Shown one piece after another: positions 1 through 37,595 of a stretch of DNA of 37,595 nt (positions within the stretch are counted from its first letter, which is position 1; each line of letters opens with the position of its first letter). The notes beneath the pieces are model-generated. The model did no database searches. It was not told the origin of the DNA and saw only the letters and a program-made list of their open reading frames with translations. This stretch comes from Roseomonas sp. (GTDB lineage Bacteria > Pseudomonadota > Alphaproteobacteria > Acetobacterales > Acetobacteraceae), in contig DATCMG010000529.1 in assembly GCA_036563555.1 (NCBI GenBank), positions 1 through 37,595 of the forward strand, given 5' to 3'. The position numbers were made by a program, and so were the translations under genes.

Positions 1-182
1 AGCATGCGCAAGGTTGATGGCTGGCAGACCCTGGGTCAGCCGCCCGCCAAGAGCATGATTGACCTCGCCGCCTGACGCGATACCGTCATCGCGCCGGAGA
101 CAGCCACGGCCATTTCCAACACATCCCGCGACGGCACCCCAGCAGCAGGCGGCGGCCGCACAGGGACGTGGATCCGGTCAAG

Positions 183-1766
183 TCAAGCATTCGCACTTCC
201 TGTTCGCGTCGAGATCGGCAGGCTGATCGAGCAGCGCACGCCCTCCGGGCTGAGTTCGTAGCGGGTCTTGGCCTCCAGCTGATAGGGCAGTGCTCGTTCG
301 ATCAGCTCGCGCCCATAGCCTCGCCGCGGCCCACTCTCCGTCGCGGGCGGCACCGCCAGGCCGCGCTCCTCCCACTCAACCCGCAGACGGCGTTCCCCAT
401 CCGGGCCGCGCACTACATGCCAGCTGATGGAGAGCTCGCCTTCAGGCTTGCCCAGGGCGCCGTATTTCAGAGCGTTGGTGGCCAGTTCATGCAGGGCAAG
501 CGCCAAAGTCTGTACCGTGCTGGATCGCAGGTGGACTTTGGGAGGCCCCTTGAGGGTTACCTTCGGGCCGCTTCCAGCGCCGTCAAGCACGCCATGGGCG
601 GCCAACTCGGCCCGGATCAGCTCATCAAAGGCGATCCTGTCACTGCTCTCCAGCCGCGAGAGCAGGCCATTGACCCGAGAGAGGGCCTCAAGCCGGGTTT
701 GGAACCGGTTCCCGAAATCGCTGAGGGAACTGCTGCTGGCCAGCGTCTTGTTGGCGATCGCACGGACCACGGCGACGATGTTCCGGGTGCGGTGCTGGAG
801 CTCGGCCACAAGCACGTCCAGGCGACCGGCGATCCCCTTCTCCTCAGTCACGTCATGACCAATGCCGCCGATGCGCTGCACACGACCGGCCTCGTCGAGG
901 AGCGGAAAATCGGTGTCATGGACCCAGCGCACATCGCCGTCGGACGGCCGCTCGATGCGGAAGACCTGGTTCACGCTCTCGCCCCGTTGCACCCGCACGA
1001 AGTTCCGGATCACCTGCTCCCGGTCCTCGGGGAGGATCAACTCGGCCCAGTTCTGGAGACTGTCGCCGTCCAGGATGCGGGTGCGGCTCACGCCATAGAC
1101 CATCTCGAAGGCCGGGCTGATGTATTCGAACTGCATGGTTTCCGCATTGCGGATCCAAAGGACGTCCGACGAAGCGGCGCTGAATTGCTGAAAGCGCTCC
1201 TCGCTCTCGCGCAGCCGTACTTCTGCAACGCGCATGTCCTGAGCCTTGCGCAAACGGTCAACCGCGGCCGCAAGGAGGTTGGCGTAGCCACGCAGGAACT
1301 GGATGTCCTGATCCGTGAACTCCCGGGGCTGGCGGCTATCCACCTGGAGGATGCCGTAGGGCGGCTGATCCTTCGGGCCGATGATGAGGACGTTCACCAG
1401 CGCCCTCACGCCGGCCTCCCTGATGAAGTCGGCATAGGTGAACCTCTCCTCGGCATCGATATCCGGGGAGATCACCGCTTCGCCGGTGTGGAGGGCGTGG
1501 CCTTCGGACGAACCCTTCTCGGCCTTGAGCTTGGCCTCCCCCACCACTCCGGCCGGCCAGTACACGCCAGCCTTGACCAGCAGGGTGGTGCCGTCCTCCT
1601 GAAGCTCCATCACCTTGGCAAGGTCGGTGCCCAGGGCCTCTCCCACCAGGCGGCAGGCCTCCTGCAGGATATCCTGGAGGTCATCGGACCGAAGGGCGAG
1701 CTCCCCAAAACGGGCGAGGACGCTCTGCTGGCGGAGGAGTTCGTCCTCTCGATCGGTGGTCGGCAC
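183..1766 (-). CDS. GAF-PAS sensor histidine kinase, HWE family
   Basis: N-terminal GAF; PAS (YISPAFEMVYG...RWVHD); H-box ELQHRTRN; LALALHELATNALKYGAL; SW...WEERG; GYGRELIE. Confidence 0.93.
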   Translation of the reverse strand: MPTTDREDELLRQQSVLARFGELALRSDDLQDILQEACRLVGEALGTDLAKVMELQEDGTTLLVKAGVYWPAGVVGEAKLKAEKGSSEGHALHTGEAVISPDIDAEERFTYADFIREAGVRALVNVLIIGPKDQPPYGILQVDSRQPREFTDQDIQFLRGYANLLAAAVDRLRKAQDMRVAEVRLRESEERFQQFSAASSDVLWIRNAETMQFEYISPAFEMVYGVSRTRILDGDSLQNWAELILPEDREQVIRNFVRVQRGESVNQVFRIERPSDGDVRWVHDTDFPLLDEAGRVQRIGGIGHDVTEEKGIAGRLDVLVAELQHRTRNIVAVVRAIANKTLASSSSLSDFGNRFQTRLEALSRVNGLLSRLESSDRIAFDELIRAELAAHGVLDGAGSGPKVTLKGPPKVHLRSSTVQTLALALHELATNALKYGALGKPEGELSISWHVVRGPDGERRLRVEWEERGLAVPPATESGPRRGYGRELIERALPYQLEAKTRYELSPEGVRCSISLPISTRTGSANA

Positions 1767-2237
1767 GGCTGGTCTTTGTCTTCTGCCTGATCAGGCGCCA
1801 GCGAATGCGCTTGGACACCCTCTCGGAGGGGGGTGGAGACTGGGGAACCCAGGCCAAGGGCCTATTCTGGGCACCATATAGCCTGAACTCTGAATATTGG
1901 TGGGGTCGCCAGGGTTACCAGCCTCGCTGAGCCGCTTTCCGGCAGTCCAGCCGCAAGCCTACGACTGTCGGACACGCTTCTACGACGATTTCCGCTTCCA
2001 AGCCCCCGCCCGATATCCGTCACGGTCCGAAAGGGCGCGAAGCGGAAGGGAGGGAAATCTGGCCGAGAGTGGAATGTAACCGTTTGGCGGTCCGCGGCGC
2101 ACATCCTAGACACAGGAGGAGGCGGTCGCCTTCCATGCCGCGGTGCCTGCACGTGGCAGGTCGCGGGTGAAGGCCCGCAATCAGCACTACTAGCGGACGA
2201 AATCTAACACTTGGTGCCATGGCAGCGCCGGTTGGAA

Positions 2238-2483
2238 CTATCGCCTTCGCCGTGCCCTCTCGAAAGCCTCGCGGTCCCGGGCGCGCTGGGCACGCTGGTC
2301 CTCCTTCTCCCGCTGCGCTGCCTGTTGCATCATGCAATTCGAGTAGGCATCCGTCCCTCGCCGGAAGCCGAAGCCGTCGCAAGCCCGCTGGTCTGCCTCC
2401 CGATCCATCTGGTCCAAGGCAGCGATAACACCGCATCCCCCGAGCAAGACGGCCAGGGAACCGACAGCAAGAAAGTTCTTCAT
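2238..2483 (-). CDS. small putative lipoprotein
   Basis: ATG at 2483 after GGAGG; MKNFLAVGSLAVLLGG-C lipobox; C-x2-GF-x2-GTDAY-x2-C motif. Confidence 0.7.
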   Translation of the reverse strand: MKNFLAVGSLAVLLGGCGVIAALDQMDREADQRACDGFGFRRGTDAYSNCMMQQAAQREKEDQRAQRARDREAFERARRRR

Positions 2484-2685
2484 TCCTGCCTCCGCGACGA
2501 ACCACACCGGTAGCGTAGGACCGTCTTTCCCCGGGTACCAAGCGTTAGGCGTTGACCACTAGGCGAAGACGGAAGGCGCGGTACGCCCACGGCAACCCGG
2601 ATCACATCGGGCGTGACTCCCGGCCCGCATGCATGGGCGGACGGCACCCTGGCGCGTTGTCCTTTCCTGGGAGAGGAGGACCACC

Positions 2686-2865
2686 GTGATTCATTTCGCC
2701 CGTCTCGCGCGTTTCGCGCTCGTGGTCGCCGCCGCCGCCGGCCTGGCCGGTTGCGGCGTAGTAGCGCTGCCCTTCCGGGCGACCAGCGCCGTGGTCAAGG
2801 TGGTTCCCGTTGTCGGTGACGTGGCCGCCGCTCCACTGGATGTCACGGCGGATGTCCTCGACTAG
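2686..2865 (+). CDS. small lipoprotein (DUF6726-like)
   Basis: GTG at 2686 after GAGGAGG; lipobox LAGC; CGVVALPFRATSAVVKVVPVVGDVAAAPLD. Confidence 0.7.
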   Translation: MIHFARLARFALVVAAAAGLAGCGVVALPFRATSAVVKVVPVVGDVAAAPLDVTADVLD

Positions 2866-2945
2866 AGGAATCGGCCGGCTGGCCACCCGGATCAGGCCGC
2901 TGCTACCAGGGTTGTCCGACAGGCAGGAGCGGGGGCGGCAGAGCT

Positions 2946-3161
2946 CTATTCCGCAACGGCTAGCATCGCCGCAGCTCCGCCTTCGTTCCAGCGAGGTCCA
3001 GGCCGATTGCACAGCACGGGGCAGGGCTCTTCAGGTTCGGGCGGGCCATCCTCATCGCTGGACGAGGCAGGAGGGTTGCGTACGGCATCGCGGATGAGTT
3101 CGCGCAGCCACGCTTCTTTGGAGACGAACTGAGCAGAGGATCGGCTGTTTGTCTCGGTCAT
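2946..3161 (-). CDS. hypothetical protein
   Basis: ORF MTETNSRSS...; weak resemblance to the duplicated small ORFs at 4867 and 8715. Confidence 0.35.
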   Translation of the reverse strand: MTETNSRSSAQFVSKEAWLRELIRDAVRNPPASSSDEDGPPEPEEPCPVLCNRPGPRWNEGGAAAMLAVAE

Positions 3162-3207
3162 GAGGGAAGCCGCCGCGTTCAGAGCCACGGCGCCGCGTCA
3201 TGGGTTG

Positions 3208-3255
3208 AGAAAGGGGCGCGCCGATGCTTGGCCGAGCGCCGGCATCGGCGCGCCC
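3208..3255 (-). terminator. intrinsic terminator of the hsp20 gene
   Basis: 14-bp perfect stem GGGCGCGCCGATGC (3214-3227) / GCATCGGCGCGCCC (3242-3255), followed by CTTTCT on the minus strand, just after the stop codon. Confidence 0.75.
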
Positions 3256-3261
3256 GAAGGC

Positions 3262-3723
3262 TTATGCTGCTCGATGTTCGATCATCTCGGGGCGAGGCGC
3301 CGAACCCGAGCCAATGGCAATCTGGCGCGGCTTTGCCTCCTCGGGAACTTCCCGGACGAGGTTGATCGACAGAACGCCGTGCGCGTAGTCAGCATTCTGC
3401 ACCTTGACGAAATCGGCCAAGTTGAAGCGCTGCACGAAGGCGTCGCCCTTGATGCCGCGGTGCATATACTCGGGACCCTGCGTTGCGGTCTTCTTGCCTT
3501 CGACGACGAGGACATTCTGCTGCGCCGTGATCGACAACTCCTCCGGGGTGAAGCCAGCTACAGCCATCTCGATGCGGTACTCCCCATCACCGGTCATCGC
3601 AATGTTGTAGGGGGGCCAGCTGTTCTCGGTATTCGATGACCGGAGCGAATCCTCCAGCGCACGGAACATACGGTCGAAGCCAACGCTGGACCGCGCAAAA
3701 GGCGAAAAGTCGTAAGTTCTCAT
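3262..3723 (-). CDS. ibpA: small heat shock protein, Hsp20/IbpA class A
   Basis: MRTYDFSPFARSSVGFDR; WPPYNI; YRIEMAVAGF; YMHRGI; GVLSINL; PEEAKPRQIAI (IxI motif); RBS GAGGAGGA. Confidence 0.93.
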   Translation of the reverse strand: MRTYDFSPFARSSVGFDRMFRALEDSLRSSNTENSWPPYNIAMTGDGEYRIEMAVAGFTPEELSITAQQNVLVVEGKKTATQGPEYMHRGIKGDAFVQRFNLADFVKVQNADYAHGVLSINLVREVPEEAKPRQIAIGSGSAPRPEMIEHRAA

Positions 3724-3809
3724 AGCCACATCCTCCTCAGAGCAACATGGACACAAGACGGTTTGGGGGTGGTCGGCACCCCTGCCGGACCCTCATAGGC
3801 GTCCGGCGC
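3721..3809 (-). ncRNA. ROSE RNA thermometer in the hsp20 5' UTR
   Basis: Three hairpins (3784-3807, 3766-3782, 3726-3750); the last pairs CCAUGUUGCU with AGGAUGUGG, giving the ROSE U(U/C)GCU motif with a bulged G opposite the SD. Confidence 0.85.
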
Positions 3810-3814
3810 AATCG

Positions 3815-3843
3815 AGCTAGGTGGCCGGATGGCAGGGATCAAG
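3815..3843 (-). promoter_or_regulatory. RpoH (sigma32)-type promoter
   Basis: CTTG-N18-CCTAGCT directly upstream of the ROSE leader; matches the alphaproteobacterial RpoH consensus. Confidence 0.7.
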
Positions 3844-3872
3844 AGGGGCTTACTGACCGCGCCCTGCCATCC

Positions 3873-4841
3873 TCACAGCCCCACCTTGCCCGCTGCATTG
3901 TCCACGAAGAGGCTTCCCCGTCGGATGTAGCCTCGCAGCACCGGCAGGGACTTGTGACGGCTCTGGTTCTGGATGTGCGCTTCCGGCACGCCGGCCCGCG
4001 CTGCCGTGGTGATGAAGCCGCTGCGCAGGCTGTGGCCGGCATAGGTCTCGGGCGGGTATCCGGCCGCCGCGACAGAGGCCTTCACGACTCGCGCGACATC
4101 CCGATCCGAGAGGCGCGCGGCGCCCAGTCCGCCATGCCGGTTGACGCTGCGGAAGACGGCGCCGGCCTCGATGCCGGCAGCCTTCAACCAAGCGCCCAGC
4201 GTCAGGACGGGGCAGGTCCGCTCGGAGCTGCCGAAGGGGATAGCTATCTCGGTACCCCGGCCTTCCTGGTCCGTCTTCGCACGGCGCAGCGTGAGGATCA
4301 GACCCTCGGGGACGAAGGCGACATCAGCAGCATCCAGCGCCACCAGCTCCGATCGGCGCAGCGCCGCGGCGAAACCGACCAGGAGCAGCGCCCGATCTCT
4401 CAACGGGCGCAGGCCGGGCCGCTTCTCCAGCTTATCCACGGCATCGCGGATCACGGTCGACACCGCCGCGTCCTTCTTCTGCGGCGCCGTACCATGGGTG
4501 CGCCGGATCCCCTTCATCGTCTCGCGGATGGCAGGGTGGCCGGTGTCGATCCGATGGCCGGCGAGACGGTGTGCCTGCCCAATCGCCACCAGGCGCATGG
4601 AGAGAGACGCAGCCTTGTGGGTGCTGGCCCGCGCGGCGAGGAAGGTGCCGACCGTCTCAGGCGAGGCGGGGAGGGCGGTGCGCCCAGCCTCATCGCACCA
4701 GGCAGCGAAGTCTACCCAGGCGGCGCGATAGGCGCGGCGCGTGTTCGCGGCCGAGGCCTCGCGCGCATAGGCCAGCGCCTCGTCCGACATGGCTGGTGCC
4801 GCAGGCATCAGCAAGGCTGACGAGGCCGTCACGAGAGACAT
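3873..4841 (-). CDS. tyrosine recombinase, Cre-like plasmid resolvase
   Basis: ATG 4841 after GGAG; SAM-like N-domain (SAANTRRAYRAAW..F..WC); catalytic RRSEL, AKTDQ, HSLRSG, RHKS, GYIR. Confidence 0.92.
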   Translation of the reverse strand: MSLVTASSALLMPAAPAMSDEALAYAREASAANTRRAYRAAWVDFAAWCDEAGRTALPASPETVGTFLAARASTHKAASLSMRLVAIGQAHRLAGHRIDTGHPAIRETMKGIRRTHGTAPQKKDAAVSTVIRDAVDKLEKRPGLRPLRDRALLLVGFAAALRRSELVALDAADVAFVPEGLILTLRRAKTDQEGRGTEIAIPFGSSERTCPVLTLGAWLKAAGIEAGAVFRSVNRHGGLGAARLSDRDVARVVKASVAAAGYPPETYAGHSLRSGFITTAARAGVPEAHIQNQSRHKSLPVLRGYIRRGSLFVDNAAGKVGL

Positions 4842-4866
4842 GCTGTTGGCTCCGTTTTCGCAGCTA

Positions 4867-5139
4867 TCAGAACTCAAAGCGACTTTGCCGGGGATCATGC
4901 ACCACGCCGCGGCGGCTGCCGGAGGGGGAGCCTTCCATCGTCCTGGGCTTCGCAGGAGGGAGGGAGGGCGCTGGCGTCGGCTCAGGCTCTGGCGCCTCAT
5001 CTTCGGCCGACACGGGGTCATGCAGGAGCTTCGCCGTCCAGGCGCGCCGTTGGGCGACATAGGCGGCTTGCTTCGCCTCCTGCTCCGCAAGCCATTCGGC
5101 GCTTACGGGGACGCGGGCTGGGGGGTCGGGCCGGTCCAT
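4867..5139 (-). CDS. small Pro-rich hypothetical protein, copy 1
   Basis: Clear paralog of 8715-8981 (WLxEQEAKQxAYxAxRRAW...VHDPRQxRFEF); frame conserved in both copies. Confidence 0.7.
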   Translation of the reverse strand: MDRPDPPARVPVSAEWLAEQEAKQAAYVAQRRAWTAKLLHDPVSAEDEAPEPEPTPAPSLPPAKPRTMEGSPSGSRRGVVHDPRQSRFEF

Positions 5140-5168
5140 TGCGACAGCAGAATACCCGAAGATCTGAG

Positions 5169-5193
5169 GTCCGATAACCTATCATTGTCGGAC
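5169..5193. repeat. lox-like recombination site candidate
   Basis: GTCCGATAA-CCTATCA-TTGTCGGAC: 9-bp arms (1 mismatch) around a 7-bp asymmetric spacer, upstream of the recombinase operon. Confidence 0.6.
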
Positions 5194-5533
5194 ACCAGAA
5201 GGGAGAGGAGAGGGGCCGTGGCGCCCGCCGTCCGTGCCCGGATGAGGCATTCGGCTCCCTTGATGGCTGTAGGCACGATAACTGCCATTGCTGCCCATGA
5301 CGCAAGGGAGGCTCGGACTTCGTAAGAGCGGCCTCACCCGGCGGCCCAAGGTCAGCCAACCTATCCAGGACCGCGATACCAGTATCAATTATGCAACAGT
5401 GTTGCCGTGACCGCTGCGCCATATACCGAACGGCCCACAGTGCCCTTTGACGGCTCCGTCTAATTTTGTACCGATGTGGCAACGCTGGGGGGCGTTGGGG
5501 ATGTCATTAGCGGTGATTGCCGGCGGCGGAGTT

Positions 5534-6034
5534 ATGCCGCCCTCTCAAGGGATTGCCACAGGAGCGGGGCGCAGGTCCCAGGGACCGTACCTTTCGCGCG
5601 GCGGCCGCGCTGCTCATATCCTCGTGGCAGAGGATGAACCGACCATCAACGCGCTCATCGAGGAGCATCTCACCGATGCTGGATACCGGGTCACGACCGC
5701 GGTGGACGGCCTGGATGCGCTGCTCGCCCTCTCAACGGCGCGTTTCGACGTTGTCCTGACCGACATCCGGATGCCGAGGCTCGACGGTGTGGGGCTCGTG
5801 CGTCATCTGCGCGAGGAGCATCCGCAGCTCCCTGTGGTCGTGTTCAGTGGCCATATGAGCGAGCAGGACCGGCATGCGCTCTTGAGGATGAGAGTGCCCA
5901 GCGAGGCCATTCTCGAAAAGCCGTTTGCCTTCTCAAAGCTGCACGATGCGATCCAGATGGCGCTCCGCCGAGCCGCTTCGCAGTCCCTCCTAGGCCAAGG
6001 CTATGTGCAGGCTGAGATGTCCTGCGCGGGTTGA
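5534..6034 (+). CDS. single-domain response regulator (REC)
   Basis: ILVAEDE; VVLTDIRMPRLDG; VVVFSG; LEKPF; start codon uncertain. Confidence 0.85.
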   Translation: MPPSQGIATGAGRRSQGPYLSRGGRAAHILVAEDEPTINALIEEHLTDAGYRVTTAVDGLDALLALSTARFDVVLTDIRMPRLDGVGLVRHLREEHPQLPVVVFSGHMSEQDRHALLRMRVPSEAILEKPFAFSKLHDAIQMALRRAASQSLLGQGYVQAEMSCAG

Positions 6035-6413
6035 GTGGAGGAGTCTTCACCAGACCCGCCAGGACGGCGATCAGATTCTCGGGTGCGAATGGCTTCACCA
6101 GGAGGGGCGCGCTCACGTGCATGCTGGTACCGACATCATAGTAGCCGGTGGCAAACACGAAGGGTACGCCGAGGCTGGCAAGTCTGTCAGCGACAGGAAA
6201 CACGGTGCTGTCACACAGCCTTATGTCGAGCACGGCCGCATCTATGGCGTCCTGAGTGCTCGTCTCATTGATCAGCCCTAAAGCCTCCTCGGTGCACGAA
6301 GCAGGCCCGACAACCTGAGCACCCGCGCCGTGGAGGCTTTCCTCGACCAGCATTGCGATCAGGGCTTCATCCTCCACCACGAGAATGCGCCGCCCTTCGA
6401 TCCCTGAAACCAC
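5844..6413 (-). CDS. single-domain response regulator (REC), FATGY-motif type
   Basis: RRILVVEDEALIA; AAVLDIRL; PFVFATGY; LLVKPF; C-terminal tail overlaps the convergent regulator. Confidence 0.85.
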   Translation of the reverse strand: MVSGIEGRRILVVEDEALIAMLVEESLHGAGAQVVGPASCTEEALGLINETSTQDAIDAAVLDIRLCDSTVFPVADRLASLGVPFVFATGYYDVGTSMHVSAPLLVKPFAPENLIAVLAGLVKTPPLNPRRTSQPAHSLGLGGTAKRLGGAPSGSHRAALRRQTAFREWPRWALSSSRAHAGPARSYGH

Positions 6414-6833
6414 CGGACTATCCCCCAGGCAGCAGTCGCCGTGCCTGTTATTAAAATATCGAAACTATAACGTCCACAAAATTACCATTCTTCCGTTATT
6501 CCGGAACAGGTTCGAAGGGGCGCTTTTACTGGGACAGCCATGCATCAGCTGCTTCTAAGAAGAAGCTAGGAAGCAGCGTGAAGTCCGACTCTGGGGAGGA
6601 GCCCCGTTCGGGCTGCCTGCCTGGCAGTTGCTGGGGAACTCGTCAGGGGAGGTGGCGGAAGAGCAGCCGAGCACCTGGGACGCCTTCAGGAACGGCTCGC
6701 CTGGACGAACCCATCAGGCAATTCCTTGACGAGCCATAGACGCGGCGGAAGCATGCCTGCCAGCGGTTTCGGAGACGGTGCGGTGCCCCGGGCTCGCGGA
6801 GGCAGCTGCCCAGCGCCGGAGACCCTCTATCCC

Positions 6834-7679
6834 ATGCCCTTTGTGGAACGCCCGGGCGAGCCCGTACTGCACTACGTCATCGATGACTTCACCGACCCCT
6901 GGAAGGACGCGCCCGTCCTGCTCCTGCAGCACGGCAATGGGCGGTCCGGGCGGTTCTGGTACCGCTGGGTGCCCTACCTTTCTCGGTTCTACCGGGTGGT
7001 GCGGCCAGACCTGCGTGGTCTCGGGCAATCCGGCCGCGACTTCGACCTGGCCACAGGGCTGACCCTGGAAGCGCTGGTGGGCGATCTGGCGGCGCTGCTC
7101 GACAGACTGGGAACGGCCTCCGTCCATTATGTCGGGGAATCGATGGGCGGCATTCTCGGCCTCGCGCTGGCTGCCACGCATCCGGAGCGGGTGCGAACGC
7201 TGACGCTGGTGGCAACACCGGTCTCGATCAGCGGCGGAATGAAGGAACGCTATGCCATGGGCCATGGCTCGCGGGTTGGCGCGATGCGGGAGATGGGCAT
7301 CCGGCCCTGGGTGGAAGCAACCACGCGCGGCACGCGCCTGCCGGCAGATGAGCAGCCCGACCTGTTCCGTTGGTACGTGGACGAGTTCGTGGCCAACGAC
7401 ACCAACGTGCAGCTCCGCATGTCGGAACTGGTGAACGCCGCCGATGCCTCCGCCTTTCTGCCCCGGGTCAAGGCGCCGGTGCTGGGCCTCTACCCCACTG
7501 CCGGGCAGATCACTGATTCGGAGCAGGAGGCGCGGCTCAAGGCTGGGCTGCGGAACTTCGAGATGATCCATCTGCCTACCCCTTGGCACATGGTGCAGCT
7601 TCTGCACCCGGCAGAATGCGCGCGTCGGACGCTGGCCTTCTGCGCCAGCCATGATGGCATTGCCATCGAGGAGCCCTGA
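6834..7679 (+). CDS. alpha/beta-fold hydrolase
   Basis: LLLQHG; DLRGLGQS; nucleophile motif GESMGG; C-terminal His (PWHMV). Confidence 0.9.
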   Translation: MPFVERPGEPVLHYVIDDFTDPWKDAPVLLLQHGNGRSGRFWYRWVPYLSRFYRVVRPDLRGLGQSGRDFDLATGLTLEALVGDLAALLDRLGTASVHYVGESMGGILGLALAATHPERVRTLTLVATPVSISGGMKERYAMGHGSRVGAMREMGIRPWVEATTRGTRLPADEQPDLFRWYVDEFVANDTNVQLRMSELVNAADASAFLPRVKAPVLGLYPTAGQITDSEQEARLKAGLRNFEMIHLPTPWHMVQLLHPAECARRTLAFCASHDGIAIEEP

Positions 7680-7681
7680 GA

Positions 7682-8662
7682 ATGTCCGCCATACTGCGCC
7701 GCCATGCTCTTCTCGCCCCGCTTGCCGCCAGTCTGGCGCGGCCCGCTCTTGCCCAGGACCCGCTGGCCGGCTGGCCACCCCGGCCGGTGCGCTTTGTGGT
7801 TCCCTTCCCACCTGGTGGCGGGACCGATGTCCTGGCGCGGCTAATCGGTCAACGCCTATCGGAGATCTGGGGCAAGCCTGTTGTGGTGGAGAACCGGCCG
7901 GGCGCAAACGGCATCCTCGGCACGGATGTAGTGGCCAAGGCGCGGCCGGACGGGCTGACGCTGGGCTTCGTGCTGGCAACTCATGCCATCAACCCGCTTC
8001 TTTACCGCAGCCTACCCTACGACACGGACCGCGACATCGCACCCGTCACACTGGTGGCAGAGTACCCGTACATCCTCACCGTGAACACGGCGGTCCCGGC
8101 AAACAGCATTCCAGAACTGATCGCACTCGCGGGCTCGAAGCCGGGGGAGATCTCATACGCCTCCTCCGGGAACGGCAGCGGACCACATCTGGCAGGAGAG
8201 ATGCTAGCGCAGATGGCGGGAATCCGGCTTCTGCATGTGCCTTATCGCGGTGCCGGGCCGGCAAACAACGATCTGGTCGCGGGCCAGGTGAGCATGATGT
8301 TCAACAACCTGCTGGCAGCCGCGCAGTTACTCCGTGCGGGAAATCTACGTGTGCTGGCTGTGGGCACCCCGGAGCGGTCCGCTGCCCTGCCCGACGTGCC
8401 GGCTTTGGCAGAGTTCCTGCCGGGCTTCGCCGCGACGGGCTGGTATGCGGTGGTCGCACCCGCTGCCGTGGCCCCGGAGATCATCGGGAAAATCCAATCA
8501 GATGTCGCGACCATTCTGCGCGATCCGGAGATGCGCCAACGGCTGGCACCAGACGGAGCGGTGCCGGTGGGGAATACGCCTGCCGCGTTCCGCGACTTTA
8601 TCCAGCAGGATCGCCACCGCTGGGGGGCAGTCATTCGGACGGCCAATGTGCAGTTGGAATAG
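7682..8662 (+). CDS. Bug/TctC tripartite tricarboxylate transporter substrate-binding protein
   Basis: Tat-like signal; WPPRPVRFVVPFPPGGGTDVLAR; ENRPGANG; HVPYRG; 2 bp after the hydrolase stop. Confidence 0.95.
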   Translation: MSAILRRHALLAPLAASLARPALAQDPLAGWPPRPVRFVVPFPPGGGTDVLARLIGQRLSEIWGKPVVVENRPGANGILGTDVVAKARPDGLTLGFVLATHAINPLLYRSLPYDTDRDIAPVTLVAEYPYILTVNTAVPANSIPELIALAGSKPGEISYASSGNGSGPHLAGEMLAQMAGIRLLHVPYRGAGPANNDLVAGQVSMMFNNLLAAAQLLRAGNLRVLAVGTPERSAALPDVPALAEFLPGFAATGWYAVVAPAAVAPEIIGKIQSDVATILRDPEMRQRLAPDGAVPVGNTPAAFRDFIQQDRHRWGAVIRTANVQLE

Positions 8663-8714
8663 CGGCATGGCCGAGACGATGCTGAGACGCCAAGGGTTCT
8701 GCACATCAGGATTG

Positions 8715-8981
8715 TCAGAACTCAAAGCGCTTTTGCCTTGGATCATGCACCAGTCCGCGTGACCGCCGTGGCGGGGTGCCCTGCATCGTTGTGGGGCTCG
8801 AAGGTGCGCGGGGCGGTGATGGTGATGGATCCGGCGCCTCTTCCTCGTCCGGCACGGTGTCGTGCCCGAGCTTTTGCACCCAGGCACGCCTCTTTGCCGC
8901 ATAGGCTTCCTGCTTCGCCTCCTGCTCAGTAAGCCAGGCGGCGGTCGGTATCGTCGGCAGAGGCCTCTCGTGCTCGTCCAT
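8715..8981 (-). CDS. small Pro-rich hypothetical protein, copy 2
   Basis: Paralog of 4867-5139; shared DNA blocks TCAGAACTCAAAGCG, GGATCATGCACCA, CTTCGCCTCCTGCTC. Confidence 0.7.
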   Translation of the reverse strand: MDEHERPLPTIPTAAWLTEQEAKQEAYAAKRRAWVQKLGHDTVPDEEEAPDPSPSPPRAPSSPTTMQGTPPRRSRGLVHDPRQKRFEF

Positions 8982-9035
8982 CTCTCAAGCCAGCTATGGA
9001 TCACTCTTTCCAGACATGTTGCTTACTCCTGTCGC

Positions 9036-9442
9036 TCAGCCCTGTTTTGACCGTTGGGGGACACCCTCTGGCAGTGGCACCCAATCGCACTTCTGTTCAG
9101 TCCAGACCGCGACATGGGGGGCGGGGAAGTCGGTACTGGCGAAGGCTCCAACTGCCACCGCGATTCTCTCGGGCCACAGGTCCAATTTCCAGTACACCGT
9201 GGAGCCGCATTCCGGGCAGAAGACCAATTCCATGCTCCGGCCAGCATCCGAGGTCCGCCGGGAACGCTTAGAGACGCCTTCAGGCCTCACCTGCTCCTGG
9301 CCGAAGTAGGCAGCCACGCCGTAGACGCTGCCCGTACGCCTTTGGCACTGCGTACAGTTGCAGAGCACTACCCTCCACGGTTCTCCCCTTCGCAGGTGGC
9401 CCGGAGCCGGCCGCAGGCACAGGTAGCAGTGCGGGTCAGCAT
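9036..9442 (-). pseudogene. GFA/CENP-V family zinc protein, frameshifted
   Basis: ATG 9442 gives MLTRTATCACGRLRATCEG then a stop; the frame EPWRVVLCNCTQCQRRTG...FCPECGS continues after 2 extra bases near 9383-9390. Confidence 0.8.
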
Positions 9443-9615
9443 GAGCAGTTCCCTCCGGCGTGGAGCCGCCGCCGGCGACGTTAGCAGCGAGCCTGCTTGG
9501 AAAGGACTGGGTAATGGTCCTGCTCAGGGACTAACTGGCCCAGAGCGCGCCGAGGGAACGCACCCAATCGACAATAATTTTTAGCTCGCATAACGTTTCG
9601 CGAAAGACACGGGAC

Positions 9616-9870
9616 GTGATGGTGGAACGACGGCACCTGAGCAGGCGACGCAGGATCGAGGAAGCGGAGATCACCTTCGATCACACCTCTCTCAAGGTCA
9701 TGCTTCTTGACCTCTCAGACACGGGCGCGCGGGTCACCCTCTACACCCCCTCGGATGTGCCGGAGGTGGTGTCGCTACGGCTCCCCGATGGGTCCATTCG
9801 TGTCGCGTGCCGCCGCTGGCAGCGGAATGATGAGGTTGGGTTCGAGTTCCTGACGCCCATCGCGGCGTAG
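9616..9870 (+). CDS. stand-alone PilZ domain protein
   Basis: ERRHLSR (RxxxR) and DLSDTGA (DxSxxG) motifs; RWQRNDEVGFEF. Confidence 0.85.
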   Translation: MMVERRHLSRRRRIEEAEITFDHTSLKVMLLDLSDTGARVTLYTPSDVPEVVSLRLPDGSIRVACRRWQRNDEVGFEFLTPIAA

Positions 9871-10170
9871 CGTCCCAACCTCCTGTCCATGCCCAGCTGG
9901 TATCCGGCAACCATTGTTCCGGACCGAAGGGGCCGGAATAGGCTGCCCCATGGACGCCAGCGAGCCCCCTGCCCCGCCCGGATCCCTGCGGCTGCACACC
10001 AGCCTACTGGGCGACCTCCTCGTGACCGGCTGGTGGAAATGGCGGTGCTACTTTGCCCTGAATCGCCGGTAACTGCCATTACCATGCACCAGAAAGGAGC
10101 GGTTGGCGGGTCGGAAGGAAGTTCGAAGACGCGCTTCGCAATTTTATTTGGGCCCGACCCAATTTACTCA

Positions 10171-10199
10171 TTGACCAATATCCTCGCTTCCCCTAAGTA
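10171..10199 (+). promoter_or_regulatory. sigma70-type promoter, probably giving a leaderless mRNA
   Basis: TTGACC-N17-TAAGTA, 6 nt before ATG 10206; no SD; AT-rich upstream region. Confidence 0.55.
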
Positions 10200-10205
10200 C
10201 CTTCC

Positions 10206-11129
10206 ATGAGCAATGGTGGCCCCGAGTTTCGTGCCGCATTGACCGCCCTCGGTTTTTCCGAGGCTCGGGCGGAAGCTACCATCCGCTATCTTGGCGAAAA
10301 TGGTGAGGTACTCCGGGGCGGGCGGGGCCGTCGTCGCAAAGACGACCGTGCGTGGGCGGCCAGGGACTATGCCGTCACGATCCTTGGGCTTGGCGCCATC
10401 AAACCGATTGACGCTCCGTCTGTAGCAAGGGCTTTAGGGGAGCTTAGACATACCGCCTCCAGCCTCCACACCACCATTCGGAATGATGTCGGCGAAGTTA
10501 CCGCCATTCAACAGGTTCCGGACCGCATCGTTGATGTGTCTCTTCGGTCTGTGTTGGCGGCGCAAATGGAACTTTTGGCCGAGAATACGACCGAGGAACG
10601 GCAGGTGCTGCGTCAGGCTGCACAGGGTCTCTTCATTCGCCTTGATGCTGACCGTCTTGAGGCTTCTGTCCCCTTCCAGTTTGCAGGCGATGTATGGGGG
10701 TTGGACCAGTTTGGCCCCCCGCAACCCAACCTGCTTCTCCCTGAGCCTCCCCGACTGTCTTGGGGCTTCGAGGTGAAGCTGGAAATTGAGATCGTCTTCA
10801 TTGCTGCCGACCTGCTGGCCGAGACTAGGGCCCAGCGGAACGGCGGCTTACTGCCGCCCAAGGGTGAGGAGCCGACGAGCAACTCCGATCCCAAAGACGG
10901 CGCCCATCATGAATACAACGACGCCTCGGACCCTGGCAGGTCCGAGGCGTCTAGTTGTGCTCGTGATGGTACTACCCAGTCGCACCTTACTCATGCGTCC
11001 AGGCCGTCAGACAGCCTGCATGGTAAGGAAAACGGGAATTTCGCACAATCGCGAATTTCCGTGAGCGGCTGGTCCCCCGAAATCGCTCGTCAGAGGACCA
11101 CCCCGAAATGCCCGCCCTTGATGGCCTGA
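10206..11129 (+). CDS. hypothetical protein, first gene of the replication operon (possible N-terminal DNA-binding domain)
   Basis: 307 aa ORF with upstream promoter; basic GGRGRRRK segment; low-complexity C-terminus overlapping hairpins. Confidence 0.6.
   Translation: MSNGGPEFRAALTALGFSEARAEATIRYLGENGEVLRGGRGRRRKDDRAWAARDYAVTILGLGAIKPIDAPSVARALGELRHTASSLHTTIRNDVGEVTAIQQVPDRIVDVSLRSVLAAQMELLAENTTEERQVLRQAAQGLFIRLDADRLEASVPFQFAGDVWGLDQFGPPQPNLLLPEPPRLSWGFEVKLEIEIVFIAADLLAETRAQRNGGLLPPKGEEPTSNSDPKDGAHHEYNDASDPGRSEASSCARDGTTQSHLTHASRPSDSLHGKENGNFAQSRISVSGWSPEIARQRTTPKCPPLMA
10912..11048 (-). ncRNA. candidate antisense RNA 1 (promoter plus terminator)
   Basis: Minus-strand TTGTGC (11048-11043)-N17-TACCAT (11025-11020); perfect 13-bp hairpin 10920-10951 followed by GTTGTATT. 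Confidence 0.5.
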
Positions 11130-11410
11130 TCCCCCTTCCGGCCGTGCCCGCCGCTGTCCTGAAACTAACCGGGACCGAAACAGACCCCATCGCCCGCGCC
11201 TCCGTGCGTGAGCGCCGGGTGCGTGCCGTCGTCGCCCAGCAACCGGACCTTGCTGCCCGGATCGGCGGGCGCCTGTTTGTGCTGGACCAGGAACCGAAGC
11301 TGCGCGCCATCGCCGCGGCCCTGGGGCTCACGCTCCCGACGTCCGCGGCGAAGCCCTCCCGTGCCCATCGCGCCTCGTCCTCCAACGGTGAGGCGGCGGT
11401 CGCGGCCTGA
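11108..11410 (+). CDS. hypothetical protein
   Basis: RBS AGAGGA; overlaps the previous stop; ends in EAAVAA as is typical of phage/satellite operon genes. Confidence 0.6.
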   Translation: MPALDGLIPLPAVPAAVLKLTGTETDPIARASVRERRVRAVVAQQPDLAARIGGRLFVLDQEPKLRAIAAALGLTLPTSAAKPSRAHRASSSNGEAAVAA

Positions 11411-11420
11411 AAAGGCCAGC

Positions 11421-11545
11421 TTAAAATGCCGCCGCCCACCCCCGGCCTGTCAGGGCCGAAGATGGGCGGGGCGGTACTGCTACAGGGATAATGCGACAAC
11501 TCTACACGCCCAACTGAAATAGCAGTTCTGCCAAGGTCATTTCAA
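11421..11545 (-). ncRNA. candidate antisense RNA 2 (promoter plus terminator)
   Basis: Minus-strand TTGAAA (11545-11540)-N18-TATTTC with extended TG; GC hairpin ~11429-11474 followed by CATTTTAA. Confidence 0.45.
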
Positions 11546-11579
11546 GTCCAGCGACCGTCGCCCGCGAGGGAGGCGAGAC

Positions 11580-12146
11580 ATGCGCTTTTCGTCCCATAAT
11601 AACCGCAGCGGCTATGCACCTCGCCCCGGTGTTGCCTGCCTCGATCAGCCTGGGCAGATCTCCAAGCTGATCGCTGCCCTCGACGGCACCGGCCATGCCT
11701 TTGCCCTGCCACTCTACCGAGCCGCCCTGGCGGGCGAACTGGCAATGGCGGCTCTCCTGCCCGGCGGGCGCGTGCCGACCCGCCTGTTGGACCACACTCG
11801 CCCGCCGACTGTGATCGTGGTCTCGGGCGATCCCGCTAATCCGACCGAAGCAGCCTCCCCTCCCGAGGCGTTCCCCCAGGCGCGTCGCCTGCTGGCTTGG
11901 TCCGCCTCCGTCATGCTCCATGCAACTGGCGGGAAGGAGGCTCATTATCGGGCGGTCGTGGCCGGGGCGAAAGCCTGGCGCCGGGTCCTGCTGATCGAGA
12001 CGGCGACCTCGCAGGAAGATGCATGGCTTGCCTTGGTAGAGGCTGAACGTGAGCGCCGCCTGGCTTCCGGCCGCGTCTTCCCGGCGGTCTGCATCAGCGC
12101 CCGTCCCCGCGGTGGCGTGCATCCCGTGTGGGGGACGCAGGCATGA
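11580..12146 (+). CDS. hypothetical protein
   Basis: RBS GGAGG; 188 aa; ATGA-coupled to the next gene. Confidence 0.7.
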   Translation: MRFSSHNNRSGYAPRPGVACLDQPGQISKLIAALDGTGHAFALPLYRAALAGELAMAALLPGGRVPTRLLDHTRPPTVIVVSGDPANPTEAASPPEAFPQARRLLAWSASVMLHATGGKEAHYRAVVAGAKAWRRVLLIETATSQEDAWLALVEAERERRLASGRVFPAVCISARPRGGVHPVWGTQA

Positions 12147-12328
12147 GCCCCGCCCCTATCCGCCTGACGCTTCTGCCGGACTTGCCGAATGCTGACGGCG
12201 AGCCGCGCGCCGGCTTGGTCCTGCCGCTCCCCCCTAACTCCACCTCCAGGCGCGCTGCCCTCGCGATCTTTCCCAGCGTGACTGCTGCACTGATGGAGAA
12301 GGTGCGACTGGAAGGGGGCGCGGCATGA
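12143..12328 (+). CDS. small hypothetical protein
   Basis: ATGA overlaps at both ends (12143-12146, 12325-12328); ends in GGAA. Confidence 0.65.
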   Translation: MSPAPIRLTLLPDLPNADGEPRAGLVLPLPPNSTSRRAALAIFPSVTAALMEKVRLEGGAA

Positions 12329-12663
12329 GCGGCTTGAGCGCTCCTCCTCCCTTCCGCCCTGTAGGCGATGTTTTAACCGAGGTGGTGCAGCGCGCGGCAG
12401 AAGCGGTGATGGTCGAGCGGGTATCCGTTCGGCCGATCCGTGCCGGGTTCGCCTATGCGTCAATCCGGCTGCGGGACGTGTCTCTCAACGGCATCGAGGC
12501 GACGCGCGATACCTCTGGCCGCGTCACCTTAAAGTGCCCGATGCAGCGCGATCGCCATGGCCGTGAGTGGCCGGTCTTCGCGCTGCAGCCCCGTGCCTTA
12601 GAGGCTGCCACCGCCGCGGTCGCCGCGGTCTGGCCGCCCCCCAATTGCGGGGGCGCCGGTTGA
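12325..12663 (+). CDS. SpoVG-like nucleic-acid-binding protein (possible SSB)
   Basis: Pattern AYASIRLRDVSLNGIEA...VTLKCPMQRDRHGREWPV resembles SpoVG beta-strand order; TTGA-coupled to the primase. Confidence 0.5.
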   Translation: MSGLSAPPPFRPVGDVLTEVVQRAAEAVMVERVSVRPIRAGFAYASIRLRDVSLNGIEATRDTSGRVTLKCPMQRDRHGREWPVFALQPRALEAATAAVAAVWPPPNCGGAG

Positions 12664-15600
12664 CCGAAACCATCACGATCTTCCGGACTACCCCGACCCC
12701 CCAGGGGGCGCCGCGCTACGCCACGAAGCAGTGGATGTGGTCGGCCTCCTCTGGGAGTTGGAGCAAGTTTTCCTACGATGCTGGTGCGCAATTCACGGCC
12801 GAGGAGCGCCAAGTGGCGTGCCTCGTGGATGTGGCTTCGGTGGTGGAGGACAGCCGTCACGACCCCCGCGTTTTTGTCGTGCGCGGCAAACTGCTGCCCG
12901 AGGCGCTCGCGGCTCTGGCGGAAAACCCGCAGTATCGGTTCCGGCGGGCCAAGAAGGTCAGCAAAACCGGCAAGGCGGCGACGCTGGCCGAGGTGGCCCG
13001 TCGCTGGGTGATGATCGACATCGACGGGTATCCCATGCGGGATTCCGCCGATCTCGCCACAGATCCGGAAGAGGTCATCGAAAGCGCTATCCGCGACCTG
13101 CTACCACCCTGCTTCCATGACGCGGCTTGCTTCTGGCAGCTCTCCAGCTCGGCAGGGTTCGTGGCCGGTGTCCTCAAGGTTCACTTGTTCTTCTGGCTCG
13201 CGGAACCGATCAGCAACGAGGACTTCAAGCTCTTCCTGCACGTTCATGCCCCCGGCGTGGACCGCGCTCCCTTCAACGCTGCTCAACCCCATTACATTGC
13301 GGATCCTGTCATTGAAGGTGGCCACGATCCGCTCCCCCGCCGGACAGGCTGGATCAAGGGGCTGGATGATGAGGTGACGCTCCCGGCACTGGACTTGGCC
13401 GCACTGCGGGCAGCCATCCATAAGCGCCGGGAAAAGGTCGCGACCGGCGCCGGCCTCGATCCCTTCGCTGCTCGCACTGTGGCGGGCGCGCTGGCGCTCC
13501 TGGGCGATGGTGAGGGGCGTGAGGGGTGGCACTCTCCGCTGCGCCGGGCCACCCTGCTTTATGCGTACCAGACTTCGCCCAAGAACCGAGACGACGATGC
13601 AGTAAAGGTCGCGTGCCGGGACGCGATCCAGGCTGCGGCAGAGCGCGAGCCGGGGCAGCACGCGGCGGCCGACCTCGCCCGGTTCGGCTCCGACGCTTAC
13701 TTGGATTCTTTGCTCGATGGCGCCTTCGCCTGGATCGATGCCACCAAGCGCGAGATGCCGGAAGGCGTTGTCCCCTATCACGAGGCGCCCGCACACAGCG
13801 TTGAGGACGCGCGCGGCGCCATCACTGGGCAGGTCGGGGATTTCCTGACGGCGGCGACGGCCTGGCACAACCTGCCCGAGGAGAAGCGGATTGATCCGCC
13901 TCAAGTTGGACTTGCGATCGAGGTTGGAGGTGGGAAGTCCACCGTCACCCGGGCCGAGGTAAGCCCCTGGTCCGAGCAGCAGGAAGCGGCGCGACTTCCC
14001 CACCGTGTTCTCTTCGGCGTGCCAACCGTGAAGCTGGGCGGCTTGGCTGAGCAGGCGGAATCGCACTTCGCGGACATGCCTGGCCGGAAGGTGGCCATCC
14101 ATCGCGGGCGCAGTCAGGTCGATCCCAAGAATCCGGATCAGAAAATGTGCGCCGATTTGGATGCCGTGAAGCTGGCGGTCTCGGCCGGAGAAAGTGTCGA
14201 AACCGCTGTGTGCGGCAGCGGCAAGGACGGGAAGCCCTCATGCCCCTTCCGGAAGGGCGAGAACCAATGCGGCTACTACCGCCAGCAGAAGGCGGTTGCC
14301 GAGGCGGATGTGGTGATCGCGGCGCACGAAGCAGTCTTCCATATGCCCGCTGGCGTGAAGAAGAACCTGGGCCTGGTCGTGATGGACGAGGCCTGGTGGC
14401 AAGACGGGGTGAAGACTGGCCGCTTTGTCTTCGTGGATGACCTGATCGACAGCGTGAAAATGTTCCCCGTGCTGAAGCATACGCCGGGCGGGCAGCAGAT
14501 TCCTGACCGGGAGGGAACGGGGGATCTCCTCCAATTCCGCGAGCAATTAGCGCATGTGCTGTCGGCGGCACCGGAGGGGTATCTGCAGGCCAGTGCTCTG
14601 CGCGCAGTCGGGCTGACCGCGGCCGATTGCGCTGCGGCAGCCGGACTGGAGTGGAAGCGCAAGCGGGAGAAACTGATGCGCCCGGGCATGTCGCCCGAGG
14701 ACCGCCGCGCTGCAGCCGCGGAGGCCGGCATCAACGCGCAGATCGTCCGCCTCGCGGGCATGTGGTCGACCCTGGAGGAGTTGCTGGCAAGCGGGGCGGA
14801 GGCCACCGGCCGTGCCGAGATGGCGTGGCAGCAGGACCGTGAAGGGAAAGACCGCTGGGCCATCTGCCTCAACACCTTGGACAAGGTGGTGGCGCCTGTC
14901 CTGGGCGTGCCGGTGCTGCTGCTGGACGCAACAATGCCAACGGGTCTCGTGCGGGCCTATCTGCCACGCCTTGAGGCAGCTCCTCCGGTGCGGGTGAAGG
15001 CTCCTTTTATGGAGGTGCGCCAGGTCCGCGGCGGCTGGGGGAAGACCACGCTCCTGCCTGGGCGGATCACGATCAAACTGGACGAGCACGCGCAACCCAA
15101 GGCCTACGCGCCCGGGGATACGACACCCCGCCCCCTGCCCTCCACGCTGGCCGAGTTGCGGGATTTTGTGGCGGGAGAGACCCGTGGCGAGCCCGCCCTC
15201 GTCGTCACCTACCAGGACGCCGAAGCCGCCTTCGCTGGGCTGTCAGGGGTGGAGACGGCACACTTCAACGACGTCGCCGGTAAGGATGGGTGGAAGGATG
15301 TCCGGTATCTTTTCGTCATCGGCCGTCCCCGCCCCCGTTCCGACCAGGTGCGGGTGCTGGCAGCCGCCCTGACGGGTGAGCCGGTCGAAGTCGCGGAGAG
15401 CCACAAGGAAACGCGCGGCGTCCGGCTGGTGGACGGGAAAAGCGGCACTGTCGAGGTCCGCGCTTATGCCAACCCGGCCGCTGAGGCGGTGTCCGCCGCC
15501 ATCACCGACGCCGAGGTGATCCAGGCGATCGGCCGCGCCAGGGGCATCAACCGCACCGCGTTCAACCCTGTCCGGGTCTGGATCCTGGCGGACGTGGTGA

Positions 15601-16289
15601 CACCCTTGATCGTGGATGAGCTGCTGGATTGGCGCGATATCGCCCCTTCGGTGGTGGAGCGGATGGCCTGCCGGGGGATCTTCCTGACGAGCCCAGCTGA
15701 TGCCGCCAAGGCTTACTCCGACCTGTTCCCGACTATTGAAGCCGCGAAGAAGGCGCTGCAGCGGGGAGGAGTCGCTAAGGCCGATTTCGGGGACAATCCC
15801 CTAAGAATATCTCTTCTTAGGAGAATGTCCCCGAAATCCCCTCTGAGGTTCACCTACCGCCCCCCTGGAAGGGGACAGCAGACGCGCCAGGGCTGGGCGC
15901 GGCCCGAGATGGATCCGGAGGATGTCTGGCGCTTCCTGGAAGATCACCTGGGAGAGATGGCCGTCTTCACCCCGGAGGAACCGGAGCCTGAGCCTCCTGA
16001 GCCGCCCCAGCCGCCGGGAGGGCAGCCCTGCCCCTCTGACGAACCGCCGGAAGGGTCACCAGAGCCTGCTGAGGCGCCTGGAGGGGTCGGGAGCCCTGTC
16101 GGGGTGCCGATCCGGGTGCCAGCGGGCTCCGTGGTGCTGGATGAGGCTGAGTTCGAGCCGGCGGGCGGGTTCTGTGCGGTCCCGGGTGGGGTGCCCTTGG
16201 GCCGGTTCCCGGAGGATCCCCCGGTCACGCTGCGACCACACAACACGCCCAAATCAGAGGGATTCAACGAACGTCATGCGTGGAAATAG
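12660..16289 (+). CDS. AEP primase fused to SF2 (DinG/XPD-like) helicase; putative replication protein
   Basis: AEP motifs WVMIDIDG, SSS...KVHLFFWL, VDRAPF; helicase GGGKST, VVMDE, LLLDAT, QAIGRAR; four Cys (KMC, AVC, SCPF, QCGY) between motifs I and II; TTG start coupled to the upstream stop. Confidence 0.8.
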   Translation: MTETITIFRTTPTPQGAPRYATKQWMWSASSGSWSKFSYDAGAQFTAEERQVACLVDVASVVEDSRHDPRVFVVRGKLLPEALAALAENPQYRFRRAKKVSKTGKAATLAEVARRWVMIDIDGYPMRDSADLATDPEEVIESAIRDLLPPCFHDAACFWQLSSSAGFVAGVLKVHLFFWLAEPISNEDFKLFLHVHAPGVDRAPFNAAQPHYIADPVIEGGHDPLPRRTGWIKGLDDEVTLPALDLAALRAAIHKRREKVATGAGLDPFAARTVAGALALLGDGEGREGWHSPLRRATLLYAYQTSPKNRDDDAVKVACRDAIQAAAEREPGQHAAADLARFGSDAYLDSLLDGAFAWIDATKREMPEGVVPYHEAPAHSVEDARGAITGQVGDFLTAATAWHNLPEEKRIDPPQVGLAIEVGGGKSTVTRAEVSPWSEQQEAARLPHRVLFGVPTVKLGGLAEQAESHFADMPGRKVAIHRGRSQVDPKNPDQKMCADLDAVKLAVSAGESVETAVCGSGKDGKPSCPFRKGENQCGYYRQQKAVAEADVVIAAHEAVFHMPAGVKKNLGLVVMDEAWWQDGVKTGRFVFVDDLIDSVKMFPVLKHTPGGQQIPDREGTGDLLQFREQLAHVLSAAPEGYLQASALRAVGLTAADCAAAAGLEWKRKREKLMRPGMSPEDRRAAAAEAGINAQIVRLAGMWSTLEELLASGAEATGRAEMAWQQDREGKDRWAICLNTLDKVVAPVLGVPVLLLDATMPTGLVRAYLPRLEAAPPVRVKAPFMEVRQVRGGWGKTTLLPGRITIKLDEHAQPKAYAPGDTTPRPLPSTLAELRDFVAGETRGEPALVVTYQDAEAAFAGLSGVETAHFNDVAGKDGWKDVRYLFVIGRPRPRSDQVRVLAAALTGEPVEVAESHKETRGVRLVDGKSGTVEVRAYANPAAEAVSAAITDAEVIQAIGRARGINRTAFNPVRVWILADVVTPLIVDELLDWRDIAPSVVERMACRGIFLTSPADAAKAYSDLFPTIEAAKKALQRGGVAKADFGDNPLRISLLRRMSPKSPLRFTYRPPGRGQQTRQGWARPEMDPEDVWRFLEDHLGEMAVFTPEEPEPEPPEPPQPPGGQPCPSDEPPEGSPEPAEAPGGVGSPVGVPIRVPAGSVVLDEAEFEPAGGFCAVPGGVPLGRFPEDPPVTLRPHNTPKSEGFNERHAWK
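15783..15838. repeat. long inverted repeat inside the rep gene (origin candidate)
   Basis: GATTTCGGGGACAATCCCCTAAGAA-TATCTC-TTCTTAGGAGAATGTCCCCGAAATC; 23/25 match; AT-rich centre. Confidence 0.8.
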
Positions 16290-16542
16290 CAGGGCGGCGG
16301 AGGATTCTCGCCTGGAGCAGCAGCGGCTACGGGCCGAGCAATATCGCGAGCGGCGCCGTCGCGGGGCCGTCCTCGTCCCTGTCGAGGTCGAGCGGCGCGA
16401 CCTGGCCGCCTTGGAGGGCCTGGGAATGTTGGATCCGGGAGAGCGCGATCCGCAGGCGATTGCGGCGGCCGTGAACCGCTTTCTCGCCGGAGCTGGGGCG
16501 GTTGCGGCACTGGGGGATGTGTGGTGGCCGGTGGCAGAGTAA
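16276..16542 (+). CDS. small basic hypothetical protein (possible DNA-binding)
   Basis: RBS AGAGGGA; RxEQYRERRRRGAVLVPVEV...AIAAAVNRFL. Confidence 0.6.
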   Translation: MRGNSRAAEDSRLEQQRLRAEQYRERRRRGAVLVPVEVERRDLAALEGLGMLDPGERDPQAIAAAVNRFLAGAGAVAALGDVWWPVAE

Positions 16543-16563
16543 GGGGCGTGGAGCTTGCCCATC

Positions 16564-16929
16564 ATGGTTAAGCCCGATGCCGTACCTGCCAACGTCCTCA
16601 TGCCGACTGGCCGAAACTTGCCCAGTGGATGGGCAGCCTTCATTGCGCTGCGCCGACCGGTTGAGGAACCGGCGCCGCGCCGGCATGGCAACACGATCCA
16701 TGGGCGCTACAGTCGCGAGGGGATCGCTACCCGGCGCCAACATAGAGTTCTGTGGCAATGGCTGCGGGACGGCTGCCGAGGCCCCTCACCGCTGCCGCGG
16801 CCGATTGGCTGGAGAGGCTTTCGCGGCACCTTCCGCGCGCGCGCGAGGCCAGGGCGAGAACCTTGGCTGAGACTGAGGCCGACCAGGGCCAGGGCTGGCA
16901 CGAGCCGCCGCGGCCTCGGCGGGACCTGA
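16564..16929 (+). CDS. protein with HGGxSTG-family C-terminal motif
   Basis: HGNTIHGRYSREGIATRR resembles the GNxNxxKHGxYxxE tail of HGGxSTG proteins found beside terminases; Cys/HGG core absent. Confidence 0.4.
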   Translation: MVKPDAVPANVLMPTGRNLPSGWAAFIALRRPVEEPAPRRHGNTIHGRYSREGIATRRQHRVLWQWLRDGCRGPSPLPRPIGWRGFRGTFRARARPGREPWLRLRPTRARAGTSRRGLGGT

Positions 16930-17297
16930 TCGGGCGACCATCGTCTTTCTCGCCCGAAATGGAAGCGCGCATCGTGGACAGGCTGGCAGACGGGGTGCCA
17001 CTGGCCAGGATGTGCCGGGAACCGGGGATGCCGGATCCTGAGACCGTGCGGCGCTGGCGGCGCTCTAACCCCAGCTTTGATGCCCTGTTCCACGTCGCCC
17101 AGGTCGAGGGGTGGCGCGAACTGGCGCAGCGGGTCGTGGAGGACGTGGAGGCGGCGCTGGCGGCCGGCGCATCGGTAGAGCGGGCGCGATTGATGTTCGA
17201 TGCGCGGCGATGGCTGTTAGCGCGCCAGGCGCCGGAGTTTTTCGGGTCCGGGCGGGCGCGGCGTCGCCGCCAGCGGGAGATGGATCGCTCAGCCTGA
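16758..17297 (+). CDS. terS: phage terminase small subunit-like protein (Sf6-type)
   Basis: GRPSSFSPEMEARIVDRLADGVPLARMCREPGMPDPETVRRW...F...ARLMFDARRWLLARQAPEFFG. Confidence 0.8.
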   Translation: MAAGRLPRPLTAAAADWLERLSRHLPRAREARARTLAETEADQGQGWHEPPRPRRDLIGRPSSFSPEMEARIVDRLADGVPLARMCREPGMPDPETVRRWRRSNPSFDALFHVAQVEGWRELAQRVVEDVEAALAAGASVERARLMFDARRWLLARQAPEFFGSGRARRRRQREMDRSA

Positions 17298-17375
17298 GTG
17301 GGGTTTCCCGCAAGTTGCAGGAAACTCGTCTGGAGGGTCGCCCCGGCGGCGGGCGAGAGTTTGAAAAGCCGATAC

Positions 17376-17434
17376 GAATTAAGTCGTAACGAATGGCCAT
17401 TCTGTAGAATTAGATTAGAATTAAGTCGGAACGA
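17376..17434 (+). repeat. AT-rich direct repeat pair
   Basis: GAATTAAGTCGTAACGA (17376-17392) and GAATTAAGTCGGAACGA (17418-17434), 16/17 identical, 42-bp period; partial GAATTA between them. Confidence 0.75.
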
Positions 17435-17567
17435 TTCGGCGCCCGGTCGGCGGAGTTTTCGGAAGCCCTGAAAGGGCTGGCCGTCCAGCCCGGCCCGCCT
17501 GGCGGTGTTTGGCCGTACCCGGCGGCCGCCCTAAGCTTCCCGCCGGAAACGTCGGGAACTAACCTTC

Positions 17568-18542
17568 ATGCCCACCCCCTCACGCCGCGACGTCCTCAGC
17601 GCAGCCCTGACGGCCTCTATCCTGCCGGCCGGCGCCCGTGCCCAGACGGCTTGGCCCAATCGCCCGATCCGGGTTGTCGTATCCTATGCTCCCGGCGGCG
17701 GCGTGGACGTCCCAACCCGTCTCCTGGCCGAGCACATGGGCGCCGCGCTTGGCCAGCCACTCGTCGTGGAGAACCGTGGCGGAGCCACCGGCTCCATCGG
17801 CGCAGCAGCCGTCGCCCAGGCCGCACCGGACGGGTACACGATCCTCTCCGACGCCTCCGGCCAGGCGCTCAACCCCGCACTGATGTCGAACCTTTCCTTC
17901 GACTACGTCACTGCCTTCGCGCCGATCGGACGCGTTTGCACCCTGCCACAGGTGCTGGTTGTGTTGCCGGGTGGGCCACAGAGCCTGGCCGCGCTGATCG
18001 AGCGCGCGCGCGGTAATCCCGGCCTGACCTATGCCTCCTCCGGCATTGCCTCGGGCCCGCACCTAGCCGGCGCGGTGCTGTCGCGCCGCGCCGGATTGGG
18101 CCTCACACATGTTGCCTATCGCGGCTCCACGCCCGCCATGCAGGACGTGCTTTCGGGCGCCGTGGACATGGCCTTCTCCACCACACCCCAGGCTGTTCCC
18201 CTGGTGCGTGAGGGGCGCCTGCGCGCCCTCGCCGTCACAACGCGCGAGCGGCTGCCCTTCCTTCCGGAGGTGCCAACTGTGGCGGAGGGGGGCTTCGAAG
18301 GCTTTGACGTGAACGAGTGGGTGGCGATGTGGGCTCCTGCCGCAACGCCGGTCGCCGTGCTCGACCGCCTGAACGTTGCCCTCAACGCCGCCCTCGCCGA
18401 TCCCGCACGGCGCGACCGGATGCTCAACGGCTTCGGCGTCCTGCCGACCGGAGGCAGCCGCGATGATCTGGCCCGCTTCGTAGCCGAGCAGCGCGTGGCG
18501 ATGCGCGAGGTGGTGCGCGCGGAGAACATCCGCCTGGAGTGA
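17568..18542 (+). CDS. Bug/TctC substrate-binding protein
   Basis: Tat signal SRRDVL; WPNRPIRVVVSYAPGGGVD; ENRGGATG; HVAYRG. Confidence 0.95.
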   Translation: MPTPSRRDVLSAALTASILPAGARAQTAWPNRPIRVVVSYAPGGGVDVPTRLLAEHMGAALGQPLVVENRGGATGSIGAAAVAQAAPDGYTILSDASGQALNPALMSNLSFDYVTAFAPIGRVCTLPQVLVVLPGGPQSLAALIERARGNPGLTYASSGIASGPHLAGAVLSRRAGLGLTHVAYRGSTPAMQDVLSGAVDMAFSTTPQAVPLVREGRLRALAVTTRERLPFLPEVPTVAEGGFEGFDVNEWVAMWAPAATPVAVLDRLNVALNAALADPARRDRMLNGFGVLPTGGSRDDLARFVAEQRVAMREVVRAENIRLE

Positions 18543-18898
18543 GGGCACTCGGCAACTCCGAGCCTACCTGCAACATGTAGATCCGGCTTCTCGTCGACTG
18601 GCTTATTATCAGCGGCCTAAAGCGCGCTGGACTCTGGACGGCGGATGGAAGCGGCTCTGCCGGCAAGGCGGCAGCAGCTTCCCTGTGTAGAGCCAGGCAT
18701 CCACCAGCCGCACGATCTCCCCGATCTGGCCGATCCGCCCCATGACCCCCGCGGCCTATGCGGGAAGCCGTCCAAAGTGAAGGACAGGTTCATGCCCTTC
18801 TCATTCGAGACGATGGACGCGCCCCGATATTCATAGGTCGGGCCGCCTTGTGGTCCCTGGCTTTCACGATGCGGGGCCGGCGGTCGGGGGAAGGGAGG

Positions 18899-19417
18899 TT
18901 ACAACCCACGCATAGCGGAACGCTGGTAGACCAGTAGGTCGAGGACAGGCGTCTTCTCCCGCCCTAGCGCGAGACCGATCAGGTGATGTGTCTGCCCCCG
19001 GTGGTGCGTTTGGTGATTGAACAGGTGGGCGAGCACCTGATGGAGAGGCTGGGACTGCGGTGCGCCGCTCGTCGTGGCGTAGTCGAGGGGCTGCGCAAAA
19101 CGCTCTTCGCTCAGGCCATCGACGAACGTGATGATTGCCTGATCCTGTGACTGCCGTGCGGCACTGAGTTCCTTGAAGTCCTCGTGGAGAATCTCGTTCA
19201 GTCTCGTGCCGTGCGGGCTCACCCCCTCCAGGCGGCTCGTCCAGAGGCGATCCGTCACGAGGAGGTGGTTGAGGGTCCCGAGCAGCGATCCGAAGAAGGC
19301 GCCTCTATCCTCCGCCAGAGCTTGCGGCGTGAGTTGGGCGGCGCAGTCGTAGACGCGCTCATTCGCCCAACGATTGTACCGCGCGAGCATGCGGAAGTGC
19401 TCCTGCCGAACGCTCAT
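18899..19417 (-). CDS. DinB family protein
   Basis: YNRWAN; FFGSLLGTLNHLLVTD; HLFNHQTHHRGQ (His triad); RBS GAGGAG. Confidence 0.92.
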   Translation of the reverse strand: MSVRQEHFRMLARYNRWANERVYDCAAQLTPQALAEDRGAFFGSLLGTLNHLLVTDRLWTSRLEGVSPHGTRLNEILHEDFKELSAARQSQDQAIITFVDGLSEERFAQPLDYATTSGAPQSQPLHQVLAHLFNHQTHHRGQTHHLIGLALGREKTPVLDLLVYQRSAMRGL

Positions 19418-19867
19418 AGAGGTGCTCCTCATGCTGGCTGCTACAGCATGACGGTATGGTACCGTCTGTTAGGTTCCATCCACTAGCCTTCCGTGATGCC
19501 GCGCTCTATCTGCACGCCGTGACCCACGAGCGCCGCTACGATCCTGCACCCTGTACGACGTGGCTGATCGACCTGTTGCGGGTGGTTGGGTCCACCTACC
19601 GGGCCGCGGCTGGTGAAGGGCTCCCCGGACCGCCTGCATCGAGCGGACCGTAGCGGCCTATGTCGCCGCCGGAGGAGGATGCCTTCGAGCGGCCCGAGTG
19701 AGCCCGGGCGGGCTGCGGTCAGGGATTAGCGGTGCACGGCCCAGTAGCCGATCGCACCGCCCGCCAGCAGCCCGACTGGCGCGGCCATCAGAAGGAGGAT
19801 CTGCGAGAGCGTCATTCCTTCGCCCCTTCCACGAACAAATCATCACGGGCAGCCATGGGCGGGTCAG

Positions 19868-20035
19868 TCACGCCCCGTTCCTACGCTTTTCCTCAACAAT
19901 GCCGAGTTGCTGCCGCAGTTGGGCAAGCTGTGTATTGATCTCATCACACCGGGGCTGGGTCTTGACCATAGACGCCTCCGACTCCTTCAGTTCCTTCTTG
20001 TGCTCGGCGCTCGTGGGCGCCTTGTTCTCGGTCAC
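19868..20035 (-). CDS. small coiled-coil hypothetical protein
   Basis: GTG after GGAGGG; 55 aa amphipathic helix (EINTQLAQLRQQLG). Confidence 0.35.
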   Translation of the reverse strand: MTENKAPTSAEHKKELKESEASMVKTQPRCDEINTQLAQLRQQLGIVEEKRRNGA

Positions 20036-20362
20036 GCCATATCCCTCCCCTTCCCCGTCCCCAGAGCCATCTCCCGGGCAGCAAGATCCCGAGGCCACGG
20101 CCCGTGCTGTGGTCGCGCACCTGGCGCGGGCGAATTACGTCATCCTGCACGGGCCGACGCTGAAGCCGCACAGCTCCAGTGGCTTCTTGCGGAGCCCTGG
20201 CAGGCCGCCTCCGGAGTGATCCGAGTGCCCCTGCCCACCCCCTACGGACAGAGGCACTCGGATTGGGATGCGCAACGGGCGCGGGGTGAACCGTAAGATG
20301 CCTGCGCAGCACTCCACAACCATCGCGTGTGTCTGATCACCAAAGGTTGTGGCCTCCCCCAC

Positions 20363-20476
20363 TGAAGTGGGCCGCCCCGAGATATGGCTTTGAACCGGAG
20401 GGGGACCGAGATGGCGAGCAAGAGACACAAGCTTGAGAAGGTCGTAGCCAAGCTGCGGCAGGGAGATGTTGGTTAG
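20363..20476 (+). mobile_element. IS3-family left-end remnant
   Basis: TGAAGTGG... end-like sequence followed by ATG 20411, MASKRHKLEKVVAKLRQGDV-stop, matching IS3 OrfA N-termini. Confidence 0.65.
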
Positions 20477-20478
20477 GA

Positions 20479-21162
20479 TCAGTGAAGAGGATCATAGGGC
20501 CGTTCCACCCTGCCAGGCCCGCCCGGCTCGGACACGTCACCTGAGCGCCAACGGCCGGCCGCAGCCGCAGTCGTTGCCACCAGGATCCCGGCAAGAGCGA
20601 GATTGACGATCCGCGAGGCCCAGGGGTCGCGCAGCACGCGCGAGAGGGATGCGCCAGCCAGCAGCCAGCCAATGTGGATGAGCACGATCATAACCGCGAG
20701 CACGGCCGTTTCGATCAGCGCCTCTGTAGCGGGAAGCAGGCCTTCGAGCCTTGAACTCGCGAATACGGCGGCGATGGCGACGTAGGCCTTGGGATTGGCA
20801 ACGGCCAGCAGCAGACCGCCGAGCAGCGACGGGGCTGGCGCGGCCGGATCCTGCTGTGGAAGCGGTGGCGCCCGCGCAATCTGGATGGCCAAGTAGAGGA
20901 TGTAGGCTGCCGACAGGGTGGCCAGCACCGGCGCGAGCCGCGGGATCGACAGCAGCATCGCGAAAACGCCTGTCGCAACGGCCAGCAGGACCGCGCCCGT
21001 GCCCAGGATCAGGCCGAGGGCATACCCCAGCGATCGGCGAAGGCCGAAAGCCGCGCCGACCGCTGCCACGCTCATCGTGGACGGTCCCGGGCTGCCCATG
21101 AGGGCGGCGGATGTGAGCACCAGTGCCCAGATGCCCGCCCAGGAAGCAGCCTGCTGATCCAT
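20479..21162 (-). CDS. LysE/RhtB family translocator
   Basis: GSPGP; AAYILYLA; GLLLAVANPKAY; six hydrophobic segments. Confidence 0.88.
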   Translation of the reverse strand: MDQQAASWAGIWALVLTSAALMGSPGPSTMSVAAVGAAFGLRRSLGYALGLILGTGAVLLAVATGVFAMLLSIPRLAPVLATLSAAYILYLAIQIARAPPLPQQDPAAPAPSLLGGLLLAVANPKAYVAIAAVFASSRLEGLLPATEALIETAVLAVMIVLIHIGWLLAGASLSRVLRDPWASRIVNLALAGILVATTAAAAGRWRSGDVSEPGGPGRVERPYDPLH

Positions 21163-21183
21163 TGCCGATCCTGTAGAGTGACC

Positions 21184-22062
21184 ATGATGCCGGGCAGCTT
21201 CATCGAGCATGGCGAAGGTCGTCTTGAAGGGTCGTGCGAGGCGACGCGGGCCGGCGCGCACATTCGCATGGGGCCGAGCAGCAGCGGCATCGAACGCCTG
21301 GAAGCCCGCTTCATGGGCCACGCCTTCGCGCCGCATCGCCACGACACCTACGCGATCGGCGTCACGCTGTCGGGCATCCAGACGTTCCGTTACCGCGGCG
21401 TGCTCCGGCGCTGCCTGCCGGGCCAGTGCCACGTTCTGCACCCGGACGAGTTGCACGACGGCGAGGCAGGGAGCGATGCCGGGTTCGCCTACCGCATCGC
21501 CTACGTCGATCCCGCCCTGGTCCAGCAAGCCCTCGGCGGGGCGCCGCTGCCGTTCGTGGAGGATCCCGTGCTCGACTTGGCTGGCCCCCAGCGCGTCCTG
21601 CTGCAGCCGGCCTGGGAGATGCAATGCTCGCTGGACGGAGTCGGCCAGGTCGATGCCGTCGCCGCCATCGCCGACATGCTCGCAACCGCTTCGGGCACCA
21701 CGCCCCGTCCTGGGACACTTCCCCTCCAGGCGCTGTGGGAGGTTCGGGACCGCCTCGCCGCCGATCCGGTGTCCTGGCCGTCGGCCGCTGCGCTGGAGCG
21801 CTTGTCCGGCCTTGACCGCTGGACTCTCGCGCGCGGGTTCAGGGCGGCTTTCGGCACCAGCCCCAGCCGGTTCCGCACGATGCGGCAGTTGGACCAGGCA
21901 CGCCGGCTGATCGCCCGAGGGGCGCCGCTCGCCGAGGCTGCTATGGCCAGCGGCTTCGCGGACCAGAGCCACCTCTCGCGGCAGTTCAAGCGCTCCTACG
22001 GCTTGACGCCGGGACAATGGGCGGCAGCGCTGCTCCAGCGCAGCTCAGAGGCCCCGCCATGA
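21184..22062 (+). CDS. AraC family transcriptional regulator
   Basis: FAPHRHDTYAIG cupin; HPDELHDG; FRAAFGTSP; GFADQSHLSRQFKRSYGLTPG; divergent from lysE; start uncertain. Confidence 0.92.
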   Translation: MMPGSFIEHGEGRLEGSCEATRAGAHIRMGPSSSGIERLEARFMGHAFAPHRHDTYAIGVTLSGIQTFRYRGVLRRCLPGQCHVLHPDELHDGEAGSDAGFAYRIAYVDPALVQQALGGAPLPFVEDPVLDLAGPQRVLLQPAWEMQCSLDGVGQVDAVAAIADMLATASGTTPRPGTLPLQALWEVRDRLAADPVSWPSAAALERLSGLDRWTLARGFRAAFGTSPSRFRTMRQLDQARRLIARGAPLAEAAMASGFADQSHLSRQFKRSYGLTPGQWAAALLQRSSEAPP

Positions 22063-22298
22063 TATCGCTGCAGGGGTGCCACCCAGAACGGCATGGATGT
22101 GGAAGGGAGGCGCCTATGCGGCTTGCTAAGCACAACAGCTAGCCGTTTTTGAATGCTGCGGTGCACACGCTGCACAGCAGATAAGCAAACGGCGTTGGAG
22201 AGCCCAGATTTCCACTGCCCCGTCGCGAGAACGTCAGGCCCAAAGGGACGAGGGCCGCTCATCATGGGAACGGGAGAGGGCTTTTCCTCTTCCGTCGT

Positions 22299-22640
22299 GT
22301 GACTGGCGTTTCCTCCCTAAACTCGGCGGTGGCTTCGGCTGCCGCCCTTTTTCCCATTGGCCGTTCCATGAGGCGTCAGCCGCGCACGAGGCCCCAGCGA
22401 TCAGCAGAAGAGGAGAAGGCCCGGCTGGCCGCTCGGCAGAGGGGAAAGCTTCTGCAGGTGGTAATCAGCCGAGAACTGGATAACCGAGGGATCACCACCC
22501 AGGCCGCGGTCGGAGAAGCTGTGGGGCTGCCGGGGACCAAGGCCGTCACGCTGCTGAGCAAGAGAACCTTGCGAGAGGACGACCTGGCGGAACTCGAAGC
22601 TGTCGCGGCTCGGCTGGAAGTCCAGGTGCCGCCGCGGTGA
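22299..22640 (+). CDS. hypothetical protein, possible HTH
   Basis: RELDNRGITTQAAVGEAVGLP...LEAVAARL resembles an Xre-like helix pattern. Confidence 0.5.
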   Translation: MTGVSSLNSAVASAAALFPIGRSMRRQPRTRPQRSAEEEKARLAARQRGKLLQVVISRELDNRGITTQAAVGEAVGLPGTKAVTLLSKRTLREDDLAELEAVAARLEVQVPPR

Positions 22641-22708
22641 CGAGGCGGGATGCAGTTGTTGTGACAGGCGAGTGAACTATCCTCGGACCCCCTAGCCCAC
22701 TTCTCTCC

Positions 22709-22756
22709 CTTTCGGTATTTCTGATGCACCGTTTTGGCACCGTAGAGGTGTAGAGG
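22709..22756. repeat. parS/operator-like repeat cluster 1
   Basis: CTTTCGGTAT-N18-GCACCGTAGA recurs with identical spacing at 23387-23424; multiple GCACC/GGTG/GGTAT boxes. Confidence 0.6.
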
Positions 22757-22760
22757 AAGT

Positions 22761-23423
22761 ATGGGAAAGATACTGGTTTCAGGCGGAATCAAGGGGGGGA
22801 TCGGCAAGTCCACCCTGGCGGCGAACCTGGCGGTTCTAGCGGCGCGTGTCGGCAAGGAAGTGCTGCTGGTGGATGCGGACCCGCAGGAGACCACTGCTAC
22901 CTGGGCGGCAGCCCGTGGTGAGCAGCCGGGGGAGCTGGCGCCGGTCACAACCGTGACCATTGTCGGTAAGCAGATCCGGGAAGAGCTGAAGCGCCTAGCC
23001 GACAAGTACGATGTGGTGATCGTGGATGCGGGGGCCCGGGACACCAGCACCCAGCGCGCGGCCCTCTCCGTCGCTAACCTAGTCTTGCTCCCCTTCCCTC
23101 CCCGCGGGCCGGACCTCTGGACCTTGGACGCTGTGGCCCAGACAGTCAGCGATATCCGCACCATCAACGAGGGGCTACGGGCTGTGGCCTTCGTAAACCG
23201 GGCGGACCCGATCGGCAGTGACAATGCCGAAGCGGAAGCAGCCTTTGCAGAGCATGCTGAGGTAATCGAGGCGGCCCCAATACGGGTCGGAAACCGGAAG
23301 GGGATCGCCACCAGCCACTTGATGGGGCTGGCAGCCTGCGAGGCCCAACGCCCGGACGGCAAGGCCGTAGCGGAGTTAGATGCACTCTTTCGGTATGCCT
23401 TTGATACCACCAATGCACCGTAG
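22761..23423 (+). CDS. parA: ParA family partition ATPase (short, type Ib)
   Basis: Deviant Walker A KGGIGKST; LLVDADPQ; YDVVIVDAG; no N-terminal HTH. Confidence 0.92.
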   Translation: MGKILVSGGIKGGIGKSTLAANLAVLAARVGKEVLLVDADPQETTATWAAARGEQPGELAPVTTVTIVGKQIREELKRLADKYDVVIVDAGARDTSTQRAALSVANLVLLPFPPRGPDLWTLDAVAQTVSDIRTINEGLRAVAFVNRADPIGSDNAEAEAAFAEHAEVIEAAPIRVGNRKGIATSHLMGLAACEAQRPDGKAVAELDALFRYAFDTTNAP

Positions 23424-23444
23424 AAGTGCCTTAGAGGTGCATAG
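23387..23444. repeat. parS-like repeat cluster 2
   Basis: Second copy of CTTTCGGTAT-N18-GCACCGTAGA plus TAGAGGTG, at the parA 3' end. Confidence 0.55.
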
Positions 23445-23702
23445 ATGACCAAGCCCAGCAAGTTCAGTCGGCCACAGCGCGAGCCTACCTCAGCCGAGGT
23501 CGAGCGGGTGATCGCCAAAGCTGAGACCCGAGATGATCCCGCCGTCGTGGCGGCACCTGAGGCAGAGGTGCGCTTCACCATGGTTCTGCCGTCGAGCATG
23601 TCGGAGCGGGTGGACAAGGCCAGAAAGGGAGCAGGTGGCATGGCCCGGCTAGCCTGGATCCGGCTAGCTATTGCCGAGAAGCTGAACCGAGACGGTGTGT
23701 AA
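23445..23702 (+). CDS. ParG-like ribbon-helix-helix centromere-binding protein
   Basis: Flexible N-terminus, then VRFTMVLPSSMSERVD...RLAWIRLAIAEKL (RHH); directly after parA. Confidence 0.75.
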   Translation: MTKPSKFSRPQREPTSAEVERVIAKAETRDDPAVVAAPEAEVRFTMVLPSSMSERVDKARKGAGGMARLAWIRLAIAEKLNRDGV

Positions 23703-24035
23703 GTAGTATCTACCATGAACCGTGAATATACCGTCACGGTGCATTAACGGTATCCTCTAAGGGTCAACTGTGGGCTTGGGCCGGCAGGTGGCGCAGTTCC
23801 AGCCGGTGCTATCACCCCACCAGCGCCGCCCCTGGCAGGCCCTGCAGAAGGCGCCGGACGAGGGCGTTGGTGCCTACCCAGGACGAGGGGCGAAGGCGGT
23901 TGGGATCTTGAGGCAGGATCACCGACAACTGGGCCCCGGCTGATCTGGATTGCTCCGCGTTAAGAACCACAGCCCGGGCGCCCCGCCTTGGGTGTCCTGC
24001 GGCCTATCCCGGGCCCGCCGCGCGCAAGGGCCGCG

Positions 24036-25301
24036 ATGGAACCCTACATCCTCCTCCTCGCTGGCCTCGGCGTCCTCATCCTCCTCACGGCTTGGTTGCC
24101 GATGCTGCTGAAGGAGGCCCCGCTCTCATTACCCATCGCCTGCGTGGTCATCGGGGCCGGGATATTTGGACTGCTGCCGATCCCGGGGCTGCCGCCGAAC
24201 CCGGTGGAGTACCGCTCGTTGACAGAGCGGCTGACGGAACTCGTCGTCATCATCTCCCTGATGGGAGCCGGACTGAAAATAGACCGGCCCTTCGCTCTGG
24301 GGAGTTGGGCGATGACCTGGCGGCTGCTGGGGCCGGGGATGCTGCTGACAATCGCGCTGCTGGCGATCGCCGCGCACCTGCTGCTTGGCCTGGGCGCGGC
24401 GGCCGCCGTTCTCCTGGCCGCGTGCCTCGCGCCGACCGACCCGGTGCTGGCCAGCGACGTTCAGGTCGGGCCGCCGCGCTCCGGAGAGGAGGATGAGGTC
24501 CGCTTCGCCCTGACCTCTGAGGCCGGGCTGAACGACGGGCTGGCCTTTCCCTTCGTGCTGCTGGCCGTGATGCTTGCTGGCGGCGACCGCGGCGGTGAGG
24601 GCTGGTGGGGCTGGTTCACCTATGCCGTGCTTTGGAAGATCGCGGCGGGCACGGTGGCCGGGTACCTGCTCGGCCGCGGCCTGGCCTGGGCAATGTTCCA
24701 CATGCCGAACCGGGCAAAGCTGTCCCGCACCGGAGCGGGCTTCGTCGCGCTGGGCATCACGCTGCTGGTGTACGGAGCGACGGAGCTTGTCGGGGGATAC
24801 GGTTTCCTCGCCGTCTTTGTCGCCGCACTCGCGCTCCGCGCCTCGGAGCCCGGGCACAAGTACCACGAGAAGCTGCACGACTTCGCCGAGGAGTTGGAAC
24901 GCTTGCTGATGATGGCACTGCTCGTGCTGCTCGGCGGCGCCGTGGCTGCGGGCGGACTGCTGCGAGAGGCGGACGGCCGGGTCGTCGCCTTCGCGGCCGT
25001 GGCGATCTTCGTTGTGCGTCCGCTCGCCGGCTGGATTGGCCTGTGGGGTACAGGCCGTCCGCCCGAGGAGCGGGCCACCATCGCCTTCTTCGGGATCCGG
25101 GGCATCGGCTCCTTCTACTATCTGTCCTTTGCCCTGGGACACGCGGAGTTCCAGGCCGCCGGAACCCTCTGGGCGACGGTCACCACCGTCGTCCTTATCT
25201 CCGTCTTCCTGCACGGCACGACGGTGACACCGGCCATGGCCGCCCTCGACCGCCGCCGCGGCGGACAGCAGATGGACCTGCCCCTGCAGGACCGGGCCTA
25301 A
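24036..25301 (+). CDS. cation:proton antiporter (CPA1/NhaP-like)
   Basis: LAPTDPVLA; LTSEAGLNDG; FFGIRGIGS; many TM segments. Confidence 0.92.
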   Translation: MEPYILLLAGLGVLILLTAWLPMLLKEAPLSLPIACVVIGAGIFGLLPIPGLPPNPVEYRSLTERLTELVVIISLMGAGLKIDRPFALGSWAMTWRLLGPGMLLTIALLAIAAHLLLGLGAAAAVLLAACLAPTDPVLASDVQVGPPRSGEEDEVRFALTSEAGLNDGLAFPFVLLAVMLAGGDRGGEGWWGWFTYAVLWKIAAGTVAGYLLGRGLAWAMFHMPNRAKLSRTGAGFVALGITLLVYGATELVGGYGFLAVFVAALALRASEPGHKYHEKLHDFAEELERLLMMALLVLLGGAVAAGGLLREADGRVVAFAAVAIFVVRPLAGWIGLWGTGRPPEERATIAFFGIRGIGSFYYLSFALGHAEFQAAGTLWATVTTVVLISVFLHGTTVTPAMAALDRRRGGQQMDLPLQDRA

Positions 25302-25643
25302 CCCCGGCCAGCATGGCGCGCTGAGTTCATGACCGCAGGCCAGCGCCATCGTCCTTCCCAGACCAGGACGAGGGGCGAAGCTGGGACGAGATCAGCAACC
25401 AGTCACGCATTGGTTTTGTCCAATCAGCCATGCGTTTTATCCGGCATTAGACCGGGGCCGCCTCAAGGAAGAGGCGGTCCGCCACCGCCCGGAGGCGTGT
25501 TGCAATAGCGGCAGCCATGACTTCTGAGTCTGGCCGCTGCCCTGACGATCTGAGTAACAACCCTATCAGGAGCTGCCGCTTCAGCCCAAAGGGCCACGTT
25601 CAAGCCTGGTACGTCAGGCAAGAGACCCGACACACGGTATGGC

Positions 25644-26846
25644 ATGACTCGAAAGAGCAAAGTTGGAGTGGATCCTTTGACCGTGGACGCTGCTCCCGAG
25701 CTTGAACGCCAGATTGCCCGTATCCGACTCTACCAGGAGATCCTCACCGATTTTGCCGGTATGGCTCACCAGGCCAGTGACATTGACCGCCTTCTCCAGC
25801 TTGCCTGCGTCCAGGCATCTCGTGGGACTGGCATCGGCCATTCCAAGGTCATGCGCTACCGGCCCGAGACTGGCGATCTCCTCACCGTAGCCGGCGTCGG
25901 CTGGAGGCCAGGTGTGGTCGGCCATGTAACTGTTGGTACGGATCTCGCCTCAGCTCCCGGCCAGGCCCTGCAGACCTGCCAGCCCGTCGTGACTGACGAT
26001 CTGCCGCACGACCCGGAGTTTCGCTACCCCGCCGTTCTGCGCGAACACAGCATCATTTCTGCCCTGAACACGCCCATCGTCGTCGACGGCAGTGTTTGGG
26101 GTGTGCTTGAGGTAGACAGCGAAATCCCCCGGCATTTTCGAGCGGAGGACACACACTTCCTGAGCGGCATGGCAAATACCCTCGGCCTGGCCCTGCACAG
26201 CCGGATAAGCATGCGAAAGGCCGCCGAAGCCGAGGCGAGCGCTGTTCTCGCCCAGGCCCAGGGACAGACACTTCTCGAAGAGCTGCGGCATCGAAGCAAG
26301 AATGATCTCCAGCTTATCATTTCCATGCTTGTCATGCAGAGGCGTCAGCAAACGGACGATCAGGCGAGGCGCGGCTTTGACCATCTGGTGGACCGGGTGG
26401 CCGCCATCAGCATGGCCCACAATCAGCTCGCGCCGGGCAAAGGCGGCGGGAAGATTGGATTGACTGAATACCTCCTGGCCCTTTGCGGCAACCTCGGGCA
26501 GCGGCGGGAAGACATTCGGATCGAGACAGACCTGACCCGCGTCGAAATGCCCCATGATCGCGCCGTCATGCTGGGTCTCGTTGTGAACGAGCTGGCGACA
26601 AATGCTCTGAAATACGCCTTCCCCGAGGGGCGGAGTGGCAGAATACAGGTGACCCTCAGCACCTCCTCTTCGGGAGAGGGATGCCTTCATGTGCGCGATG
26701 ACGGGGTCGGCATGGGGCCACCGCGTCCGGGCAGCTCGGGGACGGGGCTGGTCAAGCGGCTCGTTCAGCAGTTAGGGGGCCGGATTGACCGCGAGAACCT
26801 GCCACAAGGCACAGGGTTCGCTATCTGCTTCCCGCTGGTGACCTGA
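25644..26846 (+). CDS. GAF sensor histidine kinase, HisKA_2 family
   Basis: GAF; ELRHRSKNDLQLIISML; NELATNALKYAF; VRDDGVG; GTGLV. Confidence 0.92.
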   Translation: MTRKSKVGVDPLTVDAAPELERQIARIRLYQEILTDFAGMAHQASDIDRLLQLACVQASRGTGIGHSKVMRYRPETGDLLTVAGVGWRPGVVGHVTVGTDLASAPGQALQTCQPVVTDDLPHDPEFRYPAVLREHSIISALNTPIVVDGSVWGVLEVDSEIPRHFRAEDTHFLSGMANTLGLALHSRISMRKAAEAEASAVLAQAQGQTLLEELRHRSKNDLQLIISMLVMQRRQQTDDQARRGFDHLVDRVAAISMAHNQLAPGKGGGKIGLTEYLLALCGNLGQRREDIRIETDLTRVEMPHDRAVMLGLVVNELATNALKYAFPEGRSGRIQVTLSTSSSGEGCLHVRDDGVGMGPPRPGSSGTGLVKRLVQQLGGRIDRENLPQGTGFAICFPLVT

Positions 26847-27120
26847 TCGAGCAGCCTTGGTCAGTGGCGCATTCAAGGCTTTATAGCAGCTCAGACGCCA
26901 CCCCGGAGGCAGCCAACTCGGCCTCCGCATCCCGCAGCACACTTTCTGCGGCGCGCATCATCAGCCGCGCACCGTCCACCGTCTCCTGTGGCGTGCGCCT
27001 GTCTCAACAGGGCTCGGGTGGCGGTGGCGGCGGTCGCATCGCCATTTCAGCGCGGTGAGCACGAGAAAGGGCGCCGCAATGGCGGCACCCCCCCCATGGC
27101 GGCCAGCAGAGCGCGGCGGC

Positions 27121-27609
27121 TCATGCCTCCTCTAGACGGTGGTCGTATTCGGCTCCCAGCAAAGCCCCCAAGTCGTGCCCGAGGTTGGCAGCGATGAAGT
27201 CAGCCGCGCGCCGGCTGTAGAGGCCCGCGTCACGCAGGCCTCGTGACGTCGGTTCGTGGTTCATGTCGTATTCGGCGGCCCGTCGCGCATAAGTCGCCGC
27301 CAGGGCGATCACCAGCAGCGCGTCCGTGATGGTCTCCGGCTCCGTCTCCAGTGCGGCGTCCTCGGCGGCGAAGAAGGCGCTTGCGGCCTCGCTCCACAGG
27401 CTGCGGAGGCGGTCTTCCTCAACCTTCGGTCCCTCGCACGCTGCCCACATTTCTTCTGCGGCGAGCATCGCCTGATCCAAGGCAGGGAGGCGGCAGACGA
27501 TCTCCTCGACCCTGCCGATGCGCTGGGGGCTGGCGGGGGCGGGGATGGGGGGCTCCGCGATGGCGGCACCCCCGATGGTGGCCAACAGGCCGCGGCGAGC
27601 GGGGCTCAC
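27121..27609 (-). CDS. twin-arginine-leader hypothetical protein (paralog 3)
   Basis: MSPARRGLL; GTGA-coupled to the upstream gene; PETITD motif. Confidence 0.7.
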   Translation of the reverse strand: MSPARRGLLATIGGAAIAEPPIPAPASPQRIGRVEEIVCRLPALDQAMLAAEEMWAACEGPKVEEDRLRSLWSEAASAFFAAEDAALETEPETITDALLVIALAATYARRAAEYDMNHEPTSRGLRDAGLYSRRAADFIAANLGHDLGALLGAEYDHRLEEA

Positions 27610-28040
27610 GGATGAGGCTCCAGGGGCTTGCCCGCTAGGTCCTCGGCAAGACTCCAGAGCAGGGCATCCTCCGCGGACAGCGCCTCGCCGGCCAGGTTGG
27701 TCTGCACGAGCGTCATCGCGACTTCGGCCTTCGCCACTTTCCCAGCGGGAGTGAGGGCCGGCGTGTTGATGACGACATTCAGCGGAGCGTGCTGCGCGCT
27801 GGCCGCCTCAACTTGGACATGGTGCTGTCTGTCCGCCTCTGCCTTGTCTTCGGCCTCCTCCGCTGCGCACTGCTTCTCGAAGGAGGCGTTCCACTCAGCC
27901 TCGCGCGCCATGTACTGCGCGCAGGCTTCCAGCAACGTGGCGTCGGGATTGGGAGCGGCGGCACCAGCAGAGGCAGGCACCACGGGGACGGCGGCCAGTG
28001 CAGCAACACTGCCTAGCAGACTGCGACGGGCGGCCTTCAT
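27606..28040 (-). CDS. twin-arginine-leader hypothetical protein (paralog 2)
   Basis: MKAARRSLL; PNPDATLLEAC; PALTPAGKVAKA; ATGA coupling. Confidence 0.75.
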   Translation of the reverse strand: MKAARRSLLGSVAALAAVPVVPASAGAAAPNPDATLLEACAQYMAREAEWNASFEKQCAAEEAEDKAEADRQHHVQVEAASAQHAPLNVVINTPALTPAGKVAKAEVAMTLVQTNLAGEALSAEDALLWSLAEDLAGKPLEPHP

Positions 28041-28447
28041 GCTCCGCCCTCCAGCCGCAGCAGGTCGCTGACCAGTTGCCAAGCCCAATCCCCGGCCGGG
28101 CAGTCCCGCGGATTCTCGGTTCCGTCCGTGTTTTGCGCTTCGGCTTTTGCGGCGCGAGCTTTGGCGACCATGCCGGCGAGCGTCACGGGGACGGCTGCGG
28201 CGATGGCATCTCGTGTGCGCTCGTAGGCGAGCCAGAGAGGGTCGTCCTCTTGCTCCAGGTGGCCGCCATAGGCGCAGTAAGCCTCGCGGTTGGCGTTATG
28301 CTCCGCGCAGATGCGGATCAACTCCGCGTCCCGGTTCGGCGCCGGCCTTCTGTCCAGCGTGTCGGCGGTGGCAGCCTGCGCTGTCAGCACGGCGCCCGGG
28401 GTGATGGCGAGGACGGCCAAGCCGCCCAGCAGGTTCCGGCGGCTCAT
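28037..28447 (-). CDS. twin-arginine-leader hypothetical protein (paralog 1)
   Basis: MSRRNLL; PNRDAELIRIC; PVTLAGMVAKA; ATGA coupling. Confidence 0.75.
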   Translation of the reverse strand: MSRRNLLGGLAVLAITPGAVLTAQAATADTLDRRPAPNRDAELIRICAEHNANREAYCAYGGHLEQEDDPLWLAYERTRDAIAAAVPVTLAGMVAKARAAKAEAQNTDGTENPRDCPAGDWAWQLVSDLLRLEGGA

Positions 28448-28770
28448 GCGCGGGCACTCCCGAACACGCTGCCGAAGCCGCGCAGATTGGCGGGGATGGG
28501 GTCGCCGTTGCGGCGGTAGGCCGCGCGCATCTGGCGGGCGCTGGGCCGGTGCACCACTACGGGGCGGCGATCAGGGGAGAGGGTAATGGGCTGGGCGCTC
28601 GCCTCGTCGGCGTCCTCCTCGCCGTCTTCGTCGGGCTCCAGATCCGGATCCCAATCCATCGCATCGAGCTGGGCGATGGCGCGGGTGATAATGTCCTCCA
28701 GTTCGGCCCGGCGCCGGGAACGTGCTGCAGCATCGCTCGACGTGCTATTCACTCTCTTAGCCTCTCGCAT
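28444..28770 (-). CDS. acidic hypothetical protein of mobile elements
   Basis: IITRAIAQLDAMDWDPDLEPDEDGEED motif; coupled to the downstream gene. Confidence 0.7.
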   Translation of the reverse strand: MREAKRVNSTSSDAAARSRRRAELEDIITRAIAQLDAMDWDPDLEPDEDGEEDADEASAQPITLSPDRRPVVVHRPSARQMRAAYRRNGDPIPANLRGFGSVFGSARA

Positions 28771-28914
28771 GGGTGTTGGCCCTTGCTCGGGGTCAGGAAG
28801 GGGAGAGGGGACAGCCTCTCCCCGACCGACCTTGCCCGCCTGTTGGAGCGGACTGTTGCCAGGGATGCCGCCCTGGCTCGGGTGCCCGGATCACCCGCCG
28901 GGCGCGGGGTCTGG

Positions 28915-29223
28915 TCAGGGCGCGAGGGCGCCTTGTCGGCGGGCCTGGAAGGCGGCCTCGGCCTGATCGAATGGGGTAGGGGAGGGAGCGGCCTCGCGGA
29001 TCATCTGCACCCGCACTCGGCCCCGGGGCTGCCAGTAGTCTCCCCGCATCAGGGCGACCCAGCCGCCCAGCTTCTGCGCGGCGAGGTGGGCGATGATCCG
29101 CTCCATCTCGGCCGCGTCCGGCTCGCCATGACGTCCCAGCAGGACGTGGCGGCCATCGCTCCCCAGGAGGATGAAGGTCTCCCCCTGGGGTGAGGATCTT
29201 CTGGCCTGGCGCTCCATGGTCAT
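28915..29223 (-). CDS. hypothetical protein
   Basis: 102 aa ORF with RBS GAGG in the leftward operon. Confidence 0.6.
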   Translation of the reverse strand: MTMERQARRSSPQGETFILLGSDGRHVLLGRHGEPDAAEMERIIAHLAAQKLGGWVALMRGDYWQPRGRVRVQMIREAAPSPTPFDQAEAAFQARRQGALAP

Positions 29224-29230
29224 GGCGGCC

Positions 29231-29623
29231 TCAGATCGCCAGAGCAGCCATGGCAGCCTGCGCGGCGGCCAGCCGGCGCTCAGCCTTGCGCAGGGCGGCG
29301 CGGGCCTTGTTCAGGGCACCCATGGCGGCGGCCTGGGCTGCGCGGCGATCAGCGGCCGGGCGCTGATTAGCCATGCCCAGACGGCGGCAGGCGGCGCGGT
29401 ACAGAGCGGCCTCAACCCGGTGCTGCGACATGGCGCCGACGAGTTCCCGCTCCGCTGCCTCGGCGCGCTCGGTGGCGCTCGGTGCGGCGCCAGCCTCGAT
29501 CAGCAGGGGCCGGCCGCGCATCACGGCGACGCTGCGAAGGATGGCGTCCGTCACCAAGCCATCGGTGAACAGGTCAGCCTCACGGGCGACGGCGGGGTTC
29601 AGGGCGGGGTGGAGGGAGAGCAT
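29231..29623 (-). CDS. Ala-rich helical hypothetical protein
   Basis: ATG 29623 after AGGA; first gene divergent from the Xre regulator. Confidence 0.6.
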   Translation of the reverse strand: MLSLHPALNPAVAREADLFTDGLVTDAILRSVAVMRGRPLLIEAGAAPSATERAEAAERELVGAMSQHRVEAALYRAACRRLGMANQRPAADRRAAQAAAMGALNKARAALRKAERRLAAAQAAMAALAI

Positions 29624-29631
29624 GGGGTAGT

Positions 29632-29710
29632 TCCTGTTGAGCCGAAATAGTTGATGTGCTACCAAATAGCTCACCCAAAGAGGGGTGTCAACCAATACGG
29701 CTCAAAAGGA
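29632..29710. promoter_or_regulatory. divergent promoter/operator switch
   Basis: 23-bp inverted repeat (29632-29654 / 29688-29710, 19/23); central palindrome TGTGCTA-N5-TAGCTCA; minus-strand TTGACA-N17-TATTTG. Confidence 0.65.
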
Positions 29711-29715
29711 CTAAA

Positions 29716-29958
29716 ATGGCTCTTACGGGCAGTCAGGTGCGGATGGCGCGCGCGCATCTCCGATGGTCTGTGGCGGACTTGGCAGAGAAGTCGGGGGTTA
29801 GCGTCTCCACCGTAAAGCGGGGGGAGAGCGTTGACGGCGAGATGCCGATCACTGGTCCGAATGCTGCCGCGCTTCAGCGGTGCCTTGAGGCTGCGGGCGT
29901 GGAGTTCATCCCCGAAAATGGGGGTGGCGCAGGCGTCAGGATGCGGGAGCGGTCCTGA
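29716..29958 (+). CDS. Xre family HTH regulator
   Basis: LTGSQVRMARAHLRWSVADLAEKSGVSVSTVKRGE...LEAAGVEFIPENGGGAGVR. Confidence 0.92.
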   Translation: MALTGSQVRMARAHLRWSVADLAEKSGVSVSTVKRGESVDGEMPITGPNAAALQRCLEAAGVEFIPENGGGAGVRMRERS

Positions 29959-30016
29959 TGCAGGGCATGATCTCCAGCCACGGTCCTATAATGGCGGGAA
30001 TCTTCGATCCGCGGTC

Positions 30017-30038
30017 GATTTCAACCTGAGACACTACC
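30017..30038. mobile_element. orphan IS terminal-repeat-like sequence (possibly IS1595 family)
   Basis: GATTTCAACCTGAGACACTACC resembles alphaproteobacterial IS ends, recalled from memory; no partner end seen. Confidence 0.3.
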
Positions 30039-30307
30039 CTCCCTACAGGATGATTGTGATGGGGCGAGTTCGCCTCCTCCTATAGATGGATCGGCTCCCT
30101 ACACGGAGCTTCTCATGTCCGGTCCCAATAGACGCTTCCCTTCTCGCCCAGGCCCAGAAAGGAGCTTGCGGTGCTGTAGCCTCATCTGGATAGGCGCTAG
30201 GGCAGCAGGAGCCCCGGCCATGCCGAGAACCTCGGACGAAGATCATGATGACCTTTCGAGCGTCGTGACGATACTTGGAATGCTCCTCAAGCCCAGGAGC
30301 TCGGCCC

Positions 30308-30559
30308 ATGTCTGACCTGCTTCCCCGCATGCGCCGGAACCCCGCCGCGGATTGGACCATCGCTGACGTCAAACAGATCTGCGGGGCGTTTGGGGTCCGA
30401 TGCATCCCTCCGACCGGCGGGGGATCACACTGGAAGGTGTCCCATCCTTCCCAAGTGGAAATTTTGACCATTCCAGCCCGGCGCCCCATTAAGGTGGTCT
30501 ACATCCGCAAGCTGGTTCGCTTCGTGGAAGCCGTAGGAGCAGCCCATGGCGGCGCGTGA
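30308..30559 (+). CDS. hicA: HicA family mRNA interferase toxin
   Basis: GGGSHWKVSH; ILTIP..RPIKVVYIRK; RBS AGGAG. Confidence 0.85.
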   Translation: MSDLLPRMRRNPAADWTIADVKQICGAFGVRCIPPTGGGSHWKVSHPSQVEILTIPARRPIKVVYIRKLVRFVEAVGAAHGGA

Positions 30560-30767
30560 CTACCCCTTCGTGGTCGAGCCCCTGCCCCCGGAAGACGGCG
30601 GCGGGTTCGTCGCCCTCGTACCCGATCTGCCCGGCTGCATGTCCGACGGGGAAAGCCCCGAGGAGGCTGCCCGGAACGTCCTCGACGCCATCACCTCCTG
30701 GATCGAGGAAGCCCAGGCTCTCGGCCGCCCTATCCCGGCGCCCCGGCGCCATCTGGAAGTCGCCTAG
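30546..30767 (+). CDS. hicB: HicB family antitoxin (short, no C-terminal DNA-binding domain)
   Basis: EDGGGFVALVPDLPGCMSDGESPEEA..N..DAI..WIE; GRPIPAP. Confidence 0.9.
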   Translation: MAARDYPFVVEPLPPEDGGGFVALVPDLPGCMSDGESPEEAARNVLDAITSWIEEAQALGRPIPAPRRHLEVA

Positions 30768-30782
30768 TCCGCTTCGGCGCCT

Positions 30783-31280
30783 ATGTTCGGGCATTCCCGC
30801 CGGCGGCCCTATACGCCGCCTTCACCCCCGCCCTCTCCAGAGCCGGCCCGCTGGCTCTCCCTGGACCAGGCGGCCCAATACGTCTCCCTCAGCCAAGTAG
30901 CCTTCAAGCGTTTCGCTCAAGAGGGGCAATTGCCCGCGGCCGTCGAGGGCGGAGAAACCCGCGATCCCAAGTGGGACCGCCTCGCGATCGATGCCGCGAT
31001 GGAGAGCGGATACCAGACCGAGCCACCCCAGCCGAAACCCCGCCCCGCTGGGTTCGGCTTCCAGAAGAAGCCCCGGGAGGTCCGCCTCCCTGAGTGGCCA
31101 CGCGGCATGCCAGCCGAGATAGCGGCGGCCTATGTGGGCCTGCCCCTGGAGGCCTGGAACGGCATTGTGGCCGCTGGTGATGCGCCGGCCCCGGTGGCTC
31201 TGACGCCCGAGCATCGCGTCTGGCTCCGCGAGACGCTGGATGCTTGGCTGGATCAGAAGACGGCCAGGGGCGCTCCCTAG
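30783..31280 (+). CDS. tandem double excisionase/AlpA-like wHTH protein
   Basis: Two units: WLSLDQAAQYVSLS...GQLP...WDRLAID and PRGMPAEIAAAYVGLP...GDAPAP...VWLRETLDAWLD. Confidence 0.75.
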   Translation: MFGHSRRRPYTPPSPPPSPEPARWLSLDQAAQYVSLSQVAFKRFAQEGQLPAAVEGGETRDPKWDRLAIDAAMESGYQTEPPQPKPRPAGFGFQKKPREVRLPEWPRGMPAEIAAAYVGLPLEAWNGIVAAGDAPAPVALTPEHRVWLRETLDAWLDQKTARGAP

Positions 31281-31308
31281 GGGTCCGCTCACTGTGCGGA
31301 CCCCTAGG
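31276..31308. terminator. hairpin between convergent genes
   Basis: 13-bp perfect stem CCTAGGGGTCCGC / GCGGACCCCTAGG; no U tract. Confidence 0.55.
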
Positions 31309-31330
31309 CTGGACCTACAACAATGCCGTG

Positions 31331-31678
31331 TCAGCCCCGCCACTCGCCCTTGCCGTGCTGGAGCAGCAGCCAGACCCCGCCGAAGCCCGGCGTCGCTGGC
31401 GGCCCGCTTAGCCCCACGATATCGGCCGGCTCACCGCAGCGGCTGCAGCGCAGCTTCGGCACCACCTCGGCCCAGGTCAGGCCAGCGGGGACATAGGGCA
31501 CCAGGTCGGCCACCAGACGCCGTTGTTTCGAGCAGCGGCCCGCGCATTGGACGACCAGCTCCCATCCCTTGGCCGGATCGGCAAACTCGGCCACGGGGCG
31601 GCTCATAGCTTCCCGGCCGCGGCGGACTGGCTCGGGCTCGGGCTCGTCTTCGGTCACTGCTTCATCCCTGCTGGTCAC
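31331..31678 (-). CDS. small zinc-ribbon-like hypothetical protein
   Basis: CAGRC and LRCSRCG Cys pairs. Confidence 0.55.
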   Translation of the reverse strand: MTSRDEAVTEDEPEPEPVRRGREAMSRPVAEFADPAKGWELVVQCAGRCSKQRRLVADLVPYVPAGLTWAEVVPKLRCSRCGEPADIVGLSGPPATPGFGGVWLLLQHGKGEWRG

Positions 31679-31770
31679 TGGTCCCCGGCCGTCGAGACGT
31701 GCCGTAGCGGGAAACGGGGGTCTCCGCTGGGGCGTACCGATAAGGCGGAACAGCGCTGAGGCGTGGAATA

Positions 31771-31823
31771 TACGGGCCGCCCGTAATTATGTCTTGCTAG
31801 TGATACGGGATACCCGTATTAAT
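31771..31823 (+). promoter_or_regulatory. TA promoter with two operators
   Basis: TACGGG-N3-CCCGTA at 31771-31785 and 31804-31818; TTGCTA-N17-TATTAA ends 6 nt before ATG 31829 (leaderless). Confidence 0.7.
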
Positions 31824-31828
31824 GTCGC

Positions 31829-32176
31829 ATGCAGTCAGTCGTCGAGACCCGGGCCTTCCAGATCGACGCCAAGGCCGCTGGCATGAACGCTGATGAGGTG
31901 TTTGCCCTGATCTCCTACCTCGCCGCGACCCCGGACGCTGGGGAGGTCATGGTGGGCACGGGCGGCGCTCGGAAACTGCGGTGGCGGCGGCCGGGCTCGG
32001 GCAAGTCAGGCGGCTACCGCATCATCACCTTCTACGCCGGCCGCGACGTGCCGGTGTTCCTTTTGAACGCCTTCACGAAAGGGGAGCGGGCCAACCTGTC
32101 CCAGGCAGAGCGGAACACCCTGGCGGCCATCCTGCCCCGTCTCGCGGATGCGTATCGAAGCAGGAAGAGGGTCTAA
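31829..32176 (+). CDS. higB: RelE/HigB-like toxin
   Basis: GTGGARKLRW; GSGKSGGYRIITFY; VFLLNAFTKGERANL; toxin-first order. Confidence 0.88.
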   Translation: MQSVVETRAFQIDAKAAGMNADEVFALISYLAATPDAGEVMVGTGGARKLRWRRPGSGKSGGYRIITFYAGRDVPVFLLNAFTKGERANLSQAERNTLAAILPRLADAYRSRKRV

Positions 32177-32224
32177 TCGTCGCCATCACAACGTCATCTG
32201 ATGAAGCAACATGAGGAGCCTACA

Positions 32225-32506
32225 ATGAGCAAGCTGGGTGCGCGCATGATCGCCGCCGCGGAAGAGGCCCTTGCCTTCGCGGAGGGCAAGGATACCGGCG
32301 CGGTGATCCACACCGTTCCTGACGTGAAGGCAATCCGCCAGCGTCTTGGGCTGACACAAGCCACCTTCGCAGCCCGCTTCGGCCTGCCCGTCGGGAATGT
32401 GCGGGATTGGGAGCAACGCCGCTCGACCCCGGACGGCGCGGCCCGCGTGCTGCTGCGTGTGATCGAACGCGCCCCTGACGTGGTAGCGGAAGCCGCGGCT
32501 GGTTAG
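32225..32506 (+). CDS. higA: HigA-like HTH antitoxin
   Basis: DVKAIRQRLGLTQATFAARFG..VGNVRDWEQRR.TPDGAARVLLRVI; RBS GAGGAG. Confidence 0.88.
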   Translation: MSKLGARMIAAAEEALAFAEGKDTGAVIHTVPDVKAIRQRLGLTQATFAARFGLPVGNVRDWEQRRSTPDGAARVLLRVIERAPDVVAEAAAG

Positions 32507-32615
32507 GCGCAAGCCCTCCTGATCGCCCGCCTAGCCCTGATGATAAATGATCACCCTGGGAACATGGCCTGGGCGAGTAGAAGATCGTTGGACCTCGTGC
32601 CTCCCGCGCCGGAGC

Positions 32616-32897
32616 CTAATCACCTTGCTGGCGAAGTAGAGCTTCCTTGAGCCCGCCATCATCGGCAGCTGGCGCGTCGAAGGCCGCAAAGGTCAGAGTG
32701 AATAGAGGCACGTCTGCCGGGCTGGCTACATCCAGGCGCCACTTCTCACCATTCCAGAAGCGCGCCGCCCCGTCCCGCAGCATCTGGCCTGCTAGTCGGA
32801 CTGCCTCCTCGCGTGCCTCTTGGAGGCTGCCAAGTTCGATCCCGTCCCAGTCGATCGAGGATGTGCCGTCGTGGACGTGGAAGAAGTAGCGGGACAT
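32616..32897 (-). CDS. DUF6894-like protein
   Basis: MSRYFFHVHDG...DGIEL.SLQEAREEAV...WRLDV. Confidence 0.8.
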   Translation of the reverse strand: MSRYFFHVHDGTSSIDWDGIELGSLQEAREEAVRLAGQMLRDGAARFWNGEKWRLDVASPADVPLFTLTFAAFDAPAADDGGLKEALLRQQGD

Positions 32898-32957
32898 CGG
32901 TGAGGATCCAGGAGGTACTGCGGTATTTCAGGATTCAACGCATAGCGAAACTGCCTG

Positions 32958-33704
32958 TCAGTGTTGGGCCTTTTTCTTCTGGTGCAGGTAGGTTGCATCG
33001 AACAGAGCTCCGCCCTGCAGCTCCTCCCATTTCAGGACGGTGACGGTGGATCGCGTCCAGGTGATCAGGCCATCGCGTCGCATGTCCTGCAACACGCGGT
33101 TCACATGTACGGCGGAGAGGCCGAGCGCGTCCGCGAAGTCCGCCTGGGTCACGGGCATCTTGAACGTGTAAGCGGGCGCGAGCCCCACGCCCTCGAAGCG
33201 CAGGAACATCTCGCAGATAAGATGGGCGATACGCTCATGGGCATCCCGCCGGCCTACTCCGATCATCCATTCGCGGAAGATCGCAGCATCGACCAGGGTG
33301 TCGCGCCAGAAGGCGTGCAGCAGCCCCGGGTAGGATTGGGTCAGACCCAGCAAGTCTTTGTGCGCAATGAAGGCTGCGAGGGTCCGGCCTATCACGCCCA
33401 CAGAGTGGTCCATTACACTGATATGGAGACTCTGGAGGTCCGGCATGTCGCCCGGCGTGTGGAAGGACATGATCTGCCGCCGTCCATCGGGGAGCAGTTT
33501 ATAGCGGCAGGCGAAGCCCTCCAGGATCAGGCAGCACTCGTGGGGGCGGTCGCCAACGCGGACAATGTCCTGCCTCTCATCATAGAGTCGAACGGTCATC
33601 GGAAGATCCAGTACCGCCTGGCGCTCCTCCTCCGTCAGCTCCGTGATGCTCTCCAGCTTGCGGATGAGCCGGTGCGCCTCGGGCGTGTGCTCCGAATGTG
33701 ACAA
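32958..33704 (-). CDS. Crp/Fnr family transcriptional regulator
   Basis: TTG 33704 after GAGGA; cNMP domain (GFACRYK..DGRRQI); HTH TQADFADALGLSAVHVNRVLQ. Confidence 0.92.
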   Translation of the reverse strand: MSHSEHTPEAHRLIRKLESITELTEEERQAVLDLPMTVRLYDERQDIVRVGDRPHECCLILEGFACRYKLLPDGRRQIMSFHTPGDMPDLQSLHISVMDHSVGVIGRTLAAFIAHKDLLGLTQSYPGLLHAFWRDTLVDAAIFREWMIGVGRRDAHERIAHLICEMFLRFEGVGLAPAYTFKMPVTQADFADALGLSAVHVNRVLQDMRRDGLITWTRSTVTVLKWEELQGGALFDATYLHQKKKAQH

Positions 33705-34089
33705 AGCCCAATCCTCAACTTGAATGCGCGAGATCGTCGACCTGACAATCGAACGGCGGACCCAGGTCCGTGCATCCTTCTCCAAATAGCCGCGGGCCGC
33801 AAAGTTTGCTGGAAACTTGGCTGTGCTGACTGGCGGCGTTGCCGGGGTTGACGGGGTAGGGGATGGCGCAACCTGGACTGCTACGGAGGCGTTTTGACAA
33901 CAACGCGCGGGTGGGCCTGGAGGTAGGCTCGGCAAGCCGGTCCCCTTGGGGTCGCTCCCCTTACGACCGTGCCCGCAGCCCACCTCCAGAAGCCTCCCCC
34001 GTTCCGCTCACGGGCGCGTTATTCCGCCTGAGGGAACAATTCCGTTGGACTAAGAGGCCGCCGACCCGGCGCTATCGCGTCGGATAAGG

Positions 34090-34141
34090 CCGCCGGCACC
34101 TTGGGACTTATCCCGCTAAGGTGCCGGCGGTTCTTTGTGTT
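34090..34141 (+). terminator. intrinsic terminator-like hairpin
   Basis: 13-bp perfect stem CCGCCGGCACCTT / AAGGTGCCGGCGG followed by TTCTTTGTGTT on the plus strand. Confidence 0.65.
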
Positions 34142-34175
34142 CGGGAGGTAAATTGGGATGGGGGCTGCGGGCTAT

Positions 34176-34421
34176 TCAGACCGCCTCAGACTTTGCCCCG
34201 ATCTTGGCTGACAAGTGCAGCGTCAGGACAATGTGGCCCTGCTCATCGGCCACTTCCATCTGCCAAGGCGCGCCAGCCAGGAGGTCTATCCCTGCCGCTT
34301 TGATGAGTTCGCCAGCCGTCTCGATCGCCTGGGTATAGGCCTCGGTGAGGCTCGGCAGTTCCGTACCCGTGCGATCGACGAGGGAAGATCCATCGTGGAC
34401 GTGGAAGAAGTAGCGGGGCAT
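34176..34421 (-). CDS. DUF6894-like protein (second copy)
   Basis: MPRYFFHVHDG...GTELPSLTEA...WQMEVADEQG; RBS GGAG. Confidence 0.8.
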   Translation of the reverse strand: MPRYFFHVHDGSSLVDRTGTELPSLTEAYTQAIETAGELIKAAGIDLLAGAPWQMEVADEQGHIVLTLHLSAKIGAKSEAV

Positions 34422-34654
34422 GGCTATCGTCTCCGCTGGAGGCGACAGCACGTGTCTCTTCAAACCGCCCGCGCCTCGCGGCGCATTCCCTGCACGCCGC
34501 CTATGGAAGCTTCGGCAAGAACCGGACCGATTGTAGAAAGTCGAGTTACTTCAACCGGCTTTGACTTTGGCAATGCGCGCGAGGCCGCTGCCTGTCAGAT
34601 TCCACGACTACGCCAGCCGTCCCACCTCGCCCACGCCATGGCGGAAGACGGGCG

Positions 34655-35386
34655 TCAGGCTATCTCGCGCAGCAGCTTGCGTTTGATGGCTGCCCCAAAA
34701 CTGCGGAAGTCCTCGGCTGCTACCACGAAGGCATCGTGGCCGCCTATGACCGTGGTGCGGTAGTAGTCCTCAAGCCGGTCAGCTGGCGCAACGCCGCCAT
34801 AACGGGGCTCTTCACCCTCGATGGCAATGCCGTTGATGGTTATTCCCTCGGCGGCTGCTCGGTCGCGCGCCTCCTCTACGAGCTCGGTTGAGTTATTCAC
34901 GCCATCCCCCGAAACATCGATGATGCGCCGTGCGGCGGACCAGGGGGCAACGTTCAGAATGCCTCTGGCGAAGTCGATCCCTCTCGCGATCGAGGTACCA
35001 CGCCTCGACTGAAGCGGAGCTTGCTTCAAGGCGTCTGCCCAGGCTTGCGCATCGGAAGGCGAAGCGATCCGGGTCCAGGGCAGCACAAGACGCTGGTACT
35101 CGATCCCCGACCACTCGGCATAGGCAAGGCCGATCGCGCCGTGTATCCCCTTCCGCACATGGGCGAGGACCTCAGGGTCGGTCAGAGCGGCGAGATAGCC
35201 CTGCCGCTGCAGGTAAGCCTCTTCAGGGTCAATAGAACTCGACACATCAACCGCGAGAACCAGCAGCAGATCGACCGGCTTCGAGACACTCGGGTCGATC
35301 ATGGGCTCCAGGGCAGCAGTTCGCTGCGGCCTTATGGGGGTGCCCATAAGGGCTGAAGCCGTGGCAACCAGACTGCGGCGGCGCAT
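34655..35386 (-). CDS. DUF1194 (vWA-like) protein
   Basis: RRRSL leader; VDLLLVLAVDVSSSID; IDVSGDG; ITINGIAI; FGAAIKRKLLREIA. Confidence 0.9.
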   Translation of the reverse strand: MRRRSLVATASALMGTPIRPQRTAALEPMIDPSVSKPVDLLLVLAVDVSSSIDPEEAYLQRQGYLAALTDPEVLAHVRKGIHGAIGLAYAEWSGIEYQRLVLPWTRIASPSDAQAWADALKQAPLQSRRGTSIARGIDFARGILNVAPWSAARRIIDVSGDGVNNSTELVEEARDRAAAEGITINGIAIEGEEPRYGGVAPADRLEDYYRTTVIGGHDAFVVAAEDFRSFGAAIKRKLLREIA

Positions 35387-35450
35387 TGGCGCCTCCTGCG
35401 TGCGCCCGTGTCATAGGAAGCATGCCTGCCGTCGAGGTTTCAACGCTGGA

Positions 35451-35615
35451 CTACGGTGCGTTGACATTCATCGTGATGCGATGATGGCCGCGGCGAGGCT
35501 CATGCTGGCCCGGAAGCTGATGTCGGTCTTGTCGCAGCGGGTGGCGATGACCTTGAACTCCTTGAGCTTGGCAAAGAGGTTCTCGATGAGGTGCCTCCAG
35601 CCACTCCCTGTCTAG
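35451..35615 (-). mobile_element. IS5-family transposase 3' remnant with terminal sequence
   Basis: Minus-strand frame WRHLIENLFAKLKEFKVIATRCDKTDISF; ends in AATGTCAACGCACCGTAG. Confidence 0.75.
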
Positions 35616-35724
35616 CCAGACCTTGTCGACTAAAGCCGTCATCATACGCCTAGCAGGCTGGAGTCGGGATATGGGCTATACCCAGAAGAAAACCTTAACT
35701 GTCAAAGCGACAGGGCCTGCTCCG

Positions 35725-36579
35725 ATGCGTCACCGCCAGCCCTTGCTCGCCAGTGCGTTGCTGACGGCGGTTCTGCTGACCGCACCAGCGGCGGCGCAGG
35801 ACGAGCCGATCGATCTGGCAGATGATCCTTTCGAGATCAGCGACCCCATCGCGGCGGCGCCCGGCACGGCAGAGATCGGCTTCGTCGGGGCCTATGAACG
35901 GGCCCGGCGCGGGCGGGTTCGGGACACCTGGGCCGGCGAGATGGAGATCGAGCTTGGCGTTGCGCCACGCCTGGAGCTGCGCATCGGGCAGGGCGGCGCG
36001 CATGGCAACCTCGAGACGCGCCGCCGGCTCGGGGCGGTTTCCGACCTGGCCGAGGGGACTGGAAACGCCGGGACACCCGAGGACGGGGACCGCCCGCGCT
36101 GGGGTGGCACGACGCAGTTCGGTGCCCTTTACCAGCTCTCGGATGACCGGGGCGCCGCCCCGGCGATCGGCCTGCTCGGGCGCCTGCGAACGCTCTATGG
36201 CCCGGGGCGGACAGGCTACGAGGCCGAGGGAGTGGTCCTGATCGGCAAAACGATCAGCAGCGGGCGGCTGCCCTTCGGGGCGCATGTGAATCTCGGCTGG
36301 ACGACCCGGCTCGACCCGCAGCCGGGCGAGCGGACGAACCGCTATCTACTGAACGCCTCGCTCGGCCAGGCGGTCACGCAGGACACGGCGCTGGTCGTGA
36401 CCTATGCCCGGTCGCAACAGGAGCGGGGTGACCGGGACTTCAGCCTCCTCCAGGCCGGTGTCCGGCATCGCTTGCCGGGCGGAGGCCCCGTGCTGGGGCT
36501 GGCGATCGGTACGGGGCTGAACCGGGACTCTCCACGCTTCCAGATCGCGTTTGCGGTGCAGTGGGCGCTCAGCAATTAG
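35725..36579 (+). CDS. exported protein, probable outer-membrane beta-barrel (MetA-pathway-like transporter)
   Basis: Sec signal ending APAAA-Q; alternating amphipathic strands; aromatic C-terminal strand FQIAFAVQW. Confidence 0.6.
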   Translation: MRHRQPLLASALLTAVLLTAPAAAQDEPIDLADDPFEISDPIAAAPGTAEIGFVGAYERARRGRVRDTWAGEMEIELGVAPRLELRIGQGGAHGNLETRRRLGAVSDLAEGTGNAGTPEDGDRPRWGGTTQFGALYQLSDDRGAAPAIGLLGRLRTLYGPGRTGYEAEGVVLIGKTISSGRLPFGAHVNLGWTTRLDPQPGERTNRYLLNASLGQAVTQDTALVVTYARSQQERGDRDFSLLQAGVRHRLPGGGPVLGLAIGTGLNRDSPRFQIAFAVQWALSN

Positions 36580-36590
36580 GGCGTCTCTAG

Positions 36591-37498
36591 CAGCCTGTCG
36601 GATTCCCGATGAGCCTGAGATCGGCGAATCTGTTCGGCATGACGCAGTTCATTCCGTTTAGCCGTGACCAAGCCTTCCTGCTGCCGCCTGACGCGAAGGA
36701 CTGGCTGCCCTCGGACGACGTGGCGCGTTTCGTCGTTGCCGCGGTTGATCGGGTGCCGCTCGGCGCCTTCGCCGTGCGCCCGACCCCCGGCGGCAAGGCG
36801 CAGTATCACCCACGGCTGCTGCTGGCGCTGCTGATCTACGCCTACGCCAAAGGCATCTTCTCTTCGCGCCGCATCGACCGGGCGACGCACCGCGACCTCG
36901 GGCTGCGCTACGTGGCGGCGAACCTGCATCCGGACCACGGCACGATCGTGACCTTCCGTCGGGCTAACCACACTGATCCTCGCCACCGGCGTTGTCGCTT
37001 CGACCGCCGATGCGCCGAGCTTTGCCTCAACCATCCTTGGCATGGAGCACGGCATCGGCCTGCCGAAGACCGTCCTCGCCGACACCGGGTTTGCCTTGGG
37101 CGACGCAGTCGCTGCCCTGGAAGCGCGGAACATTGAGCCGCTGGTCGCCATCGGCCGGACCCAGCCGCACCGGCCCTACGATTTCCGGCCCCCGCCCGAG
37201 CCCAAAACGCCGCGCCCCAACACCCAGCCCTGGCGTCTTGCCATGCAAGCCAAGCTGGAGACCCCCGATGCCAAAGCCCGCTATGCCCACCGAAAGCAGA
37301 CCGTCGAACCAGTCTTCGGCATCATCAAGTCCGGCCTCGGTTTCACCCGCTTCCACCTCCGCGGCATCGCCAAGGTCACCAGCGAGTGGACCCTGATCGC
37401 GCTCGCCTACAACTGCCGCAGGCTTCACCGCCTGCGGCTGTCCGCCTGATCCACAACCCGACTATCCCGCCGGCAGCAGATCCAAACCCGACAGTCAG
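36591..37498 (+). mobile_element. IS1182-family element with internal deletion
   Basis: IRs CAGCCTGTCGG / CCGACAGTCAG (9/11); CTAG on both flanks (36587-36590, 37499-37502); DUF772 N-terminus joined out of frame near 36970 to the C-terminal DDE part (VLADTGF, RKQTVEPVFG). Confidence 0.88.
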
Positions 37499-37595
37499 CT
37501 AGGGTCTGTGACTGGACTGCCTGACAGGCCCTTTTGGCGCTGATCTGGTCTGCGGACGCGCCAGCTTGGACGTTCTCAGGGCTTTCAGGGTGGCA

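Follow-up and report, generated by a model that had tools for sequence, protein, structure and literature searches.

Gene content of the locus

The window is a stretch of 37,595 nucleotides and corresponds to one entire contig (37.6 kb), which is not closed, from the genome bin of an Acetobacteraceae member (4.7 Mb, 87% complete). It contains the following features:

3873-4790, minus strand: tyrosine recombinase (PF00589), ~305 aa, likely a dimer resolvase
10206-11129, plus strand: g1, 307 aa, first gene of the module
11108-11410, plus strand: g2, 100 aa
11580-12146, plus strand: g3, 188 aa, conserved hypothetical and family marker
12143-12328, plus strand: g4, 61 aa, conserved hypothetical
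12325-12663, plus strand: g5, 93-112 aa, member of a conserved family, directly before the primase-helicase gene
12660-16289, plus strand: primase-helicase, 1209 aa, TTG start (PHROG 16950, model fold)
15783-15838: palindrome inside the primase-helicase gene, 25-bp arms and a 6-nt AT-rich loop
16276-16542, plus strand: g7, 88 aa, basic protein
16555-16929, plus strand: g8, 124 aa, conserved small ORF
16863-17297, plus strand: Sf6-type small terminase (TerS), ~144 aa, short Arg-rich tail (PF20901, PHROG 1482, Sf6 gp1)
17371-17392 and 17413-17434, plus strand: two AT-rich direct repeats of 22 nt each, 86% alike
22761-23702, plus strand: ParA (PHROG 164, E 5e-36) and a small partner, ParG-like by position
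27121-29958: XRE helix-turn-helix (HTH) gene, divergent from six coupled hypothetical genes
30275-32506, plus strand: HicA/HicB-like and RelE/HTH toxin-antitoxin pairs flanking an excisionase-like HTH gene

Nine plus-strand ORFs lie between 10206 and 17297, separated by -22, +169, -4, -4, -4, -14, +12 and -67 nt. The sequence-only reading had taken them for one co-oriented, largely coupled operon; all nine do share a strand and are coupled from 11580 onward. The first two are set apart by the 169-nt gap, which holds a weak GC hairpin (z -2.5). The product of g1 has no match in the profile libraries searched; it is recognized by a local HMM built from the first-position genes of five relatives (E 8e-11) and is likely a DNA-binding regulator. 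The g2 protein matches a local HMM of nine second-position genes (E 9e-10), and one member of its family weakly matches the excisionase PHROG 1840 (E 4e-4); it is likely a small DNA-binding protein of excisionase/AlpA type, the xis/AlpA call being weak. All six PLSDB matches of g3 lie on non-mobilizable plasmids, five of which carry a Roseomonas label, and homologues of g4 are found upstream of the primase-helicase gene in relatives. The SpoVG likeness suggested for g5 is unconfirmed; neither the ORF nor its relatives have a Pfam or PDB match, and g5 has no match among sequenced phages.

The basic protein g7 is a conserved partner both of g8 and of the TerS clade seen in the window; it is 65% identical to the ORF preceding TerS in L102 (dN/dS 0.38), and g7-like ORFs, judged by eye, stand upstream of g8 homologues in L135, L136, L141, L142 and L143. 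The g8 ORF had been described as HGGxSTG-like; it contains neither an HGGxSTG nor a Cys motif, has no NCBIfam match, and scores E 0.9 against a local three-sequence HMM. Its homologues occur in 13 of 400 family genomes, with dN/dS of 0.27-0.43. L135 carries a genuine HGGxSTG gene two genes upstream of its g8 homologue.

Primase-helicase and intragenic palindrome

The proposed primase-helicase holds up: residues 36-273 match the DNA primase PHROG 16950 (E 7e-30), and the model of the protein has a DinG/XPD helicase fold (pLDDT 91.6; DinG E 4e-13, Z 19.2), a single-sequence fold being unusable (pLDDT 36). The helicase part consists of two RecA domains with a Cys-rich insertion, as in XPD/DinG SF2 helicases; invariant residues across the protein are D120, D122, H175, K426, C497/518/528/537 and D576/E577, and the four Cys likely form an Fe-S site. 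In the primase domain the AEP motif residues (DxD, sxH, D) are conserved and Atlas neighbors are labeled AEP; a profile of the domain finds no match in the PDB, and the primase of some relatives is of toprim rather than AEP-like type. The gene is under purifying selection (dN/dS 0.13) and the protein is likely the replicase of the plasmid. No full-length match exists in sequenced phages, three Xylella phage matches spanning the primase domain only.

The palindrome at 15783-15838 is the top centered palindrome of the 4.7-Mb bin (DNA fold z -7.3), and is present in 29 of 31 replicase homologues. Its arms show two-sided changes at 21 of 22 pairs, a level reached by none of 500 shuffles, and the stretch that it encodes is the sole low-confidence linker of the primase-helicase model. 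The palindrome had been overlooked in the sequence-only reading. An origin downstream, at the AT-rich repeats, is disfavored against this conserved, covarying palindrome inside the replicase gene, which is predicted to be the likely replication origin.

Small terminase and AT-rich repeats

The orphan small terminase proposed earlier is a genuine Sf6-type TerS without an adjoining TerL. With its start set by alignment to P0061 (the frame is open from 16752), it matches Pfam PF20901 (E 2e-21, 76.6 bits against a cut-off of 27) as well as PHROG 1482, and aligns to residues 7-113 of Sf6 gp1 (E 9e-16), which cover the HTH and oligomerization helices. Beyond the last Sf6-aligned residue there are 15 residues compared to 27 in Sf6; the short Arg-rich tail is conserved across the clade, and the C-terminal stalk of Sf6-type TerS is missing. 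The protein belongs to a nine-row clade of its own (support 100 in a quick-method tree) and is under purifying selection (dN/dS 0.25 against L102). TerL is not found next to TerS in the window, in the clade members with usable context (L109 and L105) or in the short L102; it is next in 15 of 25 other loci of the TerS family. For L103 and L132 a 'TerL next' label was not upheld on a context check.

Two matches to the AT-rich repeat are observed with 0.02 expected by chance; in L102 and in L105 the core motif comes directly behind the stop of their orthologous terS, and elsewhere in the bin it is absent. The repeats overlap a sigma-70-like match of 9/12, which is at chance level. They are a candidate TerS/pac site or promoter; as an origin they are disfavored, since they track the terS clade and not the replicase.

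Contig and plasmid backbone

No terminal repeat was found on the window contig, and the contigs of the single sequencing run compared do not bridge its ends, both of which carry IS remnants; the left end has 136 bp in common with contig C405. That run, possibly the source sample, shows zero differences from the window in 1-19000 and a flat depth of ~8-10 on the window contig alone. A tRNA scan of the window returned nothing, the only Rfam matches were a ROSE element and, below threshold, suhB, and promoter and terminator scans stayed at chance level. The contig also bears a large cargo of sensors and transporters.

Of the backbone genes listed by the earlier reading, ParA, the tyrosine recombinase, HicB and RelE with its HTH antitoxin are upheld, whereas ParG and HicA are identified by position and size only, the ParA partner being without a library match. 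The recombinase is 75-80% identical to those upstream of the module in L037 and L038, and occupies the divergent 'integrase' position of relatives. HicA/B are 71-74% identical to their counterparts on NZ_CP147885; the XRE gene and its six-gene run form a second conserved backbone module with homologues on L001, L004, L064, L065, L068 and L069. A search for another rep gene on the contig, which the earlier reading had called for, found none: the RepA_C of the bin sits on another contig (C820) and Rep3_N gave no match; the RepC search matched nowhere at all and is hence uninformative.

The absence of virion genes also stands, as TerL, portal, capsid and tail are unmatched among the window ORFs scanned; the capsid and remodeling families of PISP type (PF05065, PF03864) likewise have no match there, nor PF05065 in the whole bin. 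The rest of the 87%-complete bin likewise has no match to the TerL, portal and capsid families searched for as signs of a helper, and TerL was also not found in two of four isolate genomes carrying relatives. Among isolates with a relative, Belnapia arida T18 and Roseomonas chloroacetimidivorans do show TerL matches in their genomes; a further such isolate is Methylorubrum CM4, with pCMU02.

Relatives and the slot after the replicase

Full-length replicase homologues are carried by the complete small plasmids NZ_CP147885 (27.9 kb, circular), NZ_CP025065 and NZ_CP015609, and further ones by contigs of 36.1 and 17.0 kb with terminal repeats. The plasmid reading is well supported because complete or circular Roseomonas-group plasmids of 17-36 kb share the layout of recombinase, ParA and toxin-antitoxin pairs. 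Neither NZ_CP147885 nor NZ_CP025065 has a second annotated replication initiator; the typing of the relatives' plasmids is 'non-mobilizable' and shows no replicon call. A second RepA is present on G401 and G331, a relaxase on G402 and NZ_CP090585, and the same replicase also occurs on plasmids that have genes for a relaxase or a T4SS and lack an annotated TerS.

Eight lineages combine a replicase identity of 50% or more with available downstream DNA; in seven of them the replicase is followed by a TerS or TerS-slot gene, drawn from four unrelated families: PF20901 TerS (window), PF03592 TerS (L001/L002/L004), DUF5681 (L036, L038), and a conserved ORF with HGGxSTG (L037, L040, L069); the slot of L039 holds no such gene. 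The C-terminal half of DUF5681 is shared with the PF03592 TerS (56%), and both DUF5681 and HGGxSTG are putative TerS equivalents, judged by position and weak matches (PHROG 9231, E 4e-5). Relatives also carry genes for a tape measure, neck, head protease, scaffold or ejection protein; in 129 + 88 proteins scanned there is no match to TerL, portal or major capsid. TerL is found on some relatives (L075, L061, L100), with a TerL-like fragment on L144 identified by eye. Distant relatives of the primase belong to integrase-primase-TerS islands, that of L058 lying between two tRNA-Val genes. IMG/VR holds a relative on two contigs only, and no description of this plasmid family was found in the openly available main-text literature.

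A plasmid that may live as a phage satellite

The sequence-only reading proposed an episomal satellite-plasmid. Its plasmid part is well supported, an origin downstream is less likely than an intragenic one, and the satellite lifestyle is suggested by comparison only, through the swappable TerS-type slot, the partial virion genes and purifying selection. From the observed gene content, protein fold, conserved palindrome, plasmid relatives, slot and selection, we give about an even chance that the module serves for replication and packaging in a small alphaproteobacterial plasmid that lives as a phage satellite. In such a life cycle ParA with its partner, the recombinase and the toxin-antitoxin pairs would provide plasmid upkeep, and the replicase would open the palindrome and then prime synthesis. 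Helper induction would turn on the operon via g1/g2, and TerS would bind within its own gene or directly downstream of it, at the AT-rich repeats, steering the packaging motor of the helper onto plasmid DNA; a genome of roughly 38-40 kb would then be packaged by the headful in helper heads of normal size. Direct hijacking of TerL is uncertain because the Arg-rich tail replaces the Sf6 stalk; in the part of the P22 work drawn on here, tail deletion in TerS abolishes TerL binding (PMC9611059). Since the tail is short, it is more likely that TerS would join mixed rings with helper TerS than bind TerL alone. Against a satellite, 37-40 kb with much cargo is large.

The same genes could belong to an ordinary plasmid of satellite ancestry that has been domesticated, keeping a working replicase and origin with a shortened TerS that no longer directs packaging; this is considered a less probable alternative, though one of real weight, and TerS would then be a DNA-binding regulator or a poisoner of the packaging rings of incoming phages. 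It accounts for the short Arg-rich tail kept across the clade, the sensor and transporter cargo, the use of the replicase by relaxase/T4SS plasmids and the lack of helper genes in the bin; however, unrelated TerS-type genes recur in the slot together with tape-measure, neck and ejection genes, which count against a regulator because a regulator would not need them, and the cis motif travels with the window-type terS. It is improbable that the element is a decayed phage-plasmid whose late genes were deleted, terS surviving only because it heads the late genes, next to the replication operon, a survival that has been reported for P1-like elements (PMC10879196). The gradient of leftovers in relatives, including TerL and a TerL-like fragment, and the IS remnants at both contig ends would fit such decay, but the full replicase is missing from sequenced phages, the virion genes of relatives do not form one contiguous phage block, and complete plasmids lack a major capsid or portal match; purifying selection on an intact TerS in a long-stemmed orphan clade further weakens it.

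Very unlikely is a module that is no longer an independent replicon and has been joined to a larger plasmid or chromosome through the end IS elements. R. mucosa AD2 does have the same backbone, with an IS21-cut replicase, inside a 416-kb plasmid, integrated relatives are known (L043, L044, L075), and both the RepA_C on another contig of the bin and the sequence shared with C405 could be read this way; yet the replicase, palindrome, ParA, recombinase and toxin-antitoxin genes of the window are all intact, both conserved backbone modules are on the contig, and an identical TerS occurs in another assembly on a 39,571-bp contig, near the size range of the family.

Returning to the satellite reading, it is possible, more tentatively, that these plasmids form an unrecognized and widespread alphaproteobacterial class with a primase-XPD-fold helicase, an intragenic cruciform origin and a swappable hijacking cassette. 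The cassette would lack a capsid and comprise four unrelated TerS types together with genes for a tape measure, neck, scaffold or ejection protein; the tail-less TerS of the window would redirect packaging by joining the ring of the helper's TerS. According to the portion of a 2025 review used here, plasmids without known means of transfer are an open question and some have been suggested to be satellites (PMC12282955). If such a class is real it would explain the movement of many 'non-mobilizable' plasmids of 10-40 kb in Roseomonas, Methylorubrum and Roseivivax. The family offers cultured, fully sequenced satellite-plasmid candidates in a class other than that of Vibrio, the primase-XPD-fold helicase with its covarying palindrome is a new replicon marker, and a naturally tail-less TerS bears on how TerS recruits TerL.

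Comparison with known systems

The Sf6 gp1 protein ends in 27 residues with a β-barrel stalk, whereas the window TerS has its 15-residue Arg-rich tail and no TerL next to it. Phage-plasmids (P1/N15-like) differ from the window element, which, for the families searched, lacks genes for TerL, portal and capsid as well as for tail and lysis; elsewhere in the 87%-complete bin none were found either. The origin of N15 lies inside repA. The replicase resembles RepA of N15 and PY54, as outlined in the sections of PMC4889955 consulted, in being a single primase-SF2 helicase fusion; N15, itself a full phage-plasmid, uses a primase of DnaG type, whereas the window has an AEP-like primase and an XPD/DinG-fold helicase.

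PICIs and SaPIs share the gene order of a recombinase divergent to a regulator, an xis/AlpA-like gene, pri-rep and terS. The passages of PMC6092414 used here describe for PICIs no plasmid state and no segregation genes, and an ori, located behind rep, in which iterons flank an AT-rich stretch; in contrast, the window has ParA and no att or tRNA site, its relatives are circular plasmids, only two 22-nt repeats follow terS, and the conserved element is the intragenic palindrome. VEIMEs, over 80% of which have integrases and which have been seen in virions according to the extract consulted (PMC9618062), resemble the element in primase/helicase, AlpA, TerS and alphaproteobacterial hosts, one subgroup having ParA/RepA-like genes; they differ in being virion-seen and mostly integrase-bearing, whereas the window element is known from genes alone. 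The EPIPs of Mycolicibacterium, described in the part of PMC12822802 used here as 11-kb elements with a serine integrase, an actinobacterial host and isolation as particles, combine TerS with tape-measure, connector and scaffold genes as do several relatives of the window; the window element has TerS alone of those genes.

The closest parallels are the PISP/cf-PISP satellite-plasmids (2026), which in the sections of the report consulted are confined to Vibrio, measure 11-16 kb, and carry RepA and a capsid-type protein (PMC13230959). Both groups are extrachromosomal, with ParA, no integrase, a small terminase (PISP) and no tail module, and in both satellite status is argued from gene content; an episomal circle like that of PISPs is seen in relatives, the window contig being without a terminal repeat. 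The present family differs in its size of 17-40 kb, its primase-XPD-fold helicase and internal palindrome, and the lack of a capsid match. Satellite-plasmids as such are already published for Vibrio, and the family described here is alphaproteobacterial.

Probable replication module and predicted primase-helicase

The sequence-only reading described a co-oriented, largely coupled operon; nine plus-strand ORFs, in the order g1 to g5, replicase, g7, g8 and TerS, are present, with coupling from 11580 onward.

Features of the module
10206-17297 (+): nine ORFs
12660-16289 (+): replicase, 1209 aa
15783-15838: palindrome within the replicase gene
16555-16929 (+): g8, a conserved gene pairing with the basic ORF g7
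16863-17297 (+): TerS, Sf6-type small terminase (PF20901)
17371-17392 and 17413-17434: AT-rich 22-nt direct repeats

The motif for which g8 had been called HGGxSTG-like is absent from it, and the SpoVG likeness proposed for g5 found no Pfam or PDB match for the ORF or its relatives. The replicase is predicted to be a primase-helicase, as first proposed: a PHROG primase match lies within residues 1-270, AEP-type motif residues are conserved and Atlas neighbours are labelled AEP; a structure model built from a 68-sequence alignment (pLDDT 91.6) matches a DinG/XPD helicase over residues of about 380-1000 (Foldseek E 4e-13; Z 19.2, rmsd 7.3, 418 aligned). Four cysteines are invariant among homologues. 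The replicase has many relatives, with 9,103 clusters matching at E up to 0.001; of 400 family genomes, 33 have a match.

The palindrome is the strongest cis signal and the best centred palindrome of the bin (24 of 28 pairs; DNA fold z -7.3), and it codes for the sole disordered linker in the replicase model. It lies at the same position in 29 of 31 distinct homologous genes, with 19-27 pairs vs 13-19 in control windows; the peptide encoded there differs widely between homologues. Relatives L019 and L027 are without it and were omitted from the 29-row alignment, whose rows are centred on the palindrome, which favours structure; 90% of cells pair, two-sided changes occur at 21 of 22 pairs, none of 500 shuffles reaches the observed covariation value, and slid controls give 40-51%. 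The top palindrome of four distant complete-plasmid records (L145-L148) likewise falls inside the homologous gene. Its likeliest role is that of a candidate replication origin; it may instead be an RNA hairpin or a packaging site. Its conservation is much firmer than any lifestyle reading.

Plasmid family

Among 72,556 plasmids, 16 match the replicase, 14 of them typed non-mobilizable. The two full-length matches are R. mucosa plasmids of 27.9 and 24.4 kb, both keeping the window layout: g3-g4-g5-replicase-TerS, ParA, tyrosine recombinase, HicAB and a run divergent from an XRE gene. Terminal repeats occur on contigs G402:C99 (36.1 kb; 298 bp), G404:C101 (L069; 17.0 kb; 127 bp) and G090:C35 (L077, a toprim variant; 19.3 kb; 127 bp). 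The circular Methylorubrum plasmid pCMU02 (22.6 kb) carries a shorter replicase homologue, three small genes and then DUF5681. The proposed plasmid backbone therefore stands as a layout common to complete or circular relatives, but the window contig itself has no terminal repeat at its ends. Plasmid-family identity, too, is much firmer than any lifestyle reading.

Two further records were noted. NZ_CP015609 (L004), filed as a Bacillus safensis plasmid, corresponds to the Roseomonas-type backbone at every gene and is likely mislabelled; in NZ_CP024585 (L144, a 9.7-kb circle) a g3 homologue adjoins a different primase (DUF5906), with an ORF at the TerS position and a short TerL-like ORF.

Small terminase and the slot after the replicase

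The small terminase gene is real, with Pfam, PHROG and Sf6 gp1 matches. In a 44-row quick tree it falls in a 9-row clade (support 100, long stem), and TerL is absent next to TerS in the members with context (window, L109, L105) and present in 15 of 25 other family loci; a further member, L102, has just 296 bp of downstream DNA. Comparison with L102 gives dN/dS of 0.25 over 138 codons, so the gene is being maintained rather than lost to decay. A short Arg-rich tail closes the proteins of this clade, with 15 residues beyond the last Sf6-aligned position in the window TerS vs 27 in Sf6. According to the review PMC9611059, the stalk is missing from some working TerS proteins and deletion of the P22 TerS tail abolishes TerL binding; given the short tail, direct recruitment of TerL by the window TerS is uncertain. 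It may form mixed rings with a helper TerS, or interfere. The AT-rich repeats reported after terS are real and track its clade: their core lies just 3' of the orthologous terS stop in L102 and L105, which fits a putative TerS-related site or promoter.

The slot was compared across eight lineages in which the replicase is at least 50% identical and sequence continues downstream of it.

Gene in the slot after the replicase
Window: PF20901 TerS
L001/L002/L004: PF03592 TerS
L036 (replicase 87% identical) and L038: DUF5681 protein
L037, L040, L069: conserved ORF + HGGxSTG
L039: no such gene

DUF5681 shares its C-half with PF03592 TerS and HGGxSTG weakly matches a TerS PHROG, so both may be equivalent to TerS. 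Tape-measure, neck, head-protease, scaffold or ejection genes are added in L037, L040, L069, L003 and L077; TerL, portal and major capsid found no match among 129 + 88 proteins from these elements. Contrary to this pattern, TerL is present in the more distant relatives L075, L061 and L100, a head protease/major head match occurs in L092, and some members carry a second RepA or a relaxase.

L069 (17.0-kb circle), L040 and L066 encode tape measures of 570-813 aa together with neck, head-protease or scaffold proteins and unknown proteins of 180-240 aa, with no capsid match; these elements are stronger satellite candidates than the window. DNA-ejection-type genes (PHROG 4287, 598) without a tape measure occur in L077 (19.3-kb circle), L082, L073 and L147, the large ORFs of the last resembling them by eye only. 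An integrase-primase-Sf6-type TerS island of about 7 kb in L058 (6838-13951) is flanked by two tRNA-Val genes; L059 and L060 are alike, and in L059 it is tandemly repeated.

Contig and cargo

The window spans its whole contig, the longest of 961 in the bin (N50 6.1 kb; 87% complete), whose nearest homologues are Acetobacteraceae. Transposase fragments lie at its right end; its left 136 bp recur at the end of contig C405 and resemble the terminus of an IS element. Read depth is flat, with 0 differences in the module, in one sequencing run, possibly of the source sample; another assembly has a 39,571-bp contig for which the identical TerS protein is recorded.

Other features of the window
3717-3806 (-): ROSE thermoregulator RNA, score above gathering, upstream of an Hsp20 gene
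4867-5139 and 8715-8981: a small ORF present twice, 3.8 kb apart (117-nt repeat, 75% alike), bracketing a cargo block that encodes response regulators, one hydrolase and a solute-binding protein
5381-6543: matches the bin's contig C786 at 90% identity, which points to a recent exchange of cargo
22298-22361: sub-threshold suhB/mmgR sRNA match (E 0.009)
27121-29958: six unknown genes in a coupled run, pointing away from the XRE gene and kept across the plasmid family; several begin with twin-arginine-like leaders

Lifestyle and known systems

A satellite-plasmid relying on helper packaging has about an even chance of being correct. In line with the sequence-only reading, profile scans of the window ORFs detected no TerL, portal or capsid gene, nor were these found in the 87%-complete bin for the families searched. 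A domesticated plasmid with a repurposed TerS is possible though doubtful. P1-like phage-plasmids decay into plasmids (PMC10879196), and 3 of 50,697 phage records match the replicase, in the primase domain only; descent from a decayed phage-plasmid is considered unlikely. In one strain the backbone lies inside a 416-kb plasmid, its replicase cut, and L043, L044 and L075 are integrated relatives; a passenger on a larger replicon is nonetheless the most improbable reading.

PISP and cf-PISP are episomal satellite-plasmids named in 2026 in Vibrio and not found outside that genus (PMC13230959), a VEIME subgroup carries ParA/RepA (PMC9618062), EPIPs carry tape-measure genes (PMC12822802), and PICIs by definition have no plasmid state (PMC6092414); pDolos is in print and cited by other papers. 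Satellite-plasmids are thus already known, and this alphaproteobacterial family, with its replicase and palindrome, is a variant of which no description was found in the main texts of the open-access papers searched. The window element would be PICI- or PISP-like in its working, yet it belongs to neither group.

Follow-up and report, generated by a model that had tools for sequence, protein, structure and literature searches.

An AEP-like primase fused to an XPD/DinG-type helicase with a predicted iron-sulfur domain: a probable replication initiator with a candidate origin inside its own gene

Introduction

The XPD/DinG helicases are known as repair, transcription and defence enzymes. The locus described here raises the question of what such a helicase may do when it shares one polypeptide with a primase. 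The gene lies at 12660..16289 on the forward strand of a 37,595-nucleotide stretch of Roseomonas sp. DNA (hereafter the window), and an earlier note had read it as an AEP primase fused to a DinG/XPD-like SF2 helicase, possibly with an Fe-S cluster, and as a distinct all-in-one replicase architecture. The last of these claims holds for the type of helicase and not for the fusion as such, since primase-SF2 replicases are already known, namely N15 and PY54 RepA, PAU gp68 (PMC4889955), all3500-SF2 (PMC5862659) and CyRepA1 (PMC9978351); the distinct part here is the XPD/DinG Fe-S helicase. A literature search run mostly outside the subscription papers found no description of a primase-XPD/DinG replicase or of a palindrome such as the one reported below. 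Judged from sequence, what is new here is an intragenic 56-bp palindrome and its co-variation with two helix residues.

Results and Discussion

The gene and its product

The gene encodes 1,209 amino acids and is single-copy in its own genome. Its TTG start codon overlaps the stop of the upstream ORF, and this start at 12660 is supported by homologues, which align from residues 1-5. The order of the domains can be read from the sequence, the folds being predicted by modelling: a divergent AEP domain, a PriCT-like helical bundle, an XPD/DinG-family SF2 helicase and a predicted C-terminal helix-turn-helix are followed by a tail (15972..16286, + strand; aa 1105-1209) in which Pro and Glu make up 40% of residues, as the earlier note had remarked of a Pro/Glu-rich tail. 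The sequence of this acidic tail is not kept among homologues. All motifs listed in that note were found, namely DxD (D120/D122), SSSAG at 162 with H175, GGGKST at 423, MDE at 575, DAT at 756 and QAIGRAR at 955. Searches with the whole protein gave no match in Pfam, NCBIfam or, as a single sequence, the PDB, and the ESM Atlas returned only unnamed or ResIII/DEAD clusters, as leads without an alignment.

The N-terminal domain resembles AEP primases

Residues 1-245 (12660..13394, + strand) carry the motifs expected of an AEP domain, as assessed by column counts over 63 homologues. Motif I of the superfamily (hhhDhD/E) appears as WVMIDID, with D120 in 63/63 and D122 in 62/63 sequences (one has Glu), motif II as S162-x-S164...H175, residue 175 being His in 54/63 and Arg in 9/63, and the acidic residue of motif III as D201, kept in 61/63. 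Variation of the motif II His to Arg, Lys or Gln is described for some AEP families (PMC5862659). After D201 follow Q209, kept in 62/63, H/I/L211 and Y/F212. An invariant motif IV Arg after motif III, as in PrimPol-PV1 (Kazlauskas 2018; placed from that paper's description), has no conserved Arg as its counterpart among the 63; by our reading of the motifs, Q209 and Y212 occupy the place of the nucleotide-binding Arg of other AEPs, which counts against the mechanism proposed below.

The domain matches PHROG 16950, 'DNA primase', with E 7e-30; as regards named Prim-Pol clade families (Z1568, DR0530 and bll5242 of Iyer 2005), no Pfam or NCBIfam model matches it. The AF2 model of the domain has a pLDDT of 93. 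All of the top 15 Foldseek ranks were AEPs, with weak scores (E>=0.02), and the best VIA match, to S-2L PrimPol, was also weak (Z 5.8, rmsd 4.6, 154 residues aligned), so the models are consistent with an AEP fold, weakly. Taken with the DxD/SxS..H conservation and PHROG 16950, the Foldseek ranks favour the AEP N-terminus that had been claimed, and the domain may have priming activity. Xylella phage Xfas53 gp23, a PHROG 16950 primase annotated as P4-family, shares the AEP subfamily of this domain, with 33% identity over 240 aa. The similarity stops near aa 270, so that the helicase of gp23 is a different one. The helical bundle that follows (13395..13754, + strand; aa 246-365, from AF2 secondary structure) may be PriCT/PriX-like, judging by its position; in VIA it reached Z 5.1 to PriX 5of3_C and ColE2 Rep 3vw4_B, amid many unrelated helical rows.

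Four invariant cysteines in a helicase of the XPD/DinG type

The helicase begins with the first part of domain 1 (13791..14108, + strand), containing Walker A at aa 423-428, and continues with a four-Cys insert, the predicted Fe-S domain (14109..14303, +), an alpha/beta insert of ~160 aa after motif II, at the position of the XPD/DinG arch (14409..14894, +; AF2 elements), and motif III (DAT) with helicase domain 2 and motif VI QAIGRAR (14895..15644, +). Motif counts were made on the 121 homologues, out of 152 given, that cover the region, and SF2 motifs I, II, III and VI were found to be intact (K426 in 120/121, E577 in 121/121, D756 in 115, Q955 in 112, R959 in 111 and R961 in 113).

Several comparisons place this helicase with DinG and XPD, as had been proposed. 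The 39 best-ranked Foldseek rows shown were DinG, CasDinG and XPD structures, TFIIH complexes that contain XPD among them (best E 3e-13), and the best VIA row was CasDinG (Z 18.9, rmsd 7.2, 414 residues aligned). VIA alignments ran over 403-494 residues to XPD/DinG/DdmD-type chains versus 243-308 to other SF2 chains. An arch domain between motifs II and III is supported by the ~160-aa insert and by these long alignments, which were obtained with XPD/DinG-type chains only, at rmsd 5-9 A. Furthermore, hhalign to DinG/YoaA gave a probability of 96.9 (E 1.9e-10), and the best match of the family profile among PDB sequences was E. coli DinG (E 0.0026), spanning the Cys motif. Together with PHROG 16950 and the column counts, these results bear out the fusion of an AEP-like N-terminus to a DinG/XPD-type helicase. 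None of the findings that the earlier note had named as contradicting its reading (unconserved Cys, no predicted AEP fold, or a close match to a characterised Rep family) turned up. By this family membership, its polarity would be 5'-to-3'. No Pfam DEAD_2 or Helicase_C_2 match was obtained for the helicase. A Q motif before Walker A is a feature of XPD/DinG helicases, and the family consensus has no conserved Gln or evident Q motif there. The fold is a two-lobed SF2 fold, not the SF3 (D5) helicase of the P4 alpha/pRN1 type.

The stretch from motif I to motif II contains exactly four Cys residues (497, 518, 528 and 537), and all four columns are Cys in 121/121 homologues, beyond what chance would give. 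The insert sits at the point in HD1 where DinG has its Fe-S domain, and C518/C528/C537 align directly with the E. coli DinG ligands C194/C199/C205, including the C-x5-C-x-aromatic end, so that the Fe-S cluster, first put forward as a possibility, gains support from this alignment and from the hhalign probability. A zinc site in an otherwise unchanged model would suit the compactness of the insert (~65 aa), the distance of Cys1 from the GR motif, which exceeds that in DinG by 10-15 residues, and the CxxC spacing of Cys2-Cys3 in some members; given the shared location and the ligand alignment we regard zinc as unlikely, and the four residues quite probably hold a 4Fe-4S cluster.

A palindrome within the codons of the C-terminal domain

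The C-terminal domain (15645..15971, + strand; aa 996-1104, AF2 elements) is predicted to form a helix-turn-helix with a beta wing, its putative recognition helix (aa 1026-1035) bearing E1027, K1030 and K1031. No library match to the helix-turn-helix was significant, the hints being an I-TevI HTH at E 0.74 and Pfam I-TevI_DNA-bd in 2/40 members. Neither this domain nor the palindrome was mentioned in the earlier note.

The palindrome, an imperfect one of 56 bp at 15783..15838, outranks every other inverted repeat on the 37.6-kb contig (fold z -5.2) and is coded as a low-confidence linker, aa 1039-1058. It has 25-bp arms, with 23 positions paired, and a centre whose AT-richness falls in the top 0.1% of the contig's 24-nt windows. 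The centre lacks palindromic symmetry, and the outer arms are 26 to 34 nt apart, depending on the locus. A set of 60 homologous loci, from which 11 ORF matches without a parsed motif VI and one truncated match had been left out, showed a palindrome score >=12 in 43/60 versus 1/402 control windows from the same genes, and in 57/60 loci the score exceeded all own same-gene controls. Two-sided compensatory changes were seen in 22/23 pairs, and 87% of positions were paired versus 68% when shuffled and <=49% when slid. The palindrome is found in eight different codon registers, which indicates that the constraint acts on the DNA. On the Roseivivax plasmid, on pSR-5 (50 kb read) and on pCMU02, too, it ranks first among the inverted repeats. 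Thus, at the level of sequence, both its fixed codon position and its compensatory pairing are directly seen. At the palindrome, Rfam yielded nothing beyond a miRNA-like hairpin match attributable to chance (E 0.18, far under cut-off), and neither a sigma-70 promoter nor a terminator pattern was found.

The helix co-varies with the arm. Lys at both 1030 and 1031 occurred with a GGGA arm in 25/25 loci and any other dipeptide with a non-GGGA arm in 31/31, so that this rule, formulated post hoc, held in 56/56 loci, and K1030 or K1031 ranked top among 231 columns for all four arm bases. This set leaves out L050, L097, L098 and L102 of the 60 loci; the arm register of L019, L077 and L095 and the centre of L008 were set by hand. 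The pairings of the candidate code are KK-GGGA, RQ-GTGA, RK-CGGA, RM-CGAA, QK/AK-GCGA and EH/DH/ER with C-rich arms. Independent pairs agreed in ~14/14 cases on the helicase tree (p 1e-4; dipeptide of L089 set by hand) and in 6/6 on the cassette tree (p 0.03). Among 41 held-out loci, retained after dropping nine duplicates, one truncated, five helix-gapped and one without an arm, the palindrome was present in 37 versus 0/236 controls. The other four had no well-paired arm, and in the remaining 37 the KK-GGGA rule was right in 34. Two of the 41, L006 and L091, were already known from earlier inspection, and at the latter the automated pick was another repeat; many held-out loci are kin, and the code was found after inspection of the data. 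As helix and arm lie only ~30 nt apart, part of the co-variation is linkage. The co-variation itself is evident in the sequences, and the predicted helix-turn-helix very probably binds the palindrome as a dimer.

Co-variation shows recognition and not function, and the palindrome could be an autoregulatory operator, a transcription roadblock or a copy-control site of a replicase whose origin lies elsewhere. Cumulative GC-skew minima fall within ~0.3 kb of the palindrome on only 2/6 replicons, and an AT-rich 22-bp two-copy repeat is found downstream, at 17371-17434. Nevertheless, the AT-rich centre and the fixed arrangement of the two arms are suited to opening by a helicase bound there, the palindrome is single-copy in the assembly, and the tested origin of pRN1 is described as a stem-loop beside a primase-helicase-winged-helix gene (PMC4234260). 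We consider an operator-type role alone rather improbable; on these features the palindrome is, with good probability, an origin.

Exchange of primases and position in mobile elements

The helicase family is large, and by sequence its members sit in alphaproteobacterial plasmids, islands and prophages. A different long N-terminus was found in 36 homologues (23 Toprim_3/DUF7146, nine Prim-Pol, two PriCT_2 only and two neither), and the primase label changes at least 13 times on the helicase tree, where the minimum is three (FastTree, 76 rows, with long-branch warnings). Fusion to unrelated primases has served as a criterion for calling VirE, DUF927 and DUF3987 replicative (PMC4889955, PMC5862659). 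Prophage homologues hold the replication slot, after integrase and excisionase and before terminase, one homologue locus is a tRNA-Gly island, and others lie on small plasmids with neither a replicon type nor a Rep gene given in their records. The Reps described for alphaproteobacterial plasmids are RepABC, RepA, RepB, DnaA-like, RepL, RepQ, RepY and RepW (PMC9025767). No Rep family was found among the scanned ORFs of the window, p6, p546-7 and the Roseivivax plasmid, and no curated Rep model of Pfam or NCBIfam matched the protein, in keeping with the expectation that it has no close match to a characterised Rep family. A profile of the C-terminal domain matched 34/400 sampled genomes of the host's family, and a profile search of the class matched 44/401 genomes, mostly via the profile's Toprim columns, with ~8 others covering the helicase.

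These observations bear on a rival reading, in which mobile elements carry the protein as an accessory helicase for repair, recombination or counter-defence, as with IEE, CasDinG or DdmD. Such a role would accord with the repair or defence functions of XPD/DinG members (PMC10450177), with the part played in IS excision by IEE, described as an AEP-SF2 fusion (PMC9943667), and with truncated and primase-less copies: pNYY1_6 has the helicase without a primase, and in pCMU02 the gene is reduced to HD2 and the C-terminal domain, the palindrome being retained. It seems very unlikely, however, for a protein whose primase interchanges with Toprim primases, which occupies the replication slot of prophages, whose gene encodes its own cognate site and which on p6 and the Roseivivax plasmid has no other Rep among the ORFs scanned. 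pCMU02 was dropped as evidence for a sole replicase, as the reduced gene adjoins another ORF that by eye resembles a winged-helix Rep.

Comparison with known replicases

Among one-polypeptide systems, N15 RepA, like PY54 RepA, joins an N-terminal primase to an SF2 helicase and is described as confirmed in replication (PMC4889955). It differs in having a Toprim primase, a span of 91 aa with two Cys between motifs I and II, versus 156 aa and four Cys here, and no comparable palindrome in its gene (best score 7.5); with an hhalign probability of 1.2, it was rejected as a family member. The origin of N15 lies within repA, and RepA carries a C-terminal origin-binding domain. CyRepA1 (Slr7037 of Synechocystis pSYSA) is a primase-helicase fusion needed for plasmid replication, which is reported to be controlled by an upstream RNA pair (PMC9978351). 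Its motif I-II span is 87 aa with one Cys, it matches only at the Walker A region (hhalign probability 17.5) and it has no intragenic palindrome (score 6), and it was likewise rejected.

The short motif I-II span of UL9-like helicases, which have no Fe-S insert, contrasts with the 156 aa and four Cys of this protein. The all3500-family AEP-SF2 fusions (pVOG1685/9714) and PAU gp68 also combine an AEP with a remote SF2 helicase and are predicted to be replicative (PMC5862659, PMC4889955); in their descriptions the helicase is UL9-like or unassigned and an Fe-S insert is not mentioned, and they may overlap with the present family. The replication proteins pRN1 ORF904 and BIP-1/BPP-1 are described as single polypeptides made up of an AEP, a helical domain, a helicase and a winged helix, whose adjacent stem-loop origin is required (PMC4234260). 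There, however, the helicase is a hexameric SF3 enzyme moving 3'-5', and the pRN1 stem-loop, ~100 nt long, lies downstream of the gene (PMC4234260), whereas here the palindrome is within the codons of the DNA-binding domain. The XPD/Rad3/DinG family (E. coli DinG, archaeal XPD, CasDinG) has in common with the present helicase two RecA lobes, a Cys insert between motif Ia and motif II, and an arch-like insert after motif II (PMC10450177). Members of that family have only 10-13% identity to the present helicase, which unlike them shares its chain with a primase and a DNA-binding domain and sits in the replication slot of mobile elements.

A proposed mechanism and its implications

The fused domains and a palindrome co-varying with two helix residues suggest that the gene encodes a self-contained initiator with a probable intragenic origin. 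We propose that the protein is quite likely the replication initiator of this mobile element: the predicted C-terminal helix-turn-helix would bind both outer arms of the palindrome, the predicted iron-sulfur motor of XPD/DinG type would open the AT-rich centre, and the AEP-like domain would lay a primer for hand-over to a host polymerase. The codons for the recognition helix and for the wing flank the site, so that specificity and target pass on as one unit. Elements may then alter their incompatibility type by joint changes of two residues and some four base pairs, and would freely exchange the primase at the N-terminal side.

On balance, we lean slightly towards a large undescribed class of bacterial replicons, with an Fe-S XPD initiator and fork motor, an origin located within the stretch that encodes the initiator's origin-binding domain, and a two-residue code. 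If this is true, a replicative XPD/DinG member with an attached primase lengthens the short list of replicative helicase types and provides a one-gene system for testing the role of an Fe-S cluster at an origin. It would also be a candidate replicon for small alphaproteobacterial plasmids left without a Rep by current typing. The helix-to-palindrome co-variation represents a rare natural protein-DNA recognition code that lends itself to sharp, inexpensive predictions and could lead to sets of compatible vectors; incompatibility groups might be readable from sequence, and orthogonal single-gene replicons designable for alphaproteobacteria.

Surroundings of the gene

No tRNA or terminal repeat was found in the window. 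A tyrosine recombinase (resolvase or integrase; PF00589 E 2e-11) is encoded at 3873..5090 on the reverse strand, and its homologues adjoin the fusion gene in relatives. That the palindrome is the target of such a recombinase or of a protelomerase, in the gene by chance, is hardly credible in spite of this enzyme, the TATA-rich inner arms and the equal length of N15 telRL (56 bp), given the non-palindromic centre, the varying outer-arm spacing, arm bases that track the helix of the fusion protein and the presence of the palindrome in prophages with serine integrases.

Read depth in run X1, possibly the source sample, was ~9 on long contig pieces and ~6 on another contig, and gives no copy number. 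Three small ORFs on the + strand (11580-12146, about 12143-12328 and 12325-12663), with no Pfam or PHROG match, travel upstream of the gene in relatives (tblastn, related loci and plasmids). Downstream lies a small-terminase-like gene (16752..17297, +; PF20901 E 1.8e-21, PHROG 1482), and on R. mucosa plasmids the homologue likewise has a terminase small subunit gene after it. ParA and a small gene that may be its partner form a putative partition module at 22761..23702 (+), and ParA is also present on related plasmids.

A divergent primase fused to an XPD/DinG-type helicase

The open reading frame at 12660–16289 (+) encodes a 1,209-aa protein, the putative replicase, which contains all of the primase and helicase motifs named in the earlier note. 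Its full-length homologues (41–87% identity) belong mostly to Acetobacteraceae and other alphaproteobacteria. Using a profile built from 44 full-length homologues, we searched 1.84 billion proteins and recovered 2,728 representatives at E≤1e-30, a number which includes primase-only and helicase-only matches.

DinG, CasDinG, XPD and TFIIH complexes occupied the top Foldseek ranks (best E 3e-13) for the AF2 model of residues 1–1105 (pLDDT 87.5). VIA aligned 414 residues with CasDinG (Z 18.9, rmsd 7.2), and more than 400 residues could be aligned only with XPD/DinG/DdmD-type chains. E. coli DinG was the best PDB match of the family profile, and profile-profile alignment to 28 DinG/YoaA proteins (probability 96.9, E 1.9e-10) joined the Foldseek result in bearing out the DinG/XPD-like SF2 helicase proposed previously. 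The four cysteines between motifs I and II, whose conservation had been put forward as a check, were kept in 121/121 homologues covering the region, usually spaced C-x20-C-x2..19-C-x5-C, and C194, C199 and C205 of DinG fall on the second to fourth of them. Two HD1 inserts, Fe-S and arch, make up the XPD/DinG family layout as described in PMC10450177, and the replicase helicase has a like arrangement. We infer that the four-Cys insert holds an Fe-S cluster and that the helicase has 5'-3' polarity; the rival explanation of the same four residues is that they hold zinc instead of Fe-S.

The N-terminal part of the protein had no match in Pfam. PHROG 16950 ("DNA primase") matched residues 36–273 (E 7e-30), a segment with 33% identity to the primase of Xylella phage Xfas53, and D120, D122, S164, H/R175, D201 and Q209 were near-invariant in 63 homologues. 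Residues 1–370 were modelled confidently by AF2 (pLDDT 93) and their Foldseek neighbours were AEPs (S-2L PrimPol, LigD polymerase, human PrimPol, poxvirus D5/E5 and PriS), although every E value was worse than 0.001 and VIA Z scores were at most 5.8. Because the motifs are accompanied by fold evidence that is consistent, though weak, we call this domain a divergent AEP, in support of the earlier assignment as an AEP primase. It has no counterpart of the motif IV Arg that PMC5862659 gives for the PrimPol-PV1 supergroup, and it is followed by a helical bundle at the position usual for PriCT domains. The same AEP subfamily was also seen without the replicase's helicase on IMG/VR phage contigs (L033–L045), in many cases some 6 kb upstream of a gene resembling a small terminase.

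Primase-SF2 initiators are already established, namely N15 RepA and PY54 RepA, with PAU gp68 as a candidate (PMC4889955), and CyRepA1 (PMC9978351), so that the all-in-one replicase architecture which the earlier note held to be distinct is not new as such. What does set the replicase apart is the motif I–II span: in N15 RepA and CyRepA1 it is short and lacks the four cysteines, and neither protein matched the replicase family, which rules out membership. The replicase would work like these initiators, yet belongs to neither family. In the open literature we found no account of a primase-XPD/DinG replicase or of its intragenic palindrome.

An exchangeable primase and its replicons

Judging from sequence comparisons, the primase in front of the helicase is exchangeable. 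A different long N-terminus precedes the helicase in 36 homologues, of which 23 carried Toprim_3/DUF7146, nine Prim-Pol, two PriCT_2 only and two neither, and the primase label switched at least 13 times over a FastTree phylogeny of 76 helicase cores, near sisters differing in type.

On IMG/VR contigs the gene order was serine integrase, excisionase, replicase gene, then methyltransferase and terminase genes. One replicase copy lies within a tRNA-Gly island (L013, 6233–20810, integrated at tRNA-Gly). This island and a second one with the replicase (L012, 19687–23144) hold genes matching a phage DNA-ejection family, and neither gave a capsid match.

The family was present by tblastn on 17 PLSDB records, seven of which were examined individually. 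Neither of the two circular plasmids, R. mucosa p6 and the Roseivivax plasmid, showed a second Rep by annotation, Pfam or NCBIfam, and the annotations of pSR-5 (50,000 of 53,768 bases covered) and pNYY1_6 name no Rep. Two plasmids count against the picture of a sole replicase: the helicase protein of pNYY1_6 lacks a primase, and pCMU02 has only a truncated copy (20711–22327, with palindrome and C-terminal domain kept), beside which stands another HTH-like ORF, unannotated, of 259 aa (105–884) and winged-helix Rep-like by eye. A rival explanation of the protein gives it an accessory repair role. Two flagellin and FlbT genes are also present on pCMU02.

An intragenic palindrome probably read by the C-terminal domain

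No inverted repeat on the contig is stronger than the 56-bp palindrome at 15783–15838, which lies inside the replicase gene. It encodes residues 1039–1058, the longer of two stretches which AF2 fails to place, and in the model this stretch would sit between the predicted recognition helix (residues 1026–1035) and a beta hairpin. The best repeat 60–135 codons past motif VI was surveyed at 60 distinct loci, which cover every primase type, alongside 402 control windows. The median score was 14 in the loci versus 6.5 in the controls, the palindrome outscored every one of its own controls in 57/60 loci, and it lay at codons about +79 to +110 after motif VI. Across 35 aligned loci, 22 of 23 palindrome pairs showed two-sided changes, and 87% of cells were paired, against 68% after shuffling and no more than 49% after sliding. 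Its anatomy is constant from the outside in: a variable outer arm with a CA end, a 2–4 nt mismatch, an inner arm of CCCTA or GCTATTATA, and an AT-rich, non-palindromic centre. In the 49 loci parsed the arms occupy eight different codon registers, and therefore selection acts on the DNA. A comparable repeat is absent from the N15 repA, CyRepA1 and Xfas53 primase genes.

Palindromes of the Toprim clade (L074-type) have ATTATA in their inner arms at the same centre distance as N15 telRL (L051, 776–831), a likeness we judge coincidental because the palindrome centre is not palindromic.

The dipeptide K1030-K1031 of the predicted recognition helix tracks the four bases preceding CA of the outer arm. 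KK occurred with GGGA in 25/25 loci and non-KK dipeptides with other tetramers in 31/31; further pairs were RQ-GTGA, RK-CGGA, QK mostly with GCGA, KL/KS-GGGT, and C-rich arms for xH/ER. For each arm base the top rank among 231 columns went to K1030 or K1031, with E1027, on the same helix face, near behind for three bases, and the next-best adjacent column pair made 7 errors in 56. Independent pairs were concordant in about 14/14 cases on the helicase tree and 6/6 on the tree of the linked cassette itself. Because the KK-GGGA pairing was first seen post hoc, we applied fixed rules to newly gathered loci. The palindrome was found in 37/41 of these versus 0/236 controls, and the KK-GGGA rule was correct in 34/37; RK-CGGA held in 5/6, RM-CGAA in 4/5 and EH/ER-CCCC in 3/3, and RQ-GTGA in only 1/4 by script, the three misses being register slips by eye. 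All of these counts are inflated by linkage and kinship, but identical pairs turn up again in separate clades.

A likely scheme for initiation

Origins within a gene are found in lambda O and N15 repA. A 5'-3' motor with an attached primase has the geometry of the lagging-strand primosome. In the scheme we consider likely, a pair of protomers would attach to the outer arms via the C-terminal HTH. Opening of the AT-rich centre, possibly by way of a hairpin, would fall to the XPD-type motors, which would travel 5'-3', and the AEP would prime for extension by a host polymerase; because of the primosome geometry, motor and primase may also move along with the fork. The scheme proposed for pRN1 is parallel, with a stem-loop origin just downstream of the gene (PMC4234260). 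Rival explanations make the palindrome an operator site or, alternatively, a recombinase target. Both the candidate origin and the recognition code of the replicase are unusually testable.

The element and its other genes

The assembly is fragmented (N50 6.1 kb), and the window is its longest contig, with a GC content of 65.7% versus 69.1% for the assembly overall. The window holds ParA and toxin-antitoxin pairs, a tyrosine recombinase and a small-terminase-like gene, besides a transposase fragment at its right end, and reads as a plasmid-like mobile element. The small-terminase-like gene (16752–17297, downstream of the replicase) is Sf6-like, and the replicase of R. mucosa p6 is followed by a Terminase_2 small terminase (L047, 7280–8047). 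Differing small-terminase families behind the replicase, on plasmids where no capsid genes were found, suggest phage-satellite ancestry or packaging piracy.

Two small ORFs of about 90 aa, 4867–5139 (−), just upstream of the recombinase, and 8715–8981 (−), resemble each other in the pattern WLxEQEAKQxAY...RRAW...K L...Pro-rich...VHDPRQxRFEF and had no Pfam match. Six small Ala-rich ORFs follow one another at 27121–29695 (−); several start with TAT-like "RRxLL" leaders, none had a family match, and three have homologues close to the replicase of related elements. An AT-rich 22-bp repeat stands in two copies with a spacing of 42 (17371–17434) downstream of the terminase-like gene, together with the sole sigma-70-like site of that region.

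Follow-up and report, generated by a model that had tools for sequence, protein, structure and literature searches.

An origin of replication residing within the gene of its own initiator is already known (N15 repA and repC being cases in point), and the closest described systems each resemble some portion of the locus presented below. RepA of N15 and PY54 is one protein carrying both a primase and an SF2 helicase (PMC4889955), and N15 replication begins within the repA gene (PMC2847241); P4 alpha, the D5-type proteins and ORF904 of pRN1 comprise a primase, a helicase and then a C-terminal origin-binding winged helix (PMC4889955, PMC4234260), the primase of ORF904 being of the AEP type and its inverted-repeat origin lying near the 3' end of the gene. 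RepC of the repABC replicons has its oriV inside the initiator coding sequence, with an A+T-rich region and no DnaA box (PMC3155836), and CyRepA/CyRepX are large cyanobacterial plasmid Reps with a DExD-type helicase domain (PMC10899382).

The locus in question, a primase-helicase gene with a palindrome embedded in it, lies on a Roseomonas sp. contig of 37.6 kb (37,595 nucleotides), the whole of which was analyzed and is hereafter called the window (Table 1); no terminal overlap of the contig that would point to a circle was found. What the encoded protein has in common with N15/PY54 RepA is the fusion of a primase to an SF2 helicase, but no homology between them was found (HMM scores near zero, hhalign probability 0.2), its helicase is DinG/XPD-like, its primase is not of the DnaG type of N15 (though relatives of the protein have Toprim versions), and the N15 and PY54 repA genes contain no comparable palindrome (symmetry below 15/24 by the score used below). 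The helicases of P4 alpha, D5 and ORF904 are hexameric SF3 enzymes, whereas the one encoded in the window is SF2 DinG/XPD; likewise, P4 uses iterons and in pRN1 a stem-loop follows the gene at a distance of 54 bp, whereas the window site lies inside the coding sequence of the predicted binding domain, and the features of a pRN-type stem-loop are absent from it, as it is located in the gene, is unpaired in the middle of the stem and has a sequence that follows the helix. RepC and the window are alike in having an AT-rich site in the gene and no DnaA box, but the text of the RepC paper (PMC3155836) mentions no palindrome or inverted repeat. Neither a repAB operon nor a match to the RepC family (Pfam, NCBIfam) is present in the window. 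To our knowledge, RepC is not a primase-helicase, and CyRepA1 of pSYSA showed no HMM match to the window protein (itself without an NCBIfam match) and no such palindrome.

Table 1. Coordinates of the features discussed (window positions unless a locus is named).
Feature	Position	Strand	Basis or remark
Primase-helicase-winged-helix gene	12660..16289	+	Frame open from 12567; TTG at 12660 likely start, overlaps upstream stop
Primase-like N-terminal domain	12660..13760	+	DxD 13011-13028, His 13173-13187; phrog_16950 match, Xfas53 primase 32%
DinG/XPD-like SF2 helicase	13800..15650	+	Walker A 13926-13940, DEAW 14385-14399, four invariant Cys
C-terminal domain, winged-helix element order	15651..15974	+	Models; fold match weak (best Z 3.5)
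Predicted recognition helix IEAAKKALQR	15735..15764	+	Model, covariation; K979-K980 codons 15747-15752
Imperfect palindrome, 56 bp, candidate origin: two inverted half-sites with AT-rich centre between	15783..15838	.	Sequence, fold, 106/111 homologues
Left variable box GGGGACA, positions -13..-7; covaries with helix	15789..15795	+	Symmetry profile, covariation
Left spacer, positions -6..-3; mirror 15822-15825	15796..15799	+	Both repeat mismatches here; homologue symmetry drops
Near-constant inner CCTA/TAGG motifs and AT-rich centre	15800..15821	.	Homologue alignment, AT content
Right variable box GGGGACA	15826..15832	-	Symmetry profile, covariation
Predicted wing hairpin; tip covaries weakly with outer 3 bp of arms	15849..15896	+	Model; phi 0.27
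Terminase small subunit-like gene, downstream	16752..17297	+	
ParA-like gene, then small ORF; plasmid-type backbone	22761..23423	+	
Tyrosine recombinase	3873..5090	-	Similar DNA in contigs of two relatives
Second palindrome copies	L229:12996-13056 (G263); L225:1190-1260; L230 near 6385 (G224); L231 near 1705 (G172)		

The N-terminus of the protein matches PHROG family phrog_16950 (DNA primase) at E 7.5e-30, and the primase part alone finds matches in the phage collection (Table 1), those of the C-terminal part being at chance level only. No Pfam match was found for the primase part, and its AEP assignment has the PHROG match and residues D69, D71 and H124 (numbering of the window's protein) behind it, the latter being invariant in 43/43 aligned proteins and making up, together, a DxD plus His arrangement that we take to be the AEP-type primase motifs. 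In an AlphaFold model of the full protein (pLDDT 82.5), residues 330-945 match DinG/XPD helicases (Foldseek, DinG 6fwr, E 4.7e-13; VIA structure comparison with CasDinG, Z 18.0, rmsd 7.2, 410 aligned), the helicase shows the SF2 fold with motifs I, II and VI, as DinG/XPD do, and four cysteines invariant in 43/43 sequences suggest a possible Fe-S cluster. The primase match and the DinG/XPD fold both agree with the primase-helicase call of the original prediction, which was made from the DNA letters. Pfam and NCBIfam hold no family for the whole protein, whose nearest named relatives come from Roseomonas, Muricoccus and Belnapia, and a protein atlas returned unnamed clusters scoring below 0.9, treated as a lead only. 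The fused primase is exchangeable among relatives, being AEP-like in the window and Toprim or Prim-Pol elsewhere.

The repeat has two arms of 25 nt each (15783-15807 and 15814-15838), which pair at 23/25 positions (92% complementary) across a gap of 6 nt, and each arm is made up, going inwards, of an outer 3 bp, a variable box, an unconstrained spacer of 3-4 bp and a constant CTA, with an AT-rich centre between the arms. Its DNA fold (-21.8 kcal/mol, z -6.3, with 0/200 shuffles as good) makes it the window's best hairpin and one that ties with three others for the top hairpin score (19) in the 4.73-Mb assembly, within which it alone reaches 22 on a 24-position symmetry score; 15 of its central 24 bp are A/T (top 0.6% of the contig). 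The coordinates, fold and symmetry score confirm what had been predicted (a 23/25 repeat with a 6-nt loop and an AT-rich centre, placed within the gene), and the palindrome is in frame within the ORF 12567/12660-16289, encoding the peptide DFGDNPLRISLLRRMSPKS. A Logan contig from run X1 covers 12000-16544 with zero differences, its sample being possibly identical, hence serving as an assembly check only; no RNA run was listed among those containing the locus. No further half-site copy was found in a genome-wide search; a promoter- or terminator-like site and a DnaA or IHF box were likewise looked for here and not found. Two perfect 13-bp inverted repeats with loops of 6-7 nt are also seen in the window at 10920-10951 and 31276-31308.

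From 190 loci, 133 ORFs spanning the C-terminal profile were taken, 111 of which were distinct, and a symmetry score of at least 17/24 was reached at the same place in 106/111 of these homologues (genome background: 0.0085 such sites per 100 bp), meaning that the palindrome is kept despite sequence drift, which was the check put forward along with the original prediction. In the stretch from the DLF to the YRP motif, the top hairpin had a score of at least 10 in 92/111 and of at least 14 in 48/111, the respective counts for the remainder of the same 111 ORFs being 17 and 0, and the palindrome was the top hairpin of the entire ORF in 93/111. Since the arms are read in 8/9 reading-frame combinations across the homologues, it is the peptide that follows the DNA; these eight combinations, along with the low modelling confidence of the encoded loop, speak for the earlier claim that the DNA constrains the peptide. 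Five of the 111 (L014, L091, L022, L024 and L028) have no palindrome in the loop, with the helix region present; they may have the site elsewhere or be inactive genes, and were left out of the covariation counts. Of 16 plasmid records with a matching gene, 14 were examined, and 11/14 of their genes reach a symmetry of 17 at the same place, the Microvirga/Agrobacterium plasmids (L199, L200, L203) having a degenerate palindrome (symmetry 15-16 only). In these three, helicase and C-terminal domain are encoded but no primase is fused to them, and an unnamed gene of 280-345 aa lies downstream. A 22-kb plasmid labelled Bacillus safensis (L197, NZ_CP015609.1) contains a Roseomonas-type gene (49-59% identity) with a KK palindrome, the record being possibly mislabelled. 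DNA scans with a CCTA-type pattern gave 0 matches in viral contigs and the window's own genome alone among 401 of the class, while a looser pattern hit 11/401 family genomes, a count that is uninformative by itself because a reversed control gave a similar number.

A model of the C-terminal domain built from 92 sequences (pLDDT 84.3) shows the order helix, strand, helix, helix, loop, beta-hairpin, which is that of a winged helix, and its best fold match, to an extended winged helix, is weak (Z 3.5, rmsd 5.3, 86 aligned), as are those to other winged helices (Z 2.5-3.1); Foldseek found nothing for this model at E<=0.001, and the 92 domains gave single weak HTH/NUMOD1 matches only in Pfam/NCBIfam. 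A profile search with the domain yielded 1,726 clusters at 50% identity. The palindrome encodes residues 990-1007, i.e., the loop between helix 3 and the wing (pLDDT <50 in the full model), and the codons of K979-K980 lie 31-36 bases upstream of it; the residues that covary with the DNA are predicted to fall on one face of helix 3, with the flexible palindrome-coded loop behind it.

A dipeptide of this helix predicts the box present in the arms: KK goes with GGGACA, RQ with GTGAC, RK with CCGGAC and RM with CCGAA. Of the rows in which helix and arm are both scored (101), 39 combine KK with a right-arm GGGA, 59 have neither, and 3 are discordant. A FastTree phylogeny computed from the helicase part alone (105 rows, with several long branches) shows helix residues and both arms switching jointly in the sister pairs L107/L108, L125/L127, L008/L012 and L076/L089, and 18 independent pairs gave a mean of 17.6 in the same direction and 0 in the opposite one (p 7.6e-6), the removal of the largest cluster leaving 12 independent pairs (p 5e-4). 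When 16 helicase clusters (<50% identity) are compared, the same dipeptide comes with the same box in 39/52 cases vs 20/463 otherwise, and with KK omitted the between-cluster figures are 3/7 vs 4/241 (permutation p 0.0016). As a control for linkage, 136 dipeptide positions were scanned with the palindrome-coded loop excluded, and K979-K980 ranked first (phi 0.67, the median being 0.01); the top single residues (979, 980, 976, 983, 984) follow an i, i+3, i+4, i+7, i+8 pattern, that is, one helix face, and the wing tip covaries weakly (phi 0.27) with the outer 3 bp of the arms. Helix and site being physically linked, their switches in close relatives may each represent a single recombination event. 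Plasmid genes fetched later whose helix is of known type fit the code as well (GGGACA alongside KK in L197 and in the Skermanella gene L201, GTGAC alongside RQ in the Methylobacterium gene L196), with L193-L195, L198 and L202 having new helix types that are uninformative for it, and a DNA-only scan of viral contigs, most of which were already in the homologue set, gave 20 matches, 19 of them in the helix-wing loop, with 18/18 of those with a visible helix being concordant. The code is not strict, as RK is found with CCGGA in one cluster and with GTGTGA in another, and KK-GGGA may be its ancestral state. Two homologues, L052 and L097, are hybrids, with an RQ helix, the cognate GTGTGA in the left arm and a non-cognate GGGGA in the right one, which suggests a crossover in the AT-rich centre. 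Taken as a pattern in aligned sequences, the covariation lends support to the earlier claim that the repeat may be recognized by the C-terminal region of the very protein it helps to encode.

Judging from this covariation, the candidate half-sites are very probably bound by the protein's own C-terminal domain and, since the helix and its DNA vary in concert among relatives, a binding site of the protein's own that is also the replication start seems likely; initiation is what we infer from the domain content, the AT-rich centre, the single occurrence of the site and the absence of any other known Rep. The reading that we consider probable is, thus, that the palindrome represents an in-gene replication origin, the half-sites of which would be bound as double-stranded DNA by the predicted winged helix of its own gene product. 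Two protein molecules would sit head to head on the half-sites, helix 3 of each reading the variable box, and would open the AT-rich centre (15800-15821, the likely melting region), whereupon the DinG/XPD-like helicase domains would be loaded outward, in opposite directions, and the fused primase would prime synthesis. As the helix and both half-sites fit within ~100 bases, a short recombination could swap reader and site together and, in so doing, give rise to a new specificity group.

Covariation shows binding at most, not initiation, and the bound site might instead be a control element (a roadblock to the transcription of its own gene, or one for copy number/incompatibility), with replication starting elsewhere; a site within a transcribed gene could indeed block RNA polymerase, and a second copy that four elements have before a terminase-like gene could play a regulatory part. 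This second palindrome, non-coding and equipped with the cognate box, lies 1.6-2.1 kb downstream of the gene in two KK/KR and two RQ elements of one subgroup, the boxes being GGGGGACA with KK/KR (G263, L224/L225) and GTGTGAG/C with RQ (G224, G172); it was seen in only two loci of the first set, in which 59/106 had 2 kb of downstream DNA. In G263 it is flanked by a DUF6456 gene on one side and, on the other, by an HTH gene similar to small terminase subunits, and such copies may serve as a second origin part or a packaging link. A purely regulatory role is nevertheless unlikely in our opinion, as every cluster retains the AT-rich centre and the protein reading the site also has helicase and primase domains; moreover, because the genome has no pair of half-sites besides the palindrome, the window's element is without a further cognate site that could act as its origin.

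Whether an origin of this sort would act as duplex DNA or as an extruded hairpin/cruciform, like the pRN1 stem-loop, with pairing outweighing sequence, is a matter on which the anatomy of the arms bears. Arm symmetry across the homologues is 92-99% at -17..-7 (76% at -14) and 97-99% at -1..+1, but at the spacer positions -6..-4 it falls to 28-40%, i.e., chance level, with mostly transversions among the mismatches, and the two mismatches of the window's repeat are at spacer positions -6 and -3. With the 16 clusters equally weighted the dip is shallower (61, 53 and 37% at -6..-4; 84-99% in the outer part except at -14). The centre averages 77% AT vs 32% for the ORFs, the mismatches on the sense strand show no G-U preference (weighted G-U 7.5, A-C 13.4, transversion 30), and this arm anatomy seems to fit two inverted double-stranded half-sites better than a stem. 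A hairpin origin would agree with the stable fold (z -6.3), with both arms changing together across homologues and with the pRN1 precedent, where an intact stem-loop is required (PMC4234260), but we hold it to be improbable: pairing is lost at three to four positions in the middle of the stem while both their flanks are symmetric, the arm sequence follows protein residues, as base reading predicts, and extra half-sites in direct orientation occur in L049 and L058. The cruciform offered in the original prediction as the other option is thereby its weaker half, the mid-arm positions not being kept paired, and it is possible that a hairpin forms after melting. In L049 and L058 the additional half-site is 43 bp upstream of the left arm, in an iteron-like arrangement, and the coded loop is ~25 residues longer.

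As for the element itself, the contig also carries a RelE-type pair, cargo genes and a terminal transposase; of the PICI/satellite features, a rep and a terminase small subunit are present in the window, in which neither a tRNA nor an adjacent integrase was found, the ParA and toxin-antitoxin genes being, for their part, indicative of a plasmid. Plasmids of 18-39 kb with the gene have much of the backbone in common with the window. Six small plasmids that are annotated and bear the gene have no replicon type, and among 71 proteins selected from four of these six there was no match to a Pfam Rep family, the unnamed proteins remaining initiator candidates. The pCMU02 version of the gene is without the primase part, and other relatives adjoin recombinase, methylase and terminase genes in prophage-like elements. 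GC-skew minima are within 10% of the site in 6/8 replicons (L193 and L194 being the exceptions), a placement that is suggestive but confounded by the coding strand. Elements with ParA keep a gene for a small terminase subunit or a head-protease-like protein beside rep (window 16752-17297; L191:20802-21569; L192:7280-8047; L193:11509-12120), so possibly being satellite plasmids exploiting helper phages. In the window, the rep gene is preceded by unnamed ORFs at 10206-11129, 11580-12146 and 12325-12663, the latter two of which, with homologues in seven and six loci, respectively, look like conserved accessory genes, and a direct repeat of ~230 bp (72-75%) at 4867-5101 and 8715-8943, the copies 3.84 kb apart, overlaps the tyrosine recombinase start.

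With ParA, a small terminase subunit and a tyrosine recombinase for neighbours, the palindrome could also be imagined as the site of another protein (a partition centromere, a terminase packaging site, or a recombinase or protelomerase target), all the more so as N15 has a centromere within repA (PMC2847241) and its telRL is likewise 56 bp; this is, however, very improbable, since the box tracks the protein's own helix while the neighbours differ (plasmid backbones vs recombinase-methylase-terminase modules), the centre is not a perfect palindrome and a scan of window ORFs gave no protelomerase match. Readings as a hairpin of the mRNA, as the insertion of a palindromic repeat element or as a neutral palindrome whose symmetry is maintained by template switching are scarcely credible, in spite of the strong predicted fold and a disordered loop that tolerates insertions, given the absence of a G-U preference on the sense strand and of a terminator- or promoter-like site, the single copy in the genome, and that neutral homogenizing would neither spare the spacer nor follow the helix. 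A telomere-resolution site, an RNA hairpin and a repeat-element insertion were dropped on the grounds just given.

The family of mobile elements carrying this in-gene palindrome is apparently undescribed: within the full-text literature covered (PMC3832669, PMC10612081 and bioRxiv 10.1101/2024.09.03.610885 included), outside which most subscription journals fall and beyond which supplements to plasmid-typing surveys might list the family, there is no description of the gene family, of an origin situated within the loop of the domain that reads it, or of the recognition code. Going beyond the single site, we lean slightly towards a wider proposition, namely that these elements are widespread, unrecognized, self-contained replicons, in which a DinG/XPD-type Fe-S helicase would act as both initiator and replicative helicase, the origin would be located in the loop of its own reader, a swappable cassette of ~100 bp would give new incompatibility groups, and the code would be readable from sequence (KK-GGGACA, RQ-GTGAC, RK-CCGGAC, RM-CCGAA, and K-x-x-E/D/S-H with C-rich boxes). 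If true, this would name the initiator and origin of alphaproteobacterial plasmids that are as yet untyped and of many prophage-like elements, and would provide a natural recognition code for a winged helix, by which a KK to RQ change would shift the preference from GGGGACA to GTGTGACA. Orthogonal one-gene replicons of this kind would be useful as vectors for harmless alphaproteobacteria, and reader and site would be able to diverge jointly without a non-functional step, which is the usual puzzle of how new incompatibility groups arise.
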